Origin: Candidatus Nomurabacteria bacterium
GTDB taxonomy: Bacteria > Patescibacteriota > Patescibacteriia > HK-STAS-PATE-3
Length of the DNA: 64,000 nt
Direction of reading: 5' to 3'
NCBI GenBank assembly: GCA_023898465.1
Contig: CP060223.1
Span: 416,001 to 480,000 of the forward strand
The position numbers and the translations under genes are program-made. Numbering within the stretch: the first letter of the stretch is position 1; each line of letters opens with the position of its first letter. A model generated the notes under the pieces. That model was not told where the DNA came from, made no database searches, and was given only the letters and a program-made list of their open reading frames with translations. This document shows positions 1 to 64,000 of this stretch, in pieces.

Positions 1-277
1 GGTTATAGATAACCAGATCCGTTTGTGTAAAATCACGCAGCTCATGTTTGCCAAATACATAGCGCGGCTTAAATTTCTGTAGCGCTTTTTTTGCAGCCTG
101 GAAATGAGCAGGTGACTTTTCGTCAGTCACCGTTACTTTTGCACCAAGCTCACTAAAAAATTTCACCGAGGACCAGCCACTCCCCTGTTGAAACTGCCCT
201 AAACCCATGACAGTCACGCGTTTTCCAGCCCACTCTTTCTTAAGTGCTTTACGTAAATCAGTTGCCTTTGTCAGCAT
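1..277 (-). CDS. murD: UDP-N-acetylmuramoylalanine--D-glutamate ligase MurD, N-terminal part (gene continues beyond window start)
   Basis: The reverse-complement translation from ATG at 275-277 reads MLTKATDLRKALKKEWAGKRVTVMGLGQFQQGSGWSSVKFFSELGAKVTVTDEK... This matches the MurD N-terminal Rossmann motif (V-x-V-x-G-L-G-x-x-G). It lies directly downstream of mraY on the same strand, which is the canonical dcw order. It is not in the ORF track because it is truncated at the window edge. Confidence 0.6.
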   Translation of the reverse strand, partial: MLTKATDLRKALKKEWAGKRVTVMGLGQFQQGSGWSSVKFFSELGAKVTVTDEKSPAHFQAAKKALQKFKPRYVFGKHELRDFTQTDLVIYN

Positions 278-278
278 T

Positions 279-1325
279 TTATTGGACAAAGAGATAGAAG
301 CTTAATCCTAATACAGCCATAACTGCAGTAAGTACCCAGAAACGCATTACAATCTTTGTTTCAGGCCAACCAATTGCTTCGAAATGGTGATGCAGGGGGG
401 TGGAAAGAAAGACTTTTTTCTTTCGAATCTTTTTTGAGCTTAATTGGATGATGACGGAAAGCGCCTCAGCAACAAACACAAAGCCAATAATTGGCAAAAT
501 GTATACAGCGTTAGTAAGTATTGCCACTATTGCGAGTGTGGTACCAAGCGACATTGATCCCGTATCGCCCATGAAAAAGCGGGCCGGGTGGATATTAAAC
601 CAAAGAAATGCAAGTAAGGCCCCGGAAATAACTGCGCAAAATGTTGCCAAATCAACACTACCCTGGCTAAAGGCAATTAGTCCGAAAACCGCAAAACAAG
701 CAAGAAGCGTGCCGCCAGCCAAACCATCCAGCCCATCCGTTTCATTTACCGAAAATGACGTTGCCACAATCAGGAACACGATAATCGGTGCAAACCACCA
801 GCCCAGGTCATAGTTCCCAAGAAAAGGAACATACATAGTGGTCCAATCAAGCTTAGCAACAAACCACCAGGCGCCAACAATAGCGATGGCGGTATAAATA
901 ATGAGCTTGTGCCGGACGCGTAATCCACCTCCATTTGCGCCCATTTTACGCACATTATAGTAATCATCTAGCAACCCAACTAGTGCGGTAGCGATTAATG
1001 CACCGAGAGGTAAAAGGGTTTCTGAACGAGTAAGGAAATTGAGCTGTTTAAAGAAATCAAAGTCGCTTAAGAGTGCTATCCAAGCAATAACTAGCGCAAT
1101 AACTAAAGTAGTTACCCAGATAAGCATCCCACCCATAGTAGGGGTGCCTGACTTAGCTTGGTGCATTTTTGCGTAAATCGGTGCAGAATCTTCGCTTCGA
1201 ATTTGCTTACCTAACTTGTGACGATAGAGAAAGCTTGTCAGAAGTGGTGTCCAAAGTATCGTAACAATAAAAGCAAGTGTCGCGAGCGAGAAAACTTTGA
1301 GTACGGAAAAAGTATCGTGAAACAT
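279..1325 (-). CDS. mraY: phospho-N-acetylmuramoyl-pentapeptide transferase
   Basis: 348 aa polytopic membrane protein carrying MraY signature motifs (TPTMGG, DDYYNV, NETDGLDGLA, MGDTGS, HHHFE). It is followed on the same strand by murD. Confidence 0.9.
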   Translation of the reverse strand: MFHDTFSVLKVFSLATLAFIVTILWTPLLTSFLYRHKLGKQIRSEDSAPIYAKMHQAKSGTPTMGGMLIWVTTLVIALVIAWIALLSDFDFFKQLNFLTRSETLLPLGALIATALVGLLDDYYNVRKMGANGGGLRVRHKLIIYTAIAIVGAWWFVAKLDWTTMYVPFLGNYDLGWWFAPIIVFLIVATSFSVNETDGLDGLAGGTLLACFAVFGLIAFSQGSVDLATFCAVISGALLAFLWFNIHPARFFMGDTGSMSLGTTLAIVAILTNAVYILPIIGFVFVAEALSVIIQLSSKKIRKKKVFLSTPLHHHFEAIGWPETKIVMRFWVLTAVMAVLGLSFYLFVQ

Positions 1326-1697
1326 TTAAAAGAAGTTATAAAGCAAAAATCCTGTGCTGAGTGTAAGCATCACTTGTAGTAAAAACGCTCCACTCATAAG
1401 CACATCGGGCACAATTCGTTCGCGTCGAAAAAGAACACTAAAAAGAAAGTGCAAGAGAATAACAAGTAGCCCGATCGCGGGCATGTAGAAGAGCTGCTCC
1501 CATTGGCCGATTCTATCTATACCTAGCACAGTGCTATAATGCAGCGGCACAAAGTCGTCACTTGATTGGGCAAAGCGATATATAGCCAGCCAAATCGCTA
1601 TATTGAGCAAAAAGCTAAGCAACAGAAAAAGAGTTGCCCAACGATTTTTCCCAAATAATCGGATATTCGTTAGTATAGGAGAAAGTATTGGAACCAT
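1326..1697 (-). CDS. small hydrophobic membrane protein, unknown function (upstream of mraY on the same strand)
   Basis: 123 aa ORF with 3-4 predicted TM segments. It abuts the mraY start with a stop/start junction. No recognisable motif. Confidence 0.35.
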   Translation of the reverse strand: MVPILSPILTNIRLFGKNRWATLFLLLSFLLNIAIWLAIYRFAQSSDDFVPLHYSTVLGIDRIGQWEQLFYMPAIGLLVILLHFLFSVLFRRERIVPDVLMSGAFLLQVMLTLSTGFLLYNFF

Positions 1698-3500
1698 ATG
1701 CAGGCAAGCTCACACAAATATCGCATAGCGCTGATAGGCGTGCTCCTCATCGTTGCGATCTTACAAATCTTTGGCGCTCTAGGTGATTCGCAAACAATTG
1801 ATGAAGGCGCCCACCTTGCCAGTGGTTATTCCTATTGGAAAACTGGCGATTTTCGTTTAAATCCCGAGCATCCCCCTCTCAGTAAGATGCTATCTAGCGC
1901 ACCGCTTTTACTGCTAAATCTGCAATTTCCAAGCGATGCACAAAGCTGGATCGATGCTAATCAATGGGACTTTGCTCGTGATTTTTTATACCATAATTTA
2001 GCTAATCCGCAAAGCCTCTTCTTTCTCGGTCGACTACCCATCATCGGACTCTTTTTGCTTTTGATCGCAGTTTTCTATTTCTTCTGCGAAAAACTTTTTT
2101 CACCGAGGGCCAGTCTTTTAGCGAGTATACTTTTTTCACTTGATCCAACCCTGCTTGCCCACGGCAGACTGATCACAACGGACGTGAGTCTTACTGCTTT
2201 TTATTTTTTCAGCACTATTGCTTTACTTGGATTTGTACAAAAACCAAATCTGCGACGCTTTTTCCTTTTTGCCTTTACTTTTACTATTGCTCAACTGGTG
2301 AAGTTCTCTGCACTTTTTCTATGGCCAATTTTTCTTACCTTAGTGCTCATTGCTCTCTTTATCAAAAAATACAACCGTAGCTACATTAGTGAAAAATTTA
2401 CCGCAAAGCGAGCTTTATTGTTATTACTTGGTCTTATACTTTTGTTTGCAATAAGCACATGGACAATATATGGTTTCGAGCTGCGAACGATTAGCACTAT
2501 ACCAAGTGTTGAGGGGTATTATGATCTAGTTGATATGAAGGGCTTTGAAGAGGCTTCCGGGGCACTTGTTGGTATCCCTTTTTGGGAAAATGTGCTTAAT
2601 CCTACACATTCATCGTCTCAATCCATACGAAATTTTGTTCATACCGTGCCAATCCCCGCCCTCCACTACTTTGACGGTATTATGGAGCTGGCATTGCATA
2701 ATTATTATGGTCACGGCACGTATTTATTAGGAAAAACCTCTAATTTAGGCTGGTGGTATTACTTCCCCATCGCCCTTATTATTAAACTACCAGCAGTAAT
2801 TTTGTTGCTCTTCCTGCTTTTCTTGTTTTGGCAAGCTCGTCAAGCTTGGCTACAAGTACAGACGAGCGCGGAAACACACCCCTTTTTCACTAGGGTGTGG
2901 CACTTTTTCCGCTCACGTAGTTTTTTAAGTTACTTGCTAGTTTTACCGCCGCTCATATATTTCCTCGTAAGTCTCACAAGTCATATTAATCTTGGCGTTC
3001 GGCATCTCTTACCTATCTTTCCTTTTATTTATCTTGCTGTTGCATTTATGCTGGATCGAGTGTTGCTGAGATTTTTTTATGGAAAAATAATTACCGGGAT
3101 ACTTTTTGGCATAGTACTGATTATGGCTGTACTTACCTACCCAAATCATCTTTCGTATTTTAGTGAGATAGTCGGCGGTGAACGTAATGGGCCAAAATAT
3201 TTACTTGATTCAAACCTTGATTGGGGTCAGGGGTATTATGATCTCAAAGAATATATGGATGAGAAGCAGATCGACGCAATCCGCGGCGTATTTTTCTTCT
3301 CTGGTGATCTCGATGTCTTAGGCATTCACCTTCTCCATCTGCCCACGAATGACGAAGTTGCGCAACAGGGTGCTCCATCTGGAATTTTAGCCATAGACGT
3401 TGGCACATTAGCGAATCCGGATTACCCATACACTTGGCTTTGGCAGTATCAACCGGTGAAAAAAATTCGCGGATCAATATTTATCTACGAGCTACCTTAA
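1698..3500 (+). CDS. GT-C membrane glycosyltransferase, family 39 / ArnT / PMT-like (dolichyl/undecaprenyl-phosphate-sugar dependent)
   Basis: 600 aa polytopic protein. The first periplasmic loop has the PMT/ArnT-type DE motif region (DEGAHLASGYSYWKTGDFRLNPEHPPLSKML), there are many TM helices, and a soluble C-terminal domain follows. Confidence 0.7.
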   Translation: MQASSHKYRIALIGVLLIVAILQIFGALGDSQTIDEGAHLASGYSYWKTGDFRLNPEHPPLSKMLSSAPLLLLNLQFPSDAQSWIDANQWDFARDFLYHNLANPQSLFFLGRLPIIGLFLLLIAVFYFFCEKLFSPRASLLASILFSLDPTLLAHGRLITTDVSLTAFYFFSTIALLGFVQKPNLRRFFLFAFTFTIAQLVKFSALFLWPIFLTLVLIALFIKKYNRSYISEKFTAKRALLLLLGLILLFAISTWTIYGFELRTISTIPSVEGYYDLVDMKGFEEASGALVGIPFWENVLNPTHSSSQSIRNFVHTVPIPALHYFDGIMELALHNYYGHGTYLLGKTSNLGWWYYFPIALIIKLPAVILLLFLLFLFWQARQAWLQVQTSAETHPFFTRVWHFFRSRSFLSYLLVLPPLIYFLVSLTSHINLGVRHLLPIFPFIYLAVAFMLDRVLLRFFYGKIITGILFGIVLIMAVLTYPNHLSYFSEIVGGERNGPKYLLDSNLDWGQGYYDLKEYMDEKQIDAIRGVFFFSGDLDVLGIHLLHLPTNDEVAQQGAPSGILAIDVGTLANPDYPYTWLWQYQPVKKIRGSIFIYELP

Positions 3501-3505
3501 TTTAC

Positions 3506-3534
3506 TTTACGTTTCAGCACTTCTCTGGTATAAT
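3506..3534 (+). promoter_or_regulatory. sigma70-like promoter of the pilus operon: -35 TTTACG (3506-3511), 17-nt spacer, TG-extended -10 TATAAT (3529-3534)
   Basis: Sequence reads tttacg-N17-(tg)gTATAAT, about 45 nt upstream of pilB. A strong SD (AGGGGG) precedes ATG 3582. Confidence 0.4.
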
Positions 3535-3581
3535 CAAAAGCGCAAAATCTAAACACAAGAGGTACTTAGGGGGTCAGGGGG

Positions 3582-5309
3582 ATGTCACACGAAGAAAAAC
3601 TCAAAGAAGCGCTGACGAAAGGAAAAATACTCAGCGTAGAACAAGTAGAAAAAGCCACGCTCGACGCTCGTAATAAGAACGCCGATCTTCGTGATTGGTT
3701 AGTGCAAGAAAATCTAGTTTCCGAGGCGATTTTATATGAAGCTTTAGCAAAAACCTACAAGCTTCCTTTTGTTGACCTGAAAAACCAAGTAGTTCGCGGA
3801 GATGTTTTGCACTTAATCCCCGAGCCTTTTGTGCAGATGCATAACGTTGTGGCTTATGATCGAAGCGGCGAAGTACTTAAAGTTGCCATGCTTGATCCAG
3901 ATGACCTACAGATTACTGAGTTCCTAAAACGCCGCATCCAGCAGCGTATAGAAATTGCGATTACCACACCGAGTAGTATTCGGGAAATACTAAAACAGTA
4001 TCATCGTGGACTTCGAGCGGAGTTTAAAGACATTACCAAGGTTGATGAGAAAGATGTTAGCTCGGAAAAGGACCTAAAAAAGCTTGCTGAAGACCTGCCA
4101 GTTGTACGGATTGTTGATACCTTACTCGAATACGCGATTTTTGAAGGCGCTTCTGATATTCACATCGAGCCGACTGAGCACGATACCATAGTACGCTATA
4201 GAGTTGATGGTATTTTGCGCGAAGTAATGACCCTGCCGAAAACAATACATAATGGCGTGGTAGCTCGCGTAAAAATCTTGTCAGATCTCAAAATTGACGA
4301 GCACCGTTTACCACAAGACGGTCGTTTTAAAATAAATACTGACGATCACAAAGTTTCCTTTCGTGTCTCCATTTTACCTGTGTATGATGGTGAAAAAATC
4401 GTCTTACGTATTCTGCACGAGTCAGCTCAGGTACTTACTCTTGAGCAGCTCGGTCTGCAGCAAAGTGCGTTAGAGCTTGTTAAGGCAAATATTAAAAAAC
4501 CGCACGGCATGATTCTGGTGACCGGACCGACTGGGTCAGGAAAAACCACCACGCTTTATACGATTCTCAACATATTAAATACGCCCAAGGTAAATATTTC
4601 CACTGTCGAGGATCCTATTGAATATCGCATGCCCCGGGTAAATCAAACCCAGGCCAACTCTCGAATCGGTTTAACTTTTGCTAATGGTTTACGTGCTCTG
4701 CTGCGTCAGGATCCGAATATCATCATGGTTGGTGAAATTCGCGATAATGAGACTGCCAATATGGCGACACAGGCTGCTCTAACTGGACACTTAGTACTCT
4801 CCACTCTGCACACCAATGATGCGGTTACCGCACTTCCCCGTCTCATTGAAATGGATGTGCCAACTTTCTTAATCGCCTCAACCACAAACGTCGTGATTGC
4901 ACAACGTTTAGTAAGAAAAATTTGCCTAAACTGTATTGAGAGCTACACCTTAACCAAGAAATCTATCGAGGAGCTAGAAAAGCAAATTAATGTTGAATTT
5001 ATCCTCAAAGCATTGCAAGCCGAGGGAGTTATTATGTCGAATAAGCAGTCCTTTGATGAATTACTTTTCTATCGAGGGAAAGGATGTAAACAATGCAATT
5101 CTGAAGGTTATAAGGGTCGTATAGGTATCTACGAGGTGCTGCAGGTATCTGATACTATTTCACGACTGATCATGGAGCAAGCAACGGCTGATCAAATACG
5201 CAAAGCAGCAATTGAGGAAGGCATGTTGCTTATGGTGCAAGACGGATTTATTAAGGCAAAAATGGGACTTACTACTATTGAAGAGGTGCTTCGAGTTACT
5301 AAGGAATAG
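3582..5309 (+). CDS. pilB: type IV pilus assembly / type II secretion ATPase (GspE/PilB family)
   Basis: 575 aa. N-terminal GSPII-type domain, Walker A VTGPTGSGKTTTLY, Asp box and His box, and a C-terminal tetracysteine motif (CLNC...CKQC). Confidence 0.9.
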   Translation: MSHEEKLKEALTKGKILSVEQVEKATLDARNKNADLRDWLVQENLVSEAILYEALAKTYKLPFVDLKNQVVRGDVLHLIPEPFVQMHNVVAYDRSGEVLKVAMLDPDDLQITEFLKRRIQQRIEIAITTPSSIREILKQYHRGLRAEFKDITKVDEKDVSSEKDLKKLAEDLPVVRIVDTLLEYAIFEGASDIHIEPTEHDTIVRYRVDGILREVMTLPKTIHNGVVARVKILSDLKIDEHRLPQDGRFKINTDDHKVSFRVSILPVYDGEKIVLRILHESAQVLTLEQLGLQQSALELVKANIKKPHGMILVTGPTGSGKTTTLYTILNILNTPKVNISTVEDPIEYRMPRVNQTQANSRIGLTFANGLRALLRQDPNIIMVGEIRDNETANMATQAALTGHLVLSTLHTNDAVTALPRLIEMDVPTFLIASTTNVVIAQRLVRKICLNCIESYTLTKKSIEELEKQINVEFILKALQAEGVIMSNKQSFDELLFYRGKGCKQCNSEGYKGRIGIYEVLQVSDTISRLIMEQATADQIRKAAIEEGMLLMVQDGFIKAKMGLTTIEEVLRVTKE

Positions 5310-5311
5310 TC

Positions 5312-6514
5312 ATGTCGATTTTTACGTATACTGGAGTAAAAGCGGGTAAAAAGGTAAAAGGCAGCGTTGTTGCTGATACTCAAGAGCAAGCAAAGGCGCA
5401 AATTGAGACCAAGGGCTTGCAAATCAATGGCTTGAAAGAAGAAGCGCCTAAATCAGGTGTAATGGATAGGCTTTTGAACCGAGTTTCGATTGTTCAGAAG
5501 CTTTTTTTCACACAAAACCTTGAGGTAATGATACGTACGGGCTTTTCTCTTAGTCTTGCCCTGCAAACTCTCGCGCAGCAAATTAGCAATAAGCGCTTTC
5601 AGTGGATTATTGCGCAGATGACCAGCGATGTCCGGTCTGGAAAAACCTTTGCCTCAGCCCTAGAAAAGCACAAAGATGTGTTTAGTGAAGTTTTTGTGAG
5701 CATGATTGCAACTGGTGAATCGAGCGGTAAATTGCAGGAGGTCCTGAAACGACTTGCGGTGCAGCTAAAGAAAGATCATTTGCTTGTTGCAAAGGTAAAA
5801 AACGCGCTCACCTATCCTGTTATTGTCGTGGTTGCTATGGTCGCAATAGGCATAGCGGTAACTGTCTTTGTTGTACCTAAATTGGTCACTGTTTTTGAGG
5901 AAAGTAATGTAGAACTTCCACTTCCGACAAAAATTCTCATCACAACAAGCGACGTATTGATTCATTACGGATATCTCATCGCAATTGGCGTAGCACTCGC
6001 CGTTGTCGGATTTTTACGCCTCCTAAAGCTGAATAAAGTGCGCTATACCATGGATCGGCTTATTTTGAAGTTACCCATAGCTGGTCAAATAGTGAAAAAA
6101 ATTCACTTGGCTCAACTTACTCGTACTCTCTCTTCACTACTTGAGACTGATATACATATTGTTGAGAGCTTTCAAATTATTGCTCGGACAATGTCAAACA
6201 GTCAGTATCGCTTAGCCATAGAACAAGCAGCTGAAAAACTAAAAACTGGCTCAACAATTGCTACTGTGCTTGGCGAGCATCCTGATTTATTTACCCCGAT
6301 TCTCATACAAATGGTAACAGTTGGAGAACAAAGTGGATCTCTTGATCAAATCGCCAACGAGGTTGCTGACTTCTATGAATCAGATGTAGATGACACGATG
6401 AGTAATTTATCGACTATCATTGAGCCAATACTCATGCTCTTGCTGGGTGGCGCGGTCGCGCTTCTCGCGGTGTCGATTATTCTCCCCATCTATCAACTCA
6501 CCGAAGCCATTTGA
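5312..6514 (+). CDS. pilC: type IV pilus inner-membrane platform protein (GspF/PilC family)
   Basis: 400 aa. Two repeated GspF-like domains with 3 TM helices. It sits immediately after pilB with a 2-nt gap. Confidence 0.85.
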   Translation: MSIFTYTGVKAGKKVKGSVVADTQEQAKAQIETKGLQINGLKEEAPKSGVMDRLLNRVSIVQKLFFTQNLEVMIRTGFSLSLALQTLAQQISNKRFQWIIAQMTSDVRSGKTFASALEKHKDVFSEVFVSMIATGESSGKLQEVLKRLAVQLKKDHLLVAKVKNALTYPVIVVVAMVAIGIAVTVFVVPKLVTVFEESNVELPLPTKILITTSDVLIHYGYLIAIGVALAVVGFLRLLKLNKVRYTMDRLILKLPIAGQIVKKIHLAQLTRTLSSLLETDIHIVESFQIIARTMSNSQYRLAIEQAAEKLKTGSTIATVLGEHPDLFTPILIQMVTVGEQSGSLDQIANEVADFYESDVDDTMSNLSTIIEPILMLLLGGAVALLAVSIILPIYQLTEAI

Positions 6515-8718
6515 AGTCAGCGCGAACAAAAAACAAAAAAACTCCTAAAGGCTTCACTCTGATTGAGGCTTTGGTTGGCTTAGGCATACTTTCTATTATT
6601 CTTGCGGCCGTTTTGAGTATGTATTACTCAAATTTACAAGCCCTTGGCATTGCGCGCGCCCGACTAACTGCTTCTAGCTTAGCAAGTGAGGAAATTGAAA
6701 TCATCGAAAATCTTCCTTACGCAGATGTCGGCACAACAACTGGCTGGCCTCTCGGTGTGCTGCCTAGCTCTCGACAAGTGAATCGTAATGGTCTGACATT
6801 TACGGTTAGTGTGTACCCTAAATACGTTGACGATCCTTTTGACGGAGATGCATTTGGCACTGTGGCGGGTAAACCTACTGATACGCAACCGAGCGACTAT
6901 AAATTTGTCGAGGTGAGGGTTTGCTGGAGCCATTATCCGTGCAACACGCCTGTCAGTTTAAGCACGCAAATTGTACCGAATGGTGTTGAAACAGATGACG
7001 GTACTGGATCTCTCTTCATTGAAGTATTAAACGCCCAAGGTCAAGCAGTGGGTCAGGCTGATGTAAACGTAGTAAATACAACCACCGTTCCAGTAATAAA
7101 CATTAGCAGCAGCACTGGAACGAATGGGCGCTTACTTTTATCCTCTCTCCCCCCTGCCCTAGACAGCTATCAAATTACAGTTTCAAAAACAGGCCATAAC
7201 AGTGACTATACGGTTACGCCGAGTGTAGCTAATCCCAATCCTACTCGACCTGATACGTCAATTATTGCTGGTGATGTAACTGAATCAACCTTCTTTTTGG
7301 ACCATACGGCAAATCTCGAGCTTTACACTGTAGATGACACATGCACGGCGGTTTCAAATGTGCAGCTGAACCTCCGTGGTGCTTGGTTGGACGGCACATC
7401 ACCTGATGTATATCGCTATGATCAAGCACATACCACGGACGCGCTAGGACATTTGAGTTTGTCGGATTTGCAATGGGATTATTACACGCAGCTAATTGAT
7501 CCAAGTGAAGGACTGGATGTCGCCGGAACAACGATTAGTCAGCCTTATAATGTATTACCAAGTAGTAATCAGACGGTTTACGTCCATCTCGTACCCGATT
7601 CAGCAAATACCCTACTCATCACAGTGAGAGAGGCAGGCACTGCAACACCTCTCTCCGATGCAAGTGTACACGTAGAAGATGGCGTTGACTTTGACGAAAC
7701 AAAAACGACTGGACAAGGCACCTTAACGCAAAGTGACTGGTCAGGTGGATCAGGTCAAGCCGACTATAGTGACGAAACAATGTACTTTAGTCAGGATGGA
7801 AATATTGACGACACAAACGCGGGAGATATTACCCTTGTACAAGATCCCGGCAACGGAAATTTTAGTGAAGATTTTACCACTGACGTATACAAGGATCCGG
7901 TAACTAGCACAGCTAACTGGGATACGGTGAGTAATCGCGGCGAGCTTAGTTTCGACTTAGGAAATTATCAAAGTCCCGGCACTCTAGCATCGCTACAGCT
8001 TAACAGTGAGGAAGGTATTATCACGAGCGCCACGCTCACTGTTACCGAAGAGCTAAATAGTCAGTCAATTAGTTACGAGCTATCGGCCGATGGTGGTGCA
8101 CACTTTGAGGCGGTTACTCCTGGGATAAATCACACCTTCAGCACCCAGGGCACTGACTTACGCTGGCGAGCAACTCTTAGTACCACAAATACAAGTGTGA
8201 CTCCTCGAATTTTAGATCTTTCCCTGAGTTATAATTATTTAGCGTATCGAGTAAGTGGAACACTCATCTCTTCTACTTTTAATTTTGGACCGGATAGTGC
8301 GTTTGATAATATAATTTGGGCTCCACTTGCACAGCCGAGCGAGGTTGGTAGCACAAGTGTAAAATTTCAAATTGCCACAAACACTGATAATGCAACATGG
8401 AACTATGTAGGCCCTGATGGTACTGCAGGCACATATTACACGACCAGTGGTGACTCACTGTGGTCTGGTCATACCGGTGACCAGTATTTGCGCTATCAAG
8501 TTATACTGAGCACGGCTAATCAAAGCGCTTCTCCAACACTGAGCTCCATATCATTGGTGCATAGCGCTGGTTGTATTCCTCCGGGACAGGTATTTTTTAG
8601 CAGTCTCGATCCAGATACCTATCAAATAACCGTTGATAGAAGCGGGTATCAGCAATTTCTTTCCTCAGTCGATGTGTCCGGCGATACCGTATATTATGTT
8701 GACCTCGATCCATCATGA
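6511..8718 (+). CDS. giant type IV pilin-like protein (prepilin-type N-terminal cleavage/methylation domain plus about 700 aa Thr/Ser-rich beta-rich extension)
   Basis: The N-terminus MKSARTKNKKTPKG|FTLIEALVGLGILSIILAAV is a canonical class III signal, with Gly-1, Phe+1 and Glu+5. The remainder is T/S/N/D-rich and low in hydrophobic segments. Confidence 0.65.
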   Translation: MKSARTKNKKTPKGFTLIEALVGLGILSIILAAVLSMYYSNLQALGIARARLTASSLASEEIEIIENLPYADVGTTTGWPLGVLPSSRQVNRNGLTFTVSVYPKYVDDPFDGDAFGTVAGKPTDTQPSDYKFVEVRVCWSHYPCNTPVSLSTQIVPNGVETDDGTGSLFIEVLNAQGQAVGQADVNVVNTTTVPVINISSSTGTNGRLLLSSLPPALDSYQITVSKTGHNSDYTVTPSVANPNPTRPDTSIIAGDVTESTFFLDHTANLELYTVDDTCTAVSNVQLNLRGAWLDGTSPDVYRYDQAHTTDALGHLSLSDLQWDYYTQLIDPSEGLDVAGTTISQPYNVLPSSNQTVYVHLVPDSANTLLITVREAGTATPLSDASVHVEDGVDFDETKTTGQGTLTQSDWSGGSGQADYSDETMYFSQDGNIDDTNAGDITLVQDPGNGNFSEDFTTDVYKDPVTSTANWDTVSNRGELSFDLGNYQSPGTLASLQLNSEEGIITSATLTVTEELNSQSISYELSADGGAHFEAVTPGINHTFSTQGTDLRWRATLSTTNTSVTPRILDLSLSYNYLAYRVSGTLISSTFNFGPDSAFDNIIWAPLAQPSEVGSTSVKFQIATNTDNATWNYVGPDGTAGTYYTTSGDSLWSGHTGDQYLRYQVILSTANQSASPTLSSISLVHSAGCIPPGQVFFSSLDPDTYQITVDRSGYQQFLSSVDVSGDTVYYVDLDPS

Positions 8719-9317
8719 TAAATAGACAAGGGTTTACCATGCTTGAAGTGACGGTTACCATTGCGATATTTAGTTTTATTATGGTTGGAGTACTTTCTTT
8801 TATTGCCTCAAGCTACCAATCCTATTTTAAACTTAACGATCGCACCTCAACCTTGAGTAAAGGTCGGAGTGCAATGGAACGTATGTTAAAAGAAATTCGA
8901 GGTGCGCGTGAAAGTTCCCTTGGCGCTTATCCAATTAATTCAGCTACGGCAAATGAATTCATCTTTTACGCAAATATTGATAGCGATGATCTCACTGAGC
9001 GTGTTCGCTACACGCTGAGCGGAAGCACGCTATCACGTGGTGTTATCAAGCCTGTCGGCACTCCTCTCCAGTATCTCCCTGCAAATGAAGTTGTGAGTAA
9101 TCTCGCGACTGATATTTATAACGGCGCAACGCCAACCTTCGCCTATTATGATGACACCTATACCGGCAGTGAAGCTGCACTTAGTTTTCCAGTAACTGCA
9201 ACAAATGTGCGTTATGTGCAATTTACCTTAAAGGTTGATGAAACGCCCGGTTCACCTCCCGAAGCTGTTGAATTAGTCTCCTCGGCAACTATTCGAAATT
9301 TAAAAGATAACCTCTAG
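8715..9317 (+). CDS. minor (pseudo)pilin with prepilin-type N-terminal methylation domain
   Basis: 200 aa. N-terminus RQG|FTMLEVTVTIAIFSFIMVGVL has Gly-1, Phe+1 and Glu+5. It overlaps the preceding gene by 4 nt. Confidence 0.6.
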   Translation: MINRQGFTMLEVTVTIAIFSFIMVGVLSFIASSYQSYFKLNDRTSTLSKGRSAMERMLKEIRGARESSLGAYPINSATANEFIFYANIDSDDLTERVRYTLSGSTLSRGVIKPVGTPLQYLPANEVVSNLATDIYNGATPTFAYYDDTYTGSEAALSFPVTATNVRYVQFTLKVDETPGSPPEAVELVSSATIRNLKDNL

Positions 9318-11176
9318 TGAAAATTCCTCGATTACAAAATCAGAGCGGAGTTGAACTCATCATGCTGATTGTGATGAGCGGTGTGTTGCTTTCCATTTTC
9401 ACGGCTGGATTTCTCCTAATTAATGCAGAAAAGCGTTTAACTATCCGATCAGCCGATCGTGAACGAGTGCACGCTATTGCGGAGGCGGGTATTAATTATT
9501 ACCGTTGGCATTTAGCACATAGTCCAGAGGACTATACCGATGGCGATGATATTTTACTTGATGATATTTCTCGGGCAGGATATACCGAAGCCTATCTCGA
9601 CCTTGGCTCTCAATACTATAGCGATGCCACATCCACATTACTTAGTATTCCCGCCTCTCTCGACCAGGCTCTCTGGTTAAGGACAAAACAAGCTGATGCT
9701 GCAGACACATCTGATTCCTTTTTGAGCTTTTGGGTAAATCGACCAGTTATTGTCTCTATTGGTTACGATAATCGTGGTACGGCTCCAACTTGGCTAAGCG
9801 GATCATTCACCGACTCTGGCCAACAAATCCAAGTAAGTGATGCTGGGGCATCTCCGCTGCGTGTTTGGCAAAAACAATTCTCAGCTGGCTCCAGCGTACT
9901 TTTAGGTGGTAATCTAGCCTCTGGAGCAAGTGGCGCACTCTCCATGTACACGATTACACTCACTCCAGTCGATTCAAGCGGTCCGTTTATTCATCCCTAT
10001 ACTGATTTTGATGGAAATGTGATTGGAAGATATAGCATCACTGTGACACCACCTAGCCTAGGTAGCACGATTACCACCGTGAGCTCTACAGGCTACTTAT
10101 TAAGTAGTGAAAAAAGTACACGAACGATAATTGCGCGTTTTGGCATCCCCTCTTTATCTGAGTATGCAGTTGTTGCCAACGATGTTATGCGTTTTGGTGA
10201 AGGCACAGAAACCTTTGGCAAGATACATTCTAACTATGGCATTCGCTTTGATGGACTCGCGCATGGACTTATTACGAGCGCATGCAGCACTTATGATGAT
10301 CCAGATCATAGCGGCCCACAGGAGGATTGCGTACATACTCATCAGCCAAATCCTAATACTGTTTTTGAGGGTGGACGTGAATTTCCCGTTGCCCCAGTAG
10401 ACTTCAATGGCATCACGGGTGATTTAGCAACCCTGAAGACTGCTGCACAAGAACCAAGCGGCGTATACTTATCCCCCTCAGGAGTCCAGGGCTATCATAT
10501 AACACTAAAAACGAACGGGACAATGGACATGCGCCGTGTAACATCTCAAGCGAGCTGCTTATACCGCAGTGGATCATGGCATGCCTATCCTGATGTATTC
10601 TCAATTGGAAATCAAAGTAATTTTACTTACGAAGGTGGGAGTTCTCTCAATGTACCTTTCCCGGCTAATGGAATAATTTTTGCTGAAGATAATATTTGGA
10701 TCGATGGAAGTATTGATAATGCAAAACTTACTATTGTTGCCGCAGAGGAGCCTCTGGCCAGTGGAAATGCAAACATTATTGTAAATAATGATCTCCACTA
10801 CACAAATGAAGATGGCACGGATACCATAGGGCTTATTGCTCAAAATGACTTTCATATTGGCTTCTACAGTGAGGATAATTTAGAGATTGATGCTGCGATT
10901 ATCGCCCAAAAAGGACGGGTGGGTCGTCCCTACTATGCCGACTATGGTTTGCCAAATAACCGCTATAGTCCAAATGCATGTGGAGACTATGTCCACAGGG
11001 ATACCGTCACACTTGATGGCTCAATCGCTACTAATGAGCGATATGGATTTGCCTACACTGACGACACTGGATATCAAAACCGAAATTTGTATTTTGACGA
11101 TAATCTCATTTTTGGTCCTCCCCCCTTATTCCCGACAAGCGGAGAATACGTTATGATTAGTTGGGAAGAACAATAG
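9317..11176 (+). CDS. large pilus-associated protein with PilX-like hydrophobic N-terminus (possible tip/minor pilin)
   Basis: 619 aa with a GTG start. The N-terminus QSGVELIMLIVMSGVLLSIFTAGFLL resembles PilX_N-type non-canonical prepilin leaders. It lies in the operon between the minor pilin and pilM. Weak call. Confidence 0.4.
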   Translation: MKIPRLQNQSGVELIMLIVMSGVLLSIFTAGFLLINAEKRLTIRSADRERVHAIAEAGINYYRWHLAHSPEDYTDGDDILLDDISRAGYTEAYLDLGSQYYSDATSTLLSIPASLDQALWLRTKQADAADTSDSFLSFWVNRPVIVSIGYDNRGTAPTWLSGSFTDSGQQIQVSDAGASPLRVWQKQFSAGSSVLLGGNLASGASGALSMYTITLTPVDSSGPFIHPYTDFDGNVIGRYSITVTPPSLGSTITTVSSTGYLLSSEKSTRTIIARFGIPSLSEYAVVANDVMRFGEGTETFGKIHSNYGIRFDGLAHGLITSACSTYDDPDHSGPQEDCVHTHQPNPNTVFEGGREFPVAPVDFNGITGDLATLKTAAQEPSGVYLSPSGVQGYHITLKTNGTMDMRRVTSQASCLYRSGSWHAYPDVFSIGNQSNFTYEGGSSLNVPFPANGIIFAEDNIWIDGSIDNAKLTIVAAEEPLASGNANIIVNNDLHYTNEDGTDTIGLIAQNDFHIGFYSEDNLEIDAAIIAQKGRVGRPYYADYGLPNNRYSPNACGDYVHRDTVTLDGSIATNERYGFAYTDDTGYQNRNLYFDDNLIFGPPPLFPTSGEYVMISWEEQ

Positions 11177-11177
11177 T

Positions 11178-12227
11178 ATGCCACTACCTAATTTCTCAAA
11201 TGCCTTTGGTTTAGAAATACGTGACACGGAAATACGCGTGGCACAGATTCACCGTCATGGAAAAAAGCTCTCTCTTTCTTCTTATGGTTTTTCGCAAATA
11301 CCAAACGGCGCAATGGAGCGAGGAGAGATCCTTAAATCTGATCAAGTAAAGTTAGCTATCCTCAACGCGCTTAAGTCACCTGTTGGGAAAAATTTTAGCA
11401 GTCAGTATGTAGTATGCGCTATTCCTGAGCAGCACGTTTTTACCACAGTCATCACTCTGCCGGCAAAAAAAAGTATTGAGAAAGACGACGTACAAGCTGC
11501 TGCACTACAGCAAATCCCCTATCCATTAGAAGATATTCAACTTGACTGGACTTTGGTAGATAAAGACGCAAAAACAAATTATATCCTTGTAGGGGCTGCC
11601 CCAAAAAACATAATTGCTGCGTATACTCAGGTACTTCGATCGGCGAATCTTATTCCAGTCGCTCTAGAGCCTCAGTCATCATCCATAGCGCGCGCTCTAC
11701 TGACCTCACATGACGCACAAACCCCAACCATGGTGCTGCACTTTGGACAAAAGCTCCTTACTATCTTTATCGTAAATAAAAACGTAGTATATTTTTCATC
11801 CTCTACGCCTATTTTTTCAGGTGAATCGATTATCAGTCTACTCAGTAAAAAGCTTGATTTAAATGCTGATAAGGCACGGAAGGCTGCTCAGTTATTCGGA
11901 TTACAAGCCAAAGAAGGAAAAGGCGAGGTGCGACGCGCACTTCTTCCTGAAATAAGTGCCTTAATGGAACATATTGAACAAATAAAAGAGTACTCAAGTA
12001 GCCACTTACCCGCTCCGGTGCATAACATCAGCACCATGCTAGTAACCGGAGAAATGAGCTCACTGCCTGGCCTAGCTGAATACCTACAGGAAGAGCTGCG
12101 CATACCAATTCAGCCAGGCTTACCTGGTGAGCGATATCAGCTTGAGATACCACAGAAGGAGCTTACATCGCTTGATCTGCAGTCCTCTGCTACGGTCTTA
12201 GGATTAGCTTTGCACGAACTCGCATGA
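11178..12227 (+). CDS. pilM: type IV pilus assembly protein PilM (actin-like ATPase fold)
   Basis: 349 aa. The N-terminal block FGLEIRDTEIRVAQI is typical of PilM/FtsA-like proteins. It is followed by PilN/PilO-like genes. Confidence 0.8.
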   Translation: MPLPNFSNAFGLEIRDTEIRVAQIHRHGKKLSLSSYGFSQIPNGAMERGEILKSDQVKLAILNALKSPVGKNFSSQYVVCAIPEQHVFTTVITLPAKKSIEKDDVQAAALQQIPYPLEDIQLDWTLVDKDAKTNYILVGAAPKNIIAAYTQVLRSANLIPVALEPQSSSIARALLTSHDAQTPTMVLHFGQKLLTIFIVNKNVVYFSSSTPIFSGESIISLLSKKLDLNADKARKAAQLFGLQAKEGKGEVRRALLPEISALMEHIEQIKEYSSSHLPAPVHNISTMLVTGEMSSLPGLAEYLQEELRIPIQPGLPGERYQLEIPQKELTSLDLQSSATVLGLALHELA

Positions 12228-12784
12228 AATCACTTAACTTTCTATTTCAAGAAGATCGCCAGGCCCTCCAAAGAGCTTATCAAGAGTTGCGTTTTCAGCA
12301 CACGTCTCTGCTTATTGTATTAAGCGTTGGACTCATTTCCGGACTTGTTTGGGGTACCAACCAGCTCCTTCATGTACGCATTCAACAACTTGACGATGAA
12401 ATCCAATCCACCCAGCAAACCGAACTCGTGCAGCAAACTACTGCCGCTGAATCAAAGGTGCGTGAGTTTAATACTCTAGTAAAGTTTTTTAGTGAAGAGA
12501 CAGAACTCATCTTTCCCCTCAGTGATCGTGTTGCTGAAATTAGTAAGATAATTCCCACAGGAATAAAAGTAGATCAACTTAGCTTAAATATGAATGCAAA
12601 ACAGCTTACCTTAGCTGGCAGCGCAAGCAACCGTGATAGTTACCTTTCCCTACGTGATGCACTAGCAAACACTGGATGGTTTGAGAGCGTGGAATTACCA
12701 ATTACAGATCTACTTAGCCGGGAAAATATCCGCTTTACGCTGCAGACTGATTTAACCGATGAGTTTTTTAACATAAGCAAATGA
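12224..12784 (+). CDS. pilN: PilN-like pilus assembly protein (single TM plus coiled coil)
   Basis: 186 aa with one N-proximal TM (LLIVLSVGLISGLVWG) and a coiled-coil/periplasmic domain. It is in the operon position after pilM and overlaps it by 4 nt. Confidence 0.5.
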   Translation: MKSLNFLFQEDRQALQRAYQELRFQHTSLLIVLSVGLISGLVWGTNQLLHVRIQQLDDEIQSTQQTELVQQTTAAESKVREFNTLVKFFSEETELIFPLSDRVAEISKIIPTGIKVDQLSLNMNAKQLTLAGSASNRDSYLSLRDALANTGWFESVELPITDLLSRENIRFTLQTDLTDEFFNISK

Positions 12785-13332
12785 AACTAGCCGGACAAAA
12801 AACTCGAGTTTTCATTATAGTCGAGCTTGGTATTTCACTCGCCTTGCTGCTACTCATCATTTTACCAAGCTGGCAAAATATTGAAGGAAGTAAAAAAACA
12901 ATAACAGAACGTCGCGTCACTCAGGCTGAGACAAATCAACTCACCGAGCGATCCAATGATCTTATCCAACGTAGCGGAGAGCTAGAGGGCAAAATTAATA
13001 CTCTGCAGGATCGCCTTATCAGCCCTGCCACTGCACTTGATTTCCTCACCCAGCTAGAATCTACCGCCTCCGCTTCAAACGTTGTATTGGATGTAAAAAG
13101 CTTTGACCAGCCTAGCGCACAAAAAAAGGAAGGGGCGCTTAGCTTGTCAGCCATTGGCAGCTTCAGTGAGGTGCTTGGCTTTATTCATGAAATTGAACGC
13201 TTAAATTGGCTCCTTCAGATAGAGAACGTCAGCTTCTCCCCTAGTGCGGCTAATAACCGCAGCCAATCAGATACAGACACGGGTAACGCAGTGACGCTCA
13301 GTCTCGAGGCGTCTACCTTCTGGAAGGAATAA
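12781..13332 (+). CDS. pilO: PilO-like pilus assembly protein
   Basis: 183 aa. N-terminal TM, then a coiled-coil region (QLTERSNDLIQRSGELEGKINTLQDRL), then an alpha/beta domain. It overlaps pilN by 4 nt. Confidence 0.5.
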   Translation: MKLAGQKTRVFIIVELGISLALLLLIILPSWQNIEGSKKTITERRVTQAETNQLTERSNDLIQRSGELEGKINTLQDRLISPATALDFLTQLESTASASNVVLDVKSFDQPSAQKKEGALSLSAIGSFSEVLGFIHEIERLNWLLQIENVSFSPSAANNRSQSDTDTGNAVTLSLEASTFWKE

Positions 13333-13336
13333 TACT

Positions 13337-13612
13337 ATGACACTTTCTCTCTCCTCACTCTCACAAGCCACAAAACGTTTCCACGGTCTCTTACTGAGTC
13401 TTTTTGTCCTGGTGCTGGTAGGCGCACTTGGTTTCTTCCTCTATAGCAACATTTATCAAACCCTTATTCAACCTCAATCGCTTGACTCTATTCTCACTGA
13501 ACGAAAGCAAACCAAGATTCTAACGAGTGAATACGACGACCTTATTATCAGAGATCAAGAATGGAGAGCGGCCCCTAAGCCCGCAAACGCGGTTGATATA
13601 TTTCATCGTTAG
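13337..13612 (+). CDS. small membrane-anchored protein at the end of the pilus operon (PilP position), unknown
   Basis: 91 aa with a single TM (LLLSLFVLVLVGALGFFLY). No motif recognised. Confidence 0.35.
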   Translation: MTLSLSSLSQATKRFHGLLLSLFVLVLVGALGFFLYSNIYQTLIQPQSLDSILTERKQTKILTSEYDDLIIRDQEWRAAPKPANAVDIFHR

Positions 13613-13676
13613 GAAAACTTGACGAAAATACAGTATATGTGATAGTTTCCCTCAAGTTAGCACTTATTTGTGACCT

Positions 13677-13955
13677 ATGGCCCATACTAAATCTGGAGGT
13701 TCCACTTCGCTAGGACGCGATTCCGCTGGTCAACGACTAGGAATGAAGCGTTTTAGTGGACAGCGTGTCCGTGCTGGTGAAGTACTTGTACGTCAACGTG
13801 GCACTCACCTCCGCCCTGGAGTAAACGTCCGACGAGGCAATGATGATACTCTGTACGCTGTTACCAGCGGAACAGTGCAAGTAAAACAGCGCAAAGTCCG
13901 CCTGTTTAATAACAAGTTAGTTGCTCGACGTTACGTTTCTATTCAGGCTGAATAA
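13677..13955 (+). CDS. rpmA: 50S ribosomal protein L27
   Basis: 92 aa. The N-terminal [16 protein letters not shown]...[10 protein letters not shown]...VRQRGT block matches L27 along its length. Confidence 0.9.
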
Positions 13956-13974
13956 CTGATAGCAAAAGCAAAGG

Positions 13975-14000
13975 TAGTCCGACGGGCTATTTTTGTTTTG
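13975..14000 (+). terminator. putative rho-independent terminator after rpmA (overlaps the pyrG stop on the opposite strand)
   Basis: Hairpin tagtcc-gacg-gggcta (6 bp including one G-U) followed by TTTTTGTTTT. Confidence 0.35.
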
Positions 14001-15630
14001 CCAAGCATGCCCGGACAAACGCTGCGAACAAGGGGTGAGCCTGGGTAGGTCGAGTCAGAAATTCTGGATGAAATTGCACTCCAACAAAGAATGGGTGCCC
14101 GGGTAATTCTACAATCTCTGCCAAGTCCTTTTGCGTATAGGTACCAGAGACAAGCAATCCAGCTTTCTCTAATTCAGGTCGGTATTCATTATTCAATTCG
14201 TAGCGATGACGATGTCGCTCAAGTATTTTTTGCGTTCCATACGCTTTTGCCGCTACGCTATCCTTTTTTAGCTTACAAGGATATTCACCCAAGCGCATTG
14301 AACCGCCGTAATCCTTGTGTTTTAGCTTTTCCTCTTGCTCCGGCAGTATATGAATGACTGGATGTGACGTTTTTGGATTAATTTCCGTGGTATTTGCATC
14401 CTTCCACCCTAATACGTGGCGAGCAAATTCCACTACAGCTAATTGCATGCCATAGCAAAGACCAAAATACGGGATTTTATGCTCTCGAGCATATTGAATC
14501 GCTTTTATTTTTCCCTCAATACCCCTACTGCCAAATCCACCCGGAACAATTAATCCATCAAGCTTATCAAGTCCACGCAGTTTTGAGCTATTTTTTTCAA
14601 ATTCGCTCGAATCTATCCAAACAATTTCAGGCTTGGCATGTACTGCCCAAGCGGCATGCTTAATTGACTCAATAACTGATATATATGCATCGAGCAGGGT
14701 GAAATCGCCGCTACCAAAGTACTTACCAGCTATACCAATTCTCACCTTTTTCTTCGGATTCTCGATTTTTCGATTTAGGGACTTCCAATCTGCTAAATCA
14801 TTCTTGCGGGCTTTTAAGCCAAAGTTATTTAATATCTTATCTGCCAAATGCTCCTTTTCGAAATTCAAAGGAATCTGGTAAATACTCGATACATCAGGCG
14901 CGGAAATGATATCCTTGGCCGGAACGCCTGTGTTCATGGCTATGCGCTCTCTGCGTGGAGCATCAAGTGCATGTGAGCCTCGAGCCAAAATAAAATGCGG
15001 CTGTATACCTGCTGAATTAAGCGTTCTCACCGCATATTGCGTTGGCTTCGTCTTCATTTCTCCTAGATTTCCAGGAATAGGGAGATAGCTTACTAGTACG
15101 TACTGCACATCACCTGGCTGCAATTGGCTTAACATGCGAGCAGCTTCTAGGAAAAGCAAATTCTGATACTCGCCAACTGTTCCGCCAATTTCAATAAGTG
15201 CAATCTCAGCCTTACTCTTCTTCACTGCTTCACGGATGCGGCGAATGACCTCATTTGGAACGTGTGGCACAACCTCTACCTGCTTGCCTCCAAAAGCCAA
15301 ATTACGCTCAGCCTGGATGAGTGACAGGTAAACCGAGCCCGTGGTCATGTAGTTTGTCTTGGTAAGCTCAGTATTCAAAAAACGTTCGTAATTTCCAATG
15401 TCCTGATCCGTTTCCATGCCATCCTTGGTAACAAAAACTTCCCCATGCTCAGTCGGATTCATAGTACCTGCGTCAACATTAACGTAGGGATCTATTTTAA
15501 GTGAGGTAACGCGATAACCCTTACGCTGCAATAAAAGTCCGATCGATGAGGTGGCAACACCTTTACCTAAGCCAGAGAGCACGCCTCCCATTATAAAAAC
15601 ATACTTGGTGGATTTTTTTGATGTGCTCAT
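13987..15630 (-). CDS. pyrG: CTP synthase
   Basis: 547 aa. N-terminal VFIMGGVLSGLGKGVATSSIGLLL, and a C-terminal glutamine amidotransferase domain with GLCYGMQ (catalytic Cys) and HPEF. Confidence 0.95.
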   Translation of the reverse strand: MSTSKKSTKYVFIMGGVLSGLGKGVATSSIGLLLQRKGYRVTSLKIDPYVNVDAGTMNPTEHGEVFVTKDGMETDQDIGNYERFLNTELTKTNYMTTGSVYLSLIQAERNLAFGGKQVEVVPHVPNEVIRRIREAVKKSKAEIALIEIGGTVGEYQNLLFLEAARMLSQLQPGDVQYVLVSYLPIPGNLGEMKTKPTQYAVRTLNSAGIQPHFILARGSHALDAPRRERIAMNTGVPAKDIISAPDVSSIYQIPLNFEKEHLADKILNNFGLKARKNDLADWKSLNRKIENPKKKVRIGIAGKYFGSGDFTLLDAYISVIESIKHAAWAVHAKPEIVWIDSSEFEKNSSKLRGLDKLDGLIVPGGFGSRGIEGKIKAIQYAREHKIPYFGLCYGMQLAVVEFARHVLGWKDANTTEINPKTSHPVIHILPEQEEKLKHKDYGGSMRLGEYPCKLKKDSVAAKAYGTQKILERHRHRYELNNEYRPELEKAGLLVSGTYTQKDLAEIVELPGHPFFVGVQFHPEFLTRPTQAHPLFAAFVRACLAKQK

Positions 15631-16073
15631 TGCTGGACCTTAATAATAATATGAAGCGACCCTTTGAGGGAGTTAATTTGCCAATCAATATTTTGCTCGC
15701 CAGCATTTTTAAGATGCTCTGGAGTAATACGGAAATGTTCAGGCACCCGAAGAGTAAGCTTTTCTTGTAAAGCCTTACGTATATCTTGTGCCCCTAAGCT
15801 GCCGTATAAAGTGCCGTCGCTATTTCCTTTTGCAAGCAGTTCAAGGGAGCTTTTTTCTATGGCCTGCTGGAGCTTTTTCAGTTGAGCATGGTTTTTTACT
15901 TCCTCATCTTTTTGCTTCTTCGCCTTCTCCTTTGCTTGAGCAATCGCTTCTGGTGATGCCACCTTGGCTAAATTCCTCGCAAACAAAAAGTTGCGGGCAT
16001 ATCCGGGCTTCACATGGTGAATTTCCCCGGCTTTTCCAAGCCCTGGTACTGAAGCTATGAGGATAACGTCCAT
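15627..16073 (-). CDS. rplI: 50S ribosomal protein L9
   Basis: Residues MDVILIASVPGLGKAGEIHHVKPGYARNFLFARNLA match the L9 N-domain. The likely start is the internal Met of the 154-aa ORF, because a TG-extended -10 (TGcTAAAAT, minus strand) overlaps the first ATG. The stop overlaps the pyrG start (ATGA). Confidence 0.8.
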   Translation of the reverse strand: MDVILIASVPGLGKAGEIHHVKPGYARNFLFARNLAKVASPEAIAQAKEKAKKQKDEEVKNHAQLKKLQQAIEKSSLELLAKGNSDGTLYGSLGAQDIRKALQEKLTLRVPEHFRITPEHLKNAGEQNIDWQINSLKGSLHIIIKVQQ

Positions 16074-16155
16074 ACTTGAATTCATGCGCATTTTAGCACA
16101 TGATGTGCAATCTGAAAAAGCTTCGCGCTATTTAGGCTATTTCGCAGCCTTTTTA

Positions 16156-17391
16156 CTACTCACTAGGAAAAAGTGTCTGGAGGGCCGCCTCTAATTGCGG
16201 ATCCCGGTCATTATCATAATCGTCCTGGGTGAGCTCAACGTTTTGATCAGGATCTAGGCCTGATTGATCAATCGAGGTCCCATTCGGAGTTAACCAGCGT
16301 GCAACCGTAATCTTTACACTTGCCCCGTTCTCTAACTGGATAAAGTCCTGGACAGAGCCTTTTCCAAAAGTAGTAACACCAACCAATTGAGAGCCGTCAT
16401 CATCCCGTAATGCCCCGGCAACAATCTCAGCCGCTGAGGCTGTACCTTCATTTACCAAAACGACAACAGGGAGGTCTTTTAATTCATGCTTACCAGTGGT
16501 CGAATAACTTATGCGCTGGCCATCCCCTTTTTCTTCAAAAAGCACTGTATCGCCTTCATTGAGAAATACGCTCGCGACATCTATCCCTGCCTGTAAATAA
16601 CCACCCGGGTTATTGCGTAAATCAAGCACTATGCCATCTGGAGAGTCTAATATCATATCGCTAATCGCCTCGTGCAGCTCAGCTTGCGTTGTGTCAGAAA
16701 AACTGGATATGCTTATGAATGCGTATTCTTTACCATTCTCAAGCGTTTTGCGCTCAGCTTTAACGCTTTTTACACTAATTGCATCACGAGTAATTGTTAG
16801 CGTTCGTGCATCCTCATCACCATTCTGCACAGTAACCTGAACAGTGGTATCTTTAGCGCCACGCAACATATCTACCGCTTGGGTTAAAGTAAGAAAGTCA
16901 GCTGGCTGATCATCAATAGCCAAGATAACATCCCCAGCTCGTACACCAGCTTTTGCTGCTGGTGAGTCTGGTAAAGGAGCGATAACAGTTAGTCTGTCTT
17001 TTTTAATGCCTATTTCGGCTCCAATACCTTCGAAATTTCCCTGGATGTCGCCTAAAAAGTCCTTTGTTTGTTCTGAGCTCAAATAAATCGTGTAAGGATC
17101 ACTTAAGCTATTCACCATTCCAGCAATTGCGCCCTCGATTAACTCATCATTCGTTACTGGCTGATGTAGGTAATCCTGCTTTATCGTGTTCCAGACGCTT
17201 TCGAATACTGCTGTACTACTCTTTGATCCAGAAACGCGCTCTAAAGCGCCTAGGAAGCCTTCTAGAGTGTCTGGATGGGGCGTGCGAAGCCACCAGCCAA
17301 GCCCAAAGCCAATAACAAGCAAAAGTAGCCCTCCAATGAAGCGCCGCTGCCGTGTTTGCAATGATTCACTACGGAAACTATACGGATCCAT
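16156..17391 (-). CDS. ctpA: carboxyl-terminal processing protease (S41 family) with PDZ domain
   Basis: 411 aa. N-terminal TM, a PDZ block GIGAEIG...AGVRAGDVILAIDDQ, and an S41 catalytic region LVNEGTASAAEIVAGAL. Confidence 0.85.
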   Translation of the reverse strand: MDPYSFRSESLQTRQRRFIGGLLLLVIGFGLGWWLRTPHPDTLEGFLGALERVSGSKSSTAVFESVWNTIKQDYLHQPVTNDELIEGAIAGMVNSLSDPYTIYLSSEQTKDFLGDIQGNFEGIGAEIGIKKDRLTVIAPLPDSPAAKAGVRAGDVILAIDDQPADFLTLTQAVDMLRGAKDTTVQVTVQNGDEDARTLTITRDAISVKSVKAERKTLENGKEYAFISISSFSDTTQAELHEAISDMILDSPDGIVLDLRNNPGGYLQAGIDVASVFLNEGDTVLFEEKGDGQRISYSTTGKHELKDLPVVVLVNEGTASAAEIVAGALRDDDGSQLVGVTTFGKGSVQDFIQLENGASVKITVARWLTPNGTSIDQSGLDPDQNVELTQDDYDNDRDPQLEAALQTLFPSE

Positions 17392-18644
17392 TACTCGACC
17401 CTCTCAATCTGCGCACCAAGCTCACGTAAACGCTGATCAATTCGTTCGTAGCCACGATCCACCTGTTGTACATTATCAATAACGCTTTTTCCTTTTGCGA
17501 TAAGAGCGGCGATAACCAAAGCCATACCAGCTCGAATGTCAGGTGACTCCATTTTTTTCGCAACCAGTGGCGTAGGACCTTCGACCACCACACGGTGGGG
17601 ATCAGCCATAATGATTTTTGCACCCATACGATTCAAAATGTCGGTGTAGAAAAGTCGGCCTTCATAAATAACTTCTTGAACAAGGCTCATTCCGCTAGCC
17701 TGAGTAAGTAAAACAGTAAATGGCGGCTGTAAATCAGTATTAAACCCTGGATGTTCACGAGTTCGTAATTCAAGAGCTTGCAAGTGCTTTGCTTTATGTA
17801 CAAGTACCGTGCTGTCATTTATTTCATAATTCCCACCAGCTCGCTTTAACATCGTCCAAAAGGTCGCTAAATCCTCTGGTTGCGTATCAGTAATGGCTAT
17901 TTCTTCGCCAATAAGGTTTCCTAGTACTGCGAAAGTGCCTGTTTCAATACGATCAGGCATAATTCGAGTTTTTCCTCCACCTAAGCTATCGACGCCGTGA
18001 ATTGTTAAGGTGTGATGTCCCACATTTTCTATCTTTGCGCCTAGGCTATTCAACCACTCACAGAGTGAAGCCACCTCAGGCTCCATAGCAGCGTTAATTA
18101 TCTTGGTGGTGCCCTGCGCCATCACCGCCCCTAAAATAAGGCTTTCGGTTCCGGTATGAGAAATCCAGGGAAAGGTAAATTCACCGCCCTGTATTTTTTT
18201 AGCGCTGATATGAAAAACGTCATCTTTCTCTTCGACTTTTGCGCCTAAGGCACGATATCCATCCAAGAAAAGATCAATGGGACGCTTACCAAGAACGCAA
18301 CCACCTGGAAAACTGAAGCGCACCTCACCAAATCGGGCAAGCAGCGGGGCTACACAAAGTATAGATGAGCGCAATTTAGCTGATAAGTCAGCCGGCAGCT
18401 CGCTTGTTTGGACCTCTTTAGCATTAATAACATACGTATTCTCGTGTGGATGTTGCACATCAGCACCAATAGCCCGTAGTAGGTCAGCCAAGTTATGCAC
18501 ATCTGCAATTTCAGGCACATTTTCTAGTGTCCACGTCTCTTTACTCAAAAGCGCCGCTGCCATGAATTTCAGGGCTGCATTTTTGGCACCACTCACTCGA
18601 ATACTGCCAGACAAAGTCCGGCCACCATTAATCGTAAATTGCAT
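17391..18644 (-). CDS. murA: UDP-N-acetylglucosamine 1-carboxyvinyltransferase
   Basis: 417 aa. MQFTINGGRTLSGSIRVSGAKNAALKFMAAALLS matches MurA/EPSP-synthase-fold signatures throughout. Confidence 0.9.
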   Translation of the reverse strand: MQFTINGGRTLSGSIRVSGAKNAALKFMAAALLSKETWTLENVPEIADVHNLADLLRAIGADVQHPHENTYVINAKEVQTSELPADLSAKLRSSILCVAPLLARFGEVRFSFPGGCVLGKRPIDLFLDGYRALGAKVEEKDDVFHISAKKIQGGEFTFPWISHTGTESLILGAVMAQGTTKIINAAMEPEVASLCEWLNSLGAKIENVGHHTLTIHGVDSLGGGKTRIMPDRIETGTFAVLGNLIGEEIAITDTQPEDLATFWTMLKRAGGNYEINDSTVLVHKAKHLQALELRTREHPGFNTDLQPPFTVLLTQASGMSLVQEVIYEGRLFYTDILNRMGAKIIMADPHRVVVEGPTPLVAKKMESPDIRAGMALVIAALIAKGKSVIDNVQQVDRGYERIDQRLRELGAQIERVE

Positions 18645-18724
18645 CTCTTGGTGAAGTATTGTTCAATCTGCTACACTAAATTTTGCTATACATACTGTAT
18701 CGTAAAGCCCCCAAACCGTCAAAG

Positions 18725-20080
18725 ATGACCCCTAGGGTACGCCGCCTGTATTTCACTAGTGCAATAATTGCCTTTATTATCCTGGCACCATTATTCGTGT
18801 TTTATGCCAGTGGCTATAGAGTCAATTTTAGCAATTTTTCCATTTATCAGACTGGAATTCTGGTTATTTCATCCCAGCCCAAAGGAGCTGATGTTTTTCT
18901 CAATGATAAAAAACTCCGGGCTACTACCCCTATTCGCTTTAGTACTGTTGCCCCTGGTCAATACAAGCTACGGATAGAGAAAGCGGACTATCTACCTTGG
19001 TCATCGCAAATTCGAATAGCCGGAAAAGCGTCTACGGTTATTTCTGACTTACCACTTTTTTATGCCTCCCCCAAAGAAACACAACTTTGGTCAGGACCAT
19101 TTGAAGCTGGACGTCTTTCAGGGGACCATAAATCAATTGTCTTAAGCACACCGACTGAGGAAGGAAATAACCTTCATGTATTAAGCCTCAATGGTACTTC
19201 ACGGCAAAGTATTCAAAATATCGAGGCAGGAGAAATTAAAGACCTGCAGTGGAGCGCGCAAAAAAATTACATTCTCCTCAAAATGCTCCGGAACGAAAAA
19301 AATATCTGGCTGCTCGTAAACACCAATAGTGCGAGCACACGAGATATAACTGACTTGTTACAACAGGACGTACTGGAGACTTGGTGGAGCAAGCAAAGCG
19401 ACGATTTTCTTTTTTACAAAACCTCAAATGGTTTTTATCGACTTGACATCTTTACCGGAGAATCAGAGCTCATAACGACTGATGTGGTTAGCTCTTTCCT
19501 ACCTAATGCGAACGGCGGCTACTTTATTGCCTCGGATACATTCGGATTTCATATTTTTTCATATGATTCAACTCGAAGCGAGCCTGAACTAATACAAGAC
19601 CTGGATAATGATGCGTACACCTTGCTCGAACAAAAAAACCAATGGTTTGGACTACTTCATACCGGGCGTCTAAGCTTGAGCCTCATTCGCAATACACCTG
19701 GATCCCCCTTACTTACCCTACCGCTTTCTGTTTCCGTGAATGCAATTGCCTGGAACCCAAATAATGATGATGAAATATTAGTAGCAGATGGCTACGAGCT
19801 TAATTTAGTCAACGTGCAAAGCGGACAAGTACAATTACTTACGCGAACAAGTCAAAACTTTGAAGATTTTGGATGGTTGCCCAACACACACATGGCATAT
19901 ACTTCTAACAATGGAAGAATTGAAGTGTACACCACAAAACAAGAATATCCATCACAAAGCACGCTCATTCAGAGCGCGGAGGGAAAATATTTTATAGGCG
20001 CAAGTAATGATGGTAAATCTCTACTCTTCTCTGAATTGAGAAGTGGGCAAATGTTGCTTACGCGCTACGACATTCGTTAG
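18725..20080 (+). CDS. membrane-anchored PEGA-domain protein with C-terminal beta-propeller-like region
   Basis: One TM (IIAFIILAPLFVFYASG), then a PEGA domain (GADVFLNDKKLRATTPIRFSTVAPGQYKLRIEKADYLPWSSQIRI), then a Trp/Asn-rich repeat region. The start is taken at the internal ATG 18725. Confidence 0.55.
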   Translation: MTPRVRRLYFTSAIIAFIILAPLFVFYASGYRVNFSNFSIYQTGILVISSQPKGADVFLNDKKLRATTPIRFSTVAPGQYKLRIEKADYLPWSSQIRIAGKASTVISDLPLFYASPKETQLWSGPFEAGRLSGDHKSIVLSTPTEEGNNLHVLSLNGTSRQSIQNIEAGEIKDLQWSAQKNYILLKMLRNEKNIWLLVNTNSASTRDITDLLQQDVLETWWSKQSDDFLFYKTSNGFYRLDIFTGESELITTDVVSSFLPNANGGYFIASDTFGFHIFSYDSTRSEPELIQDLDNDAYTLLEQKNQWFGLLHTGRLSLSLIRNTPGSPLLTLPLSVSVNAIAWNPNNDDEILVADGYELNLVNVQSGQVQLLTRTSQNFEDFGWLPNTHMAYTSNNGRIEVYTTKQEYPSQSTLIQSAEGKYFIGASNDGKSLLFSELRSGQMLLTRYDIR

Positions 20081-20082
20081 GA

Positions 20083-20832
20083 CTAGGCTCCATTCCAGGA
20101 GTGCTGAGGATTTTTTTTGCAATGGTCAGCTACTAACTGTCCCGCCTGAAGTAAGCTGTCGAAGGATTCTCCGCCATCGCCCCACCAACCACGAAGGATT
20201 TGGTAGCTCATAGTCCCCTGCTGTATGTAATGATTATTTACATCGGTGATTTCTAGCTCACCGCGAGCTGACGGCTGCAGGGTTTTGACGACTTCAAACA
20301 CACTACTATCATACATATATACACCAATCACAGCCAAATTAGACTTTGGCTCACTTGGCTTTTCTACTATTTGTACGAGCTTTTCTCCTTGAATTTCAGC
20401 AATGCCAAATGATTGAGGGTTTTCTACTTCTTTGAGGAAAATCTTTCCGCCCTTTTCTTGTGCTTCAAAGTCTTTTACTGCTTCTTGGATAGGATCTTCC
20501 AAAATGTTATCTCCTAGGATGACGGCCACCTTATCACCATCAGCAAAGTGCTCAGCCAAACCTAAAGCCTGAGCAATTCCACCGGCTTTTTCTTGAACTT
20601 CATAGGAAAGCCGCACTCCAAGCTCATCACCCGAGCCAAGTAGCTCTAAGAAATGACCAGCGTGTCCGCGTCCCGAAACAATCAAAATATTTGTCACTCC
20701 AGCTTGCTTCAGCGTAAGTATTGGATAATAAATCATTGGCTTGTTATACACTGCCAATAAGTGCTTATTTGTTACTTTGGTGAGTGGCGCAAGTCGACTA
20801 CCAGTTCCACCAGCTAAAATAATACCTTTCAT
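20083..20832 (-). CDS. sugar-phosphate nucleotidyltransferase, short RmlA-like (glucose-1-phosphate thymidylyltransferase family)
   Basis: 249 aa. The N-terminal MKGIILAGGTGSRLAPLTKVTNKHLL is the G-x-G-x-R-L nucleotidyltransferase motif. It is co-oriented and contiguous with rmlD and rmlB. Confidence 0.7.
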   Translation of the reverse strand: MKGIILAGGTGSRLAPLTKVTNKHLLAVYNKPMIYYPILTLKQAGVTNILIVSGRGHAGHFLELLGSGDELGVRLSYEVQEKAGGIAQALGLAEHFADGDKVAVILGDNILEDPIQEAVKDFEAQEKGGKIFLKEVENPQSFGIAEIQGEKLVQIVEKPSEPKSNLAVIGVYMYDSSVFEVVKTLQPSARGELEITDVNNHYIQQGTMSYQILRGWWGDGGESFDSLLQAGQLVADHCKKNPQHSWNGA

Positions 20833-20836
20833 GAGA

Positions 20837-21661
20837 TTATCCTTTCGTGGTCAAATACTCTTGTAAGGCTGCTTCCCAATGCCGCAGAGCAGGGGCTTTG
20901 GTATTTTGCAGTATAGAAATTTTTGGACGTTTGGCTAAGCGAGGAAAATCATTTGTGGCTATTGCCTCAACCGGCACATCAAGTTTTTTATAGGCAAATA
21001 TTTTCTTTGCAAAATCAAACCAAGTAGTGCTTCCACTATTTACCAAATGATAAATCCCAAATGGCGCTTGTTCTCGAACTAAGCGATAAGCTGCATCAGC
21101 TAAATCTTTTGCATAAGTTGGACAACCATGCTGATCATTCACCACACGTAAAACCCTCTTTTCTCGTGCTGCAGTTAACATCATATCTACAAAATTCTTT
21201 CCATTTCTCCCATAGAGCCATGAGGTACGGATCAAATAAAATCGCGTTGTGGCTTCTTGTAATAAACTTTCACCTTGCAGCTTCGTTCTCCCATAAGCGT
21301 TTAATGGGTTGGGAGTTTCGGTCTCAGTATATCCTCCGTCTTTTTCTCCATCAAACACATAATCAGTCGAAAAATGCATCATGACTGCACCAATATCAGC
21401 ACAAGAAGTTGCTATATACCCTACCGCATCTCCATTCACTTTATTAGCAACATCTTCGTGATTTTCACACTCATCAACAGCGGTATAGGCAGCGGCATTT
21501 ACCACTAAATCGGGTTTTAGCTTTTTGAGTTTTTTCTTTACATCATCAGCATCACTAATATCCAGGTCTTCTTTATCCCATAAGGTGCAAGTTTCCGCGG
21601 CGAACGCTCGTTGCAGCTCAAAACCAAGCATACCTTTGGCGCCAAGTATTAAGACCTTCAT
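20837..21661 (-). CDS. rmlD: dTDP-4-dehydrorhamnose reductase
   Basis: 274 aa. MKVLILGAKGMLGFEL Rossmann start, then YxxxK region (YGRTKLQGE), and an RmlD-like C-terminus. Confidence 0.85.
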   Translation of the reverse strand: MKVLILGAKGMLGFELQRAFAAETCTLWDKEDLDISDADDVKKKLKKLKPDLVVNAAAYTAVDECENHEDVANKVNGDAVGYIATSCADIGAVMMHFSTDYVFDGEKDGGYTETETPNPLNAYGRTKLQGESLLQEATTRFYLIRTSWLYGRNGKNFVDMMLTAAREKRVLRVVNDQHGCPTYAKDLADAAYRLVREQAPFGIYHLVNSGSTTWFDFAKKIFAYKKLDVPVEAIATNDFPRLAKRPKISILQNTKAPALRHWEAALQEYLTTKG

Positions 21662-22677
21662 GCTGAGTCTCCTTTAGTATCTCCGTACTGCTTGGCGTAG
21701 TACTCTTGATATTCGCCTGATTTCAGTGGGCGCCACCAGGCTTCATTCTTTTTGTACCACTCTACTGTTTCTTGAATGCCGTCCTGAAAAGTATAGCTTG
21801 GCTTCCAGCCGAGATTTCTCAATTTTTCACTATTTAAGGCATAGCGCAGATCATGACCTGGACGATCTTTTACCCGCTCAATACTTTCCTCACCCTTTCC
21901 TAGCTGCTTCAATAACTCAGAGGTAAGTTCAAGATTTGTGATGCGCTCTCCGGAACCGATATTATATGATTGACCTAAGTCGCCTTTCCGTAATACTAAA
22001 TCTACCGCGCGAGAATGATCGCGTACAAAAAGCCATTCACGAACATTTTTCCCATCCCCATACAGCGGAACCTTTTTACCCTCAAGTAAATTGGTAATAA
22101 AAAGCGGAATCACTTTTTCGGGATAATGATGCCACCCATAATTATTTGTTGCGTGTGTGATAAGTACTGGCGTCTCGTAGGTATGCCAATACGCCATTAT
22201 AAGATGTTCGGCAGCGGCTTTTGAGGCTGAATACGGACTCGTAGGTCGGAAAGGATATTCTTCACTTGCTTCCCCCTCAGCCAGACTGCCAAAAACCTCA
22301 TCTGTTGATATATGCAAGAAACGGGAAACTTTTGATGCACGCATTGCTTCAAGTAGCACGTGTGTACCCATGACATCGGTGCGAAGGAAGGCCTCTGGAT
22401 CATGGATTGAACGATCCACATGTGTTTCTGCAGCATAATTTACTATCACGTCGGGCTGAAAGTCTTGTATTGCCTTCTTTACTGCAAGCGCATCACAAAT
22501 ATCAGCCTGTACAAAATGATAGCGTGAATTATCAGCTACACTCGCTAAATTAGCTAAATTGCCGGCGTATGTGAGTTTATCATAATTTAGCACCTCATCT
22601 TCTGGATGTTCTGACAGCACAAATCGGATAAAATCCGACCCCATAAAACCAGCCCCTCCGGTCACCAATATACGCAT
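21658..22677 (-). CDS. rmlB: dTDP-glucose 4,6-dehydratase
   Basis: 339 aa. MRILVTGGAGFMGSDF, an STDEV(F)G catalytic block and YSASKAA. It overlaps rmlD by 4 nt. Confidence 0.9.
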   Translation of the reverse strand: MRILVTGGAGFMGSDFIRFVLSEHPEDEVLNYDKLTYAGNLANLASVADNSRYHFVQADICDALAVKKAIQDFQPDVIVNYAAETHVDRSIHDPEAFLRTDVMGTHVLLEAMRASKVSRFLHISTDEVFGSLAEGEASEEYPFRPTSPYSASKAAAEHLIMAYWHTYETPVLITHATNNYGWHHYPEKVIPLFITNLLEGKKVPLYGDGKNVREWLFVRDHSRAVDLVLRKGDLGQSYNIGSGERITNLELTSELLKQLGKGEESIERVKDRPGHDLRYALNSEKLRNLGWKPSYTFQDGIQETVEWYKKNEAWWRPLKSGEYQEYYAKQYGDTKGDSA

Positions 22678-22801
22678 ATGTACTTAGATTAGCCTGATTT
22701 TAGGGTAATTGGCAAGACCTGTTTCGTTGACATTACTCAAGCGCTTTTGTAAGGTTTCAACCTCGAGGCCATGTGCACATACTTAGCCCAGGAGAACTGA
22801 A

Positions 22802-23092
22802 ATGCCTGATTGCAATCTCAACGTCCACGGCATCCGAGTACCTGACGAGCGCTGGCGGAAAATGAAAGCAGTTCATGATTCCTGCGAAACTGCAGGTGTC
22901 CAGCTGCCAGAAGAAGTCGAGATCTACTTCGATGGACATGAACCTGATCCGAGCGGAATACTCACTGACCTGGCTGACCCCATCGTCACCAAGTGGGAGC
23001 GCGAGGAAGACGACGATCAGGAAGGTATCGAGATCGACCTGACTCAGCTTCCAGAGGGCGTGACCAAGCTTCGCGTCACCATCAGCTACTAG
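22802..23092 (+). CDS. small acidic hypothetical protein (high-G+C island 1)
   Basis: 96 aa, very D/E-rich. An RBS caggaga lies 6 nt before the ATG. G+C and codon choice (GAC/GAG/CTG/GGC) are unlike the backbone. Confidence 0.4.
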   Translation: MPDCNLNVHGIRVPDERWRKMKAVHDSCETAGVQLPEEVEIYFDGHEPDPSGILTDLADPIVTKWEREEDDDQEGIEIDLTQLPEGVTKLRVTISY

Positions 23093-23122
23093 CACCCGCC
23101 CTCGACACAGAGTCATAGCTCA

Positions 23123-23485
23123 TCAAGCTATGGCTCTTTTTCTTGCTCCTAAAAAGATAAAGACTACTCCAATAGCCAGCGGTACTAGCATGTGCACGGG
23201 AATCTCACCTTCAGCAATGATGCCAATAATGAGACCCACAAACACTGCACCGGCGCTGAGATATCCGCCAAGTCGTTCATATTTCCAACCCAGGGCAAGA
23301 CCAATAAACATTATGGGAAAAACGCTAAGCCACGTGTTATCCCAAAGCGTATAACTCGAGTCAATAAAGGGTAAGGGATTTCCATAGCCAAAGTAGAATG
23401 GAAGTCCAAATGAAATGACTAAAAGGCTGAGAATGCGCATAGTCCAGCGCAGAGCTCTATACTGAGAAGAAGAAAAATGTCTCAT
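23123..23485 (-). CDS. 4-TM small membrane protein, unknown
   Basis: Backbone-like G+C. The start is taken at the Met of MRHFSS, because a -10-like TATACT (within palindrome AGTATACT 23492-23499) lies 6 nt upstream, so the transcript may be leaderless. Confidence 0.4.
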   Translation of the reverse strand: MRHFSSSQYRALRWTMRILSLLVISFGLPFYFGYGNPLPFIDSSYTLWDNTWLSVFPIMFIGLALGWKYERLGGYLSAGAVFVGLIIGIIAEGEIPVHMLVPLAIGVVFIFLGARKRAIA

Positions 23486-23603
23486 GTCTGTAGTATACTC
23501 CCGCCTTCCTTGTTTAAACAAACAAGGCTTGCTTGATTTGCAATATGTTGCTAAGGTCTTTTGTCTAGCTCATTTGCACATTCACTGAACAAGGAGCACA
23601 AAG

Positions 23604-23972
23604 GTGAAGTCCAGGCAAAAAACGGGTCCGATTTCAAGATATCTTGCTTGGTGCACTTCACGAGAGGCCACTGAGCAAGAACGCCGAGACAGGCTAAAGC
23701 AGCGTCTTTCAGGGGCAATCCCACGCGGTACCTGCCAGTGGCTGCGCGAAGAATGCGACATACCGATCGATGGACTCTTCAAGAAAGAAAGCATCACGGT
23801 CCTAATTACTAGAAGAGGTCCTGGAGCAAAAGCTCTTGGTCTCTCGCCTGAACTCAAAGGGACTGATGAGCAACTCAGAGCTCTCCAGGCTGCTTGGCGA
23901 GGCGCAATCACAGTTACCTGGCAATGGACTGAGGATCGAAGCACTCTGCGTATTAGCTTCAAGCGGGCTTAA
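23604..23972 (+). CDS. small basic hypothetical protein (high-G+C island 1)
   Basis: 122 aa with a GTG start. An RBS AAGGAG lies 7 nt upstream. Arg-rich, no motif recognised. It is followed by the hairpin/T-tract at 24003-24038. Confidence 0.35.
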   Translation: MKSRQKTGPISRYLAWCTSREATEQERRDRLKQRLSGAIPRGTCQWLREECDIPIDGLFKKESITVLITRRGPGAKALGLSPELKGTDEQLRALQAAWRGAITVTWQWTEDRSTLRISFKRA

Positions 23973-24002
23973 TCCTCAATACTCACCACAACAAAGACCT
24001 GT

Positions 24003-24038
24003 TCGACGTTTGTTCGCAGGTCTTTCCTTATTGACAAA
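24003..24038 (+). terminator. putative rho-independent terminator
   Basis: Perfect 8-bp stem aagacctg/caggtctt with a 15-nt loop, followed by TTTCCTT. Confidence 0.35.
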
Positions 24039-24039
24039 A

Positions 24040-24068
24040 ATGAGGTTTTGGACTATATTACCTCGTTC
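24040..24068 (+). promoter_or_regulatory. near-consensus sigma70 promoter: -35 TTGACA (24040-24045), 17-nt spacer, -10 TATATT (24063-24068)
   Basis: It is followed by AGGAGG (24101-24106) and a GTG/ATG start of the first gene of the paralogous pair. Confidence 0.45.
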
Positions 24069-24114
24069 TTTACATCCGTCTAGTACCGTGCAGGAGGGCG
24101 AACAAGTGCCAGTA

Positions 24115-24447
24115 AAAAAGATGGTGAAGATTATGAACCACGTTGAAATCCTGAAAAACACTCCGCTCCTTCGGGAGTTCCGCTTGGCAACTGCTGAGGA
24201 TATCGCGCCAGGAGCAGAGCTGTTCGAGGCTGAGGTGGGCTTTGATCTCAGAATTGAACAACCACGTCGGATCCGTCTGGCCGACGAACCGATACAAGAA
24301 GCTTACGGAGAAGATCATGTGGTCTACTCCCAGGCCAATGGCCTGAAGGACCTTACGGTCACCGTACAACGCTTCCTGTCCACCGAAGCAGAACCTGAGA
24401 CCCTCTTCCCACACCGCTACACAATCCTCTACCTCGTCAAGATCTAG
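24115..24447 (+). CDS. hypothetical protein, paralog 1 of a tandem pair (island 1)
   Basis: About 110 aa. Start is GTG 24115 (RBS AGGAGG 8 nt upstream) or ATG 24130. It shares ILxxxPxLxxxRLxTxxDxxPGAxL at the N-terminus and EAExxxxxxTxLYLxK at the C-terminus with the next ORF. The long 5' extension in the ORF track lies upstream of the promoter and is rejected. Confidence 0.5.
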   Translation, partial: KKMVKIMNHVEILKNTPLLREFRLATAEDIAPGAELFEAEVGFDLRIEQPRRIRLADEPIQEAYGEDHVVYSQANGLKDLTVTVQRFLSTEAEPETLFPHRYTILYLVKI

Positions 24448-24477
24448 CGCTCACAGGGCTTCCACCAAGGAGGATTC

Positions 24478-24801
24478 ATGTCCACGATGATCAACCGTCA
24501 AGATATCCTGAACCGGGCACCGGATCTTCCGGGTCGCCGCTTGGTCACCCGAGACGAAGTGATCCCGGGCGCGAAGCTCGATATGGTTCATGTTGACCTG
24601 GACGGCAAGGCTCAGTGGCTTCAGCCGATCCAGATCGACGAAGAAGCCACCGGTGAGCGGGTAGGCACGACCTACGTGTTCTACCACTGCGACGGTCATC
24701 CCAGTCAGTGCTTCGTCCCCTTCGATGATTTCGTTGGTGTCGAGGTGGAAGCAGAGAGCTGCGGACCCTTCCTCACCACCCTCTACCTCGCGAAAAACTG
24801 A
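24478..24801 (+). CDS. hypothetical protein, paralog 2 of a tandem pair (island 1)
   Basis: 107 aa with a perfect AGGAGG 5 nt before the ATG. Conserved blocks are shared with the upstream ORF (MINRQDILNRAPDLPGRRLVTRDEVIPGAKL / ...TTLYLAKN). Confidence 0.55.
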   Translation: MSTMINRQDILNRAPDLPGRRLVTRDEVIPGAKLDMVHVDLDGKAQWLQPIQIDEEATGERVGTTYVFYHCDGHPSQCFVPFDDFVGVEVEAESCGPFLTTLYLAKN

Positions 24802-24860
24802 CCCCCCTCAAAGCCGCCAATATCACTTCATGTGTGAGGCGGCTTTTTCATTAAACAAAC

Positions 24861-24892
24861 GACAGGGCACAGAGGCCCTGTCTATCTGTTTT
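24861..24892. terminator. bidirectional rho-independent terminator between convergent paralog-2 and ahcY
   Basis: Perfect 8-bp stem gacagggc/gccctgtc with loop acagag, then TATCTGTTTT on the + strand and GTTTGTTT on the - strand. A second, weaker hairpin (aagccgcc/ggcggctt + TTTTT) lies at 24812-24848. Confidence 0.5.
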
Positions 24893-24959
24893 ACAAAGTT
24901 ATGCAAATTTAGATTACTGCTTCCGGTCGTAGTGCAGCTTCATTGCTACTCATAACTTC

Positions 24960-27175
<2,216 letters not shown>

Positions 27176-27624
27176 ATGCTATTTTTGGATCGTCATACTT
27201 TAGACGTTTTTCATCCGGGTTCGCTGGATTATACGAAGAAGTAGTGTGATAAAACAAAATGACCGGGTCTTGGCTCATCACTTTATATCCATGCGCGACA
27301 CCAATTGGAATAACAATCACCTTATAATCATCCTTGCCTGCAAAAAGGACTTGAGTCTCCCCCTTTGTTGGAGAATCTTCACGTAGGTCATGAAGCACGA
27401 CCATTGCTTTTCCGGTCGCCACAAACCACAAATCATCTTGATGCTCGTGATAGTGAAAAGCTTTAATAGTACCTTCATACGCGACGGTCATGGTGCTTTG
27501 CCCGAAGCGCTGAAGCAACATGTCATCATCACGTAACACTTCCATTAAAAAACCAGGCTTACCCACATCTTCATCCCGGTCAGGTATGTCTTGATGCACC
27601 GTCAATTTTTTTATTTTTACACCT

Positions 27625-28017
27625 TCAATCATCGTGAGAAATGCTGCGAATATCAGCACTCAGTATACTCCAGGCGAGGATACCGGTCAACGCAGCGACA
27701 ATCCATCCACCCAAGCCAAAATCCTTAAGTAATAACCCAGTAAGAATAAGCGTAACAACACTTCCTAGTAATGGAAACACGATGCGGAGTAAGGTCACTG
27801 AATTTTCTTCTGACTGCTCAAATATATGTGCGTCCTGCGCAATGGTCAGTACGCCAATGAGAATCACTGTCCCAACGAGATAAGGGTAGGAAATAAAATT
27901 CTGAGGGAAATGACTGACAAAGGGATCAATCAATAATAAAATAAAAGTAAAGCAAAGCAGAGCAGCAAAAATATCACGGGCGAGGATATTAAATTTTGGT
28001 TCAGGTGAATGATCCAT
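27625..28017 (-). CDS. small polytopic membrane protein, unknown
   Basis: 130 aa with 4 TM helices, in an operon with the cupin gene. Confidence 0.4.
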   Translation of the reverse strand: MDHSPEPKFNILARDIFAALLCFTFILLLIDPFVSHFPQNFISYPYLVGTVILIGVLTIAQDAHIFEQSEENSVTLLRIVFPLLGSVVTLILTGLLLKDFGLGGWIVAALTGILAWSILSADIRSISHDD

Positions 28018-28021
28018 GATA

Positions 28022-28900
28022 CTAGTTTAAAACACGTGACCAAAGGGGCGTCTTGGTAAATTGTGTCTGTAACCAATCAAGATTTACCCTACCTGCATCA
28101 GACTGCATAGATGGTGCACGTAGAGAAAAATAAAATCGATTATCGTTTACAAACAAGCTTGGTAGATGGAAAGTCAACTCAGCAACCGACCATTGACCAT
28201 CTGGGATTGGTGGACGATAAGTGCTAAGTATTTCATCATAAGATAAAAGTTCATCGACTGTACTTGGCTCTACCTCTATTCCACTCATCTCAGGAAGTAT
28301 TACTTCGGCTGATAGATCATTCCTTACCTGGCTTAAACCGGGCGCATACCAAGCTAATGCAAGGTTCGGATGATCATCACTTGCAAAAAATTCATCGATT
28401 GTGTTAAAACGTTTTTCTTTTTGCCAAAGTCGTACACTGCCATTGTCTAATACATGCCAGGTAAGATTATCAAGTGCATCACTTTTAATAGGGATATTTA
28501 CTGGCGGGATATCTAGCCTTGTTTGCGGATTAAGAAAAACAATAGGTCGATCTTGATTTTGAAATCGGAGGCGCATCTGAATATCTACAAACGCAACACT
28601 CGGACGTACCGTAAAGCGCAATTCCTGGTCAATAAAATACTGTGGCTTATTGGAGGAGCTGGACTCAGTTAATTGCAGTCGAGTTGGATCATCCACTTTA
28701 ACTATTGACGAGGAATCATGAAAATCTGTCCGGAGTGTTACTACGCCAAAAGCGCCGGTGTACTGTCCGGCTAACCAAATAAGCACTGCGAAAGGTGACA
28801 GCCAAATAAAAATCCGCAAAACAAGGATTGTCTTATTTTTTTTCTCAGCAGGTATTTCTTCCATGTGTTTATCTTTCCAGGGTATAGAGACTGAGTCCAC
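28022..28900 (-). CDS. membrane-anchored hypothetical protein with large extracytoplasmic domain
   Basis: 292 aa with an N-terminal signal anchor (ILVLRIFIWLSPFAVLIWLAGQY). No motif recognised. Confidence 0.45.
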   Translation of the reverse strand: MDSVSIPWKDKHMEEIPAEKKNKTILVLRIFIWLSPFAVLIWLAGQYTGAFGVVTLRTDFHDSSSIVKVDDPTRLQLTESSSSNKPQYFIDQELRFTVRPSVAFVDIQMRLRFQNQDRPIVFLNPQTRLDIPPVNIPIKSDALDNLTWHVLDNGSVRLWQKEKRFNTIDEFFASDDHPNLALAWYAPGLSQVRNDLSAEVILPEMSGIEVEPSTVDELLSYDEILSTYRPPIPDGQWSVAELTFHLPSLFVNDNRFYFSLRAPSMQSDAGRVNLDWLQTQFTKTPLWSRVLN

Positions 28901-30476
28901 CCTCCAAGGGACTAACTAAACGCCAGCTGCGTCCAGTCTGCTGCGCATAGGCTTGTAATTGCGCTGCTTCCACCTCGCCCCAAACTATAGCATAGACAGG
29001 TACTTTTTCGACAAGCGCATTTGCCGCACGTTGATGTTCTGCTTGTAATACATTGTATCCAATCACTTTTCGTAATGGCCAAAATACCTTGTCTTGATCT
29101 CGAGCTAGCAATACTCCATTTGAGGGAACTTTTTCCAGCACTGTCTCTTTATTATAGCTTGCAATATTTTCTTGCACCTCGCGATCAAGTGCCAGCCCAT
29201 AGAGAGGATCAGCATAAATTCGTGTCAGGGAAAACAGCATGAGTATGAACAAAAGGAAGAGCGAAATTTTCTTACCAAAACGTATTCTGTGTAAAAGAAA
29301 ATGCAAAGCGACTACCATAAAAGGCACAAGGAGTAGGAGTCCCGGCATAAGGTAACGCAAATATGATGATCCAAAGAGCAATACTGACGGGTCAAGAAAT
29401 TCGCTAAAGGTGAAACTCCCGTAAAGCAACACTAAATAGAGCAAGGAAAAAAGTGTTACCCAAGCAAAGGCAAATGCTTCACGGTTTTGTTTTGCACCAC
29501 GGAAGATGACGAGGAGTAAGCCAATAAGTCCAAGAATAGTCCATACGCCTAAAAAAGATGAGAGGTAATGGACAACAACTTGAGCAATCTGTCTGATTTG
29601 AATACCAAAAGGAAAAAAGAGGTGACCAAGACTTACCCAAAGTGCGGTCAGACTATTTAAGTGAACTCCGTTATTTGTTGCACTATCAGTAATCGTATAA
29701 CCAGTGCTGAGAAAATTGCCAAAGGTGAGCTGCTGGTAATACGCAATCGGAATAAAACACAACACGAAAATTACTGCGATAAGGAAAAGGTGACTCCATG
29801 GAACTTTTTGACGAACTACTATCCAATAGAGAGCAAAAGCTGGTAGCACCCAGACCAATTCCGAGGTTCTTATGACTAGCGTCATACCTAGCATTACCGC
29901 AAAACCAATTGCGTCAACAATCCTCTTCTTTCCTAACCACCTCACAAAGAAAAACCAGGCAATAAATAGGAAGTCAACAAAAATAGTGTTATGCCAAAGC
30001 GGTCGGTGATTATAAAACCAGAAAATCGGATGGATAAGCCACAAGACAGAACTCAACCACCCGACCTGACTATTCCAGATTCGACGAAAAAGCGCAAAAA
30101 CAAAAAAACTTGTGAATATACTTATCGCTGCTGTAAAAAATGGCAACGCTGCTTCACCAAAAATACGAATACCTAGCCCATAGAACAAAGGCAATCCTAG
30201 CCATGAAGCCGGAACAATACTATCCCCGATTGCGCGCATGCTACGTGGATGCAGTAATCCGCCTGCTAAAGACTCAAGCGACTCCTCTATGACAAATGAA
30301 CCTGTGCGAGCATAGTGTCGAGCAAAAAATGCATTAGCCGTCTCATCAGGAGATCCGTATGTTTGCGTGCCGTGTAAACCAAAAGTATAGAGAAAAAACA
30401 TAACAAGCCCAAGAGCTGCTAAAGCCCAAAACGGTCGAGCTGCTTTGTCCTGTAGTACTGAAGTAAATGTCGACAT
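28869..30476 (-). CDS. polytopic membrane protein, GT-C glycosyltransferase-like
   Basis: 535 aa with 12 or more TM helices. The first loop has SPDETANAFFARHYARTGSF, a DE-type motif like PMT/ArnT families. A -10 TATACT lies 9 nt upstream of the ATG. Confidence 0.5.
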   Translation of the reverse strand: MSTFTSVLQDKAARPFWALAALGLVMFFLYTFGLHGTQTYGSPDETANAFFARHYARTGSFVIEESLESLAGGLLHPRSMRAIGDSIVPASWLGLPLFYGLGIRIFGEAALPFFTAAISIFTSFFVFALFRRIWNSQVGWLSSVLWLIHPIFWFYNHRPLWHNTIFVDFLFIAWFFFVRWLGKKRIVDAIGFAVMLGMTLVIRTSELVWVLPAFALYWIVVRQKVPWSHLFLIAVIFVLCFIPIAYYQQLTFGNFLSTGYTITDSATNNGVHLNSLTALWVSLGHLFFPFGIQIRQIAQVVVHYLSSFLGVWTILGLIGLLLVIFRGAKQNREAFAFAWVTLFSLLYLVLLYGSFTFSEFLDPSVLLFGSSYLRYLMPGLLLLVPFMVVALHFLLHRIRFGKKISLFLLFILMLFSLTRIYADPLYGLALDREVQENIASYNKETVLEKVPSNGVLLARDQDKVFWPLRKVIGYNVLQAEHQRAANALVEKVPVYAIVWGEVEAAQLQAYAQQTGRSWRLVSPLEGGLSLYTLER

Positions 30477-30507
30477 AGCTATTTTAGTATACTGGAGGAC
30501 CTATGGC

Positions 30508-30537
30508 TTTACAATTTAGGGCGAAGGTCCATACAAT
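30508..30537 (+). promoter_or_regulatory. putative sigma70 promoter (-35 TTTACA 30508-30513; -10 TACAAT 30532-30537, 18-nt spacer) for the 30544 gene
   Basis: Hexamers read from the sequence. A divergent promoter (-35 TTGTAA, 17 nt, -10 TATACT at 30486-30491 on the minus strand) overlaps it and points to the 28869..30476 gene. Confidence 0.3.
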
Positions 30538-30543
30538 GCAAGT

Positions 30544-30903
30544 ATGAATACCTACTTACGAGAAATTACCGTTCATGCACTCCTCATATTCATCGCCTCG
30601 TGTATAGTTGGACTCTTTTGGCTAAAAATTACAGAGTCAATCATATTCGGCCTAGGAATCACGGGGGTACTTTTTATTCCTGGTGCCATCTGGCTGGAAA
30701 TTATTACGCAGGGACAACTTCATTCTTTTGTCCGTCTTCTCCTTCGCGTACTACTTTCGGCTATTCTTGTGGGCGTTACCTTGCTAGCGCTGAACAGGTT
30801 GGGAATAGCATTCAGTCAAACAGTGGTCTTACTCAGTTTATCCATACTAAGTGGAATCGGAATACTTATCTTAGTATTACAGCACAGGAGTAAAAAAACG
30901 TGA
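30544..30903 (+). CDS. small membrane protein (4 TM), unknown
   Basis: 119 aa, hydrophobic throughout. Its stop overlaps the next gene start. Confidence 0.4.
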   Translation: MNTYLREITVHALLIFIASCIVGLFWLKITESIIFGLGITGVLFIPGAIWLEIITQGQLHSFVRLLLRVLLSAILVGVTLLALNRLGIAFSQTVVLLSLSILSGIGILILVLQHRSKKT

Positions 30904-31784
30904 CTTTGGGAATTATTCTCTCTTTTATTGCTGCGATTTTTTGGGCGAGCAGCAATATTATCGATAAAATAGTTATCACGCATCATATCGAACGCCCAGG
31001 ACAAATAATGATCATAATAAGCGGCCTCTATACTGTTATAGGTGGTGGAATATTATTTTTTATCCAAGAGCCTGTTCGGCTAACTCATATGCCTATACTT
31101 CTGGCCTGTGGAGCATTATGGACACTCATGGGATACACTTACTTCATTGCCATTTCCCGAGAAGAAATTTCTCGCGTAGTTCCTCTTTTTGCTTTTATAC
31201 CAGCTTTCACCGCGATGCTCGGTGCTATTTTTTTGCATGAAATTTTTGCCTTCACCACCTATCTTGGCATTGCCGGACTCATCTTCGGGACCTTTCTCAT
31301 ACTTTCCCGCGGCTCACTTGCTTCAGTGTTTAAAAACAAGTCGCTGAGCATAATGCTCCTTAGCTCGTCCTCCATTGCCGTGTACAACATCCTGAGTAAA
31401 TATGTTTTAGATTACTATTCATATTGGACAGTCTTTGCCTGGATAACGCTTTTTACCGCCTTGATTGGATGGATAATATTTTTTCCACATATTAAAGGTG
31501 TACGTGAAAATTTAAAAAAAGGCTGGGATGGCACACTTCTCTATGTTGGGTCAGAAATTATTGCGCACTTTGCAGCACTTATCTACACCGCTGCAATAGC
31601 TGTCTGGTACGTCACTTTAGCGAGTAGCATTATCACCGTACAATATCTCTTCCTTTTTCTTTTCACGATCCTTCTCGCAAAGTGGAAACCCAATTTAGTA
31701 CCTGAATTGCTCAATCGCAAAATAGCCGCGCAAAAAATAATTGCGATCCTTTTCATAATATTGGGCGTGGTGCTAATTAGTTAG
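30900..31784 (+). CDS. EamA/DMT-superfamily transporter (10 TM)
   Basis: 294 aa with two 5-TM EamA-like halves. GTG start. Confidence 0.6.
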   Translation: MTLGIILSFIAAIFWASSNIIDKIVITHHIERPGQIMIIISGLYTVIGGGILFFIQEPVRLTHMPILLACGALWTLMGYTYFIAISREEISRVVPLFAFIPAFTAMLGAIFLHEIFAFTTYLGIAGLIFGTFLILSRGSLASVFKNKSLSIMLLSSSSIAVYNILSKYVLDYYSYWTVFAWITLFTALIGWIIFFPHIKGVRENLKKGWDGTLLYVGSEIIAHFAALIYTAAIAVWYVTLASSIITVQYLFLFLFTILLAKWKPNLVPELLNRKIAAQKIIAILFIILGVVLIS

Positions 31785-32881
31785 CCTTTAACTACAGACC
31801 GCAATGCCTGAGCAAAGCCCTCAGCCATTCTTTCGTAGCTGAAGTTTACGATGCGCTCCTTTGACGCACGACCAAATTGCTCACGCAGACTTGATTGACT
31901 TGCTAAGGTATCAAGTGCGCGAGTAAGTGTGTTGGTATCCCCTGCTCTCACTATAAAGCCGTTCACATCGTCTTGCACAAGATCATTTGCTGATCCGACC
32001 GCATCAGTCACTACAACTGGTTTGGCAAACTCCATAACCTCATTTACAACCAAGCCCCAGGGCTCAGCAATTGGTTGTGCTGTTGAAGCAAGAATAAAAA
32101 TATCACAATTTGCATACGCTTGCACTTTTGCGCTGACATCCCCATCATCGCGAATAAAATGAACTCGACTGGCAATGTCTAATGCGTAACAAAGCTGCTC
32201 CAGCTTCTGTCGATATCCAGGCGCCTGACTATCATCTGCACCAAATAGAATCAACTCAGCTGGCACGTGCATACTAGCAAAGGATTTACAGAGAACATCT
32301 AGGCCCTTACGTGGCAAAAATCTTGCTACGCTGAGTATTTGAGGTAAGGTACTTTCCTTAAAGCTTGCCTCTCGTACCTCTACTCGGCTGGCATTTGGCG
32401 CCCAAAAAATCTTTTTTGCCCGTACACCCATTTGTAAAAAGTGCTGCTCACTCCTGACCCCAGGCACAATGACTGCCGAAGCATTTTGAACTAAGGTCGA
32501 AATAATTGGCTGCACAAGTTTGCGACGCCATGTCATTGGCCAGGCCCACTCTTCTGACCACACCAGGTAAGGGACGTTTTGTTTGCGGCAATACTTAGCC
32601 ACACTATAAAATCCCCATAACTGCTGAGGTGTGTCCCAATTTCCGGTAACCACAGCTGCATACTTCTTTTCTTTAAGCTGTTGTAAAGCACCTTTTCTCC
32701 CCTGCCCCGACAAAGGAGAAATCTGTACTCCTGGGACGCCTTTTAGACTCTCTGAGGCCGTCTCGCTGATGTAGAGGTCTATTTGAAACCAGGAACCAAG
32801 TAATGCAAAAAGCTCACGTCGATAACTTGGCAAGGTATTATGAATAATGAGGATAGATTGGGGCATTATTGTCTGAGGCAA
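31781..32881 (-). CDS. glycosyltransferase family 4 (GT-B, Glycos_transf_1)
   Basis: 366 aa. The C-terminal E-x7-E region (VVNEVMEFAKPVVVTDAVG) and overall GT4 pattern. Confidence 0.8.
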   Translation of the reverse strand: MPQTIMPQSILIIHNTLPSYRRELFALLGSWFQIDLYISETASESLKGVPGVQISPLSGQGRKGALQQLKEKKYAAVVTGNWDTPQQLWGFYSVAKYCRKQNVPYLVWSEEWAWPMTWRRKLVQPIISTLVQNASAVIVPGVRSEQHFLQMGVRAKKIFWAPNASRVEVREASFKESTLPQILSVARFLPRKGLDVLCKSFASMHVPAELILFGADDSQAPGYRQKLEQLCYALDIASRVHFIRDDGDVSAKVQAYANCDIFILASTAQPIAEPWGLVVNEVMEFAKPVVVTDAVGSANDLVQDDVNGFIVRAGDTNTLTRALDTLASQSSLREQFGRASKERIVNFSYERMAEGFAQALRSVVKG

Positions 32882-34458
32882 ATTCTCGTGCTAGCCTACA
32901 GCTTAGCATGAACAGCCCACTTCAGCACGAATCTTTATTGGAAAAAGTTGGCCTTATCGCCTTAGCGCTCTTTTTTAGCGCATGCACACTGCTTATCGTA
33001 CTCAGGGCTCCGTACCAGGCAGGTGGCGATCTTTTTTTTCATACTTGGTTTACGCAACAGATAATTGACTCAGGTCAGATTCCTCAAAGCGCGCCAACCT
33101 ACGCAGCGGCAACGCACTATAGCTTAGCACCACTTTTCCACTTTATTATCGCGAGTATTCAAAGTGTTGTTCATATTCCTCTCACGACACTTCTTCCACT
33201 CCTTAACATAGGGGCGGCGGCACTCTGGATAAGCTTACTTTTTCTCGTTATTAAGCAAAGCACTAGGAGAGTGGACGCAGCACTCTTTGGCGCGCTACTA
33301 AGCATCTTCTTCACCGAGGATAGCAGTTTTTTCTATCTACTCCCGCGCACGGTAAGTATGTGTGTAGTCCTTGCAGCAATGTATGTACTCAACAGCACGC
33401 TAACTCGATTCCCTCGCCTCATCATGCTTAGTTTATTTAGTTTAAGCATACTCCTCCTGCACCTCCCCTCAGCTCCTTTTTGGTTAAGTATTCTTGCAAC
33501 GTTATCTATAGTACGGGCTTGGCGTGATTACAGAAAAATCCTTCATGATATTTTTGCGTTCGGACTTGGCGCAGCGCTCTTCATCATTTTATTACTCCCT
33601 GAAATTTTGAAAAATGGGATACCAATAAATCCAAGTGACTCTAGCTTCCAGTCACAGAGCGACGCCCCCTTAGCCATTGCCCAATTGCTTCATGTAGTAC
33701 AAAATCCATTTGTTGCTATTTCGATCATACTAGGACTCGCCGGACTTCTCACTTACACGTATCGATCAAAAAATAAAACGTCACTTTGGATGTTATGGGC
33801 TTTTCTGATTGCGAGCACACTGGTTGCAATGCAAGAATTTGGTCAATATGCTTTCCTGCCCGAGAGAGCAATTAGTTATCTCTTCATACCTTTTTCACTA
33901 CTAGCGGGATATGCCTACTTGGCAATCAATAGCATAATCCCAAACTCCTATCGCGTCATTATTTTTACTCTATTGCTGCTAACCATCATTCCACTAGGCG
34001 CGTTACAATTACTTAATAGCAATGAAGCACCGCTCAAAGACGCAGTCAGCCATGATGAGTTACAAGGTCTCAATGATCTACGTGAAGCTCTGCCTGAAGG
34101 TGCTTTTGCTAGCGACCCACTAACCATGGTAAAAATTGCCAGTATTACAAATCTTCAACCGGCCATTTCATTTGAGGCAACTAATTTACGTGCCGCGAGC
34201 GTGAGAAATTGGCCTATTGTTATTGGACTATTTGGCCCAGAAGAAAACCTTATTCCCTACCTTACTCAAAATAACATCAAATATATTATTCTTTCCACTG
34301 ATACCTATCAAAGATTCCTTCATTTAGATGAGCGCTTTGCAAGTCAAGCAGTTTTTGAAAATATTTTTACCTCAAAACAAACAATAACTCTTGAGGGATT
34401 TAGCGATCCAATTCCCTATTACGCCGTGTATCGCTACCTAGGAGCCAACGAAGAATAA
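32869..34458 (+). CDS. polytopic membrane protein with C-terminal soluble domain, unknown (possibly glycan polymerase/GT-C-like)
   Basis: 529 aa with 10 or more TM helices. The start may be the internal Met at 32908. Confidence 0.45.
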   Translation: MSEANSRASLQLSMNSPLQHESLLEKVGLIALALFFSACTLLIVLRAPYQAGGDLFFHTWFTQQIIDSGQIPQSAPTYAAATHYSLAPLFHFIIASIQSVVHIPLTTLLPLLNIGAAALWISLLFLVIKQSTRRVDAALFGALLSIFFTEDSSFFYLLPRTVSMCVVLAAMYVLNSTLTRFPRLIMLSLFSLSILLLHLPSAPFWLSILATLSIVRAWRDYRKILHDIFAFGLGAALFIILLLPEILKNGIPINPSDSSFQSQSDAPLAIAQLLHVVQNPFVAISIILGLAGLLTYTYRSKNKTSLWMLWAFLIASTLVAMQEFGQYAFLPERAISYLFIPFSLLAGYAYLAINSIIPNSYRVIIFTLLLLTIIPLGALQLLNSNEAPLKDAVSHDELQGLNDLREALPEGAFASDPLTMVKIASITNLQPAISFEATNLRAASVRNWPIVIGLFGPEENLIPYLTQNNIKYIILSTDTYQRFLHLDERFASQAVFENIFTSKQTITLEGFSDPIPYYAVYRYLGANEE

Positions 34459-34590
34459 ACAGTAAGGCCACCGAAGTAATAATAATTCCAACGCTTAATC
34501 CTAATAAAGGCGCTTGGTTTTCGATACTGGCTGGCAAAAGCAAGCGAAATAGCCAAGTAAAAAAATGTGCTGGAGCATATACTATGTCAC

Positions 34591-35667
34591 TCATACACCA
34601 AGAGTAAAGTGGTAAATTTTTCTTCGTAGGTCTGCCCAGCTCGGCATAGTTTGCGCGTACTTACGAGCTGCATCACTCATACCCGAAACAACCTCGTCAT
34701 GGCGAAGCATTTGATACATTGCTTGCTCAAGCGCCTGTGCATCATTTGTTGGAATAAGTACGCCTCGCTCATTGTCTCCAATTAATTTCGGCACACTTCC
34801 CACCCGAGTGGCAATTACGGGCGTTCCCAGGGAAAACGCTTCAATAATAACACGTGGGACCGCTTCACTTAATGAGGGTAAAATAAGCGCCTGACTTCGT
34901 GCCATTTCACGCAGGACTTCATCATGAGACAGCTCTCCCAATATCTTAATGTGAGAAGCAAGCCATAAGTCTGTGCGAATCTCTTTTTGCAACCATTTGA
35001 GATCTTTTCCTGTTCCGATAATTTTTAGTTGGCAGGCTGTGTTTGTCTTACCAATTGCCCGCATAGCCTCAATTAATACATCTAAACCTTTTGCTTTTTT
35101 AAGTAAGCTGCCCACAAAGATAAATTGATTTGACTCTCGTCTTGGAAGATCCTTTGGTAAGGTGCTAGGAACGAGAGAAGAAATTTCTAAAATGCGTGCT
35201 TCGGCAATTCCCATATCACGGATTCTCTGCGTTACCGCCTCACCAACGGTCAGGTATTTTGGCTTACGTCCGAAACGCAGCAGCCAGAGTGGCGCTTGCA
35301 TATCTTGCACGTCGTAAACTATTGGTATTCCTAATGTTATACTCGCAAAAACTACCCCTAAGGTTATTGCCGTACTAGAATGCACTTGCACGACGTCAAT
35401 CTTTTTTCTAAGGCGAAAAAAAAGTATCCAAAAAAAAGTCCACAGTGGTAAAAGGAGTATGCGGATGAGAAAAAAAGAGCGCACCACACTCGGCAGAGCA
35501 GGGTGAAAATGTATGGATGATCCTGTGATTTCCTTTCCAGTCCAGGTAGTCAATAGATGCACCTCAAGATGCTCGGGGACTTCTGCCACGAGTTCTGCAT
35601 AATATTGGGCTGCCCCGCTTCCTTCGGGTGGAAAGGAAGGTGTGACAATAAGGAGTCGCTTACTCAT
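34591..35667 (-). CDS. glycosyltransferase family 4 with N-terminal TM segments
   Basis: GT4 C-terminal half (LILPSLSEAVPRVIIEAFSLGTPVIATRVGSV). The start is taken at the Met of MSKRLLIVTPSF, 8 nt overlapping the upstream gene. Confidence 0.7.
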   Translation of the reverse strand: MSKRLLIVTPSFPPEGSGAAQYYAELVAEVPEHLEVHLLTTWTGKEITGSSIHFHPALPSVVRSFFLIRILLLPLWTFFWILFFRLRKKIDVVQVHSSTAITLGVVFASITLGIPIVYDVQDMQAPLWLLRFGRKPKYLTVGEAVTQRIRDMGIAEARILEISSLVPSTLPKDLPRRESNQFIFVGSLLKKAKGLDVLIEAMRAIGKTNTACQLKIIGTGKDLKWLQKEIRTDLWLASHIKILGELSHDEVLREMARSQALILPSLSEAVPRVIIEAFSLGTPVIATRVGSVPKLIGDNERGVLIPTNDAQALEQAMYQMLRHDEVVSGMSDAARKYAQTMPSWADLRRKIYHFTLGV

Positions 35668-36688
35668 GTCGCTCTTCCTTGAGCCAACGTACGATCGCGT
35701 CAGCCATAGCATCAACATCCCCTGGAGGCACTAATTTTCCTTTACCACGAAAAACCTCTGCATGCGGTCCCACACTAAAAGCAATAACAGGCTTAGCAAA
35801 CTCTTGCGCCTCGGCAAAAGGCAGGTTAAAGCCCTCCCATTGTGTCGCAGTGACATAGAGATCGCAGGCTGCGTAAAACTTTGGCAAATCTTCGTCTGAC
35901 ACAAAACCGATAAAATGCGTATGTGGTCCAGCTGCCCGTTTCAGTTGCGCAAGATATTTCTCAAAAGTTGCTTTTCCTACAATTAACAAATGCGCATCCG
36001 GAATTTGCTCACGCACTTTACTAAATGCACTTAAGAGCATGTGAAAACCTTTATGCGGAGATAAGCGCCCAACAGTAAGTAGGACTGGCGCATCACCCAG
36101 CTCCAGATGCGCGCGAATTTCGTCACCCGAAACCGCTTCACGAAATCGCTCCTTATCAACCGTGTCATGTACGACACGCGAGACGCGACCTGTTTCTTCT
36201 TTACATACTTCTGCTAAAAAGCGACTAATAGAAATAATCTCATCCGGATCTCGTAAGGAGCGATTCGTTAGCCAGCGAAAAATCGTGATGTATATTTTTT
36301 CAGTCCAAGTAGAAAAAGTATTAGCTGGTGGAATGCCGTGATTGTAGTAGACATAGCGAGTTCCCCACTCTCGCTGCATTTCATGTGCTAAAGCGTTGAG
36401 AGGATACTGATGACTATACACCGTATCCTGCTTTCCTAAGCTTTTCATAGCTGAACGAATTTTTGCTCGATCTAGAGCAAAAAACCCTAAGCGATACACT
36501 CGCTGCCAAAAAAGCGACTTCGGCATACCCAACACAAATACCTTGTAATGCTCACTCTTCATGTCACCCTCTAGACACACGACCGTCACTGTATGACCCT
36601 CCGCACTGAGCGACTCAGCTTGTTGTGCCACAACTCGATCAATTCCAGAAAAGCGAGAAAATGTACCGGTAAGTAAGGCTATATTCAT
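35660..36688 (-). CDS. glycosyltransferase family 4
   Basis: 342 aa. The N-terminal MNIALLTGTFSRFSGIDRVV, and C-terminal EGFNLPFAEAQEFAKPVIAF. Confidence 0.8.
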   Translation of the reverse strand: MNIALLTGTFSRFSGIDRVVAQQAESLSAEGHTVTVVCLEGDMKSEHYKVFVLGMPKSLFWQRVYRLGFFALDRAKIRSAMKSLGKQDTVYSHQYPLNALAHEMQREWGTRYVYYNHGIPPANTFSTWTEKIYITIFRWLTNRSLRDPDEIISISRFLAEVCKEETGRVSRVVHDTVDKERFREAVSGDEIRAHLELGDAPVLLTVGRLSPHKGFHMLLSAFSKVREQIPDAHLLIVGKATFEKYLAQLKRAAGPHTHFIGFVSDEDLPKFYAACDLYVTATQWEGFNLPFAEAQEFAKPVIAFSVGPHAEVFRGKGKLVPPGDVDAMADAIVRWLKEERHE

Positions 36689-37819
36689 CCTAGTTGCGAA
36701 TAAACGCTACGAAGCTTCTGTCCGATTTCCTGCCAGTCATAGCGTTGACGGGCTAAGTTCTGACCAGCTTCACCTAGCTGACGCGCGTAATCATCATTGC
36801 TCAATATCGCTCGTATTGCGTCCTCAAGCGCGTGCGTATTTCCTGGAGGATATAAAATGCCACCTACCCCATTTTCAGTAACTTCGAGGGTGGGTGGCAA
36901 CTCGCTACTTACATAAGGCGTGCCAAGGGCCATTGCTTCAGCCAAGACAATCCCAAAGCCCTCAACTGAGGAAGGGAGACAGAGAATATGACTCTTTGCC
37001 ATTGTTTCTAAGACATCGACATGTTTTTCCACGAAGCCGGAAAAATGCACTCGATCCGAAACACCCAGCTGCTCAGTTAGGGCTTCTAACTTGGCTTGCT
37101 GTGGACCGCTACCGATAATTTTCACCTGCAGATTTGGCATATCATTCCGCAGCTCAGCTACTACTTCCAATAAATCAGGTATACGTTTGTAATTCACTAG
37201 GCGGCCAACAAAACAAATAGTTGGGTCATCATAGCGTTCAAGGTTTTTAGGCAGACGAGTGAAGTCAACTCCGTTTGGTATTACGGCAATACGCTTTGGA
37301 TCCATACCATGCCGCAATAGCTTCGCACGAGTAGCGGTACTCACTGCGATAACTTTATCCCAAAGGAATTTTAAAAAGCGGCGTTCTACAAATTCACCGA
37401 AGAGACTAGAAGAAAACCAAGGTTAGCCCGCCACTCACCTATCCACACATCATGATAGGTTGCTACCGCGCGAATTTTCTTTTTCTTGGCAATAGTGATA
37501 GCTGCTTGATAAAGCAGGAAATTTGTCCCCTCAACTACGTCAATATCTTTTTTAAGCGCAGTTGCAATCACATTACGCATAAATATGTAGCGCTTCAGTA
37601 AACCGCCTGATTGAGTGAAAGAACGCGAGGACCGCAACGAATAACCTCAATACCAGGTAGTGGTTCCTGAGTCAGGTGTCCTTCTTGTGCGGCAATGACA
37701 GTTACTTTATGCTCTTTTGCTAACTCTAGTGCCGAGTAATATGTGCGTGCTTCTACACCGCCCCGAAAATCAAGATCTGCTGTGTATGGGAAAAATTCTG
37801 CAAGAATGAGGATCTTCAT
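36685..37819 (-). pseudogene. GT4 glycosyltransferase disrupted by two or more frameshifts (three ORF fragments)
   Basis: The N-terminal fragment 37595-37819 (MKILILAEFFPYTADLDFRGGVEARTYY...), the middle 37386-37637 and the C-terminal 36685-37344 (...CLPSSVEGFGIVLAEAMALGTPYVSS) are consecutive GT4 segments in three different frames. The C-terminal frame continues upstream as ...GEFVERRFLKFLWDKVIAVSTATRAK without an ATG. Confidence 0.55.
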
Positions 37820-37820
37820 A

Positions 37821-38132
37821 TTATTCTTTTTTATCCGTTTCTTTACGTAGTGCTAACTCGCGGACAATCGTGGTTATCTCCTGTTCCAAATGTTCAATCT
37901 TCATCATCACTCGGAACAGCGCATACACTAAACCAATGACCGAGATGTAGAGAATAGCATCGACGCCTCGTCCAACGCCGAGGAATTTAGCAAGATACTC
38001 AGTTAATCGAGGTAAAAGGACTATAACACTGATGCCCAGCCAAATAAGAAGCCAAAAAAGAATTCTTTGGCAGTAATATCCTTTTTGCGTAACGATATGC
38101 AGTCCGTACAACCACGAAGAAGGCAAACACAA
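37821..38132 (-). CDS. small 3-TM membrane protein with C-terminal charged helix (DUF2304-like partner of polyprenyl-phosphate GT2 enzymes?)
   Basis: 103 aa. It lies immediately downstream of the GT2 (dolichol-P-sugar synthase-like) pseudogene. The family call is tentative. Confidence 0.35.
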   Translation of the reverse strand: MCLPSSWLYGLHIVTQKGYYCQRILFWLLIWLGISVIVLLPRLTEYLAKFLGVGRGVDAILYISVIGLVYALFRVMMKIEHLEQEITTIVRELALRKETDKKE

Positions 38133-38158
38133 TAACGAGAATCTGTATCAGCATAGTC

Positions 38159-38840
38159 TTATTTCAATAATCGAAGTAATAACAATCGAAAAAAAGTTCT
38201 TACACCCTCTCCAAAACTCTGTCCTTTTGACATTGAGTATTCAGTATAGATTGCAGCAATTGGCACTTCGCTTAGACGGAAAGCGTGCCGCTTCACCTCA
38301 TACATTATTTCCGTAGACACCTCCATGCGATTTGACTGCAGATGCAGGGTGCGAGCAGCCTGTCGAGTAAACTCCCGGAGGCCTGACTGACTATCACTCG
38401 TCTGTAATCCAAACATGAATAAGGTGATCCGATTTCCTATCGCGTTATACAGCCGACGACGCAAAGGCATCCTAGGCTGCGTCTTATCGCGGACAAGCAT
38501 ACGTGAGCCTACAACAACATCAGCTACACCTTTTTCAAGCGGCTCAATAATGCGTAGTATATCTTTTGCTTCATGCTGACCGTCAGCATCAAAGGTAACA
38601 ATGTATTCTGCGCCAGCTCGGATGGCAGCCTGAATGCCGGTAGCAAGCGCTCCACCAAGACCTCGATTAATGAGGTGGCGATACACCCGTGCACCTGCTG
38701 CTTGAGCTATCTGACCACTACCGTCACTAGAACCATCGTCAATAACAAAACATCCGGCGTGACTGCACGGACTGCGCGCACCACATCAGATATAGTCTTT
38801 GCTTCGTTAAATGCAGGAATAACAATTGCCACCTTCATGG
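38159..38840 (-). pseudogene. GT2 polyprenyl-phosphate sugar synthase (Dpm1/GtrB/ArnC-like), frameshifted near 38750
   Basis: A reverse-complement ATG at 38838-38840 gives MKVAIVIPAFNEAKTISDVVRAVRAV, then the frame breaks. A second frame continues AGCFVIDDGSSDGSGQIAQAAGARVYRHLINRGLGGALA..DADGQH into the 175-aa ORF 38159-38686. Confidence 0.55.
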
Positions 38841-38987
38841 CACAAATTACTCTACTAAAAAGCGGTCAAAAATGCAAGGGGTCACGCTATAAAAAATCCA
38901 AACTTAGCGTGCTGATTAATAAAAACAACGTGCCTTTGTGATCACGCCTATTGTGACTTGTCACTTTAGCCACTATGATGATACCGA

Positions 38988-40267
38988 ATGCCACTCCCAA
39001 ATCCGCAACTCCAAAACTTATATACTGACGCAAAAAAGGATTTTACCTTAGCCTTTCGCACTGGGATGCTGCACCTATTAAGCAGTTCCGGTATTGTCCA
39101 AATCTCTGGCTTTGTGGTTACACTTGTGCTTGTCCGCGTGCTCAGCACGGAATCGGTCGGGCATATTCGCCTCATTCATTCCGTACTGGACTTTCTCATC
39201 CTCTTAGGTGATTTTGGCTTAGCCATGGCGATGTTGAAATATATTGCCGAGCCAAATGACGAGGAGGAGAAAAAATCACTGCTTAGTCATGCCAGTTACG
39301 GAATTCTTTTCACTTCTTTGCTCACAGCCCTTCTGGCTTTTGGACTAAGCTTTATACCAAACTTAATTGGCGATGCGACAGCGCAAGCAGCGTTACGTTG
39401 GATGGTTTGGCTGATCCCCTTGCGACGCTTTTGGCATAGTTGTGCACTGGGAACATGGCCGAAAAAGAATCAAGCAAAAAGCATGGTATGAATTAGCCCA
39501 GCGGCTTGTACTTGTTGTCCTTACCTTAGGTGGACTTCTTTACGCTGGATATTCAGGATACCTCTACGGATTCGCTATTGGTATGGCACTTGTGACGCTT
39601 ATTTTACTGAGCCGACTACCCCAAGGCTGGTGGAGCCATCGTATGTAAAAGAAAAAATGCGCAAGCTTTTTGCTTTTGGCTGGTACGCCATGCTGGCCAA
39701 TCAATTCCAAGTTGTTGTAGTAACTGCTGATGTCGTCATGATTAGTTTACTCACTCGCGATGCGGTTGATGTGGGAATCTACAGTGTGATGGCGCTTTCA
39801 TCCGAGGACTTTGGATACTTCCAAATGCCATCATGCAAACTGCGCTTCCATATCTCTCGGAACAATCTGCTGATACGAATCAATTACAACAGAGCATCAA
39901 ACGGATCAGCACAAAATGGCCATGCTGATGCTGCCACTCTGCGCCTTACTTTTCTCCTGGCTCCCACGCTTATCCCTTACTCTTTGGAAGAGACTACGAG
40001 AGTGGAATAAAGGTCTTTCAGGTTCTGATCCTCTCACTCTTTTTCAGCTCATTGGCCATGGTCAACTATACCGCGCTTTTAAGTTTAGGTAAGGTAAAAT
40101 TTAACTTTTATACAGTACTTATTGAAGCCCTAGTCAACATTGTCTTGAATTACTGGCTGATTTCGCAACTTGGGATGATCGGTGCTGCCTGGGCAACAGT
40201 GGTCACCTTTGCACTACGGTATGGGATAAACTCATTTTTCCTCCGACGACAGCTTAAAACTGCTTGA
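38988..40267 (+). pseudogene. Wzx-like oligosaccharide flippase (MOP superfamily) broken into four ORF fragments
   Basis: The ORFs 38988-39491, 39442-39648, 39630-40010 and 40052-40267 are sequential segments of one polytopic MOP/Wzx-type protein in different frames. They need at least three frameshifts to join. Confidence 0.5.
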
Positions 40268-40366
40268 CAAAATAGAGGGATTTGCTAATTTCTGCGTGAC
40301 GGTGGCGACCTGACAAAGGGGCCGCTGTATTCATGTTGAGTAAAGTACTCACATGAGGCACGCACG

Positions 40367-40396
40367 TTGACAATCTAAACTAACGAAGCGTAAGTT
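40367..40396 (+). promoter_or_regulatory. sigma70-like promoter of island 2: -35 TTGACA (40367-40372), 18-nt spacer, -10 TAAGTT (40391-40396)
   Basis: It is followed by RBS GGGAGG (40405-40410) and ATG 40415. Confidence 0.4.
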
Positions 40397-40414
40397 GCGC
40401 GTTTGGGAGGATGC

Positions 40415-40960
40415 ATGAAAACGCTCAGTTTTTTGCTGATGTTGCTTAGCTTTGGCTTGGCAACACCGAGCTTGGCACAGCTCACGCTGCGCCATGGGAC
40501 ACTCATGCCAGGTAATGGTATGAGTGAATCAGCGCAATACCGTCTGGTGAGCGTCATCGGATGGGCTGACCTTAGCCAACATGCCGATACTACTTGGGTA
40601 CTGATCGAAGGGCCGTGGATTCCTCGGAACCATGACACCTCGGCAGTGGGAGGACCTGAAACTCAGGCACACCGCCTAAGCCTCTCGAACATTCAACCCA
40701 ATCCGATTGGTCAATCCGGTCTGATTCACTTCAATGTCCCTGGGATCAATGGAGAGAAATCGCCCCTTACCATGGCAATCTATGACGTCACCGGGCGTCG
40801 AGTACGCACACTGGTCTCAGGCGAGATGCAATCCGGTCCACAGGTTGCTATCTGGGATGGACGAGACGACAGTGGAAAGGCGCTGGCGAATGGCATCTAT
40901 TGGTGCCAAATTCAGTGCAAAAACAACAGGGCAACCAAAAAGCTGGCGGTTATCCGCTAA
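40415..40960 (+). CDS. secreted small protein consisting of signal peptide, short linker and a T9SS-type/FlgD-Ig-like C-terminal sorting domain (island 2)
   Basis: A signal peptide MKTLSFLLMLLSFGLATPSLA. The C-terminal about 90 aa (LSNIQPNPIGQSGLIHFNVPG...LTMAIYDVTGRRVRTLVSGEMQSGPQVAIWDGRDDSGKALANGIYWCQIQCKNNRATKKLAVIR) follows the por-secretion CTD / FlgD_ig pattern (NPF..T.I.F.L......V.L.IYD..GR.VRTL......G.H...WDG.D..G..V.SGVY.Y.L..G....TKKM.L.K). High G+C. Confidence 0.6.
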   Translation: MKTLSFLLMLLSFGLATPSLAQLTLRHGTLMPGNGMSESAQYRLVSVIGWADLSQHADTTWVLIEGPWIPRNHDTSAVGGPETQAHRLSLSNIQPNPIGQSGLIHFNVPGINGEKSPLTMAIYDVTGRRVRTLVSGEMQSGPQVAIWDGRDDSGKALANGIYWCQIQCKNNRATKKLAVIR

Positions 40961-40978
40961 GTAGAAGGAGATGAGATC

Positions 40979-42502
40979 ATGTTGAAGTTCCAGAGTCTCT
41001 GTATTTTGGTGGCGCTTTGTTGTGCCACGCTCGTCTTTGCTTCTGTGCCAAACCTGCTCACCTACCAGGGCTACTTGGAAGATGGTGGACAGGCAGCCAA
41101 CGGCAGCTACAACGTCACCTTCCTGCTCTACGATCAGGCAAGTGGCGGTACCAGCCTCTGGGAAGAAGTACAAACCGGTCTCGCGGTCCAGGACGGACTC
41201 ATGCAGTCATACCTCGGCCGGATCACGCCGCTTCCCAGCAACCTCGATGAGATCGAAACCCTCTATCTCAGCGTCGTTGTGCAGGGTGACACTCTGCAAT
41301 CACGCACCGAGCTCGCTTCTGTCCCCTACGCCTTCCGCGCCAAGCTATCTGAACACGCAGTCTATGCTGATTCGGCCGGAAATGGCGGAGATAGTGGTAG
41401 TGGATTCTGGGCAGCGAACGGCAACGATATCCATAACACCAATTCTGGGTTTGTGGGGATCGGGACGGAGAATCCAAACGAGCCCCTACATGTTGAAGGA
41501 CAAGGCATAGATTGGGCTGCCAGATTCACAAACAGTGATGGAAGCAGCAGCTCAGACGTGCGCTTGGCCTACAGAACTGGCGCTGGCATCTACATGAACA
41601 CCACTGGAACTACTAGTGGGTACTTCATGAACTTGAAGCATGAAGATCTCACAAAGGTCTATCTCACGAAGTCAGGCTACCTTGGGCTTGGTACGGATGG
41701 TCCAATTTCACAGCTCCACGTGGTGAACCCGGTCAACGCGGGGGCTGGAAACATCTTCAACATCGACCGAACGAACGACGTCACAAAGCAAACCTACATG
41801 GGCTTCCGTACGCACACGCTGCAGGACGCCTTCATAGGTGTGCCGGCAAACACGACCAACACGCTCACCTTTGGGTATGCCGGAAGCGCCGAGCTTATGC
41901 GTTACAACGCAAACGGGCTCGGTATTCGCACCACCAATCCGCAATTCACACTCGATGTGAACGGGAATACCAATTCAAGTCAGTACTACCTGGCCGGGCA
42001 CCAGATCGCCTACACTACTGGCGGCGGATCTCTCTTTCGTCTCAAGGACCCAAGCGGTGCAGACCGTGTTGAGTTCCAGGGGAACGGAGGCGATCTGCTC
42101 TTGGTGGGACCTGTCCGTATCAACGGCGACCTCTGCGTCACTGGTCAGAAAAACCGTATTGTGGAAACACCTTACGGCACTCTGGCTTTGAATGCTGAGG
42201 AATCGGCCGAAGCTTGGTTCTCTGCCAGCGGCGAAAGTCAGCTGGAAAACGGCCGAGCCCAAGTCGAGCTGTCTGAACGCTTCCTCGCGACCGTGGTCGT
42301 TTCTGATGAGCATCCTATGCAAGTCAACGCGACCTTCTATGGAGCGCACGGCGGCGGATGGTACGTGGAGCGTGGGCTGAACAGCTTCACTCTCGTCGAC
42401 CCCAGCGGGAGTAATGCACCGTTCACTTGGACGGTCAAAGCTCGCCAAAAAGGTTACGAAGACGTGAATCTCCGCGTTGTCGCGCCAACAGATGGGAGGT
42501 GA
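40979..42502 (+). CDS. secreted tail-fibre-like repeat protein (peptidase S74 / endosialidase-chaperone-type GIGT...LHV repeats) (island 2)
   Basis: A signal peptide is present. The N-terminal LTYQGYLEDGGQAANGSYNVTFLLYD..SGGTSLWEE block matches a phage-fibre-like motif. Three repeats of the G-[FYL]-[VLG]-G-[IL]-[GR]-T-x-x-P-x-x-x-L-[HD]-V motif occur (NSGFVGIGTENPNEPLHV; SGYLGLGTDGPISQLHV; NGLGIRTTNPQFTLDV). Confidence 0.55.
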   Translation: MLKFQSLCILVALCCATLVFASVPNLLTYQGYLEDGGQAANGSYNVTFLLYDQASGGTSLWEEVQTGLAVQDGLMQSYLGRITPLPSNLDEIETLYLSVVVQGDTLQSRTELASVPYAFRAKLSEHAVYADSAGNGGDSGSGFWAANGNDIHNTNSGFVGIGTENPNEPLHVEGQGIDWAARFTNSDGSSSSDVRLAYRTGAGIYMNTTGTTSGYFMNLKHEDLTKVYLTKSGYLGLGTDGPISQLHVVNPVNAGAGNIFNIDRTNDVTKQTYMGFRTHTLQDAFIGVPANTTNTLTFGYAGSAELMRYNANGLGIRTTNPQFTLDVNGNTNSSQYYLAGHQIAYTTGGGSLFRLKDPSGADRVEFQGNGGDLLLVGPVRINGDLCVTGQKNRIVETPYGTLALNAEESAEAWFSASGESQLENGRAQVELSERFLATVVVSDEHPMQVNATFYGAHGGGWYVERGLNSFTLVDPSGSNAPFTWTVKARQKGYEDVNLRVVAPTDGR

Positions 42503-42505
42503 GGG

Positions 42506-44284
42506 ATGAGATGGATTCTCTCGGTCCTACTCCTGGCTCTTGCGAGTAGTGCCTTTGCCGTACAACCAAATCTTCAGCTTCCCTTTGCTGAAGGGACCGT
42601 TCACAAATGTACGCAAGGTGCCAATGGCGAGTACTCACATCAGTACACTTCAACACGTTACGACATCGATCTAGACACGATCAACAATGGCGATGAAACG
42701 TTGTACGCCCCAGTATCCGGAACCGTCTATCTGCATGATGAAGGTGAATCCGGATTCGGAAAACACGTAAACATCGACGTTGGAGACAACACTTTTGTTC
42801 TCCTTGGGCATTGCAAGAGCTTTCTTGTTTCTGATGGACAGCAGATAACAACAGGGATGCCTGTTGCGCTTGAAGGCTGTACAGGAAATTGTTACGGTGA
42901 TCATGTACACTTTGGTCTGCACACTGGAAACCCTCAGATAGGCGCTTCAAGTAGCACATCAATTGTTGCCGAACACATCTGGGCTAGGGATGTGACCGCG
43001 GGTGGAGAATTTCGATTCTTCCGAAGCGATGAATTCATAGGCGATTTGACTAGTGGCCACAACTACGAGACTGGCTATTTAGGCACACCCTACCTCTGTT
43101 CTCCTGCTGGTCAAGATCCACCCGCTGCCCCGCCATTCTGGACCAAGCCTGGCGACATCAAATCATACTTGGCGAGATTCAGAAATACGGGAACGGCAAC
43201 GTGGATTGATAGCGGAGGCGTTGGTACGAATAACTACGTTGAACTACGATCGGTGTTTCAGAACGGCACACCCAAAAACTGTTGGCTTGAGCCAGTAGAT
43301 TGGATTGGGTGCCCTGCATCCTGCAACACTCAACGAGTAACCTCGTTTGACGAAGGGACAGTCGCTCCTGGTCAAACTGCAACATTCACCTTCCAGGCAC
43401 GAACACCAAATGTTCCAACTGACCTTGACGGTGAAGTAGTGTACTTCCGCCCCTTCCACGGAGCAGACATCGGAATCGACGGATGGGGGGAGATGAACTT
43501 CCTTATCTATGTCGACGCCGACGCGCCGCAGGTCCCGCCGAACTTGAGCGTGAACCCGTCAGACTGCACGAGCACCAACTCGTTCTTCTTTGACTGGGAT
43601 GCTTCGAGCGACGTGGGTAGTGGACTGGATCTCTACGAGTGGCAAATCAACGGATCTACACCGAACTCCACGACTAGTACTTCGGTACAAGTGAATGGGA
43701 GTCAAAGCGTTCACCCGGGCACCAACGTCTTCTACGTCAGAGCCTTGGATAAGGTCGGAAACGTGAGTGGAATGGCCACGGTGGAATTCTGCTTCGAAAC
43801 CGACTGCAACCTCAGCTTCAACCGAGACGACGACGGCAATAGTGTGCCTGACGGATGGACGGCTGACCCTCATGGAGGTTCAAGCTATAGCTGGCCGCCT
43901 GGAGGCATTGGAAGCAACTCACACTACGTACGTATTGTGAACGCTGATGGAGATGATTGGATGATCTATACTCGCACCAACTGCGATCAGATCACGCCAG
44001 GACAACTCTACCGAATCGGCTTCTGGTACAACACCACCTCCACGGCTCCGTTCGAGTGGGCACTGTTCAAGAGTAGTGTTTCAACTGGTCAACGAAGTCT
44101 GAACGCCCTCGTGAGCAACCCAACCGCAGACGGGCAGTGGCATCAATTCCAAAGTGAACCCTTCACAATCAACTCCGGCGACCTCAGCACCTACCCGAAA
44201 TTCGGGGTAAAGGTACCGCCGGGATCTGTCGGAACCTTCAACTTCGACGAGGTCTTCTTCGTTGAAACTGAGCTGTGTCAATAG
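42506..44284 (+). CDS. secreted M23-family metallopeptidase with Fn3/Ig-like and CBM-like (jelly-roll) C-terminal domains (island 2)
   Basis: A signal peptide MRWILSVLLLALASSAFA. M23/LytM motifs are H-x3-D (HQYTSTRYDID) and HxH (GDHVHFGLH) around LYAPVSGTV / VALEGCTGNCYGDHVHFGLH. An Fn3-like block follows (PNLSVNPSDCTSTNSFFFDWDASSD...YEWQINGS...VFYVRALDKVGNVSG), and the C-terminal about 170 aa has a CBM4/9-like pattern. Confidence 0.6.
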   Translation: MRWILSVLLLALASSAFAVQPNLQLPFAEGTVHKCTQGANGEYSHQYTSTRYDIDLDTINNGDETLYAPVSGTVYLHDEGESGFGKHVNIDVGDNTFVLLGHCKSFLVSDGQQITTGMPVALEGCTGNCYGDHVHFGLHTGNPQIGASSSTSIVAEHIWARDVTAGGEFRFFRSDEFIGDLTSGHNYETGYLGTPYLCSPAGQDPPAAPPFWTKPGDIKSYLARFRNTGTATWIDSGGVGTNNYVELRSVFQNGTPKNCWLEPVDWIGCPASCNTQRVTSFDEGTVAPGQTATFTFQARTPNVPTDLDGEVVYFRPFHGADIGIDGWGEMNFLIYVDADAPQVPPNLSVNPSDCTSTNSFFFDWDASSDVGSGLDLYEWQINGSTPNSTTSTSVQVNGSQSVHPGTNVFYVRALDKVGNVSGMATVEFCFETDCNLSFNRDDDGNSVPDGWTADPHGGSSYSWPPGGIGSNSHYVRIVNADGDDWMIYTRTNCDQITPGQLYRIGFWYNTTSTAPFEWALFKSSVSTGQRSLNALVSNPTADGQWHQFQSEPFTINSGDLSTYPKFGVKVPPGSVGTFNFDEVFFVETELCQ

Positions 44285-44320
44285 CTTGGAGGGGCTATTC
44301 CAGCATACATCGCACTTTCA

Positions 44321-44357
44321 CGCGCCTTCAGGCCAGCAACTTGGAGGCGCGTTTTTC
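44321..44357 (+). terminator. putative rho-independent terminator ending island 2
   Basis: Stem cgcgcct/aggcgcg (7 bp) with a 17-nt loop, followed by TTTTTC. Confidence 0.35.
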
Positions 44358-44424
44358 TTACTTTTCAAAATGACCAATTTTTAGTATACTCTAGCCTGAA
44401 CTTTTATCCTTTTTTTGCCAAAAA

Positions 44425-45936
44425 ATGTCAGAAAAACAAGAGAAGGCCAGTCGCTACCTCATTTCTATAGTAATTGGCTTTTTTATTGTATTTGGATTGG
44501 GTTTGCTAAACAAAAACCTTGCGTTTTTTGGTCAAAATCTTAGTTTTTCCCTTGATTTTCCTGCAAATGATAAGGTGCTCAGAGCTCTTCCAGCCATCAA
44601 TGAAACTACAGAAATTGGCGAGAACCCTGCAAACGGGAAGCAGTACGCGATTCAACGTCATACCATAACGACGCCCGAGACCAATATTTGGCTAAAAATA
44701 CCAGAAACACTGCAGTTAAGCGAAAAAAATCATCTCAGCGTTTCAACTGAATTTGATCCCAAACACCTCGATAGTTTAGAGCTTTCACTCGTCCACCCCA
44801 GTGGAATTAGCTATGACCTAGGGCCAATATACTCCGCCCAGCTCGAAGCTCTAGAGTGGAGCTCAATCACCCAGGACGGCGTTACTCTGTGGCAACGAAA
44901 CCCAAGCTACGCATCCATACAGGATTTCTACAAAAACCCACCGAAATCTGATGCAGAAACGCCTGTAATTGCCACTTTTCATGCCGCTCTCAATCCAGTG
45001 CTCCAGAGCGAATTTCTCGCTAATCTTCCTGAAAAAAAGCAATTAGAAAGTTCCCTACCCTATCTCGAGGGACCTTATACAACCTATACCCTGCTATTGG
45101 AAAGCGGCTCTCTTCATATTCACCTAGATGTACAGGAGCTTAATTTTTACGAAGGACCAGATCCGACCGAAATAAACGTTTTTGATCAATCTGGTGAGCT
45201 AATATATGTCACCACGCTTCCAGATGATGGCGTAGTAAGCGCCTCTAAAGTTCGAACCCCACTTCGTGCTATAGATTTTACCCTCGAGGGGCTTAATCCT
45301 GGAATGTATCGAGTTGAGGTTGATAATCCAGATATTCAGTCAAAACTAAGCACAAATCAACAATATGTTGTTTTAGCAAGCTCCCCGTTGCTTGTTGATA
45401 ACGTGTATAACAGCAGCGCAAATCCTCTAACTCTATACACAAATTCTCAAAATATTGATTTTCCTGCCTGGCATATTGACGCCAGCGCACAAAATATCAG
45501 TTTAGATGGTCACCAGATAACACTCGCTTCTGACCGACAAGTTGGCAGCTCAGTGCACTACAGCTTCCCTAACCTCGCTACAGCAAAAAATCCACACAGT
45601 ATTCAATTAGGTACCAATCATGCACTTATTGAAATAGATAAAAGCGCTGTTATTGCTTTTGATGCATTTGCTTATTTTAACCCTTTTACTATCCCAACTC
45701 GTCGTCTCACTGCCGATACTACCAAAGATACTTCAATAGAATACGTCTTAGCACGTTACGAAAAACAAAATCCGGTGAATGGAAGATACTTGCTGAATCG
45801 CGATTTCTACTTTGATAAAAGCTTCCTCAACGAAGACAATGGCCTGCAAATACGCTATAGCGCTGATACTCGCCTGGGATCCCCTCAATATCGCCTGCAA
45901 AAAGTTGACGTCTCAATCACTCGCTCTACTGAATAA
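44425..45936 (+). CDS. membrane-anchored hypothetical protein with large extracytoplasmic domain
   Basis: 503 aa with an N-terminal TM (YLISIVIGFFIVFGLGLL), then an Asn/Ser/Thr-rich soluble region. Backbone-like low G+C. Confidence 0.5.
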   Translation: MSEKQEKASRYLISIVIGFFIVFGLGLLNKNLAFFGQNLSFSLDFPANDKVLRALPAINETTEIGENPANGKQYAIQRHTITTPETNIWLKIPETLQLSEKNHLSVSTEFDPKHLDSLELSLVHPSGISYDLGPIYSAQLEALEWSSITQDGVTLWQRNPSYASIQDFYKNPPKSDAETPVIATFHAALNPVLQSEFLANLPEKKQLESSLPYLEGPYTTYTLLLESGSLHIHLDVQELNFYEGPDPTEINVFDQSGELIYVTTLPDDGVVSASKVRTPLRAIDFTLEGLNPGMYRVEVDNPDIQSKLSTNQQYVVLASSPLLVDNVYNSSANPLTLYTNSQNIDFPAWHIDASAQNISLDGHQITLASDRQVGSSVHYSFPNLATAKNPHSIQLGTNHALIEIDKSAVIAFDAFAYFNPFTIPTRRLTADTTKDTSIEYVLARYEKQNPVNGRYLLNRDFYFDKSFLNEDNGLQIRYSADTRLGSPQYRLQKVDVSITRSTE

Positions 45937-46168
45937 GCATAAGTCCTAGTGTCGCCAAAATAAAAGGCATAAGCAACCAAATAAGCGGTATTGTATAAAT
46001 GATGAATCCAGGCAGGACAAGTTCTAGTAAAAAACCTAACGCTGATACCACCGCGCTAATGATAAAAAAGCGTTGTATAAAAAATATCCAGGATGTTTTC
46101 GCTGATTGAAAAGGATGAAATTGCATAACGTTAGTATAAATCTCCCTTGCAGTATACCCCTTTCTCAT
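45926..46168 (-). CDS. small 2-TM membrane protein, unknown
   Basis: 80 aa hydrophobic ORF convergent with the 503-aa gene. Weak call. Confidence 0.3.
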   Translation of the reverse strand: MRKGYTAREIYTNVMQFHPFQSAKTSWIFFIQRFFIISAVVSALGFLLELVLPGFIIYTIPLIWLLMPFILATLGLMLIQ

Positions 46169-46230
46169 TATTTACGTAAATTTTCAGGACGCCTGCTTCT
46201 GCTCAGCACTGCGATTCCTCAGCCCCTTCC

Positions 46231-47187
46231 ATGAACTACCTTATTACCGGTTCCGCAGGATTTATTGGATCACACCTCTCCACCACCCTCTTAGCACAAG
46301 GACATCGCGTCATTGGGATTGATGATCTGAATGATTACTATTCTGTTACCCAAAAGCAAGAAAATATAACGCAGCTCAAAGAATTTTCTGAATACTCCTT
46401 TCTTCAATGCGACATTCGTAAACCAGAAGAAATAAAAACATTTCTGCAAAAATATTCACAACCAATTGACGCCATTATTCACCTTGCCGCTCGGGCGGGA
46501 GTGCGGCCTTCAATTGCGAAACCAACCCTTTATACTGATGTAAATGTAAATGGCACTGTGCAAATGCTTGAGCTTGCTCGGGTTTTTCAAATCCCTAAAT
46601 TTATTTTTGCCTCCTCCTCTTCGGTCTACGGTAATCAAGAAAAAACCCCTTTTAGTGAAACAGATGCTGTTGATACACCGATATCACCTTATGCGGCAAC
46701 AAAGCGAGCTGGTGAATTACTTAGCTACACTTATCATGCATTGCACGGCATGAGTGTGGCCTGTCTACGCTTTTTTACCGTATATGGACCAAAAGGACGG
46801 CCGGATATGGCGCCCTACCTCTTCGTTGATAAAGTGCATCGTGGCGAAGCTATTACAAAATTTGGCAACGGAGAAACGCGCCGAGATTACACCTATATTG
46901 AGGATATTATCTCTGGAATTCTCGCAAGTCTACAAGCTGATATTGGTTACGAAATTATTAATCTAGGTAACTCTCATACGATCTCATTAAATGAATTTAT
47001 CGCAACAGTAGAACGAGTAACTGGAAAAACGGCTATTGTTGACCAACAGGGTCCCCAGCCGGGTGATGTGCAACAAACTTTTGCGGATATTACGAAAGCA
47101 AAAAAACTGCTTGGTTACGATCCAAGCACCGCAATCGAAAGCGGTCTCCAACATTTTTATGAATGGTATAAACGTTATCGCGTATGA
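46231..47187 (+). CDS. NAD-dependent nucleotide-sugar epimerase (UDP-glucuronate/UDP-GlcNAc 4-epimerase-like, SDR extended family)
   Basis: 318 aa. Rossmann TGSAGFIGSHL, catalytic YAATKRAGE (YxxxK) and an S(S)SSVYG block. Confidence 0.85.
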   Translation: MNYLITGSAGFIGSHLSTTLLAQGHRVIGIDDLNDYYSVTQKQENITQLKEFSEYSFLQCDIRKPEEIKTFLQKYSQPIDAIIHLAARAGVRPSIAKPTLYTDVNVNGTVQMLELARVFQIPKFIFASSSSVYGNQEKTPFSETDAVDTPISPYAATKRAGELLSYTYHALHGMSVACLRFFTVYGPKGRPDMAPYLFVDKVHRGEAITKFGNGETRRDYTYIEDIISGILASLQADIGYEIINLGNSHTISLNEFIATVERVTGKTAIVDQQGPQPGDVQQTFADITKAKKLLGYDPSTAIESGLQHFYEWYKRYRV

Positions 47188-48146
47188 ATGAAATAACAAC
47201 CACTAAAGCATTTTTTTCAGTCGTCGTACCGGTCTATAACGAAGTCGAGGCTGTGGCTAGTCTTCATGCTGAGATTCTTCAGATCATGCAGACGATGCAA
47301 AAACCTTTTGAGATTATCTTTGTAGACGACGGAAGCAGAGACGGCACATTTGAAAAATTACAATCTCTACATCCGATTACGATTATCCGTTTGCGAAAAA
47401 ACTTTGGACAGACCGCTGCACTGGACGCTGGTTTTAAACATGCTCAAGGGGAAATTATTTTTACCCTGGACGGTGATGGACAAAATGATCCAGCAGACAT
47501 ACCTGGACTTTATGCGAAGATTGAAGAGGGGTATGATGTGGTTTCTGGGTGGAGAAAAAACCGAAAAGACACTTTTTCGAAGCGCTTTTTGTCTCGTGGA
47601 GCAAACTTCCTTCGCGGATTTCTAGTAGCAGATAAAATTAAAGACTCTGGCTGCACGCTCAAAGCATATCGAAGAGAATGCTTCGAGGACTTGGACCTCT
47701 TCGGTGAAATTCATCGTTTCATACCGGCAATTCTAGCGTGGAAAGGTTTCCGCATCGGCGAAATAGTCGTTAATCATCGCGCTCGAACCACTGGCCGAAC
47801 AAAATACAACTGGCGCCGCGTGATAAAAGGTTTTGTCGATATGGTAAGCGTCTGGTTTTGGCGAAAATACTCTAGCCGTCCTCTCCATCTTTTTGGCGGT
47901 CTTGGCATATTGGCTGGAGCCGCTGGTCTCGTCTTAGGACTTTACCTTGCCATTGCTCGACTAATGGGAATTATCTCACTCCAAAACAGCATCTGGCCAT
48001 TGATTTCTGTTTTTCTGATCCTAGCTGGCATCCAATTATTTATTTCTGGACTCCTGGGTGATATTGCTATCAAGACTTACTACAACGGCAAACGGCAAAT
48101 CTACACCATACGTTCAATTACCACATCGCGTAGAGAAAATTCATGA
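47184..48146 (+). CDS. GT2 polyprenyl-phosphate glycosyltransferase (GtrB/ArnC/DPM1-like) with C-terminal TM helices
   Basis: 320 aa. FSVVVPVYNE...IFVDDGSRDGT...DGDGQNDP motifs and two C-terminal TM segments. Confidence 0.8.
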   Translation: MNEITTTKAFFSVVVPVYNEVEAVASLHAEILQIMQTMQKPFEIIFVDDGSRDGTFEKLQSLHPITIIRLRKNFGQTAALDAGFKHAQGEIIFTLDGDGQNDPADIPGLYAKIEEGYDVVSGWRKNRKDTFSKRFLSRGANFLRGFLVADKIKDSGCTLKAYRRECFEDLDLFGEIHRFIPAILAWKGFRIGEIVVNHRARTTGRTKYNWRRVIKGFVDMVSVWFWRKYSSRPLHLFGGLGILAGAAGLVLGLYLAIARLMGIISLQNSIWPLISVFLILAGIQLFISGLLGDIAIKTYYNGKRQIYTIRSITTSRRENS

Positions 48147-49273
48147 GTCGAATACTGTTACTTAATTACGAGTTTCCACCTCTTGGTGGTGGCGCTAGTC
48201 CACTTAGCTACGAGCTAGCTCGAGGATTTGTGCAAAATGGCCATTCAGTCACTGTTGTCACAATGGGCTATAAAACCCTCCCTCGATATGAAGAAAAAGA
48301 CGGTATGCGGATCTTTCGACTCCGTTCAGTTCGAGCAAAAAAAGAGATATGTACGCCATGGGAACAATTCACATTCATCATCTCCGCTTTTTTCTTTTTC
48401 ACAAACCATTTAAAAAAAGAAAAATATGACGTTAATCATACGCATTTTTTAATACCTAGTGGAATTATTTCATGGTGGCTCAAAAAAAAATATCAATTGC
48501 CTTATGTCGTTACCAGTCACGGTAGTGATGTTCCTGGCTTCAACGATGATAGATTTAAGCTTCTTCACAAATTTACCGGCCCAATACTCCGCTTGGTAAG
48601 CAATAATAGTGATAAAATTATTGTTCCCTCAAAATATCTAGGAACCCTCATTGAAAAGAATATTAATTCTGCATTACATAGTAAAATTTATTACATTCCT
48701 AACGGCATAGATGAAAAGAAGTTTGTGCCACAAGAAAAGAAAAAAATCATTCTTTCCACTGGACGATTATTACCAAGAAAAGGTTTTCAGTATTTGATAA
48801 ATGCAATGGCAAAAGAAAACTTGGGATATGAATTACACATTGCTGGTGATGGTCCTATGATGACAGAACTTCAAAAGCTAGCAAGTAACGCAAAAAGTAA
48901 AATAGTTTTTCATGGTTGGCTTGATAATCTTAGCCACGAATACAAAGAACTTCTTGAATCCGCTGCCATTTATAGTTTGGTTTCACCTAAGGAAAACGCA
49001 AGTGTCGCCTTACTTGAGGCGATGAGCGCGGGCTGCGCTATAATCACCAGCAGTTCGGGTGGAGCAGCAGAAACAATGGGTGAGGCCGGTATTACCATAG
49101 AAGCAAAAAACCAAACAAGTATCAATGAAGCGCTGCGTCATCTCACCACCTCCAGTGAAGAGATTCAACGCTTAGGTCAACTTGCCCGCAAACGCGTGCT
49201 TGAAAAATTTAGCTGGACAACTGTATTTCATCAATATAATCAACTATTCACACCTTACGGAGTTAAACTATGA
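48143..49273 (+). CDS. glycosyltransferase family 4
   Basis: 376 aa. GT4 N-domain (MSRILLLNYEFPPLGGGAS) and C-terminal E-x7-E region (SPKENASVALLEAMSAGCAIITS). Confidence 0.8.
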   Translation: MSRILLLNYEFPPLGGGASPLSYELARGFVQNGHSVTVVTMGYKTLPRYEEKDGMRIFRLRSVRAKKEICTPWEQFTFIISAFFFFTNHLKKEKYDVNHTHFLIPSGIISWWLKKKYQLPYVVTSHGSDVPGFNDDRFKLLHKFTGPILRLVSNNSDKIIVPSKYLGTLIEKNINSALHSKIYYIPNGIDEKKFVPQEKKKIILSTGRLLPRKGFQYLINAMAKENLGYELHIAGDGPMMTELQKLASNAKSKIVFHGWLDNLSHEYKELLESAAIYSLVSPKENASVALLEAMSAGCAIITSSSGGAAETMGEAGITIEAKNQTSINEALRHLTTSSEEIQRLGQLARKRVLEKFSWTTVFHQYNQLFTPYGVKL

Positions 49274-50151
49274 AAAAGATAAAACTGCTATTCATCCTTG
49301 CCTGGCGAAATCTGCGTTGGACTTTTATTAAAGCAATTCACCTAAATGGCCAAATATCCGTACAAGTGTATGGAAAGAAAATTGTTCTCTATCTTAATCG
49401 TGTTGGATTAGACATCAAGGAGAATAATATTTTTAAACAGCTCGCTTTAGATCATAATCGCGAAGCTGAGGCCTCTAAGGTAATGCTAGACTTTATCGAG
49501 CCTGGAGACGAAATTTTTGAAGCCGGCGCAAATATTGGCTACTACGTTTTACTTGAAGCGAGTCGACTACAAGGCCAAGGTAAAATTTACGCAATTGAGC
49601 CAGATCCTAGTAACTACGAGCTACTTAAAAAAAATGTGGAGTTAAATGAACTGCAAAATTATGTTGATGTCCGTAAACTATCGGTCAGCGATAAAGTCGG
49701 TCACTCAGAATTTTTCCTAAGTAAGGATTCTAACCTGCACAGCTTCCTTCCGAGCGAAAATGATGAAGAGAGAACCTCAATTATGGTAGAGACAACTACC
49801 ATTGATGCCTTCTTAGCAGATAAACCAAAGGTTAACTTTATCCGAATGGACATAGAAGGCTATGAATGTCGAGTTATTTATGGGATGAAACAATTCCTTG
49901 CTAAGCCTGGCCCTTTAAAACTTTTTATTGAGCTGCATCCAAAGCTGGTTTCAAGGGAAGAAATGTTGAATTTGCTTACCATTTTGGAAGAAAGCGGTTT
50001 CACTATACATAAAGCAATCTCGCGAGATAACTATCTTCGGAAGCAGCTAGGACAAACCACTGTTGAGGAAATGACTATGGCTGAATTAAAGAGCGATCCG
50101 CGCTTGCTGGAAGAAAAACGCTCATTTGAAATGTTTTTCATAAAAAAATAA
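49270..50151 (+). CDS. FkbM-family SAM-dependent methyltransferase
   Basis: 293 aa. EAGANIGYYVLLEAS (SAM-binding glycine-rich motif) and FIRMDIEGYE, typical of the Methyltransf_21/FkbM domain. Confidence 0.7.
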   Translation: MKKIKLLFILAWRNLRWTFIKAIHLNGQISVQVYGKKIVLYLNRVGLDIKENNIFKQLALDHNREAEASKVMLDFIEPGDEIFEAGANIGYYVLLEASRLQGQGKIYAIEPDPSNYELLKKNVELNELQNYVDVRKLSVSDKVGHSEFFLSKDSNLHSFLPSENDEERTSIMVETTTIDAFLADKPKVNFIRMDIEGYECRVIYGMKQFLAKPGPLKLFIELHPKLVSREEMLNLLTILEESGFTIHKAISRDNYLRKQLGQTTVEEMTMAELKSDPRLLEEKRSFEMFFIKK

Positions 50152-50152
50152 C

Positions 50153-51031
50153 ATGACCCAGGATGCTCAAAAACATCCCCTACTCACTGTCTGTATAGTT
50201 CACTACAGAAGGCTTGAGCAGCTCCAAAAAACAATAGATGCTCTTTTTCAAAATACCCGTACTGCATTTCTTCTCCGTGTGTATAACAACGGATACGAGG
50301 ATGATGGAATCAGGGAGTATCTAGATGGTATTAATCAGCGTAGCGATACTACGGTTATCTTTGACACAAAAAATATCGGCTGCTCCCCTGCTCGACACGA
50401 AATTGTAAAAAATATTGAGACACCCTTCATCCTCATGCTTGATGATGACATGTATGTAAATAAAGATTGGGACGTCCCCGTATTTAAAAAATTTGCAGAA
50501 AATCCTACGATTGGCGCTATTGGATTTTCAATTTATAAAATTGATGGGAGCTTCTGGTGGACAGGTGGACGCAATATTATTCTATCAAAAAAAGAAATTA
50601 AAATAGAGCGACCTCATATCGATCCAGAAAAATCAGACCTTGATTTTATAGAGCTTGATGATGTTGCCGCGGGGGCAATGATTTATCGAAAAGAACTTGA
50701 GGATATTATCGTTTGGGACAAGAATTATTTTATCGGCTTTGAGGATCTGGAGAAAGGTCTACATTTAAAACAGAGCAAATATTCCTGTCTCGTCTCAATT
50801 CAAAGTAAATTTATCCACGACAAAATATCTGAGAAACAGGAATACGCTGCTTATAACAATGCACGACGAAATTACCACGCCTACCGGAGAAGTTATCTAC
50901 ATTTTCTAAAGGAAAATAGATATCGTCTTGATTTGAAGCGCCATCTTTTCTACAAATATGTTTGTCTTCTTCCGAATAACATTCTGCAGAAGTTGGTATA
51001 TACTTGGTTAAGCATAAAAAAGAAGGGTTAG
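50153..51031 (+). CDS. GT2-like glycosyltransferase (GT-A fold)
   Basis: 292 aa. LTVCIVHYRR near the N-terminus and a DxD-like MLDDDMYV block. Confidence 0.55.
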   Translation: MTQDAQKHPLLTVCIVHYRRLEQLQKTIDALFQNTRTAFLLRVYNNGYEDDGIREYLDGINQRSDTTVIFDTKNIGCSPARHEIVKNIETPFILMLDDDMYVNKDWDVPVFKKFAENPTIGAIGFSIYKIDGSFWWTGGRNIILSKKEIKIERPHIDPEKSDLDFIELDDVAAGAMIYRKELEDIIVWDKNYFIGFEDLEKGLHLKQSKYSCLVSIQSKFIHDKISEKQEYAAYNNARRNYHAYRRSYLHFLKENRYRLDLKRHLFYKYVCLLPNNILQKLVYTWLSIKKKG

Positions 51032-51032
51032 T

Positions 51033-52823
51033 ATGAAAGAAATTCTACAGAAGCTTCAGGTGATTTTGCCACCAGGTGATAAGAAAAAAATCTTTGGCAT
51101 TTTTGTTTTAATGCTCATTGCAGCGATTTTAGAAGTTATCGGGATTAGTCTAATTCTTGCATTCATTTCAACGGTTTCTAATCCTGATACTCTTTTTCAA
51201 ATCACCTGGCTTGCCCCAATACTACAACGTGCAAATATTACGGATGCAAAAGGCTTACTTACCTACGGGTCGATTCTTCTCATTGTGCTCTTTGTTTTAA
51301 AAAATGCCTATATTATTTCGTTTCAGTATATCCAATCGCATTTCGTTTATCGCAGATTCAGCGCAATATCATCTCGGCTCTTTAATTCATACATGCGGGC
51401 GCCTTATATTTATCACCTTAATAATAATTCAGCTCGCCTTGTGCGTAATGTAACTGGAGAAACCACCTTACTCGTACACTACATCATGCTCCCCTTGCTG
51501 GTGGTGGTCATGGAATCAATCATGATCATTAGTATTAGTATCTTTCTTTTTGCGGTTGAGCCACTCAATACACTCATAGTGCTTTTCTTTGTCGGATCAA
51601 GTGGTATTTTTTTCCTTCGCTTAGTCAAAAAAAAGATTCAACACTTCGGATCTGAATCTCTGATTGAACGAGAAACTATGATTCGTCGCGTGAATGAAGG
51701 TGTTGGTGGTATAAAGGAAATACTCGTAAAGAATCGACAATCTTGGTTTATTAATGCGTTTACTCAATCGATCCATACTTACGCTAAAGCTGAAACATAC
51801 AAAAACATTTTTAAGATGAGCGCCCGGCCCGTTATTGAAACCGTTGCGGTGGCAGGCATGCTTTTAGTCGCCTTAGTACTCGTGTGGCAAGGACGTGGTG
51901 TAGAGTCGATCTTACCAGTACTAAGTCTCTTCGGCGTTGCCACATTTAAACTTATGCCCTCTTTAGATAAGGTTGTGAGTAATAGTAATGTGATTCGTTA
52001 TTACACTTATACGCTAAACTCAATCCATGATGATATTGCTGAGTTGAGTAAAATTGAAACTCCAATACACACAAACTCTGACAATAAAAAGATTTCCATC
52101 TCATCGACCTTAAGTCTTCAAAAGGTATATTTTCGCTACCCAGGCAGTGAGAAACAAGTGCTGCAAGATGTTAGTCTCACTATTCCAAAAGGTGCGGCAA
52201 TCGGATTTGTTGGCCCTTCTGGAGCTGGAAAAAGCACCATAGTGGATATTATCCTCGGACTACTGTCAATTGATTCGGGGCAAATCCTCGTTGATGGAAA
52301 AGATATAAAAAATACTATGGCAGCCTGGCAAAAAAATATCGGCTATATCCCGCAAACTATTTTCCTGGCTGATAATACTATTCGTAATAATATCGCCTTC
52401 GGACTAAACGACAATGAAATTAATGATGCACAGGTTTCTCGTGCTATTAAAATGGCACAGCTAGAAGAGTTCATTGCCTCCCTACCGCAAGGAGTGAACA
52501 CAATGGTTGGTGAACGAGGTGTTCGCTTAAGCGGTGGACAGAGACAGCGCATCGGTATTGCCCGAGCGCTTTATCATGACCCAGAGGTCTTAGTAATGGA
52601 TGAGGCGACATCCTCGCTTGATAATCAAACTGAAAAATATATTATTGATGCAATTGAAAACCTCAAACGGGATAGAACCATTATCATCGTGGCGCATCGT
52701 CTCAGTACAGTAGAGAATTGTGATAACTTGTTTTTCATCGAAAAAGGACACATAAAAGATTCTGGGACTTACTCACATATCATTCAACAAAACAGCGAGT
52801 TACTCGTAAATGAAAAAAGGTAA
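51033..52823 (+). CDS. ABC exporter, fused 6-TM permease plus ATPase (MsbA/PglK-like type I exporter)
   Basis: 596 aa. Six N-terminal TM helices, Walker A GPSGAGKST, signature LSGGQRQRIGIARAL and Walker B LVMDEATS. Confidence 0.85.
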   Translation: MKEILQKLQVILPPGDKKKIFGIFVLMLIAAILEVIGISLILAFISTVSNPDTLFQITWLAPILQRANITDAKGLLTYGSILLIVLFVLKNAYIISFQYIQSHFVYRRFSAISSRLFNSYMRAPYIYHLNNNSARLVRNVTGETTLLVHYIMLPLLVVVMESIMIISISIFLFAVEPLNTLIVLFFVGSSGIFFLRLVKKKIQHFGSESLIERETMIRRVNEGVGGIKEILVKNRQSWFINAFTQSIHTYAKAETYKNIFKMSARPVIETVAVAGMLLVALVLVWQGRGVESILPVLSLFGVATFKLMPSLDKVVSNSNVIRYYTYTLNSIHDDIAELSKIETPIHTNSDNKKISISSTLSLQKVYFRYPGSEKQVLQDVSLTIPKGAAIGFVGPSGAGKSTIVDIILGLLSIDSGQILVDGKDIKNTMAAWQKNIGYIPQTIFLADNTIRNNIAFGLNDNEINDAQVSRAIKMAQLEEFIASLPQGVNTMVGERGVRLSGGQRQRIGIARALYHDPEVLVMDEATSSLDNQTEKYIIDAIENLKRDRTIIIVAHRLSTVENCDNLFFIEKGHIKDSGTYSHIIQQNSELLVNEKR

Positions 52824-52827
52824 GAAT

Positions 52828-53904
52828 ATGAACACATTTAATGAAGAGTTAAATATATCAATAAAAAAGAATTTTCCTAATAATTATCAAGATAATGTTC
52901 TTCAAATACGGTTTAAAAAAAAGAAATTCAAAGTCTGGTTATTAGAAATATTATCGGATTTCACATACAGAATTGGATTGTTCAATCTAATTCTCAAAAG
53001 AAAAAAAATACTAATCGACAGTTTTCATTATCTTTATGATCGACTTAGCGACGACTATTCTAGAGAACTGTTAATACAAGTACTCACGTTCAGATTGTTG
53101 GGAAGTCGTAAAGTAAAGCTCCCGCTAAATGACGGTAACTACTTTAAGAGGATTGAAGACATTGAAAAAAGCGTTGCTAATAAAGACGATTTTCTCTCAC
53201 CAAACTTTTTAGACTGGAAATTATTTTTGTTTGATCTTGAGCAATATGGATATAAGGGAAAAGCATACTCGATAAGCCCAAGCATTTTTAGTAGCTTTGT
53301 ACAGCCGCAATACCAATATAATGGCACACTTATTGCAGCTAAGCCAGGCGACGTTGTTATTGATGCTGGAGCGTGTTGGGGCGAAACGGCTATGTATTTC
53401 GCTGAAAGGGTTAAAGAAAATGGAAAAGTGTACAGTTTTGAATTCCTACCTGAAAACCTCGAGGTAATGAGAAAAAACCTTTCTCTAAACCCAGAATATG
53501 CAAAACAAATTACCATGGTGGAAAAACCCGTATGGTCGAAAAGCAACGAGCCTATAACCTGCAACAACCTTGGTCCAGGAAACAAAGTTATTACTGGTGT
53601 AGATGAAGCATCAACTACTTATCATACAATCTCAATTGATGATTTTGCTGAACAAAATACACTTGAAAACGTTAACTTTATTAAAATGGATATAGAGGGA
53701 TCAGAGCTCGAGGCATTAAAAGGTGCTGAAAATGTAATAAAAAAATTTCGGCCTGTGTTGTCTATTTGCGTCTACCATAAACCAAGTGATTGCAAGCACA
53801 TTCCTGCCTATATTGAAAGCTTAAACTTGGGCTATAAGTTTTATTTTGACCACTATTCAATCTACGGTGAAGAAAGTGTACTCTTTGCGAAAGTCGAAAA
53901 CTAA
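52828..53904 (+). CDS. FkbM-family methyltransferase (second copy)
   Basis: DAGACWGETAMYFAE glycine-rich SAM motif and FIKMDIEGSE. The start is taken at the ATG after the ABC gene stop. Confidence 0.65.
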   Translation: MNTFNEELNISIKKNFPNNYQDNVLQIRFKKKKFKVWLLEILSDFTYRIGLFNLILKRKKILIDSFHYLYDRLSDDYSRELLIQVLTFRLLGSRKVKLPLNDGNYFKRIEDIEKSVANKDDFLSPNFLDWKLFLFDLEQYGYKGKAYSISPSIFSSFVQPQYQYNGTLIAAKPGDVVIDAGACWGETAMYFAERVKENGKVYSFEFLPENLEVMRKNLSLNPEYAKQITMVEKPVWSKSNEPITCNNLGPGNKVITGVDEASTTYHTISIDDFAEQNTLENVNFIKMDIEGSELEALKGAENVIKKFRPVLSICVYHKPSDCKHIPAYIESLNLGYKFYFDHYSIYGEESVLFAKVEN

Positions 53905-53905
53905 T

Positions 53906-55033
53906 ATGCAGAGCTCAAACCAACAACCAATTTATGTAACTAAACCAGCACTCCCGCCACTTGAAGAATTTACTGCTGAGCTAAAAACGATATGGGAGAA
54001 TCGAGTGCTAACAAATAATGGACCATTCCATCAACAATTTGAACTAGCCCTCGCTAAACATCTGGATGTTCCATTTGTATCTGTATTTAGCAATGGAACA
54101 CTTGCTTTGATGACTGCACTGCAATCACTTGATATCCAAGGTGAAGTTATTACTACCCCATTTAGCTTTGTCGCAACAACGCATGCACTTTGGTGGAACA
54201 AAATAACTCCAATATTTGCTGATATTGAATCAACTCATTTTACACTTGATCCTAATAAAACTGAGGAACTTATTACACCTCAAACAAGCGCGATCATGCC
54301 TGTGCACATTTATGGTTACCCATGCAGGACAAAGGAAATCGACATGATAGCAAAAAAGCATAATCTCAAGGTCATTTACGACGCCGCCCACGCCTTTGAT
54401 GTGAAGCAAGATGGTATTTCTGTATTAAATGCTGGCGACCTTTCTGTCCTAAGCTTTCATGCGACGAAAGTTTTTAATACAATTGAGGGTGGTGCGATCA
54501 TTTCCCATAGTGAAGAAATGAAAAATAGGATTGATCACCTAAAAAACTTTGGCTTTGAAGATGAGACAATAATAATTGGTCCCGGCATTAATGCCAAAAT
54601 GAACGAAGTGCAAGCTGCATATGGACTACTTCAACTAAAATATGTTGCTAAATATATAGAAGCCAGAAAAAGAATTGTAGAAAAATATCGTCTAGCACTA
54701 TCTGATATACCTGGCTTGCATTTCTTAGAAGACCAGGAAGGCGTACAAAATAATTACGCCTACTTCCCGATTGTTATTGATACAGAACATTGTATTCATA
54801 CGCGAGATTATATTTATGAGGAATTAAAAAAAGACAATATTTTTTCTCGTAGATATTTTTATCCACTCATAAGTAAAATTCCACTCTACGAAAATCTGGC
54901 GACAACTAAAGCAGCGCAGCTTCCGGTTGCATCTAAAATTAGCGAACAGGTTCTTTGTCTACCCTTATACCATGATTTAAGTGATAGTGATTTTACACGC
55001 ATCATTAGCAGTCTTAAAAGAATGCTTACATAG
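53906..55033 (+). CDS. DegT/DnrJ/EryC1/StrS-family PLP-dependent sugar aminotransferase
   Basis: Start at ATG 53906 (MQSSNQQPIYVTKP). The conserved SFHATK Schiff-base lysine block and the overall fold-type I pattern. Confidence 0.85.
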   Translation: MQSSNQQPIYVTKPALPPLEEFTAELKTIWENRVLTNNGPFHQQFELALAKHLDVPFVSVFSNGTLALMTALQSLDIQGEVITTPFSFVATTHALWWNKITPIFADIESTHFTLDPNKTEELITPQTSAIMPVHIYGYPCRTKEIDMIAKKHNLKVIYDAAHAFDVKQDGISVLNAGDLSVLSFHATKVFNTIEGGAIISHSEEMKNRIDHLKNFGFEDETIIIGPGINAKMNEVQAAYGLLQLKYVAKYIEARKRIVEKYRLALSDIPGLHFLEDQEGVQNNYAYFPIVIDTEHCIHTRDYIYEELKKDNIFSRRYFYPLISKIPLYENLATTKAAQLPVASKISEQVLCLPLYHDLSDSDFTRIISSLKRMLT

Positions 55034-55045
55034 GAATCCATTCAG

Positions 55046-55747
55046 ATGAAAATAGCAATCATGCAGCCCTATTTTTTCCCTTATATCGGATATTTTCAGC
55101 TGATGAATGCTGTAGATGAATTTGTGGTTTACGACAACATTCAATATACCAAGAAGGGGTGGATCAATCGTAACCGTATCCTCCTCAATGGAAAAATTGA
55201 AACTATTTCTCTAGCGATAAAGAAAGATTCTGATTATCTCGATATACGCGACCGTTGCTTAGCTGATAATTGGATAAAGGAACGAAGTAGTATATTAAAC
55301 AGACTCAAATCCTCTTATCAGAAAGCCCCTTACTTCATTCCTACATATACTCTGGTTGAAAAGATACTCAAACAAGATTCGGTCAATCTTTTTGAATTTC
55401 TTTTTAACAGCCTGCAACTCATCAAAGAATATCTCCACATCCCCACCCCTCTTATCATTTCCTCTCAGGTTCCAGTCGACCATACGCTAAAATCAAGCGA
55501 GCGCGTATTGGCTATTTGCAAAGCACTCCAAGCAAATCAATATATTAATCCAATTGGTGGAACAGAATTATATACAAAAGAGCATTTCCTTAAAAATGGC
55601 GTTGCGCTCCAATTTCTCCGAACTCAAGCACATCATTACCAACAGTTTAATAAAGAACATGTACCCTATCTCTCTATTATAGATGTTATGATGTTTAATA
55701 GTCAGGAAGCGCTAAAGGACTTACTCCAAGAATACATTCTCGAATAA
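55046..55747 (+). CDS. WbqC-family protein (uncharacterised glycan-modification family)
   Basis: 233 aa starting MKIAIMQPYFFPYIGYFQLM, the hallmark N-terminus of WbqC-like proteins found in O-antigen/capsule loci. Confidence 0.75.
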   Translation: MKIAIMQPYFFPYIGYFQLMNAVDEFVVYDNIQYTKKGWINRNRILLNGKIETISLAIKKDSDYLDIRDRCLADNWIKERSSILNRLKSSYQKAPYFIPTYTLVEKILKQDSVNLFEFLFNSLQLIKEYLHIPTPLIISSQVPVDHTLKSSERVLAICKALQANQYINPIGGTELYTKEHFLKNGVALQFLRTQAHHYQQFNKEHVPYLSIIDVMMFNSQEALKDLLQEYILE

Positions 55748-55756
55748 TAATCCCAT

Positions 55757-57061
55757 ATGCCCGCTCAAATAGATAAAAAAATTCGCGTACTCCTCTTCCC
55801 GGCTGGCTCAGAAATTGCTTTTGAAATTTATCACTCGCTTCGTCATAACCTCCACGTAGAAATATTTGGAGCTTCGGGAAAGTCTGATCACGCGAGCTAC
55901 TTATATGATTCCGAGCATTACTTCGAGGGTCCATATCAAATCTCCGACGAAAAATTTAATGACCACTTCACCGAGTTATTAAAAGAGCAAAAAATCGATA
56001 TGGTCATGCCAACACATGACTCAGTAACTGAATTTTTGGCAAAACACCGGGATAAATATCCAGCAAAAATTTTGACTTCTCCATACGAAAGCACAAGGAT
56101 AGCTCGACAGAAGATCCTCACCTACGAGCTTTTTCAAGCTTATGATTTCCTGCCAAAGCAGTATTTACCGCCATATCAGAATCTTGAGTATCCTATTTTC
56201 CTCAAGCCAAATCAGGGACAAGGCGGGAAAGGCACTTGTTTAGTTCATACATATGAAGAGCTGCAGGAACAAACCAGTAAGCAACCTGACTTAGTTGCTT
56301 ACGAATATTTACCAGGCGAGGAGCTGAGTGTTGATTGTTTTACCGATCGACATGGCCAGTTGCGTTTTATTGGACCAAGGACTAGAGCAAGAATTGATTT
56401 TGGCATTTCCTTTAGGACAGAGTCTCGTCCGGTCACTCAGGATATTCAGACAATTGCCGAAACAATAAATACAAAGGTTGCTATTCGAGGCGCGTGGTTT
56501 TTTCAAGTAAAAAAAGATAGCACAGGTAAATATAAACTCATGGAATTTGCAGTTCGCCAGGCAAGTACTATGGGTCTTTATCGTCAAATTGGAGTTAATT
56601 TTGCCTTACTCACGATATTCGACGCGCTCGACATCGATGTAAAGATTCTAAAAAATGACTATCCTATCACGCTTGATCGCAGAATGCTAAACCGATATAA
56701 AGCTGATTTCACTTACACAAAAGTATACATTGATTTCGATGATACAATTATCATCAATGAAAAAATTAACATTATCGCACTGCAGTTTCTCTATCAATGT
56801 AAATATGCTCATAAGAAAATTTGTCTTCTCACAAAACATGAGTTCGATCTCGATGAGACATTACAGAAATACTGCCTTGCAAAAAATCTATTTGACGAGA
56901 TTGTGATTTTACATCCTGGAGAGGACAAGACTGATCACATCGTTGCCGACGATGCAATTTTTATTGATAACTACTTTTTTGATAGAGAAAAAGTAAAGCA
57001 GCGTCACAATATTCCTGTATTTGATGTAGACGCCATCGAGAGTTTATTACTTAATACATAA
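55757..57061 (+). CDS. ATP-grasp ligase fused to a C-terminal HAD-like domain
   Basis: An N-terminal about 300 aa ATP-grasp pattern (IFLKPNQGQGGKGTCLV...AYEYLPGEELSVDCF). The C-terminal about 130 aa begins with HAD motif I (VYIDFDDTII). Confidence 0.6.
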   Translation: MPAQIDKKIRVLLFPAGSEIAFEIYHSLRHNLHVEIFGASGKSDHASYLYDSEHYFEGPYQISDEKFNDHFTELLKEQKIDMVMPTHDSVTEFLAKHRDKYPAKILTSPYESTRIARQKILTYELFQAYDFLPKQYLPPYQNLEYPIFLKPNQGQGGKGTCLVHTYEELQEQTSKQPDLVAYEYLPGEELSVDCFTDRHGQLRFIGPRTRARIDFGISFRTESRPVTQDIQTIAETINTKVAIRGAWFFQVKKDSTGKYKLMEFAVRQASTMGLYRQIGVNFALLTIFDALDIDVKILKNDYPITLDRRMLNRYKADFTYTKVYIDFDDTIIINEKINIIALQFLYQCKYAHKKICLLTKHEFDLDETLQKYCLAKNLFDEIVILHPGEDKTDHIVADDAIFIDNYFFDREKVKQRHNIPVFDVDAIESLLLNT

Positions 57062-57064
57062 GGC

Positions 57065-58030
57065 ATGTTCCGCTGGAAGAAACTAGGAAAAGTATTTGAC
57101 CCAACACAAAACGGAAATGATGCGTGGATGCAGACTTTTGCTCAAGCTCCTGCCACTTTAGTTTTTGATTCTTTTGTTCGAGTATATTTTTCTTGTCGGC
57201 CACTTCCGGACAAAAATGGTCAAGCGACAAGCTATGCCGGCTTTGTTGATCTTGATCGAAAAAACCTTTTTAATATTCTTAGGATCTCAAAAAAACCCGT
57301 GCTTCCGCTTGGAGAAATTGGTAGTTTTGACGAGTTTGGTATTATGCCCATCTCAGTCATTCGAGATAAGCATCGATTACTCGCTTACTATGGCGGATGG
57401 ACTCGATGCGTTTCCGTTCCATTCAATATCGCTATTGGTCTGGCTGAAAGTAAGGACAATGGGGAAACTTTTGAAAAAATTGGCCCTGGACCCGTACTCT
57501 CGTATAGCCCTGATGAGCCGTTCTTAGTTGCGGTTCCTAAAATTAGGAAATTTCAAAATCGCTGGTTTCTCTGGTATACCGCCGGGACTCATTGGAGAAA
57601 AGTAAATGGAAAGACTGAGGCGGTTTATGGCATCCGGATGGCTACATCAACTGACGGCGTTACATGGAAAAAAGAGCATCGAAAAATTATTCCAAACGTT
57701 TTAGGTGAGAACGAGGCGCAAGCAAGCGCTGACGTTTATTTTGCTAACGACATCTATCACATGTTTTTTTGCTATCGGCATACTTCTGATTTTCGTACAA
57801 ATAAAGATCGGGCTTATCGGATTGGCTATGCTTACTCTCAGGATGGATTTCATTGGCAGCGTGACGATTCACGGGTAGGCATCGACATATCGACTGAAGG
57901 ATGGGATTCAGAAATGATCTCTTTTCCTCATATTTTTTCACTGGACGGAAAAACCTACATGCTCTACTTGGGAAATAACTTTGGTCGAGAAGGGTTTGGA
58001 ATTGCTGAACTTGAAGGGAGTTTACAATAA
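57065..58030 (+). CDS. five-bladed beta-propeller glycosidase-fold protein (GH43/GH32/GH130-like), tandem paralog 1
   Basis: 321 aa, rich in Trp/Asp/Gly. It starts M-x-W-K-K-L-G-K-V-F-D-P and ends GNNFGREGFGIAEL. It is a clear paralog of the next ORF. Confidence 0.5.
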   Translation: MFRWKKLGKVFDPTQNGNDAWMQTFAQAPATLVFDSFVRVYFSCRPLPDKNGQATSYAGFVDLDRKNLFNILRISKKPVLPLGEIGSFDEFGIMPISVIRDKHRLLAYYGGWTRCVSVPFNIAIGLAESKDNGETFEKIGPGPVLSYSPDEPFLVAVPKIRKFQNRWFLWYTAGTHWRKVNGKTEAVYGIRMATSTDGVTWKKEHRKIIPNVLGENEAQASADVYFANDIYHMFFCYRHTSDFRTNKDRAYRIGYAYSQDGFHWQRDDSRVGIDISTEGWDSEMISFPHIFSLDGKTYMLYLGNNFGREGFGIAELEGSLQ

Positions 58031-58031
58031 T

Positions 58032-58985
58032 ATGCACTGGGAAAAACTCGGAAAAATTTTTGATCCGTCCCAACACAATCTTCCAAACGATTGCAAGCTT
58101 TTCGCGCAATCGCCTCAGGTGTTACTTTTGGACGACCGAATACGGATATATTTTTCTACCCGACAAGCAGATACACCCACAACCTACCTCAGTCATATTG
58201 CTTATGTCGATTTTACAAATGACTTTTCTAAAGTACTTGAAGTCTCAAAAAAAACCGTACTTCCTTTAGGGAAACTTGGCACCTTTGATGAACACGGCAT
58301 CTTTCCAATGAATGTCTTAAGGTTTCAAGATCGAGTACTAGGGTTCACAAGCGGCATTTCTCGTAGATCTTCTGTATCAGTGGAAACATCTATTGGCCTG
58401 GTGGAAAGCTTTGATAACGGAGAAAGCTTTCAGCGAAATAGTGATGGCCCTATCCTTACCTCCTCTCTTCATGAGCCATTTATGGTAGGCGATCCTTTTG
58501 TCCAAGCATACGAAGGAAAACTTCATATGTGGTACATCAACGGAGTACGATGGAAACCAAAAACAGCCCAGGAACCTGCTGCACGAGTATACAAAATTGC
58601 TCATGCAACTTCCTTAGACGCCATACATTGGCAAAATGATAATCGTCAAATTATTAGTGACGTTCTCAATGCCGATGAGTGTCAGGCGCTTCCTACTGTA
58701 ATTAAAATTAAGCAAAGGTACTACATGTACTTTTGCTATCGCGAAGCCAGTGATTTTCGAACAAACAAAAATCGTGCGTATCGAATTGGATGCGCCTATT
58801 CGGATGACCTTACCCATTGGACTCGAGATGATGCCCAAGCTGGTATCACTGTTTCAGACCAGGGCTGGGATTCAGAAATGCAGTGCTACCCTCACGTCTT
58901 TCAAAAAGATGATGTAATATATTTACTTTATAATGGAAACGCCTTCGGCCGCGATGGTTTTGGCTTAGCTAAGCTTGTTGGATAA
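58032..58985 (+). CDS. five-bladed beta-propeller glycosidase-fold protein, tandem paralog 2
   Basis: Starts MHWEKLGKIFDPSQ and ends GNAFGRDGFGLAKL. The conserved internal blocks FRTNK(D/N)RAYRIG(Y/C)AYS.D..HW.RDD and WDSEM..(F/Y)PH(I/V)F are shared with paralog 1. Confidence 0.5.
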   Translation: MHWEKLGKIFDPSQHNLPNDCKLFAQSPQVLLLDDRIRIYFSTRQADTPTTYLSHIAYVDFTNDFSKVLEVSKKTVLPLGKLGTFDEHGIFPMNVLRFQDRVLGFTSGISRRSSVSVETSIGLVESFDNGESFQRNSDGPILTSSLHEPFMVGDPFVQAYEGKLHMWYINGVRWKPKTAQEPAARVYKIAHATSLDAIHWQNDNRQIISDVLNADECQALPTVIKIKQRYYMYFCYREASDFRTNKNRAYRIGCAYSDDLTHWTRDDAQAGITVSDQGWDSEMQCYPHVFQKDDVIYLLYNGNAFGRDGFGLAKLVG

Positions 58986-58990
58986 TACCT

Positions 58991-59938
58991 ATGAATTCTG
59001 ATTCTCCTCTCGTCAGTGTAGTATGCGTCACATACAATCATGGTCCATATATTGCAGAAGCAATAGAAAGTTTTTTACAGCAAGAAACTGACTTCCCTTT
59101 TGAAATTATCATTGGAGAAGACTTCAGTACAGACGAAACCAGGGAAATTTGCTTGGAATATGCAAAAAAGTACCCTGATAAAATCCACCTAGCGATTTCT
59201 GATGGAAATGTCGGGGCACGTAATAATTATTTTCGCGCTTTGTCAGCCGCACGAGGAAAATATATTGCATTTTGTGAAGGAGATGATTACTGGTCGGATC
59301 CAAAAAAGTTGGCAATCCAAATTGGCTACATGGAAAAACATCCAGAGTGCAGTCTCACCTTCCACTCGGTTCGAATTATCAACGGAGATAAAGCAACCAA
59401 TAAGACGATTCGTCCCTTTAACAAAAAAACAATTATTCCAAAAAATACCTTTTTTGGCTACGGCACGATGGCACCATCCCCCACTCTTGTGTATCCCAGA
59501 AAATATATTATAGACCCACCTGATTGGCTTCGTCACTCGCCTGTTGGGGATATACCCTTGAAGCTCTATCTCTCTCAACTTGGTACAGTAGTATATCTGG
59601 ATAAAATCATGGCCATGCGAAGAATTGGCGTCGAGGGTTCGTGGAGTAAACGCATGCAAACTTTTTCATACCGACAAAAACTCTTTCCAGGTATGATTGT
59701 AATGCTTGAAGGTTTTAACGAATTTAGTAAATATATATATGCCTATCAAGTACTAAAAAAACAGCTAAGCTACGAAATTAAAAGTGTGAAAAATCCAATA
59801 ACAAAAGTAAGACAAATGCTAAAACTCATCCGAACAAAATATTCAAAATCGTACTCTTCTCTTTCGCTTACAAAAAAAATGTTTGCAATTGGTAATCTAT
59901 TTATCACAAGCATAGTTGAACAGGTAGCACGTCGTTAG
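58991..59938 (+). CDS. GT2 glycosyltransferase (GT-A)
   Basis: 315 aa. VSVVCVTYNHGPYIAEAIESFL...EIIIGEDFSTDET, and a DxD-like region (CEGDDYW). Confidence 0.8.
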   Translation: MNSDSPLVSVVCVTYNHGPYIAEAIESFLQQETDFPFEIIIGEDFSTDETREICLEYAKKYPDKIHLAISDGNVGARNNYFRALSAARGKYIAFCEGDDYWSDPKKLAIQIGYMEKHPECSLTFHSVRIINGDKATNKTIRPFNKKTIIPKNTFFGYGTMAPSPTLVYPRKYIIDPPDWLRHSPVGDIPLKLYLSQLGTVVYLDKIMAMRRIGVEGSWSKRMQTFSYRQKLFPGMIVMLEGFNEFSKYIYAYQVLKKQLSYEIKSVKNPITKVRQMLKLIRTKYSKSYSSLSLTKKMFAIGNLFITSIVEQVARR

Positions 59939-59940
59939 CC

Positions 59941-60831
59941 ATGGAACCCACTACATATCCAAACAGCCCGGTGTTCTTAATAGGCTCCCCGCGCAGTGGA
60001 AAAACAATACTGCACACCTTACTTGCGCAAGGTAATGACTTCGCCTGGTTTTCCCAATACTCAAGCAAATTTTATACTCATACTTGGCCGGCTTATTTAC
60101 CACGTATATATCAAATTCCATGGCTGGGAAGATATTTACAAAAACATGCTCGTTTACGCATACTCCCCCACCCTGAAGAAATTTCTCACAAGTTTATTCC
60201 AATAATGACTCAGTACGGTTCACTTGAGCAAACTCATGTGAATGAAGCAAATCAAAAAAAACTGCAGCACTGGGTGAGAAAACAAATGCAAGCGCAGAAA
60301 AAAAATCGTATGCTCATTGACTGCGGCCGACCTGCTCGCATATCTTTTTATCACAAAGTCTTTCCTGAGGCAAAATTTATTCACCTTATCAGAGATGGGC
60401 GCGCAGTAGCAGTTGAAATGCTCCGTAGTTACCCTTATATGTTTACTGAAAAAAGTAGTATTGATAGTTATTTTATCCAGACGCCCGAGGAATTTAAAAA
60501 CTACTTACCTAAAAAAAGCGATGATCCATCTCGACCTCTCATTTTAGCCGCCCTGTACTGGAAAATGTCTGTTCGTGAAATTGAGCGGCAAGCCAACCCA
60601 CTTGGAGAGGATGTTTTATCCATCCGATTTGAGGATATTCTCCAAAATCCTACTTCGGAGCTAGAAAAAATCTGTCGCTTTGTGGAATCGGCAAACTCTG
60701 CTAAAATCATCAAGTCTGCTAAGGTTCAGCGATTTCAGTATAAGGATGCCTCCCAGCTCATGGACAAGCAAGGCTACGAGAAATTGACCCATATACTGCA
60801 TGACGAGCTAAAAAACTATGGCTACATTTAA
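59941..60831 (+). CDS. PAPS-dependent sulfotransferase-family protein
   Basis: 296 aa. The 5'-PSB-like P-loop GSPRSGKTILHTLL near the N-terminus and the 3'-PB-like HLIRDGRAVAVEM. Confidence 0.65.
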   Translation: MEPTTYPNSPVFLIGSPRSGKTILHTLLAQGNDFAWFSQYSSKFYTHTWPAYLPRIYQIPWLGRYLQKHARLRILPHPEEISHKFIPIMTQYGSLEQTHVNEANQKKLQHWVRKQMQAQKKNRMLIDCGRPARISFYHKVFPEAKFIHLIRDGRAVAVEMLRSYPYMFTEKSSIDSYFIQTPEEFKNYLPKKSDDPSRPLILAALYWKMSVREIERQANPLGEDVLSIRFEDILQNPTSELEKICRFVESANSAKIIKSAKVQRFQYKDASQLMDKQGYEKLTHILHDELKNYGYI

Positions 60832-60858
60832 CCATTTAGTATTCAGAAAAGTAAGCAT

Positions 60859-61575
60859 ATGATGGATCTCGATATACTTAAGAAACGTGCTGATGATCGC
60901 TGGTTTGTAGTGGATCGATCAAAAGGCAAAAGGGTCTTAGAAATCGGTTGCGTAAACCATACTATTGAAGGAATTGAGGAGCAGCGCAGGATTGGCACTT
61001 GGCTTTTTGATTATCTCCACGTGTATGGAACTCATGCTACTGGTATTGATATTGACCAACCAGCAATTGACCATTTAGCCAAACAGGGCTACGACATCCG
61101 GTATGGAGATGGGCAAGATTTTAATCTGAACGAAGAGTTTGAAGTTATTATTGCATCAAAAGTAATTGATCATCTTACCAATATTGATGGTTTCCTAAAA
61201 AGCTGTAAAAAGCATCTCTCTCCCGACGGTAAACTCATTATCACTGATGACAACATTCTCTGCGTTCCTCAGCTCCTGACATGGTATGCAAAGAAAAATG
61301 TTGGACATCCTGACGATGATATAACTGTAAAAATTATTCCGGAGTACTTCCGCCTCTTTGTGAGGCGCTATGGCTTTGAGGTCGAAGAAATACATTATGT
61401 AGTTGGCACAGGAAATTCTTTTCTCTTCAAGCTGTTCCGTTTCATAAAAAAAATAATGCCAAAGCGCCTAGTACATGAACCGCTTTTTTATCCAAACTAC
61501 ATCATTCAATTACGTCATCGTACGAATGAAGAGAGCGAGAAGGGTGCTACTGCACATCACTCGCATCAGCACTAG
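60859..61575 (+). CDS. class I SAM-dependent methyltransferase
   Basis: 238 aa. VLEIGCVNH (motif I, G-x-G-like), then acidic motif II (DIR), then VIIASKVIDHL (motif III). Confidence 0.6.
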   Translation: MMDLDILKKRADDRWFVVDRSKGKRVLEIGCVNHTIEGIEEQRRIGTWLFDYLHVYGTHATGIDIDQPAIDHLAKQGYDIRYGDGQDFNLNEEFEVIIASKVIDHLTNIDGFLKSCKKHLSPDGKLIITDDNILCVPQLLTWYAKKNVGHPDDDITVKIIPEYFRLFVRRYGFEVEEIHYVVGTGNSFLFKLFRFIKKIMPKRLVHEPLFYPNYIIQLRHRTNEESEKGATAHHSHQH

Positions 61576-63958
61576 GCGGATCAATGATCTCGTAAACACT
61601 TACACCCTGTACCGATCCAATTGCTTGAAAGTATTTTGATGGATCAATTTTGGTGTTGAGATTCTCTTCATTTTCATCATAGTACTCCACATCTTCGTAA
61701 AGCTTAGAGAGGATCAAATCGGAACGATCTGTAGCTATTTTGTCGGTGGAATCAGTGAAGAGATAGAGTAAAGAGATAAAGTTATTTTGACCTTTGGTGT
61801 CTATAAAAGTACTTAGGTGGTATTTTTCCATTGCTCCAGGAAAACCTAAATCGCTAATATCCTTCCTGAGACTTTCCAATTCTGCTTGATTCGAAATCGC
61901 ACTTAGCTGCACAAATGGCTGGTGTGTATATAAATAAAGCACACGGTATTCTGAAGAATATGTCATGGCCTTACTGTTAGCGTCGCTATTCTTCAATATT
62001 ACGTCTCGTATGGCCTGCACTTCGAGTTGAGATAACTTACTTTGAAGAAAGTACTCTGGTGTAGGATTTAAAGTAAGCCCCATAGTTAATAATATGAGTG
62101 TAAATGTTGCTATAGTGCTCTTCTTTGATAAGACGAGGTTCTTCTCAATTTGATACAAAACACCGCCCACAAAAAGAACCATGGTCAAAACAAAAATATG
62201 ATTATAATACCATGCAAAGCGAATTGACTTTGAAGCCAGGATTAAAAAAATAAATGAAGTAAAGAAGAAAGTGAGGAGTATATAAAATTTCTTGCGGGGT
62301 AGAAACCAAAATGTACCTAAAGAGATAAAAAATACAAAGCTGATAAAGGGTGTACTCATATACCGAACTCTATCAAACAATTGTAGATAGAAATCCACGT
62401 TTAAGAGCAACGATGTATCTGTTAGGAATTCACCACCAAGAGCTTGTAGGGACTTTCGCAAAAAGAAAAGAGAGAGTAGTAGAAAAAATGCCCCAGTAGA
62501 AATAAGGCTTGTCCGCCAAACTTTTTTGTTTCTTTGCAGCAAACGAAGTGCCTTAGTAAATGGATATTTAAGAACCAGATAAATACCTAAAACTAGTAAT
62601 AGGAATACCACAAGCATAGTAATATTTCTCCCCCACTCATCAGCATGTGCCGGCAAGCTGCGGAGAAAAAGGGTAAAGAAAATATACGGAGAAAAGCTTG
62701 CTAATGCCAACTTAATTAAATGCAACATCTTTTCCTTTTCGAGGAAGAGTACGAGTAAAGCAAGAAGTGGACCGCCTATTACGACAAACGATAACTTACA
62801 TAAGAAGGCAAAACCAAGGATGATGAAAGAGGCGTCTCTTTTCCCGTAAAGGTATAAATTAACTGAGCAAAGCAAAAAACATAGTGCTGTTGCATCAAGT
62901 GTTGTGGTCCAAGTCAATAAATTAAAAACTGGAGTAAGTGAAAAAATGTACGTAAGTGCAATTGCTACAAGAGGTGAAAAAAGTCGTCTGGTTAATAAAA
63001 ATATGCTTCCTAAAATAAAGGAGCCAACAATAGTAAGATATATACGAACAATTGACTCATCGCTAAAATATGACCTCAAACTAAAGAATGGAGCAAGGGT
63101 CCACTCAAGTACCGGCATACGCCAAAATGTACCGTACTCCTGATCTTCAGCACTTCCAAAAATTCCTGCGTAAGCGGGGTTTCTGAATACAAATGGATTT
63201 TTTGCTTCATACATTTCTTGAGCAACTGGCACATAGCTCACATATTTTCCAGGGTGAAGTTTAATAAAAAACGAGTCATGGAAATATGGGACTCGAATTG
63301 CAAAATAATTCAACAGAATTAATGCCAACAAAAAAATGGATAAAACGTTCTTTTTACGAAAAAGTATGAACAATGTAGGAAGCAAAGGGATGCGACTAAA
63401 ACGGGAATGGCTAAAACGAATTTTTCTATACAGCTTTTCACTACTGTCTTCATCGTGGGCTGCCACATCTTCGATTTTGCGTTCACGATATATCACTTTA
63501 TTATTTAATATAAGCCAAATGAAGAATAATAGAGCCGTACTGTACAAGACTGCACTTACGGGCGTATTTAATATAGTCACAAAAATTCCACGCTGCTGTG
63601 TAAAGGTTGCCACAAGCGATATAATCAAAACAGCCAACAAAACAATCCCGTAATGAAGTGATGGGATTTGCATTTTTTCAAGACTTTTTTCTCTACGAAG
63701 TCTATTTGTGAAAGTAAAAAGCAAGGCGAGCGTCAACACAAGCACAAAGAAGCTTAAATAAGCGCTCACATCGGTACTTTGTATCAAGACCCTCTCTATG
63801 TGGACAGCGCTCCATACGTTTACCCAAATTGCGAGTGCTATTAACAAAGTAAATGATATCTTTCTTCTTAAAGTGTCCCGTATTCCTTGATAGGCAAAAA
63901 GAATCAAGATACTAAGGAAAATATTAATTTGTAAAAAACGCAAAGATAATTCGATCAT
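61547..63958 (-). CDS. large polytopic membrane protein with C-terminal extracytoplasmic domain, unknown (possibly GT-C/YfhO-like)
   Basis: 803 aa. More than 15 hydrophobic segments in the first about 620 aa and a soluble C-terminal about 180 aa. Convergent with the glycan cluster. Confidence 0.45.
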   Translation of the reverse strand: MIELSLRFLQINIFLSILILFAYQGIRDTLRRKISFTLLIALAIWVNVWSAVHIERVLIQSTDVSAYLSFFVLVLTLALLFTFTNRLRREKSLEKMQIPSLHYGIVLLAVLIISLVATFTQQRGIFVTILNTPVSAVLYSTALLFFIWLILNNKVIYRERKIEDVAAHDEDSSEKLYRKIRFSHSRFSRIPLLPTLFILFRKKNVLSIFLLALILLNYFAIRVPYFHDSFFIKLHPGKYVSYVPVAQEMYEAKNPFVFRNPAYAGIFGSAEDQEYGTFWRMPVLEWTLAPFFSLRSYFSDESIVRIYLTIVGSFILGSIFLLTRRLFSPLVAIALTYIFSLTPVFNLLTWTTTLDATALCFLLCSVNLYLYGKRDASFIILGFAFLCKLSFVVIGGPLLALLVLFLEKEKMLHLIKLALASFSPYIFFTLFLRSLPAHADEWGRNITMLVVFLLLVLGIYLVLKYPFTKALRLLQRNKKVWRTSLISTGAFFLLLSLFFLRKSLQALGGEFLTDTSLLLNVDFYLQLFDRVRYMSTPFISFVFFISLGTFWFLPRKKFYILLTFFFTSFIFLILASKSIRFAWYYNHIFVLTMVLFVGGVLYQIEKNLVLSKKSTIATFTLILLTMGLTLNPTPEYFLQSKLSQLEVQAIRDVILKNSDANSKAMTYSSEYRVLYLYTHQPFVQLSAISNQAELESLRKDISDLGFPGAMEKYHLSTFIDTKGQNNFISLLYLFTDSTDKIATDRSDLILSKLYEDVEYYDENEENLNTKIDPSKYFQAIGSVQGVSVYEIIDPPSADASDVQ

Positions 63959-64000
63959 CTCAATAGCCAGATCTCGATTCCAAAAGAAAACTAAACAAAT

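Follow-up and report, generated by a model that had tools for sequence, protein, structure and literature searches.

Paired five-bladed propellers of the glycosidase fold class in putative viosamine-type nucleotide-sugar cassettes of diverse bacteria

The window analyzed here, a 64,000-nucleotide stretch of a Candidatus Nomurabacteria bacterium genome (contig CP060223.1, positions 416,001 to 480,000), carries a glycan locus in which two adjacent genes encode related proteins, called A and B below. The relevant genes are:

20083..22677, minus strand: rmlA, rmlD and rmlB (Pfam NTP_transferase, RmlD_sub_bind, dehydratase)
51033..52823, plus strand: PglK/MsbA-like ABC exporter, part of the glycan locus around A and B (NCBIfam PglK, 342 bits, under the cut-off; Pfam ABC_tran and ABC_membrane)
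53846..55033, plus strand, probable start ATG 53906: VioA-like dTDP-4-keto-6-deoxyglucose 4-aminotransferase (DegT_DnrJ_EryC1, 316 bits)
55046..55747, plus strand: WbqC-family protein (PF08889, 232 bits against a cut-off of 21.3, residues 7-224 of 233)
55757..57061, plus strand: ATP-grasp ligase of the ATPgrasp_Ter type (Pfam), with an extra 130-aa C-terminal domain containing a DFDDT motif
57065..58030, plus strand: propeller A, a 321-aa cytoplasmic five-bladed β-propeller, A clade of an uncharacterized GH-fold family
58032..58985, plus strand: propeller B, a 317-aa paralog of A (45% identity), B clade
58991..59938, plus strand: TuaG/EpsE-like GT2 glycosyltransferase, directly downstream of B
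61547..63958, minus strand: polytopic PMT_2 (GT-C-like) membrane glycosyltransferase, 803 aa, part of the context

The rml genes, for which tblastn searches with E. coli RfbA and RfbB give 44% and 43% identity, would provide the VioA-like enzyme with its substrate, dTDP-4-keto-6-deoxy-D-glucose. This enzyme is 53% identical to E. coli O116 VioA over 365 residues and 50% identical to the E. coli O121 enzyme, a likeness from which the C4 stereochemistry of its product cannot be read; it scores 287 bits with the DesI equivalog (cut-off 650), no curated model being specific to VioA. The WbqC-family protein matches its profile over the full length. Its model has a BshC/class-I tRNA-synthetase-like fold, and the protein is predicted to be an ATP-dependent ligase joining an amino acid, through its carboxylate, to an amino sugar. 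The ATP-grasp gene is a window-specific insertion between wbqC and A, with no more than weak similarity to the ATP-grasp genes that take this position in loci L044 and L050. Its C-terminal domain has no significant match in Pfam or the PDB; identification as a HAD phosphatase, for which the DFDDT motif was the sole basis, was rejected. Rfam and tRNA scans of the window gave no match, and promoter and terminator scans gave counts no higher than those in shuffled sequence.

The paralogy of A and B, noted in the first-pass annotation, is borne out by their 45% identity. That annotation also spoke of a tandem duplication, and a local event of this kind can be dismissed. In all 82 related loci, which span more than a dozen phyla, A is followed directly by B (median gap, 16 nt). 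Across 70 loci, A proteins are at least 56% identical to one another and A and B at most 53%, and the two clades are cleanly separated. The pair is thus ancient and orthologously conserved. The family comprises 962 clusters at 50% identity for E ≤1e-30 and 3074 for E ≤1e-10. No signal peptide or transmembrane segment is found in either protein; both are cytoplasmic. Their obligatory adjacency, the one ground for this suggestion, indicates that they probably work as a heteromer; comparison of their net charge and pI revealed no charge complementarity that would hint at a heterodimer.

The predicted structure of A is a confident five-bladed β-propeller, as in GH130, and the fold class proposed at first (GH43/32/130-like) holds. 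GH137 gives the top fold match, and GH130, GH159 and GH43 follow closely; these and the matches to GH117 and GH32 are of about equal quality. Family membership is another matter. Profile matches in Pfam, NCBIfam and the PDB are marginal, partial or displaced by one blade; those in Pfam and NCBIfam extend over no more than two blades and are out of register. The Pfam GH130 model (PF04041/DUF377) scores 29.4 bits with A against a cut-off of 26, the best stretch aligning only residues 248-304 with model positions 64-118, and 23.1 bits with B, under the cut-off. The NCBIfam model for β-1,2-mannobiose phosphorylase yields 50 and 36 bits (cut-off 450), and Pfam GH43 yields 15 bits (cut-off 32). A nominally passes the GH32N model as well (23.6 against 22.1, a partial match only), and since it passes both this and GH130, such hits must be read as blade-level repeats, not as membership. 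A GH130/DUF377 assignment, one of the options considered at the outset, fails on the same data, no full-length match above cut-off being found. With the GH130 mannoside phosphorylases, considered here together with the GT108 mannosyltransferases (for example Teth514_1788, 9fj8; 7fip; Uhgb_MS, 9erg), A and B show this same marginal match, confined to a blade or two and out of register or blade-shifted. For GH137, the best match by fold, the figures are 17-19% identity, a profile E-value of 8e-4 confined to the C-terminal half, and 19 bits against an NCBIfam cut-off of 1800. The GH137 β-L-arabinofuranosidase domain of BT0996 (5mt2/5mui) belongs to a secreted pectin (RG-II) hydrolase of a polysaccharide-utilization locus; in contrast, A and B are cytoplasmic, lie in biosynthetic operons and are too distant in sequence for membership. 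Judged by their sequences, then, A and B fall outside GH130, GH43 and GH32. They constitute a separate family of five-bladed propellers.

Active-site residues were placed from DSSP strand positions and motifs only. The core invariant across A, B and the single-copy clades comprises D89, D268, R39, R45, R238, R266, W177, W280, Y251, Y287 and Y301; A and B further share invariant R114, R244 and H289, and these basic residues, with the four core Arg, would be the candidates for a phosphate-binding set of the GH130 kind (Arg, His or Lys, 3-4 contacts). D89 and D268 are the only acids invariant family-wide, and a single Asp is the universally invariant acid of the center, with several invariant Arg alongside. 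D89, in the motif G.FD(E/D).G at the start of blade 2, is invariant in A, B and the single-copy clades and aligns by motif with the EDPR-type motif of GH130, whose single catalytic Asp is the proton donor. Hhalign, however, places the GH130 fragment one blade beyond the D89 motif (96.9% probability), at a site occupied by GDP in B and by SGP in A. In the blade-1 motif FAQ(A/S)P, Q27 is found in >95% of A and B, the single-copy clade having S, T or Q; by strand and motif position, Q27 appears to sit at the site of the blade-1 catalytic Asp of GH43 and GH32. This substitution, together with the partial or sub-cut-off Pfam matches, led us to reject membership in GH43, GH32 and GH68 (clans GH-F and GH-J). 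Residues of the predicted central funnel are extremely conserved in each of the two proteins. Fixed differences between them (A/B: G157/D154, F91/H88, K159/F156, C115/R112) lie close to the predicted active-site face.

As the first-pass annotation had it, the setting is biosynthetic: all 82 related loci are nucleotide-sugar operons. Besides A and B, the core of the cassette contains a VioA-like dTDP-sugar 4-aminotransferase and WbqC; a GNAT protein resembling N-alpha-acetyltransferases and a methyltransferase usually come next (canonical order, DegT-WbqC-A-B-GNAT-MT). WbqC is present in 78 of the 82 loci and DegT in 74. An ATP-grasp gene replaces WbqC in L045, L050 and L056, and a FemAB-family gene accompanies it in Ruegeria. 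In about 50 protein clusters, B is fused to a GNAT N-acetyltransferase (44-81% identity to the query fusion, P0252). A and B are the best-conserved component of the cassette and the sole unexplained one. A search of the literature, which also covered WbqC, turned up no biochemical or genetic study of them, only incidental gene lists.

Could A and B be true hydrolases, trimming or editing the polymer, or cleaving nucleotide sugars or wrong intermediates, whether for proofreading or to release free sugar as PseG and NeuC do? Their nearest structural neighbors, GH130 phosphorylases excepted, are all glycoside hydrolases, and D89, E90, E151, E217, D281 and E283 line the predicted center in A and B but not, as a set, in the single-copy clade. 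Nevertheless, we regard this as decidedly unlikely. Lacking signal peptides and transmembrane segments, the proteins would have no access to an exported polymer; Q27 stands, by motif placement, where GH43 and GH32 carry a catalytic Asp; and only two acids are invariant family-wide. Moreover, destroying the activated donor would be wasteful, as downstream enzymes of the cassette need it, and a kinase, synthase or re-activating enzyme is missing from compact cassettes. The initial doubt that the pair is degradative was well placed, given its cytoplasmic location and its nucleotide-sugar operons.

Among the closest known relatives of the cassette are the clusters of E. coli O121 and Shigella dysenteriae 7 (rmlBA-vioA-wbqC-GNAT; rfbBA-VioA-WbqC-GNAT in E. 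coli O121). Gene order is the same, and the proteins are 50-53% (VioA), 37% (WbqC, window copy against the E. coli O121 protein) and 29% (GNAT) identical. Structural work places the N-acetylglycine of E. coli O121 on Qui4N, giving N-acetylglycyl-viosamine. N-acetylglycine has been found in the O unit of this serogroup (PMC7685785). The Qui4N(N-acetylglycyl) genes of the two organisms define the product of the cassette around A and B. Unlike the cassette, the O121 cluster includes neither A/B nor the cassette methyltransferase, and no A/B homologs were found in E. coli O121 or O116, serogroups with known O-antigen structures, only VioA being common. E. coli O121 therefore appears to finish its N-acetyl-aminoacyl-viosamine without the pair, which implies that A and B add a step that has no characterized counterpart.

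The same observation might instead suggest that A and B are modulatory and not essential to the chemistry. They could be a non-catalytic scaffold that binds the sugar nucleotide and offers the intermediate to WbqC and GNAT, as part of a metabolon or as a specificity factor. B is physically joined to GNAT in many genomes, WbqC-type and BshC-type ligases are small, and BshC activity has proved hard to reconstitute alone. However, the extreme conservation of the predicted funnel is typical of active enzymes, and the upkeep of paralogs that differ at fixed positions of the active-site face suggests two distinct ligand sites. We consider an accessory role improbable.

At least four different glycan-transfer systems occur in association with the cassette, and each brings a transferase of its own. 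In Buttiauxella it adjoins an MT-TPR-GT41 protein between fliC and fliA, and the same arrangement is found in Dickeya zeae WH1 (PMC9650423). Elsewhere it lies beside an HMW1C/GT41-like protein and an autotransporter, beside an ArnC/PgfS-like GT2 accompanied by GtrA or EamA and by polytopic membrane proteins, or beside Wzx or ABC-type O-antigen genes. As the same conserved pair travels with the VioA-WbqC cassette across these systems, we conclude that A and B act inside a nucleotide-sugar precursor module, neither as polymer trimmer nor as final transferase. The two roles entertained in the first-pass annotation, building a linkage in the polymer and trimming it, both become unlikely on this ground, and polymer trimming, for proteins that are also cytoplasmic, was discarded as a leading model.

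The possibility that A and B are GT108-like glycosyltransferases, dependent on an NDP-sugar or a sugar-1-phosphate and placing the viosamine derivative or another sugar on the growing glycan, calls for separate comment. Fusions of acetyltransferases to glycosyltransferases are known, as in Mimivirus L142, and the B-GNAT fusions would match this arrangement. The pair is cytoplasmic and has one invariant central Asp with invariant Arg residues. GH130 and GT108 propellers, furthermore, can transfer from GDP-mannose, the nucleotide being bound at the dimer interface (PMC12814180). Those enzymes are homo-oligomers of mannan and mannoside metabolism, whereas A and B are an obligatory heterologous pair whose partners are dTDP-amino-sugar enzymes. 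Against a transferase role, A and B remain 56-94% identical from locus to locus although the acceptor systems differ wholly, from flagellin or an autotransporter (with GT41) to Und-P (with an ArnC-like GT2) and the O-antigen type; transferases that serve different acceptors would not normally be the most conserved members of their cassette. Every transfer system brings its own transferase, and the Buttiauxella and Dickeya islands already hold a GT41. We thus view a transferase role as unlikely, and independence of the transfer system removes a terminal transferase as leading model.

The flagellar setting inspires comparison with the viosamine island of Pseudomonas syringae (vioA, vioB, vioM, vioR, vioS, acp, vioT), which makes an N-acylated, methylated viosamine for flagellin (PMC3927599, PMC4622738). 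The Buttiauxella and Dickeya cassettes resemble it in their location at a flagellin locus, inserted between fliC and fliA. In P. syringae, however, fatty-acid-type enzymes provide the acyl group, and neither a propeller nor WbqC figures in the gene lists of these two papers (PMC3927599, PMC4622738), whereas in the cassette the acyl group would come from WbqC or ATP-grasp plus GNAT, with A and B present. Extended cassettes share the logic of the Arn system (PmrHFIJKLM), namely aminotransferase, N-acyltransferase, ArnC-like GT2 (138 bits with the ArnC model), small EamA/GtrA membrane proteins and a PMT_2/GT-C enzyme. They differ from it in their sugar (a dTDP-6-deoxyhexose instead of UDP-Ara4N), in having WbqC, the methyltransferase and A/B in addition, and in not being bound to an Und-P route. 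By analogy with ArnD, A and B might be amidases or deacylases that remove a transient N-acyl group from a dTDP- or Und-P-linked amino sugar. We give this very little credence: if B were a deacetylase, joining it to an acetyltransferase would be futile; the family has no invariant His or Cys that could bind a metal; and the cassette is found as well with soluble GT41 systems, which lack an Und-P carrier. The fusions and the lack of invariant metal ligands set such a deacylase aside as leading model.

The reading we favor, tentatively and at somewhat less than an even chance, is that A and B are two subunits of one cytoplasmic enzyme, of a distinct, uncharacterized family in the five-bladed GH43/32/130/137 superfamily, at the core of a mobile nucleotide-sugar precursor module. 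Fold, pairing, place in the cassette, independence of the transfer system and the B-GNAT fusion are observed; heteromer, substrate and chemistry are inferred. One could envision the following pathway. RmlA and RmlB would make dTDP-4-keto-6-deoxyglucose, which the VioA-like aminotransferase would convert to dTDP-viosamine (dTDP-Qui4N). An amino acid would be attached to the 4-amino group in amide linkage by WbqC (in variants, by an ATP-grasp or FemAB-type enzyme), and the N-alpha-type GNAT and the methyltransferase would complete the acyl or sugar decoration. A and B may act on the dTDP-linked intermediate between aminoacylation and N-alpha-acetylation. Their most likely mechanism would be non-hydrolytic and GH130/GT108-like, the central Asp serving as general acid/base and the Arg ring holding phosphates, with a group added to or rearranged on the nucleotide sugar and the donor left intact. 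The finished sugar would then pass to the host's own transferase system, in the window the GT2/GT4 enzymes, the PglK-like exporter and the GT-C enzyme. A GH130-type attack at the anomeric carbon of that same sugar is difficult to square with the scheme, as the transferases downstream depend on an NDP-sugar that stays intact. Either a second donor or a non-glycosidic reaction has to be assumed, and no second sugar pathway is encoded in compact cassettes. It is possible, though doubtful, that A and B form a heterodimer that catalyzes an undescribed reaction on dTDP-linked N-aminoacyl-viosamine, for example glycosylating or elaborating the nucleotide sugar or its aminoacyl side chain in a glycosidase-fold site.

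Few glycosidase-fold propellers are known to be biosynthetic, GT108 and some GH130 enzymes being the examples, and the present family, found in more than a dozen phyla, is tied to a mobile cassette for decorated viosamine. Solving their reaction would probably add a family to the catalog of carbohydrate-active enzymes, and perhaps a novel type of reaction as well. Should the heterodimer reading be correct, A and B would found a new enzyme family and define a new and very widespread bacterial sugar, one that decorates flagellins, adhesins and O-antigen-like glycans in organisms ranging from CPR bacteria to Enterobacteriaceae. Knowledge of the reaction would complete the pathway for a common, unrecognized surface sugar of flagellin islands, adhesins, Und-P-based decoration and CPR surface glycans, and would provide a first tested function for WbqC. 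The present analysis also corrects the database names under which proteins of this type now stand, “exo-alpha-sialidase”, “glycosylase” and “SacC GH32”.

The two adjacent paralogous genes A and B are a real and ancient pair encoding cytoplasmic five-bladed propellers of a distinct family. They belong to the core of a mobile cassette for an N-aminoacyl sugar derived from dTDP-viosamine, and are coupled to N-acetylation and independent of the glycan-transfer system.

57065-58030, + strand: A, 321 aa
58032-58985, + strand, as A: B, 317 aa from the ATG at 58032

One base separates the genes, and a ribosome-binding-like motif, GAAGGGAG, lies upstream of B's ATG. The proteins are 45% identical over their full length (E 3e-103); all motif blocks listed in the first-pass annotation were found in both, and neither has a signal peptide or transmembrane segment. 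An AlphaFold2 model of A, built from 28 sequences (mean pLDDT 93, pTM 0.92), is all-beta, with a strand pattern of five four-stranded blades, and Foldseek matches it to GH137 (TM 0.75) and GH130 (TM 0.70). This pattern and these matches bear out the propeller fold class (GH43/32/130-like) proposed earlier; among the fold matches of the predicted structure no single family stands out. Attempts to discriminate GH130 from GH43/GH32 by Pfam, NCBIfam, PDB profiles and hhalign supported membership in no named family. Pfam GH130 scores 29 bits against A, the best stretch covering only 55 residues and lying out of register, and 23 bits, under the cut-off, against B; A also nominally passes Pfam GH32N. 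The NCBIfam beta-1,2-mannobiose phosphorylase model reaches 50 bits for a cut-off of 450, PDB profile matches align the C-terminal blades of the query to the N-terminal blades of GH130, and in hhalign an N-terminal fragment of GH130 aligns with a shift of one blade. Judged by sequence, A and B belong to a separate family within the superfamily, comprising 962 clusters at 50% identity (E up to 1e-30) or 3074 (E up to 1e-10). Its members are nearly all stand-alone proteins of 300-325 aa, whose public names ("exo-alpha-sialidase", "glycosylase", "SacC GH32") are guesses. Two giant proteins from the searches, P0241 (5844 aa) and P0341 (1935 aa), contain 36 and 9 stretches matching the A/B profile, and thus consist of numerous propellers in tandem, from this family or one related to it; P0341 has a strong GH130 match as well.

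The description of A and B as a tandem duplication holds for their paralogy, but not for a local event. Scanning a single genome for each species gave more than 570 relatives, and 80 loci were kept; B directly follows A in 82 of 82 non-redundant loci, the gap having a median of 16 nt. The hosts include Alpha-, Beta- and Gammaproteobacteria, Myxococcota, Desulfobulbia and Campylobacterota, as well as Bacteroidota, Verrucomicrobiota, Chlamydiota, Omnitrophota, Acidobacteriota, Gemmatimonadota, Chloroflexota, Actinomycetota and Bacillota. Among themselves, A orthologs share at least 56% identity (median 69%) and B orthologs at least 48% (median 62%), while any A and any B share at most 53%; these ranges place the duplication before all of the sampled spread. 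Within the cassette, conservation is highest for A and B, as the median identities to the window proteins show (A 60%, B 58%, WbqC 52%, DegT aminotransferase 54%). A third clade of the family, more distant (25-38% identical), is present in single copy.

Active-site residues were placed from strand positions only, in the predicted model of A. Invariant in A and B, where the inner strand of each blade begins, are Q27; D89 and E90; E151; E217 and Q219; and D281, E283 and H289. The only acids invariant in all three clades are D89 and D268, which are accompanied by R39, R45, R238, R266, W177, W280, Y251, Y287 and Y301. By strand position, Gln occupies the blade-1 site where GH43/GH32 hydrolases have their catalytic Asp. 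One Asp with several Arg resembles the GH130/GT108 phosphorylases and transferases more closely than the three-carboxylate GH43/GH32 hydrolases, and the chemistry of A and B is probably non-hydrolytic. Fixed A/B differences near the predicted active-site face (F91/H88, C115/R112, G157/D154, K159/F156, S221/L220) suggest two non-equivalent sites. GDP-mannose-accepting GH130 enzymes bind the nucleotide across a dimer interface (PMC12814180), which offers a rationale for an obligatory A/B pair; the two proteins probably form a heteromer.

The canonical gene order of the cassette is DegT aminotransferase, WbqC, A, B, GNAT (about 150 aa) and methyltransferase (about 248 aa). The aminotransferase of the window shares 53% identity with E. 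coli VioA, which is the aminotransferase for dTDP-4-amino-4,6-dideoxyglucose (viosamine, Qui4N), and the dTDP-keto-sugar for this branch is provided by an rml block.

20083-22677, - strand: rmlA (248 aa), rmlD (273 aa) and rmlB (338 aa), one block about 31 kb upstream of the aminotransferase gene

Adjoining these genes is a 465-aa PEGA-domain protein with weak WD/propeller-like matches (18683-20080, + strand). No characterisation of WbqC function was found in the literature. E. coli O121 has the gene order rfbB-rfbA-VioA-WbqC-GNAT, and structural work places the N-acetylglycine of its O unit on Qui4N. This N-acetylglycine is amide-linked (PMC7685785). The probable division of labour is that VioA provides the amine, WbqC adds the amino acid and the GNAT acetylates it. 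The O121 cluster shares VioA-WbqC-GNAT with the cassette but lacks A and B, which should therefore contribute something beyond an O121-type sugar. The aminoacylation reading is backed by loci with an ATP-grasp ligase in place of WbqC (three), a FemAB-family gene (Ruegeria), a 3-hydroxyacyl-CoA dehydrogenase with a RimL-type GNAT (two), or an SDR, an ATP-grasp and a metallophosphatase (two). The cassette GNAT is most like N-alpha-acetyltransferases (RimI, YpeA, Naa20/30/50). The methyltransferase of the Buttiauxella locus (L078:10376-11113) is near-identical to PDB 2p7h/2p7i (E 1.8e-131), deposited only as "Hypothetical protein"; one cassette member thus already has a structure, without a function. 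On Rhizobium leguminosarum UPM791 pRlvE an inserted IS3 transposase separates the gene for the aminotransferase from a truncated WbqC gene (L086:10346-11939), so that this otherwise intact stand-alone cassette is probably inactive.

The systems attached to the cassette bear on the proposal that A and B build or trim a polymer. In Buttiauxella sp. B2 the cassette lies between fliC and fliA, beside a 1150-aa methyltransferase-TPR-GT41 protein; for Dickeya zeae WH1 the same insertion of seven genes, also flanked by fliA and fliC, has been recorded without interpretation (PMC9650423). In a Pseudobdellovibrionaceae genome, genes for a soluble HMW1C/GT41-like protein and for an autotransporter come after it. 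In many Proteobacteria the genes that follow encode a GT2 of ArnC/PgfS-like type, another methyltransferase, GtrA or small EamA proteins, and polytopic membrane proteins, which together make up an Arn-like undecaprenyl-phosphate route. Bacteroidota and others combine the cassette with Wzx or ABC-type O-antigen genes, and Rhizobium leguminosarum plasmids carry it stand-alone with one GT. Since each attached system has its own transferase, A and B are unlikely to build the linkage as terminal transferase; lacking a signal peptide or membrane segment, they could not trim an exported polymer.

Other associations couple the propeller step to N-acetylation. About 50 protein clusters (455-484 aa; 44-81% identity to the query fusion P0252) are fusions of a B-type propeller with a GNAT, in the order of the separate genes, A remaining a separate gene upstream. 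The single-copy propeller always adjoins a VioB/NeuD-type acetyltransferase, of a different fold from GNAT. Plasmids of Azospirillum, Ruegeria, Bernardetia, Peteryoungia and Rhizobium (L087, L088, L089, L090, L092) carry single-copy loci; such cassettes read WbqC-(GT2)-methyltransferase-VioB-like acetyltransferase-propeller-EamA, with an RffA/FdtB-type aminotransferase, and the Ruegeria propeller occurs together with FdtA, a FemAB-family protein and a GT41 protein. These contents tie the family to 3- and 4-amino-6-deoxyhexoses in general. A and B would probably act on a dTDP-linked intermediate. A GH130-like attack at the anomeric carbon is hard to fit, as the nucleotide-sugar has to reach the downstream enzymes unbroken; one must therefore consider that a second donor takes part, that the reaction is at another site of the molecule, or that the role of A and B is accessory.

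The window's own version comprises WbqC, an ATP-grasp with an extra C-terminal domain, A and B; at that position it has neither the GNAT nor the methyltransferase of the canonical order.

55757-57061, + strand: ATP-grasp (ATPgrasp_Ter type) with a 130-aa C-terminal domain (residues about 305-434)
59941-60831, + strand: Sulfotransfer_3/Sulfotransfer_1 family protein, two genes downstream of B
61547-63958, - strand: 803-aa polytopic protein, matching PMT_2 (GT-C) only weakly and converging on the operon

The C-terminal domain has no significant Pfam or PDB match; its DFDDT motif is reminiscent of HAD phosphatases. Two related loci, L044 and L005, have at the corresponding position an SDR, an ATP-grasp and, as a protein of its own, a metallophosphatase; a "ligase plus phosphatase" theme thus recurs. 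Around A and B are GT2 and GT4 enzymes, FkbM methyltransferases, the sulfotransferase, a PglK-like ABC exporter and the 803-aa GT-C, a 45% identical homolog of which flanks L044, the closest related locus. A sulfotransferase in a CPR glycan locus suggests a sulfated surface glycan. The GC content of the glycan locus (48000-64000) is 0.36-0.40, against 0.41-0.47 across most of the window and 0.50-0.53 at 24-26 kb and 40-44 kb; these shifts may mark horizontally acquired segments. Scans of all 64 kb (1-64000) for tRNA genes and for Rfam families at gathering threshold gave no hit. Three large ORFs (507, 592 and 503 aa) occupy 40979-45936 (+ strand), of which the middle one alone matches a domain (Peptidase_M23); the 507- and 592-aa ORFs fall within the GC-rich 40-44 kb stretch just upstream of the glycan locus, and the 503-aa ORF beyond it, at GC 0.44.
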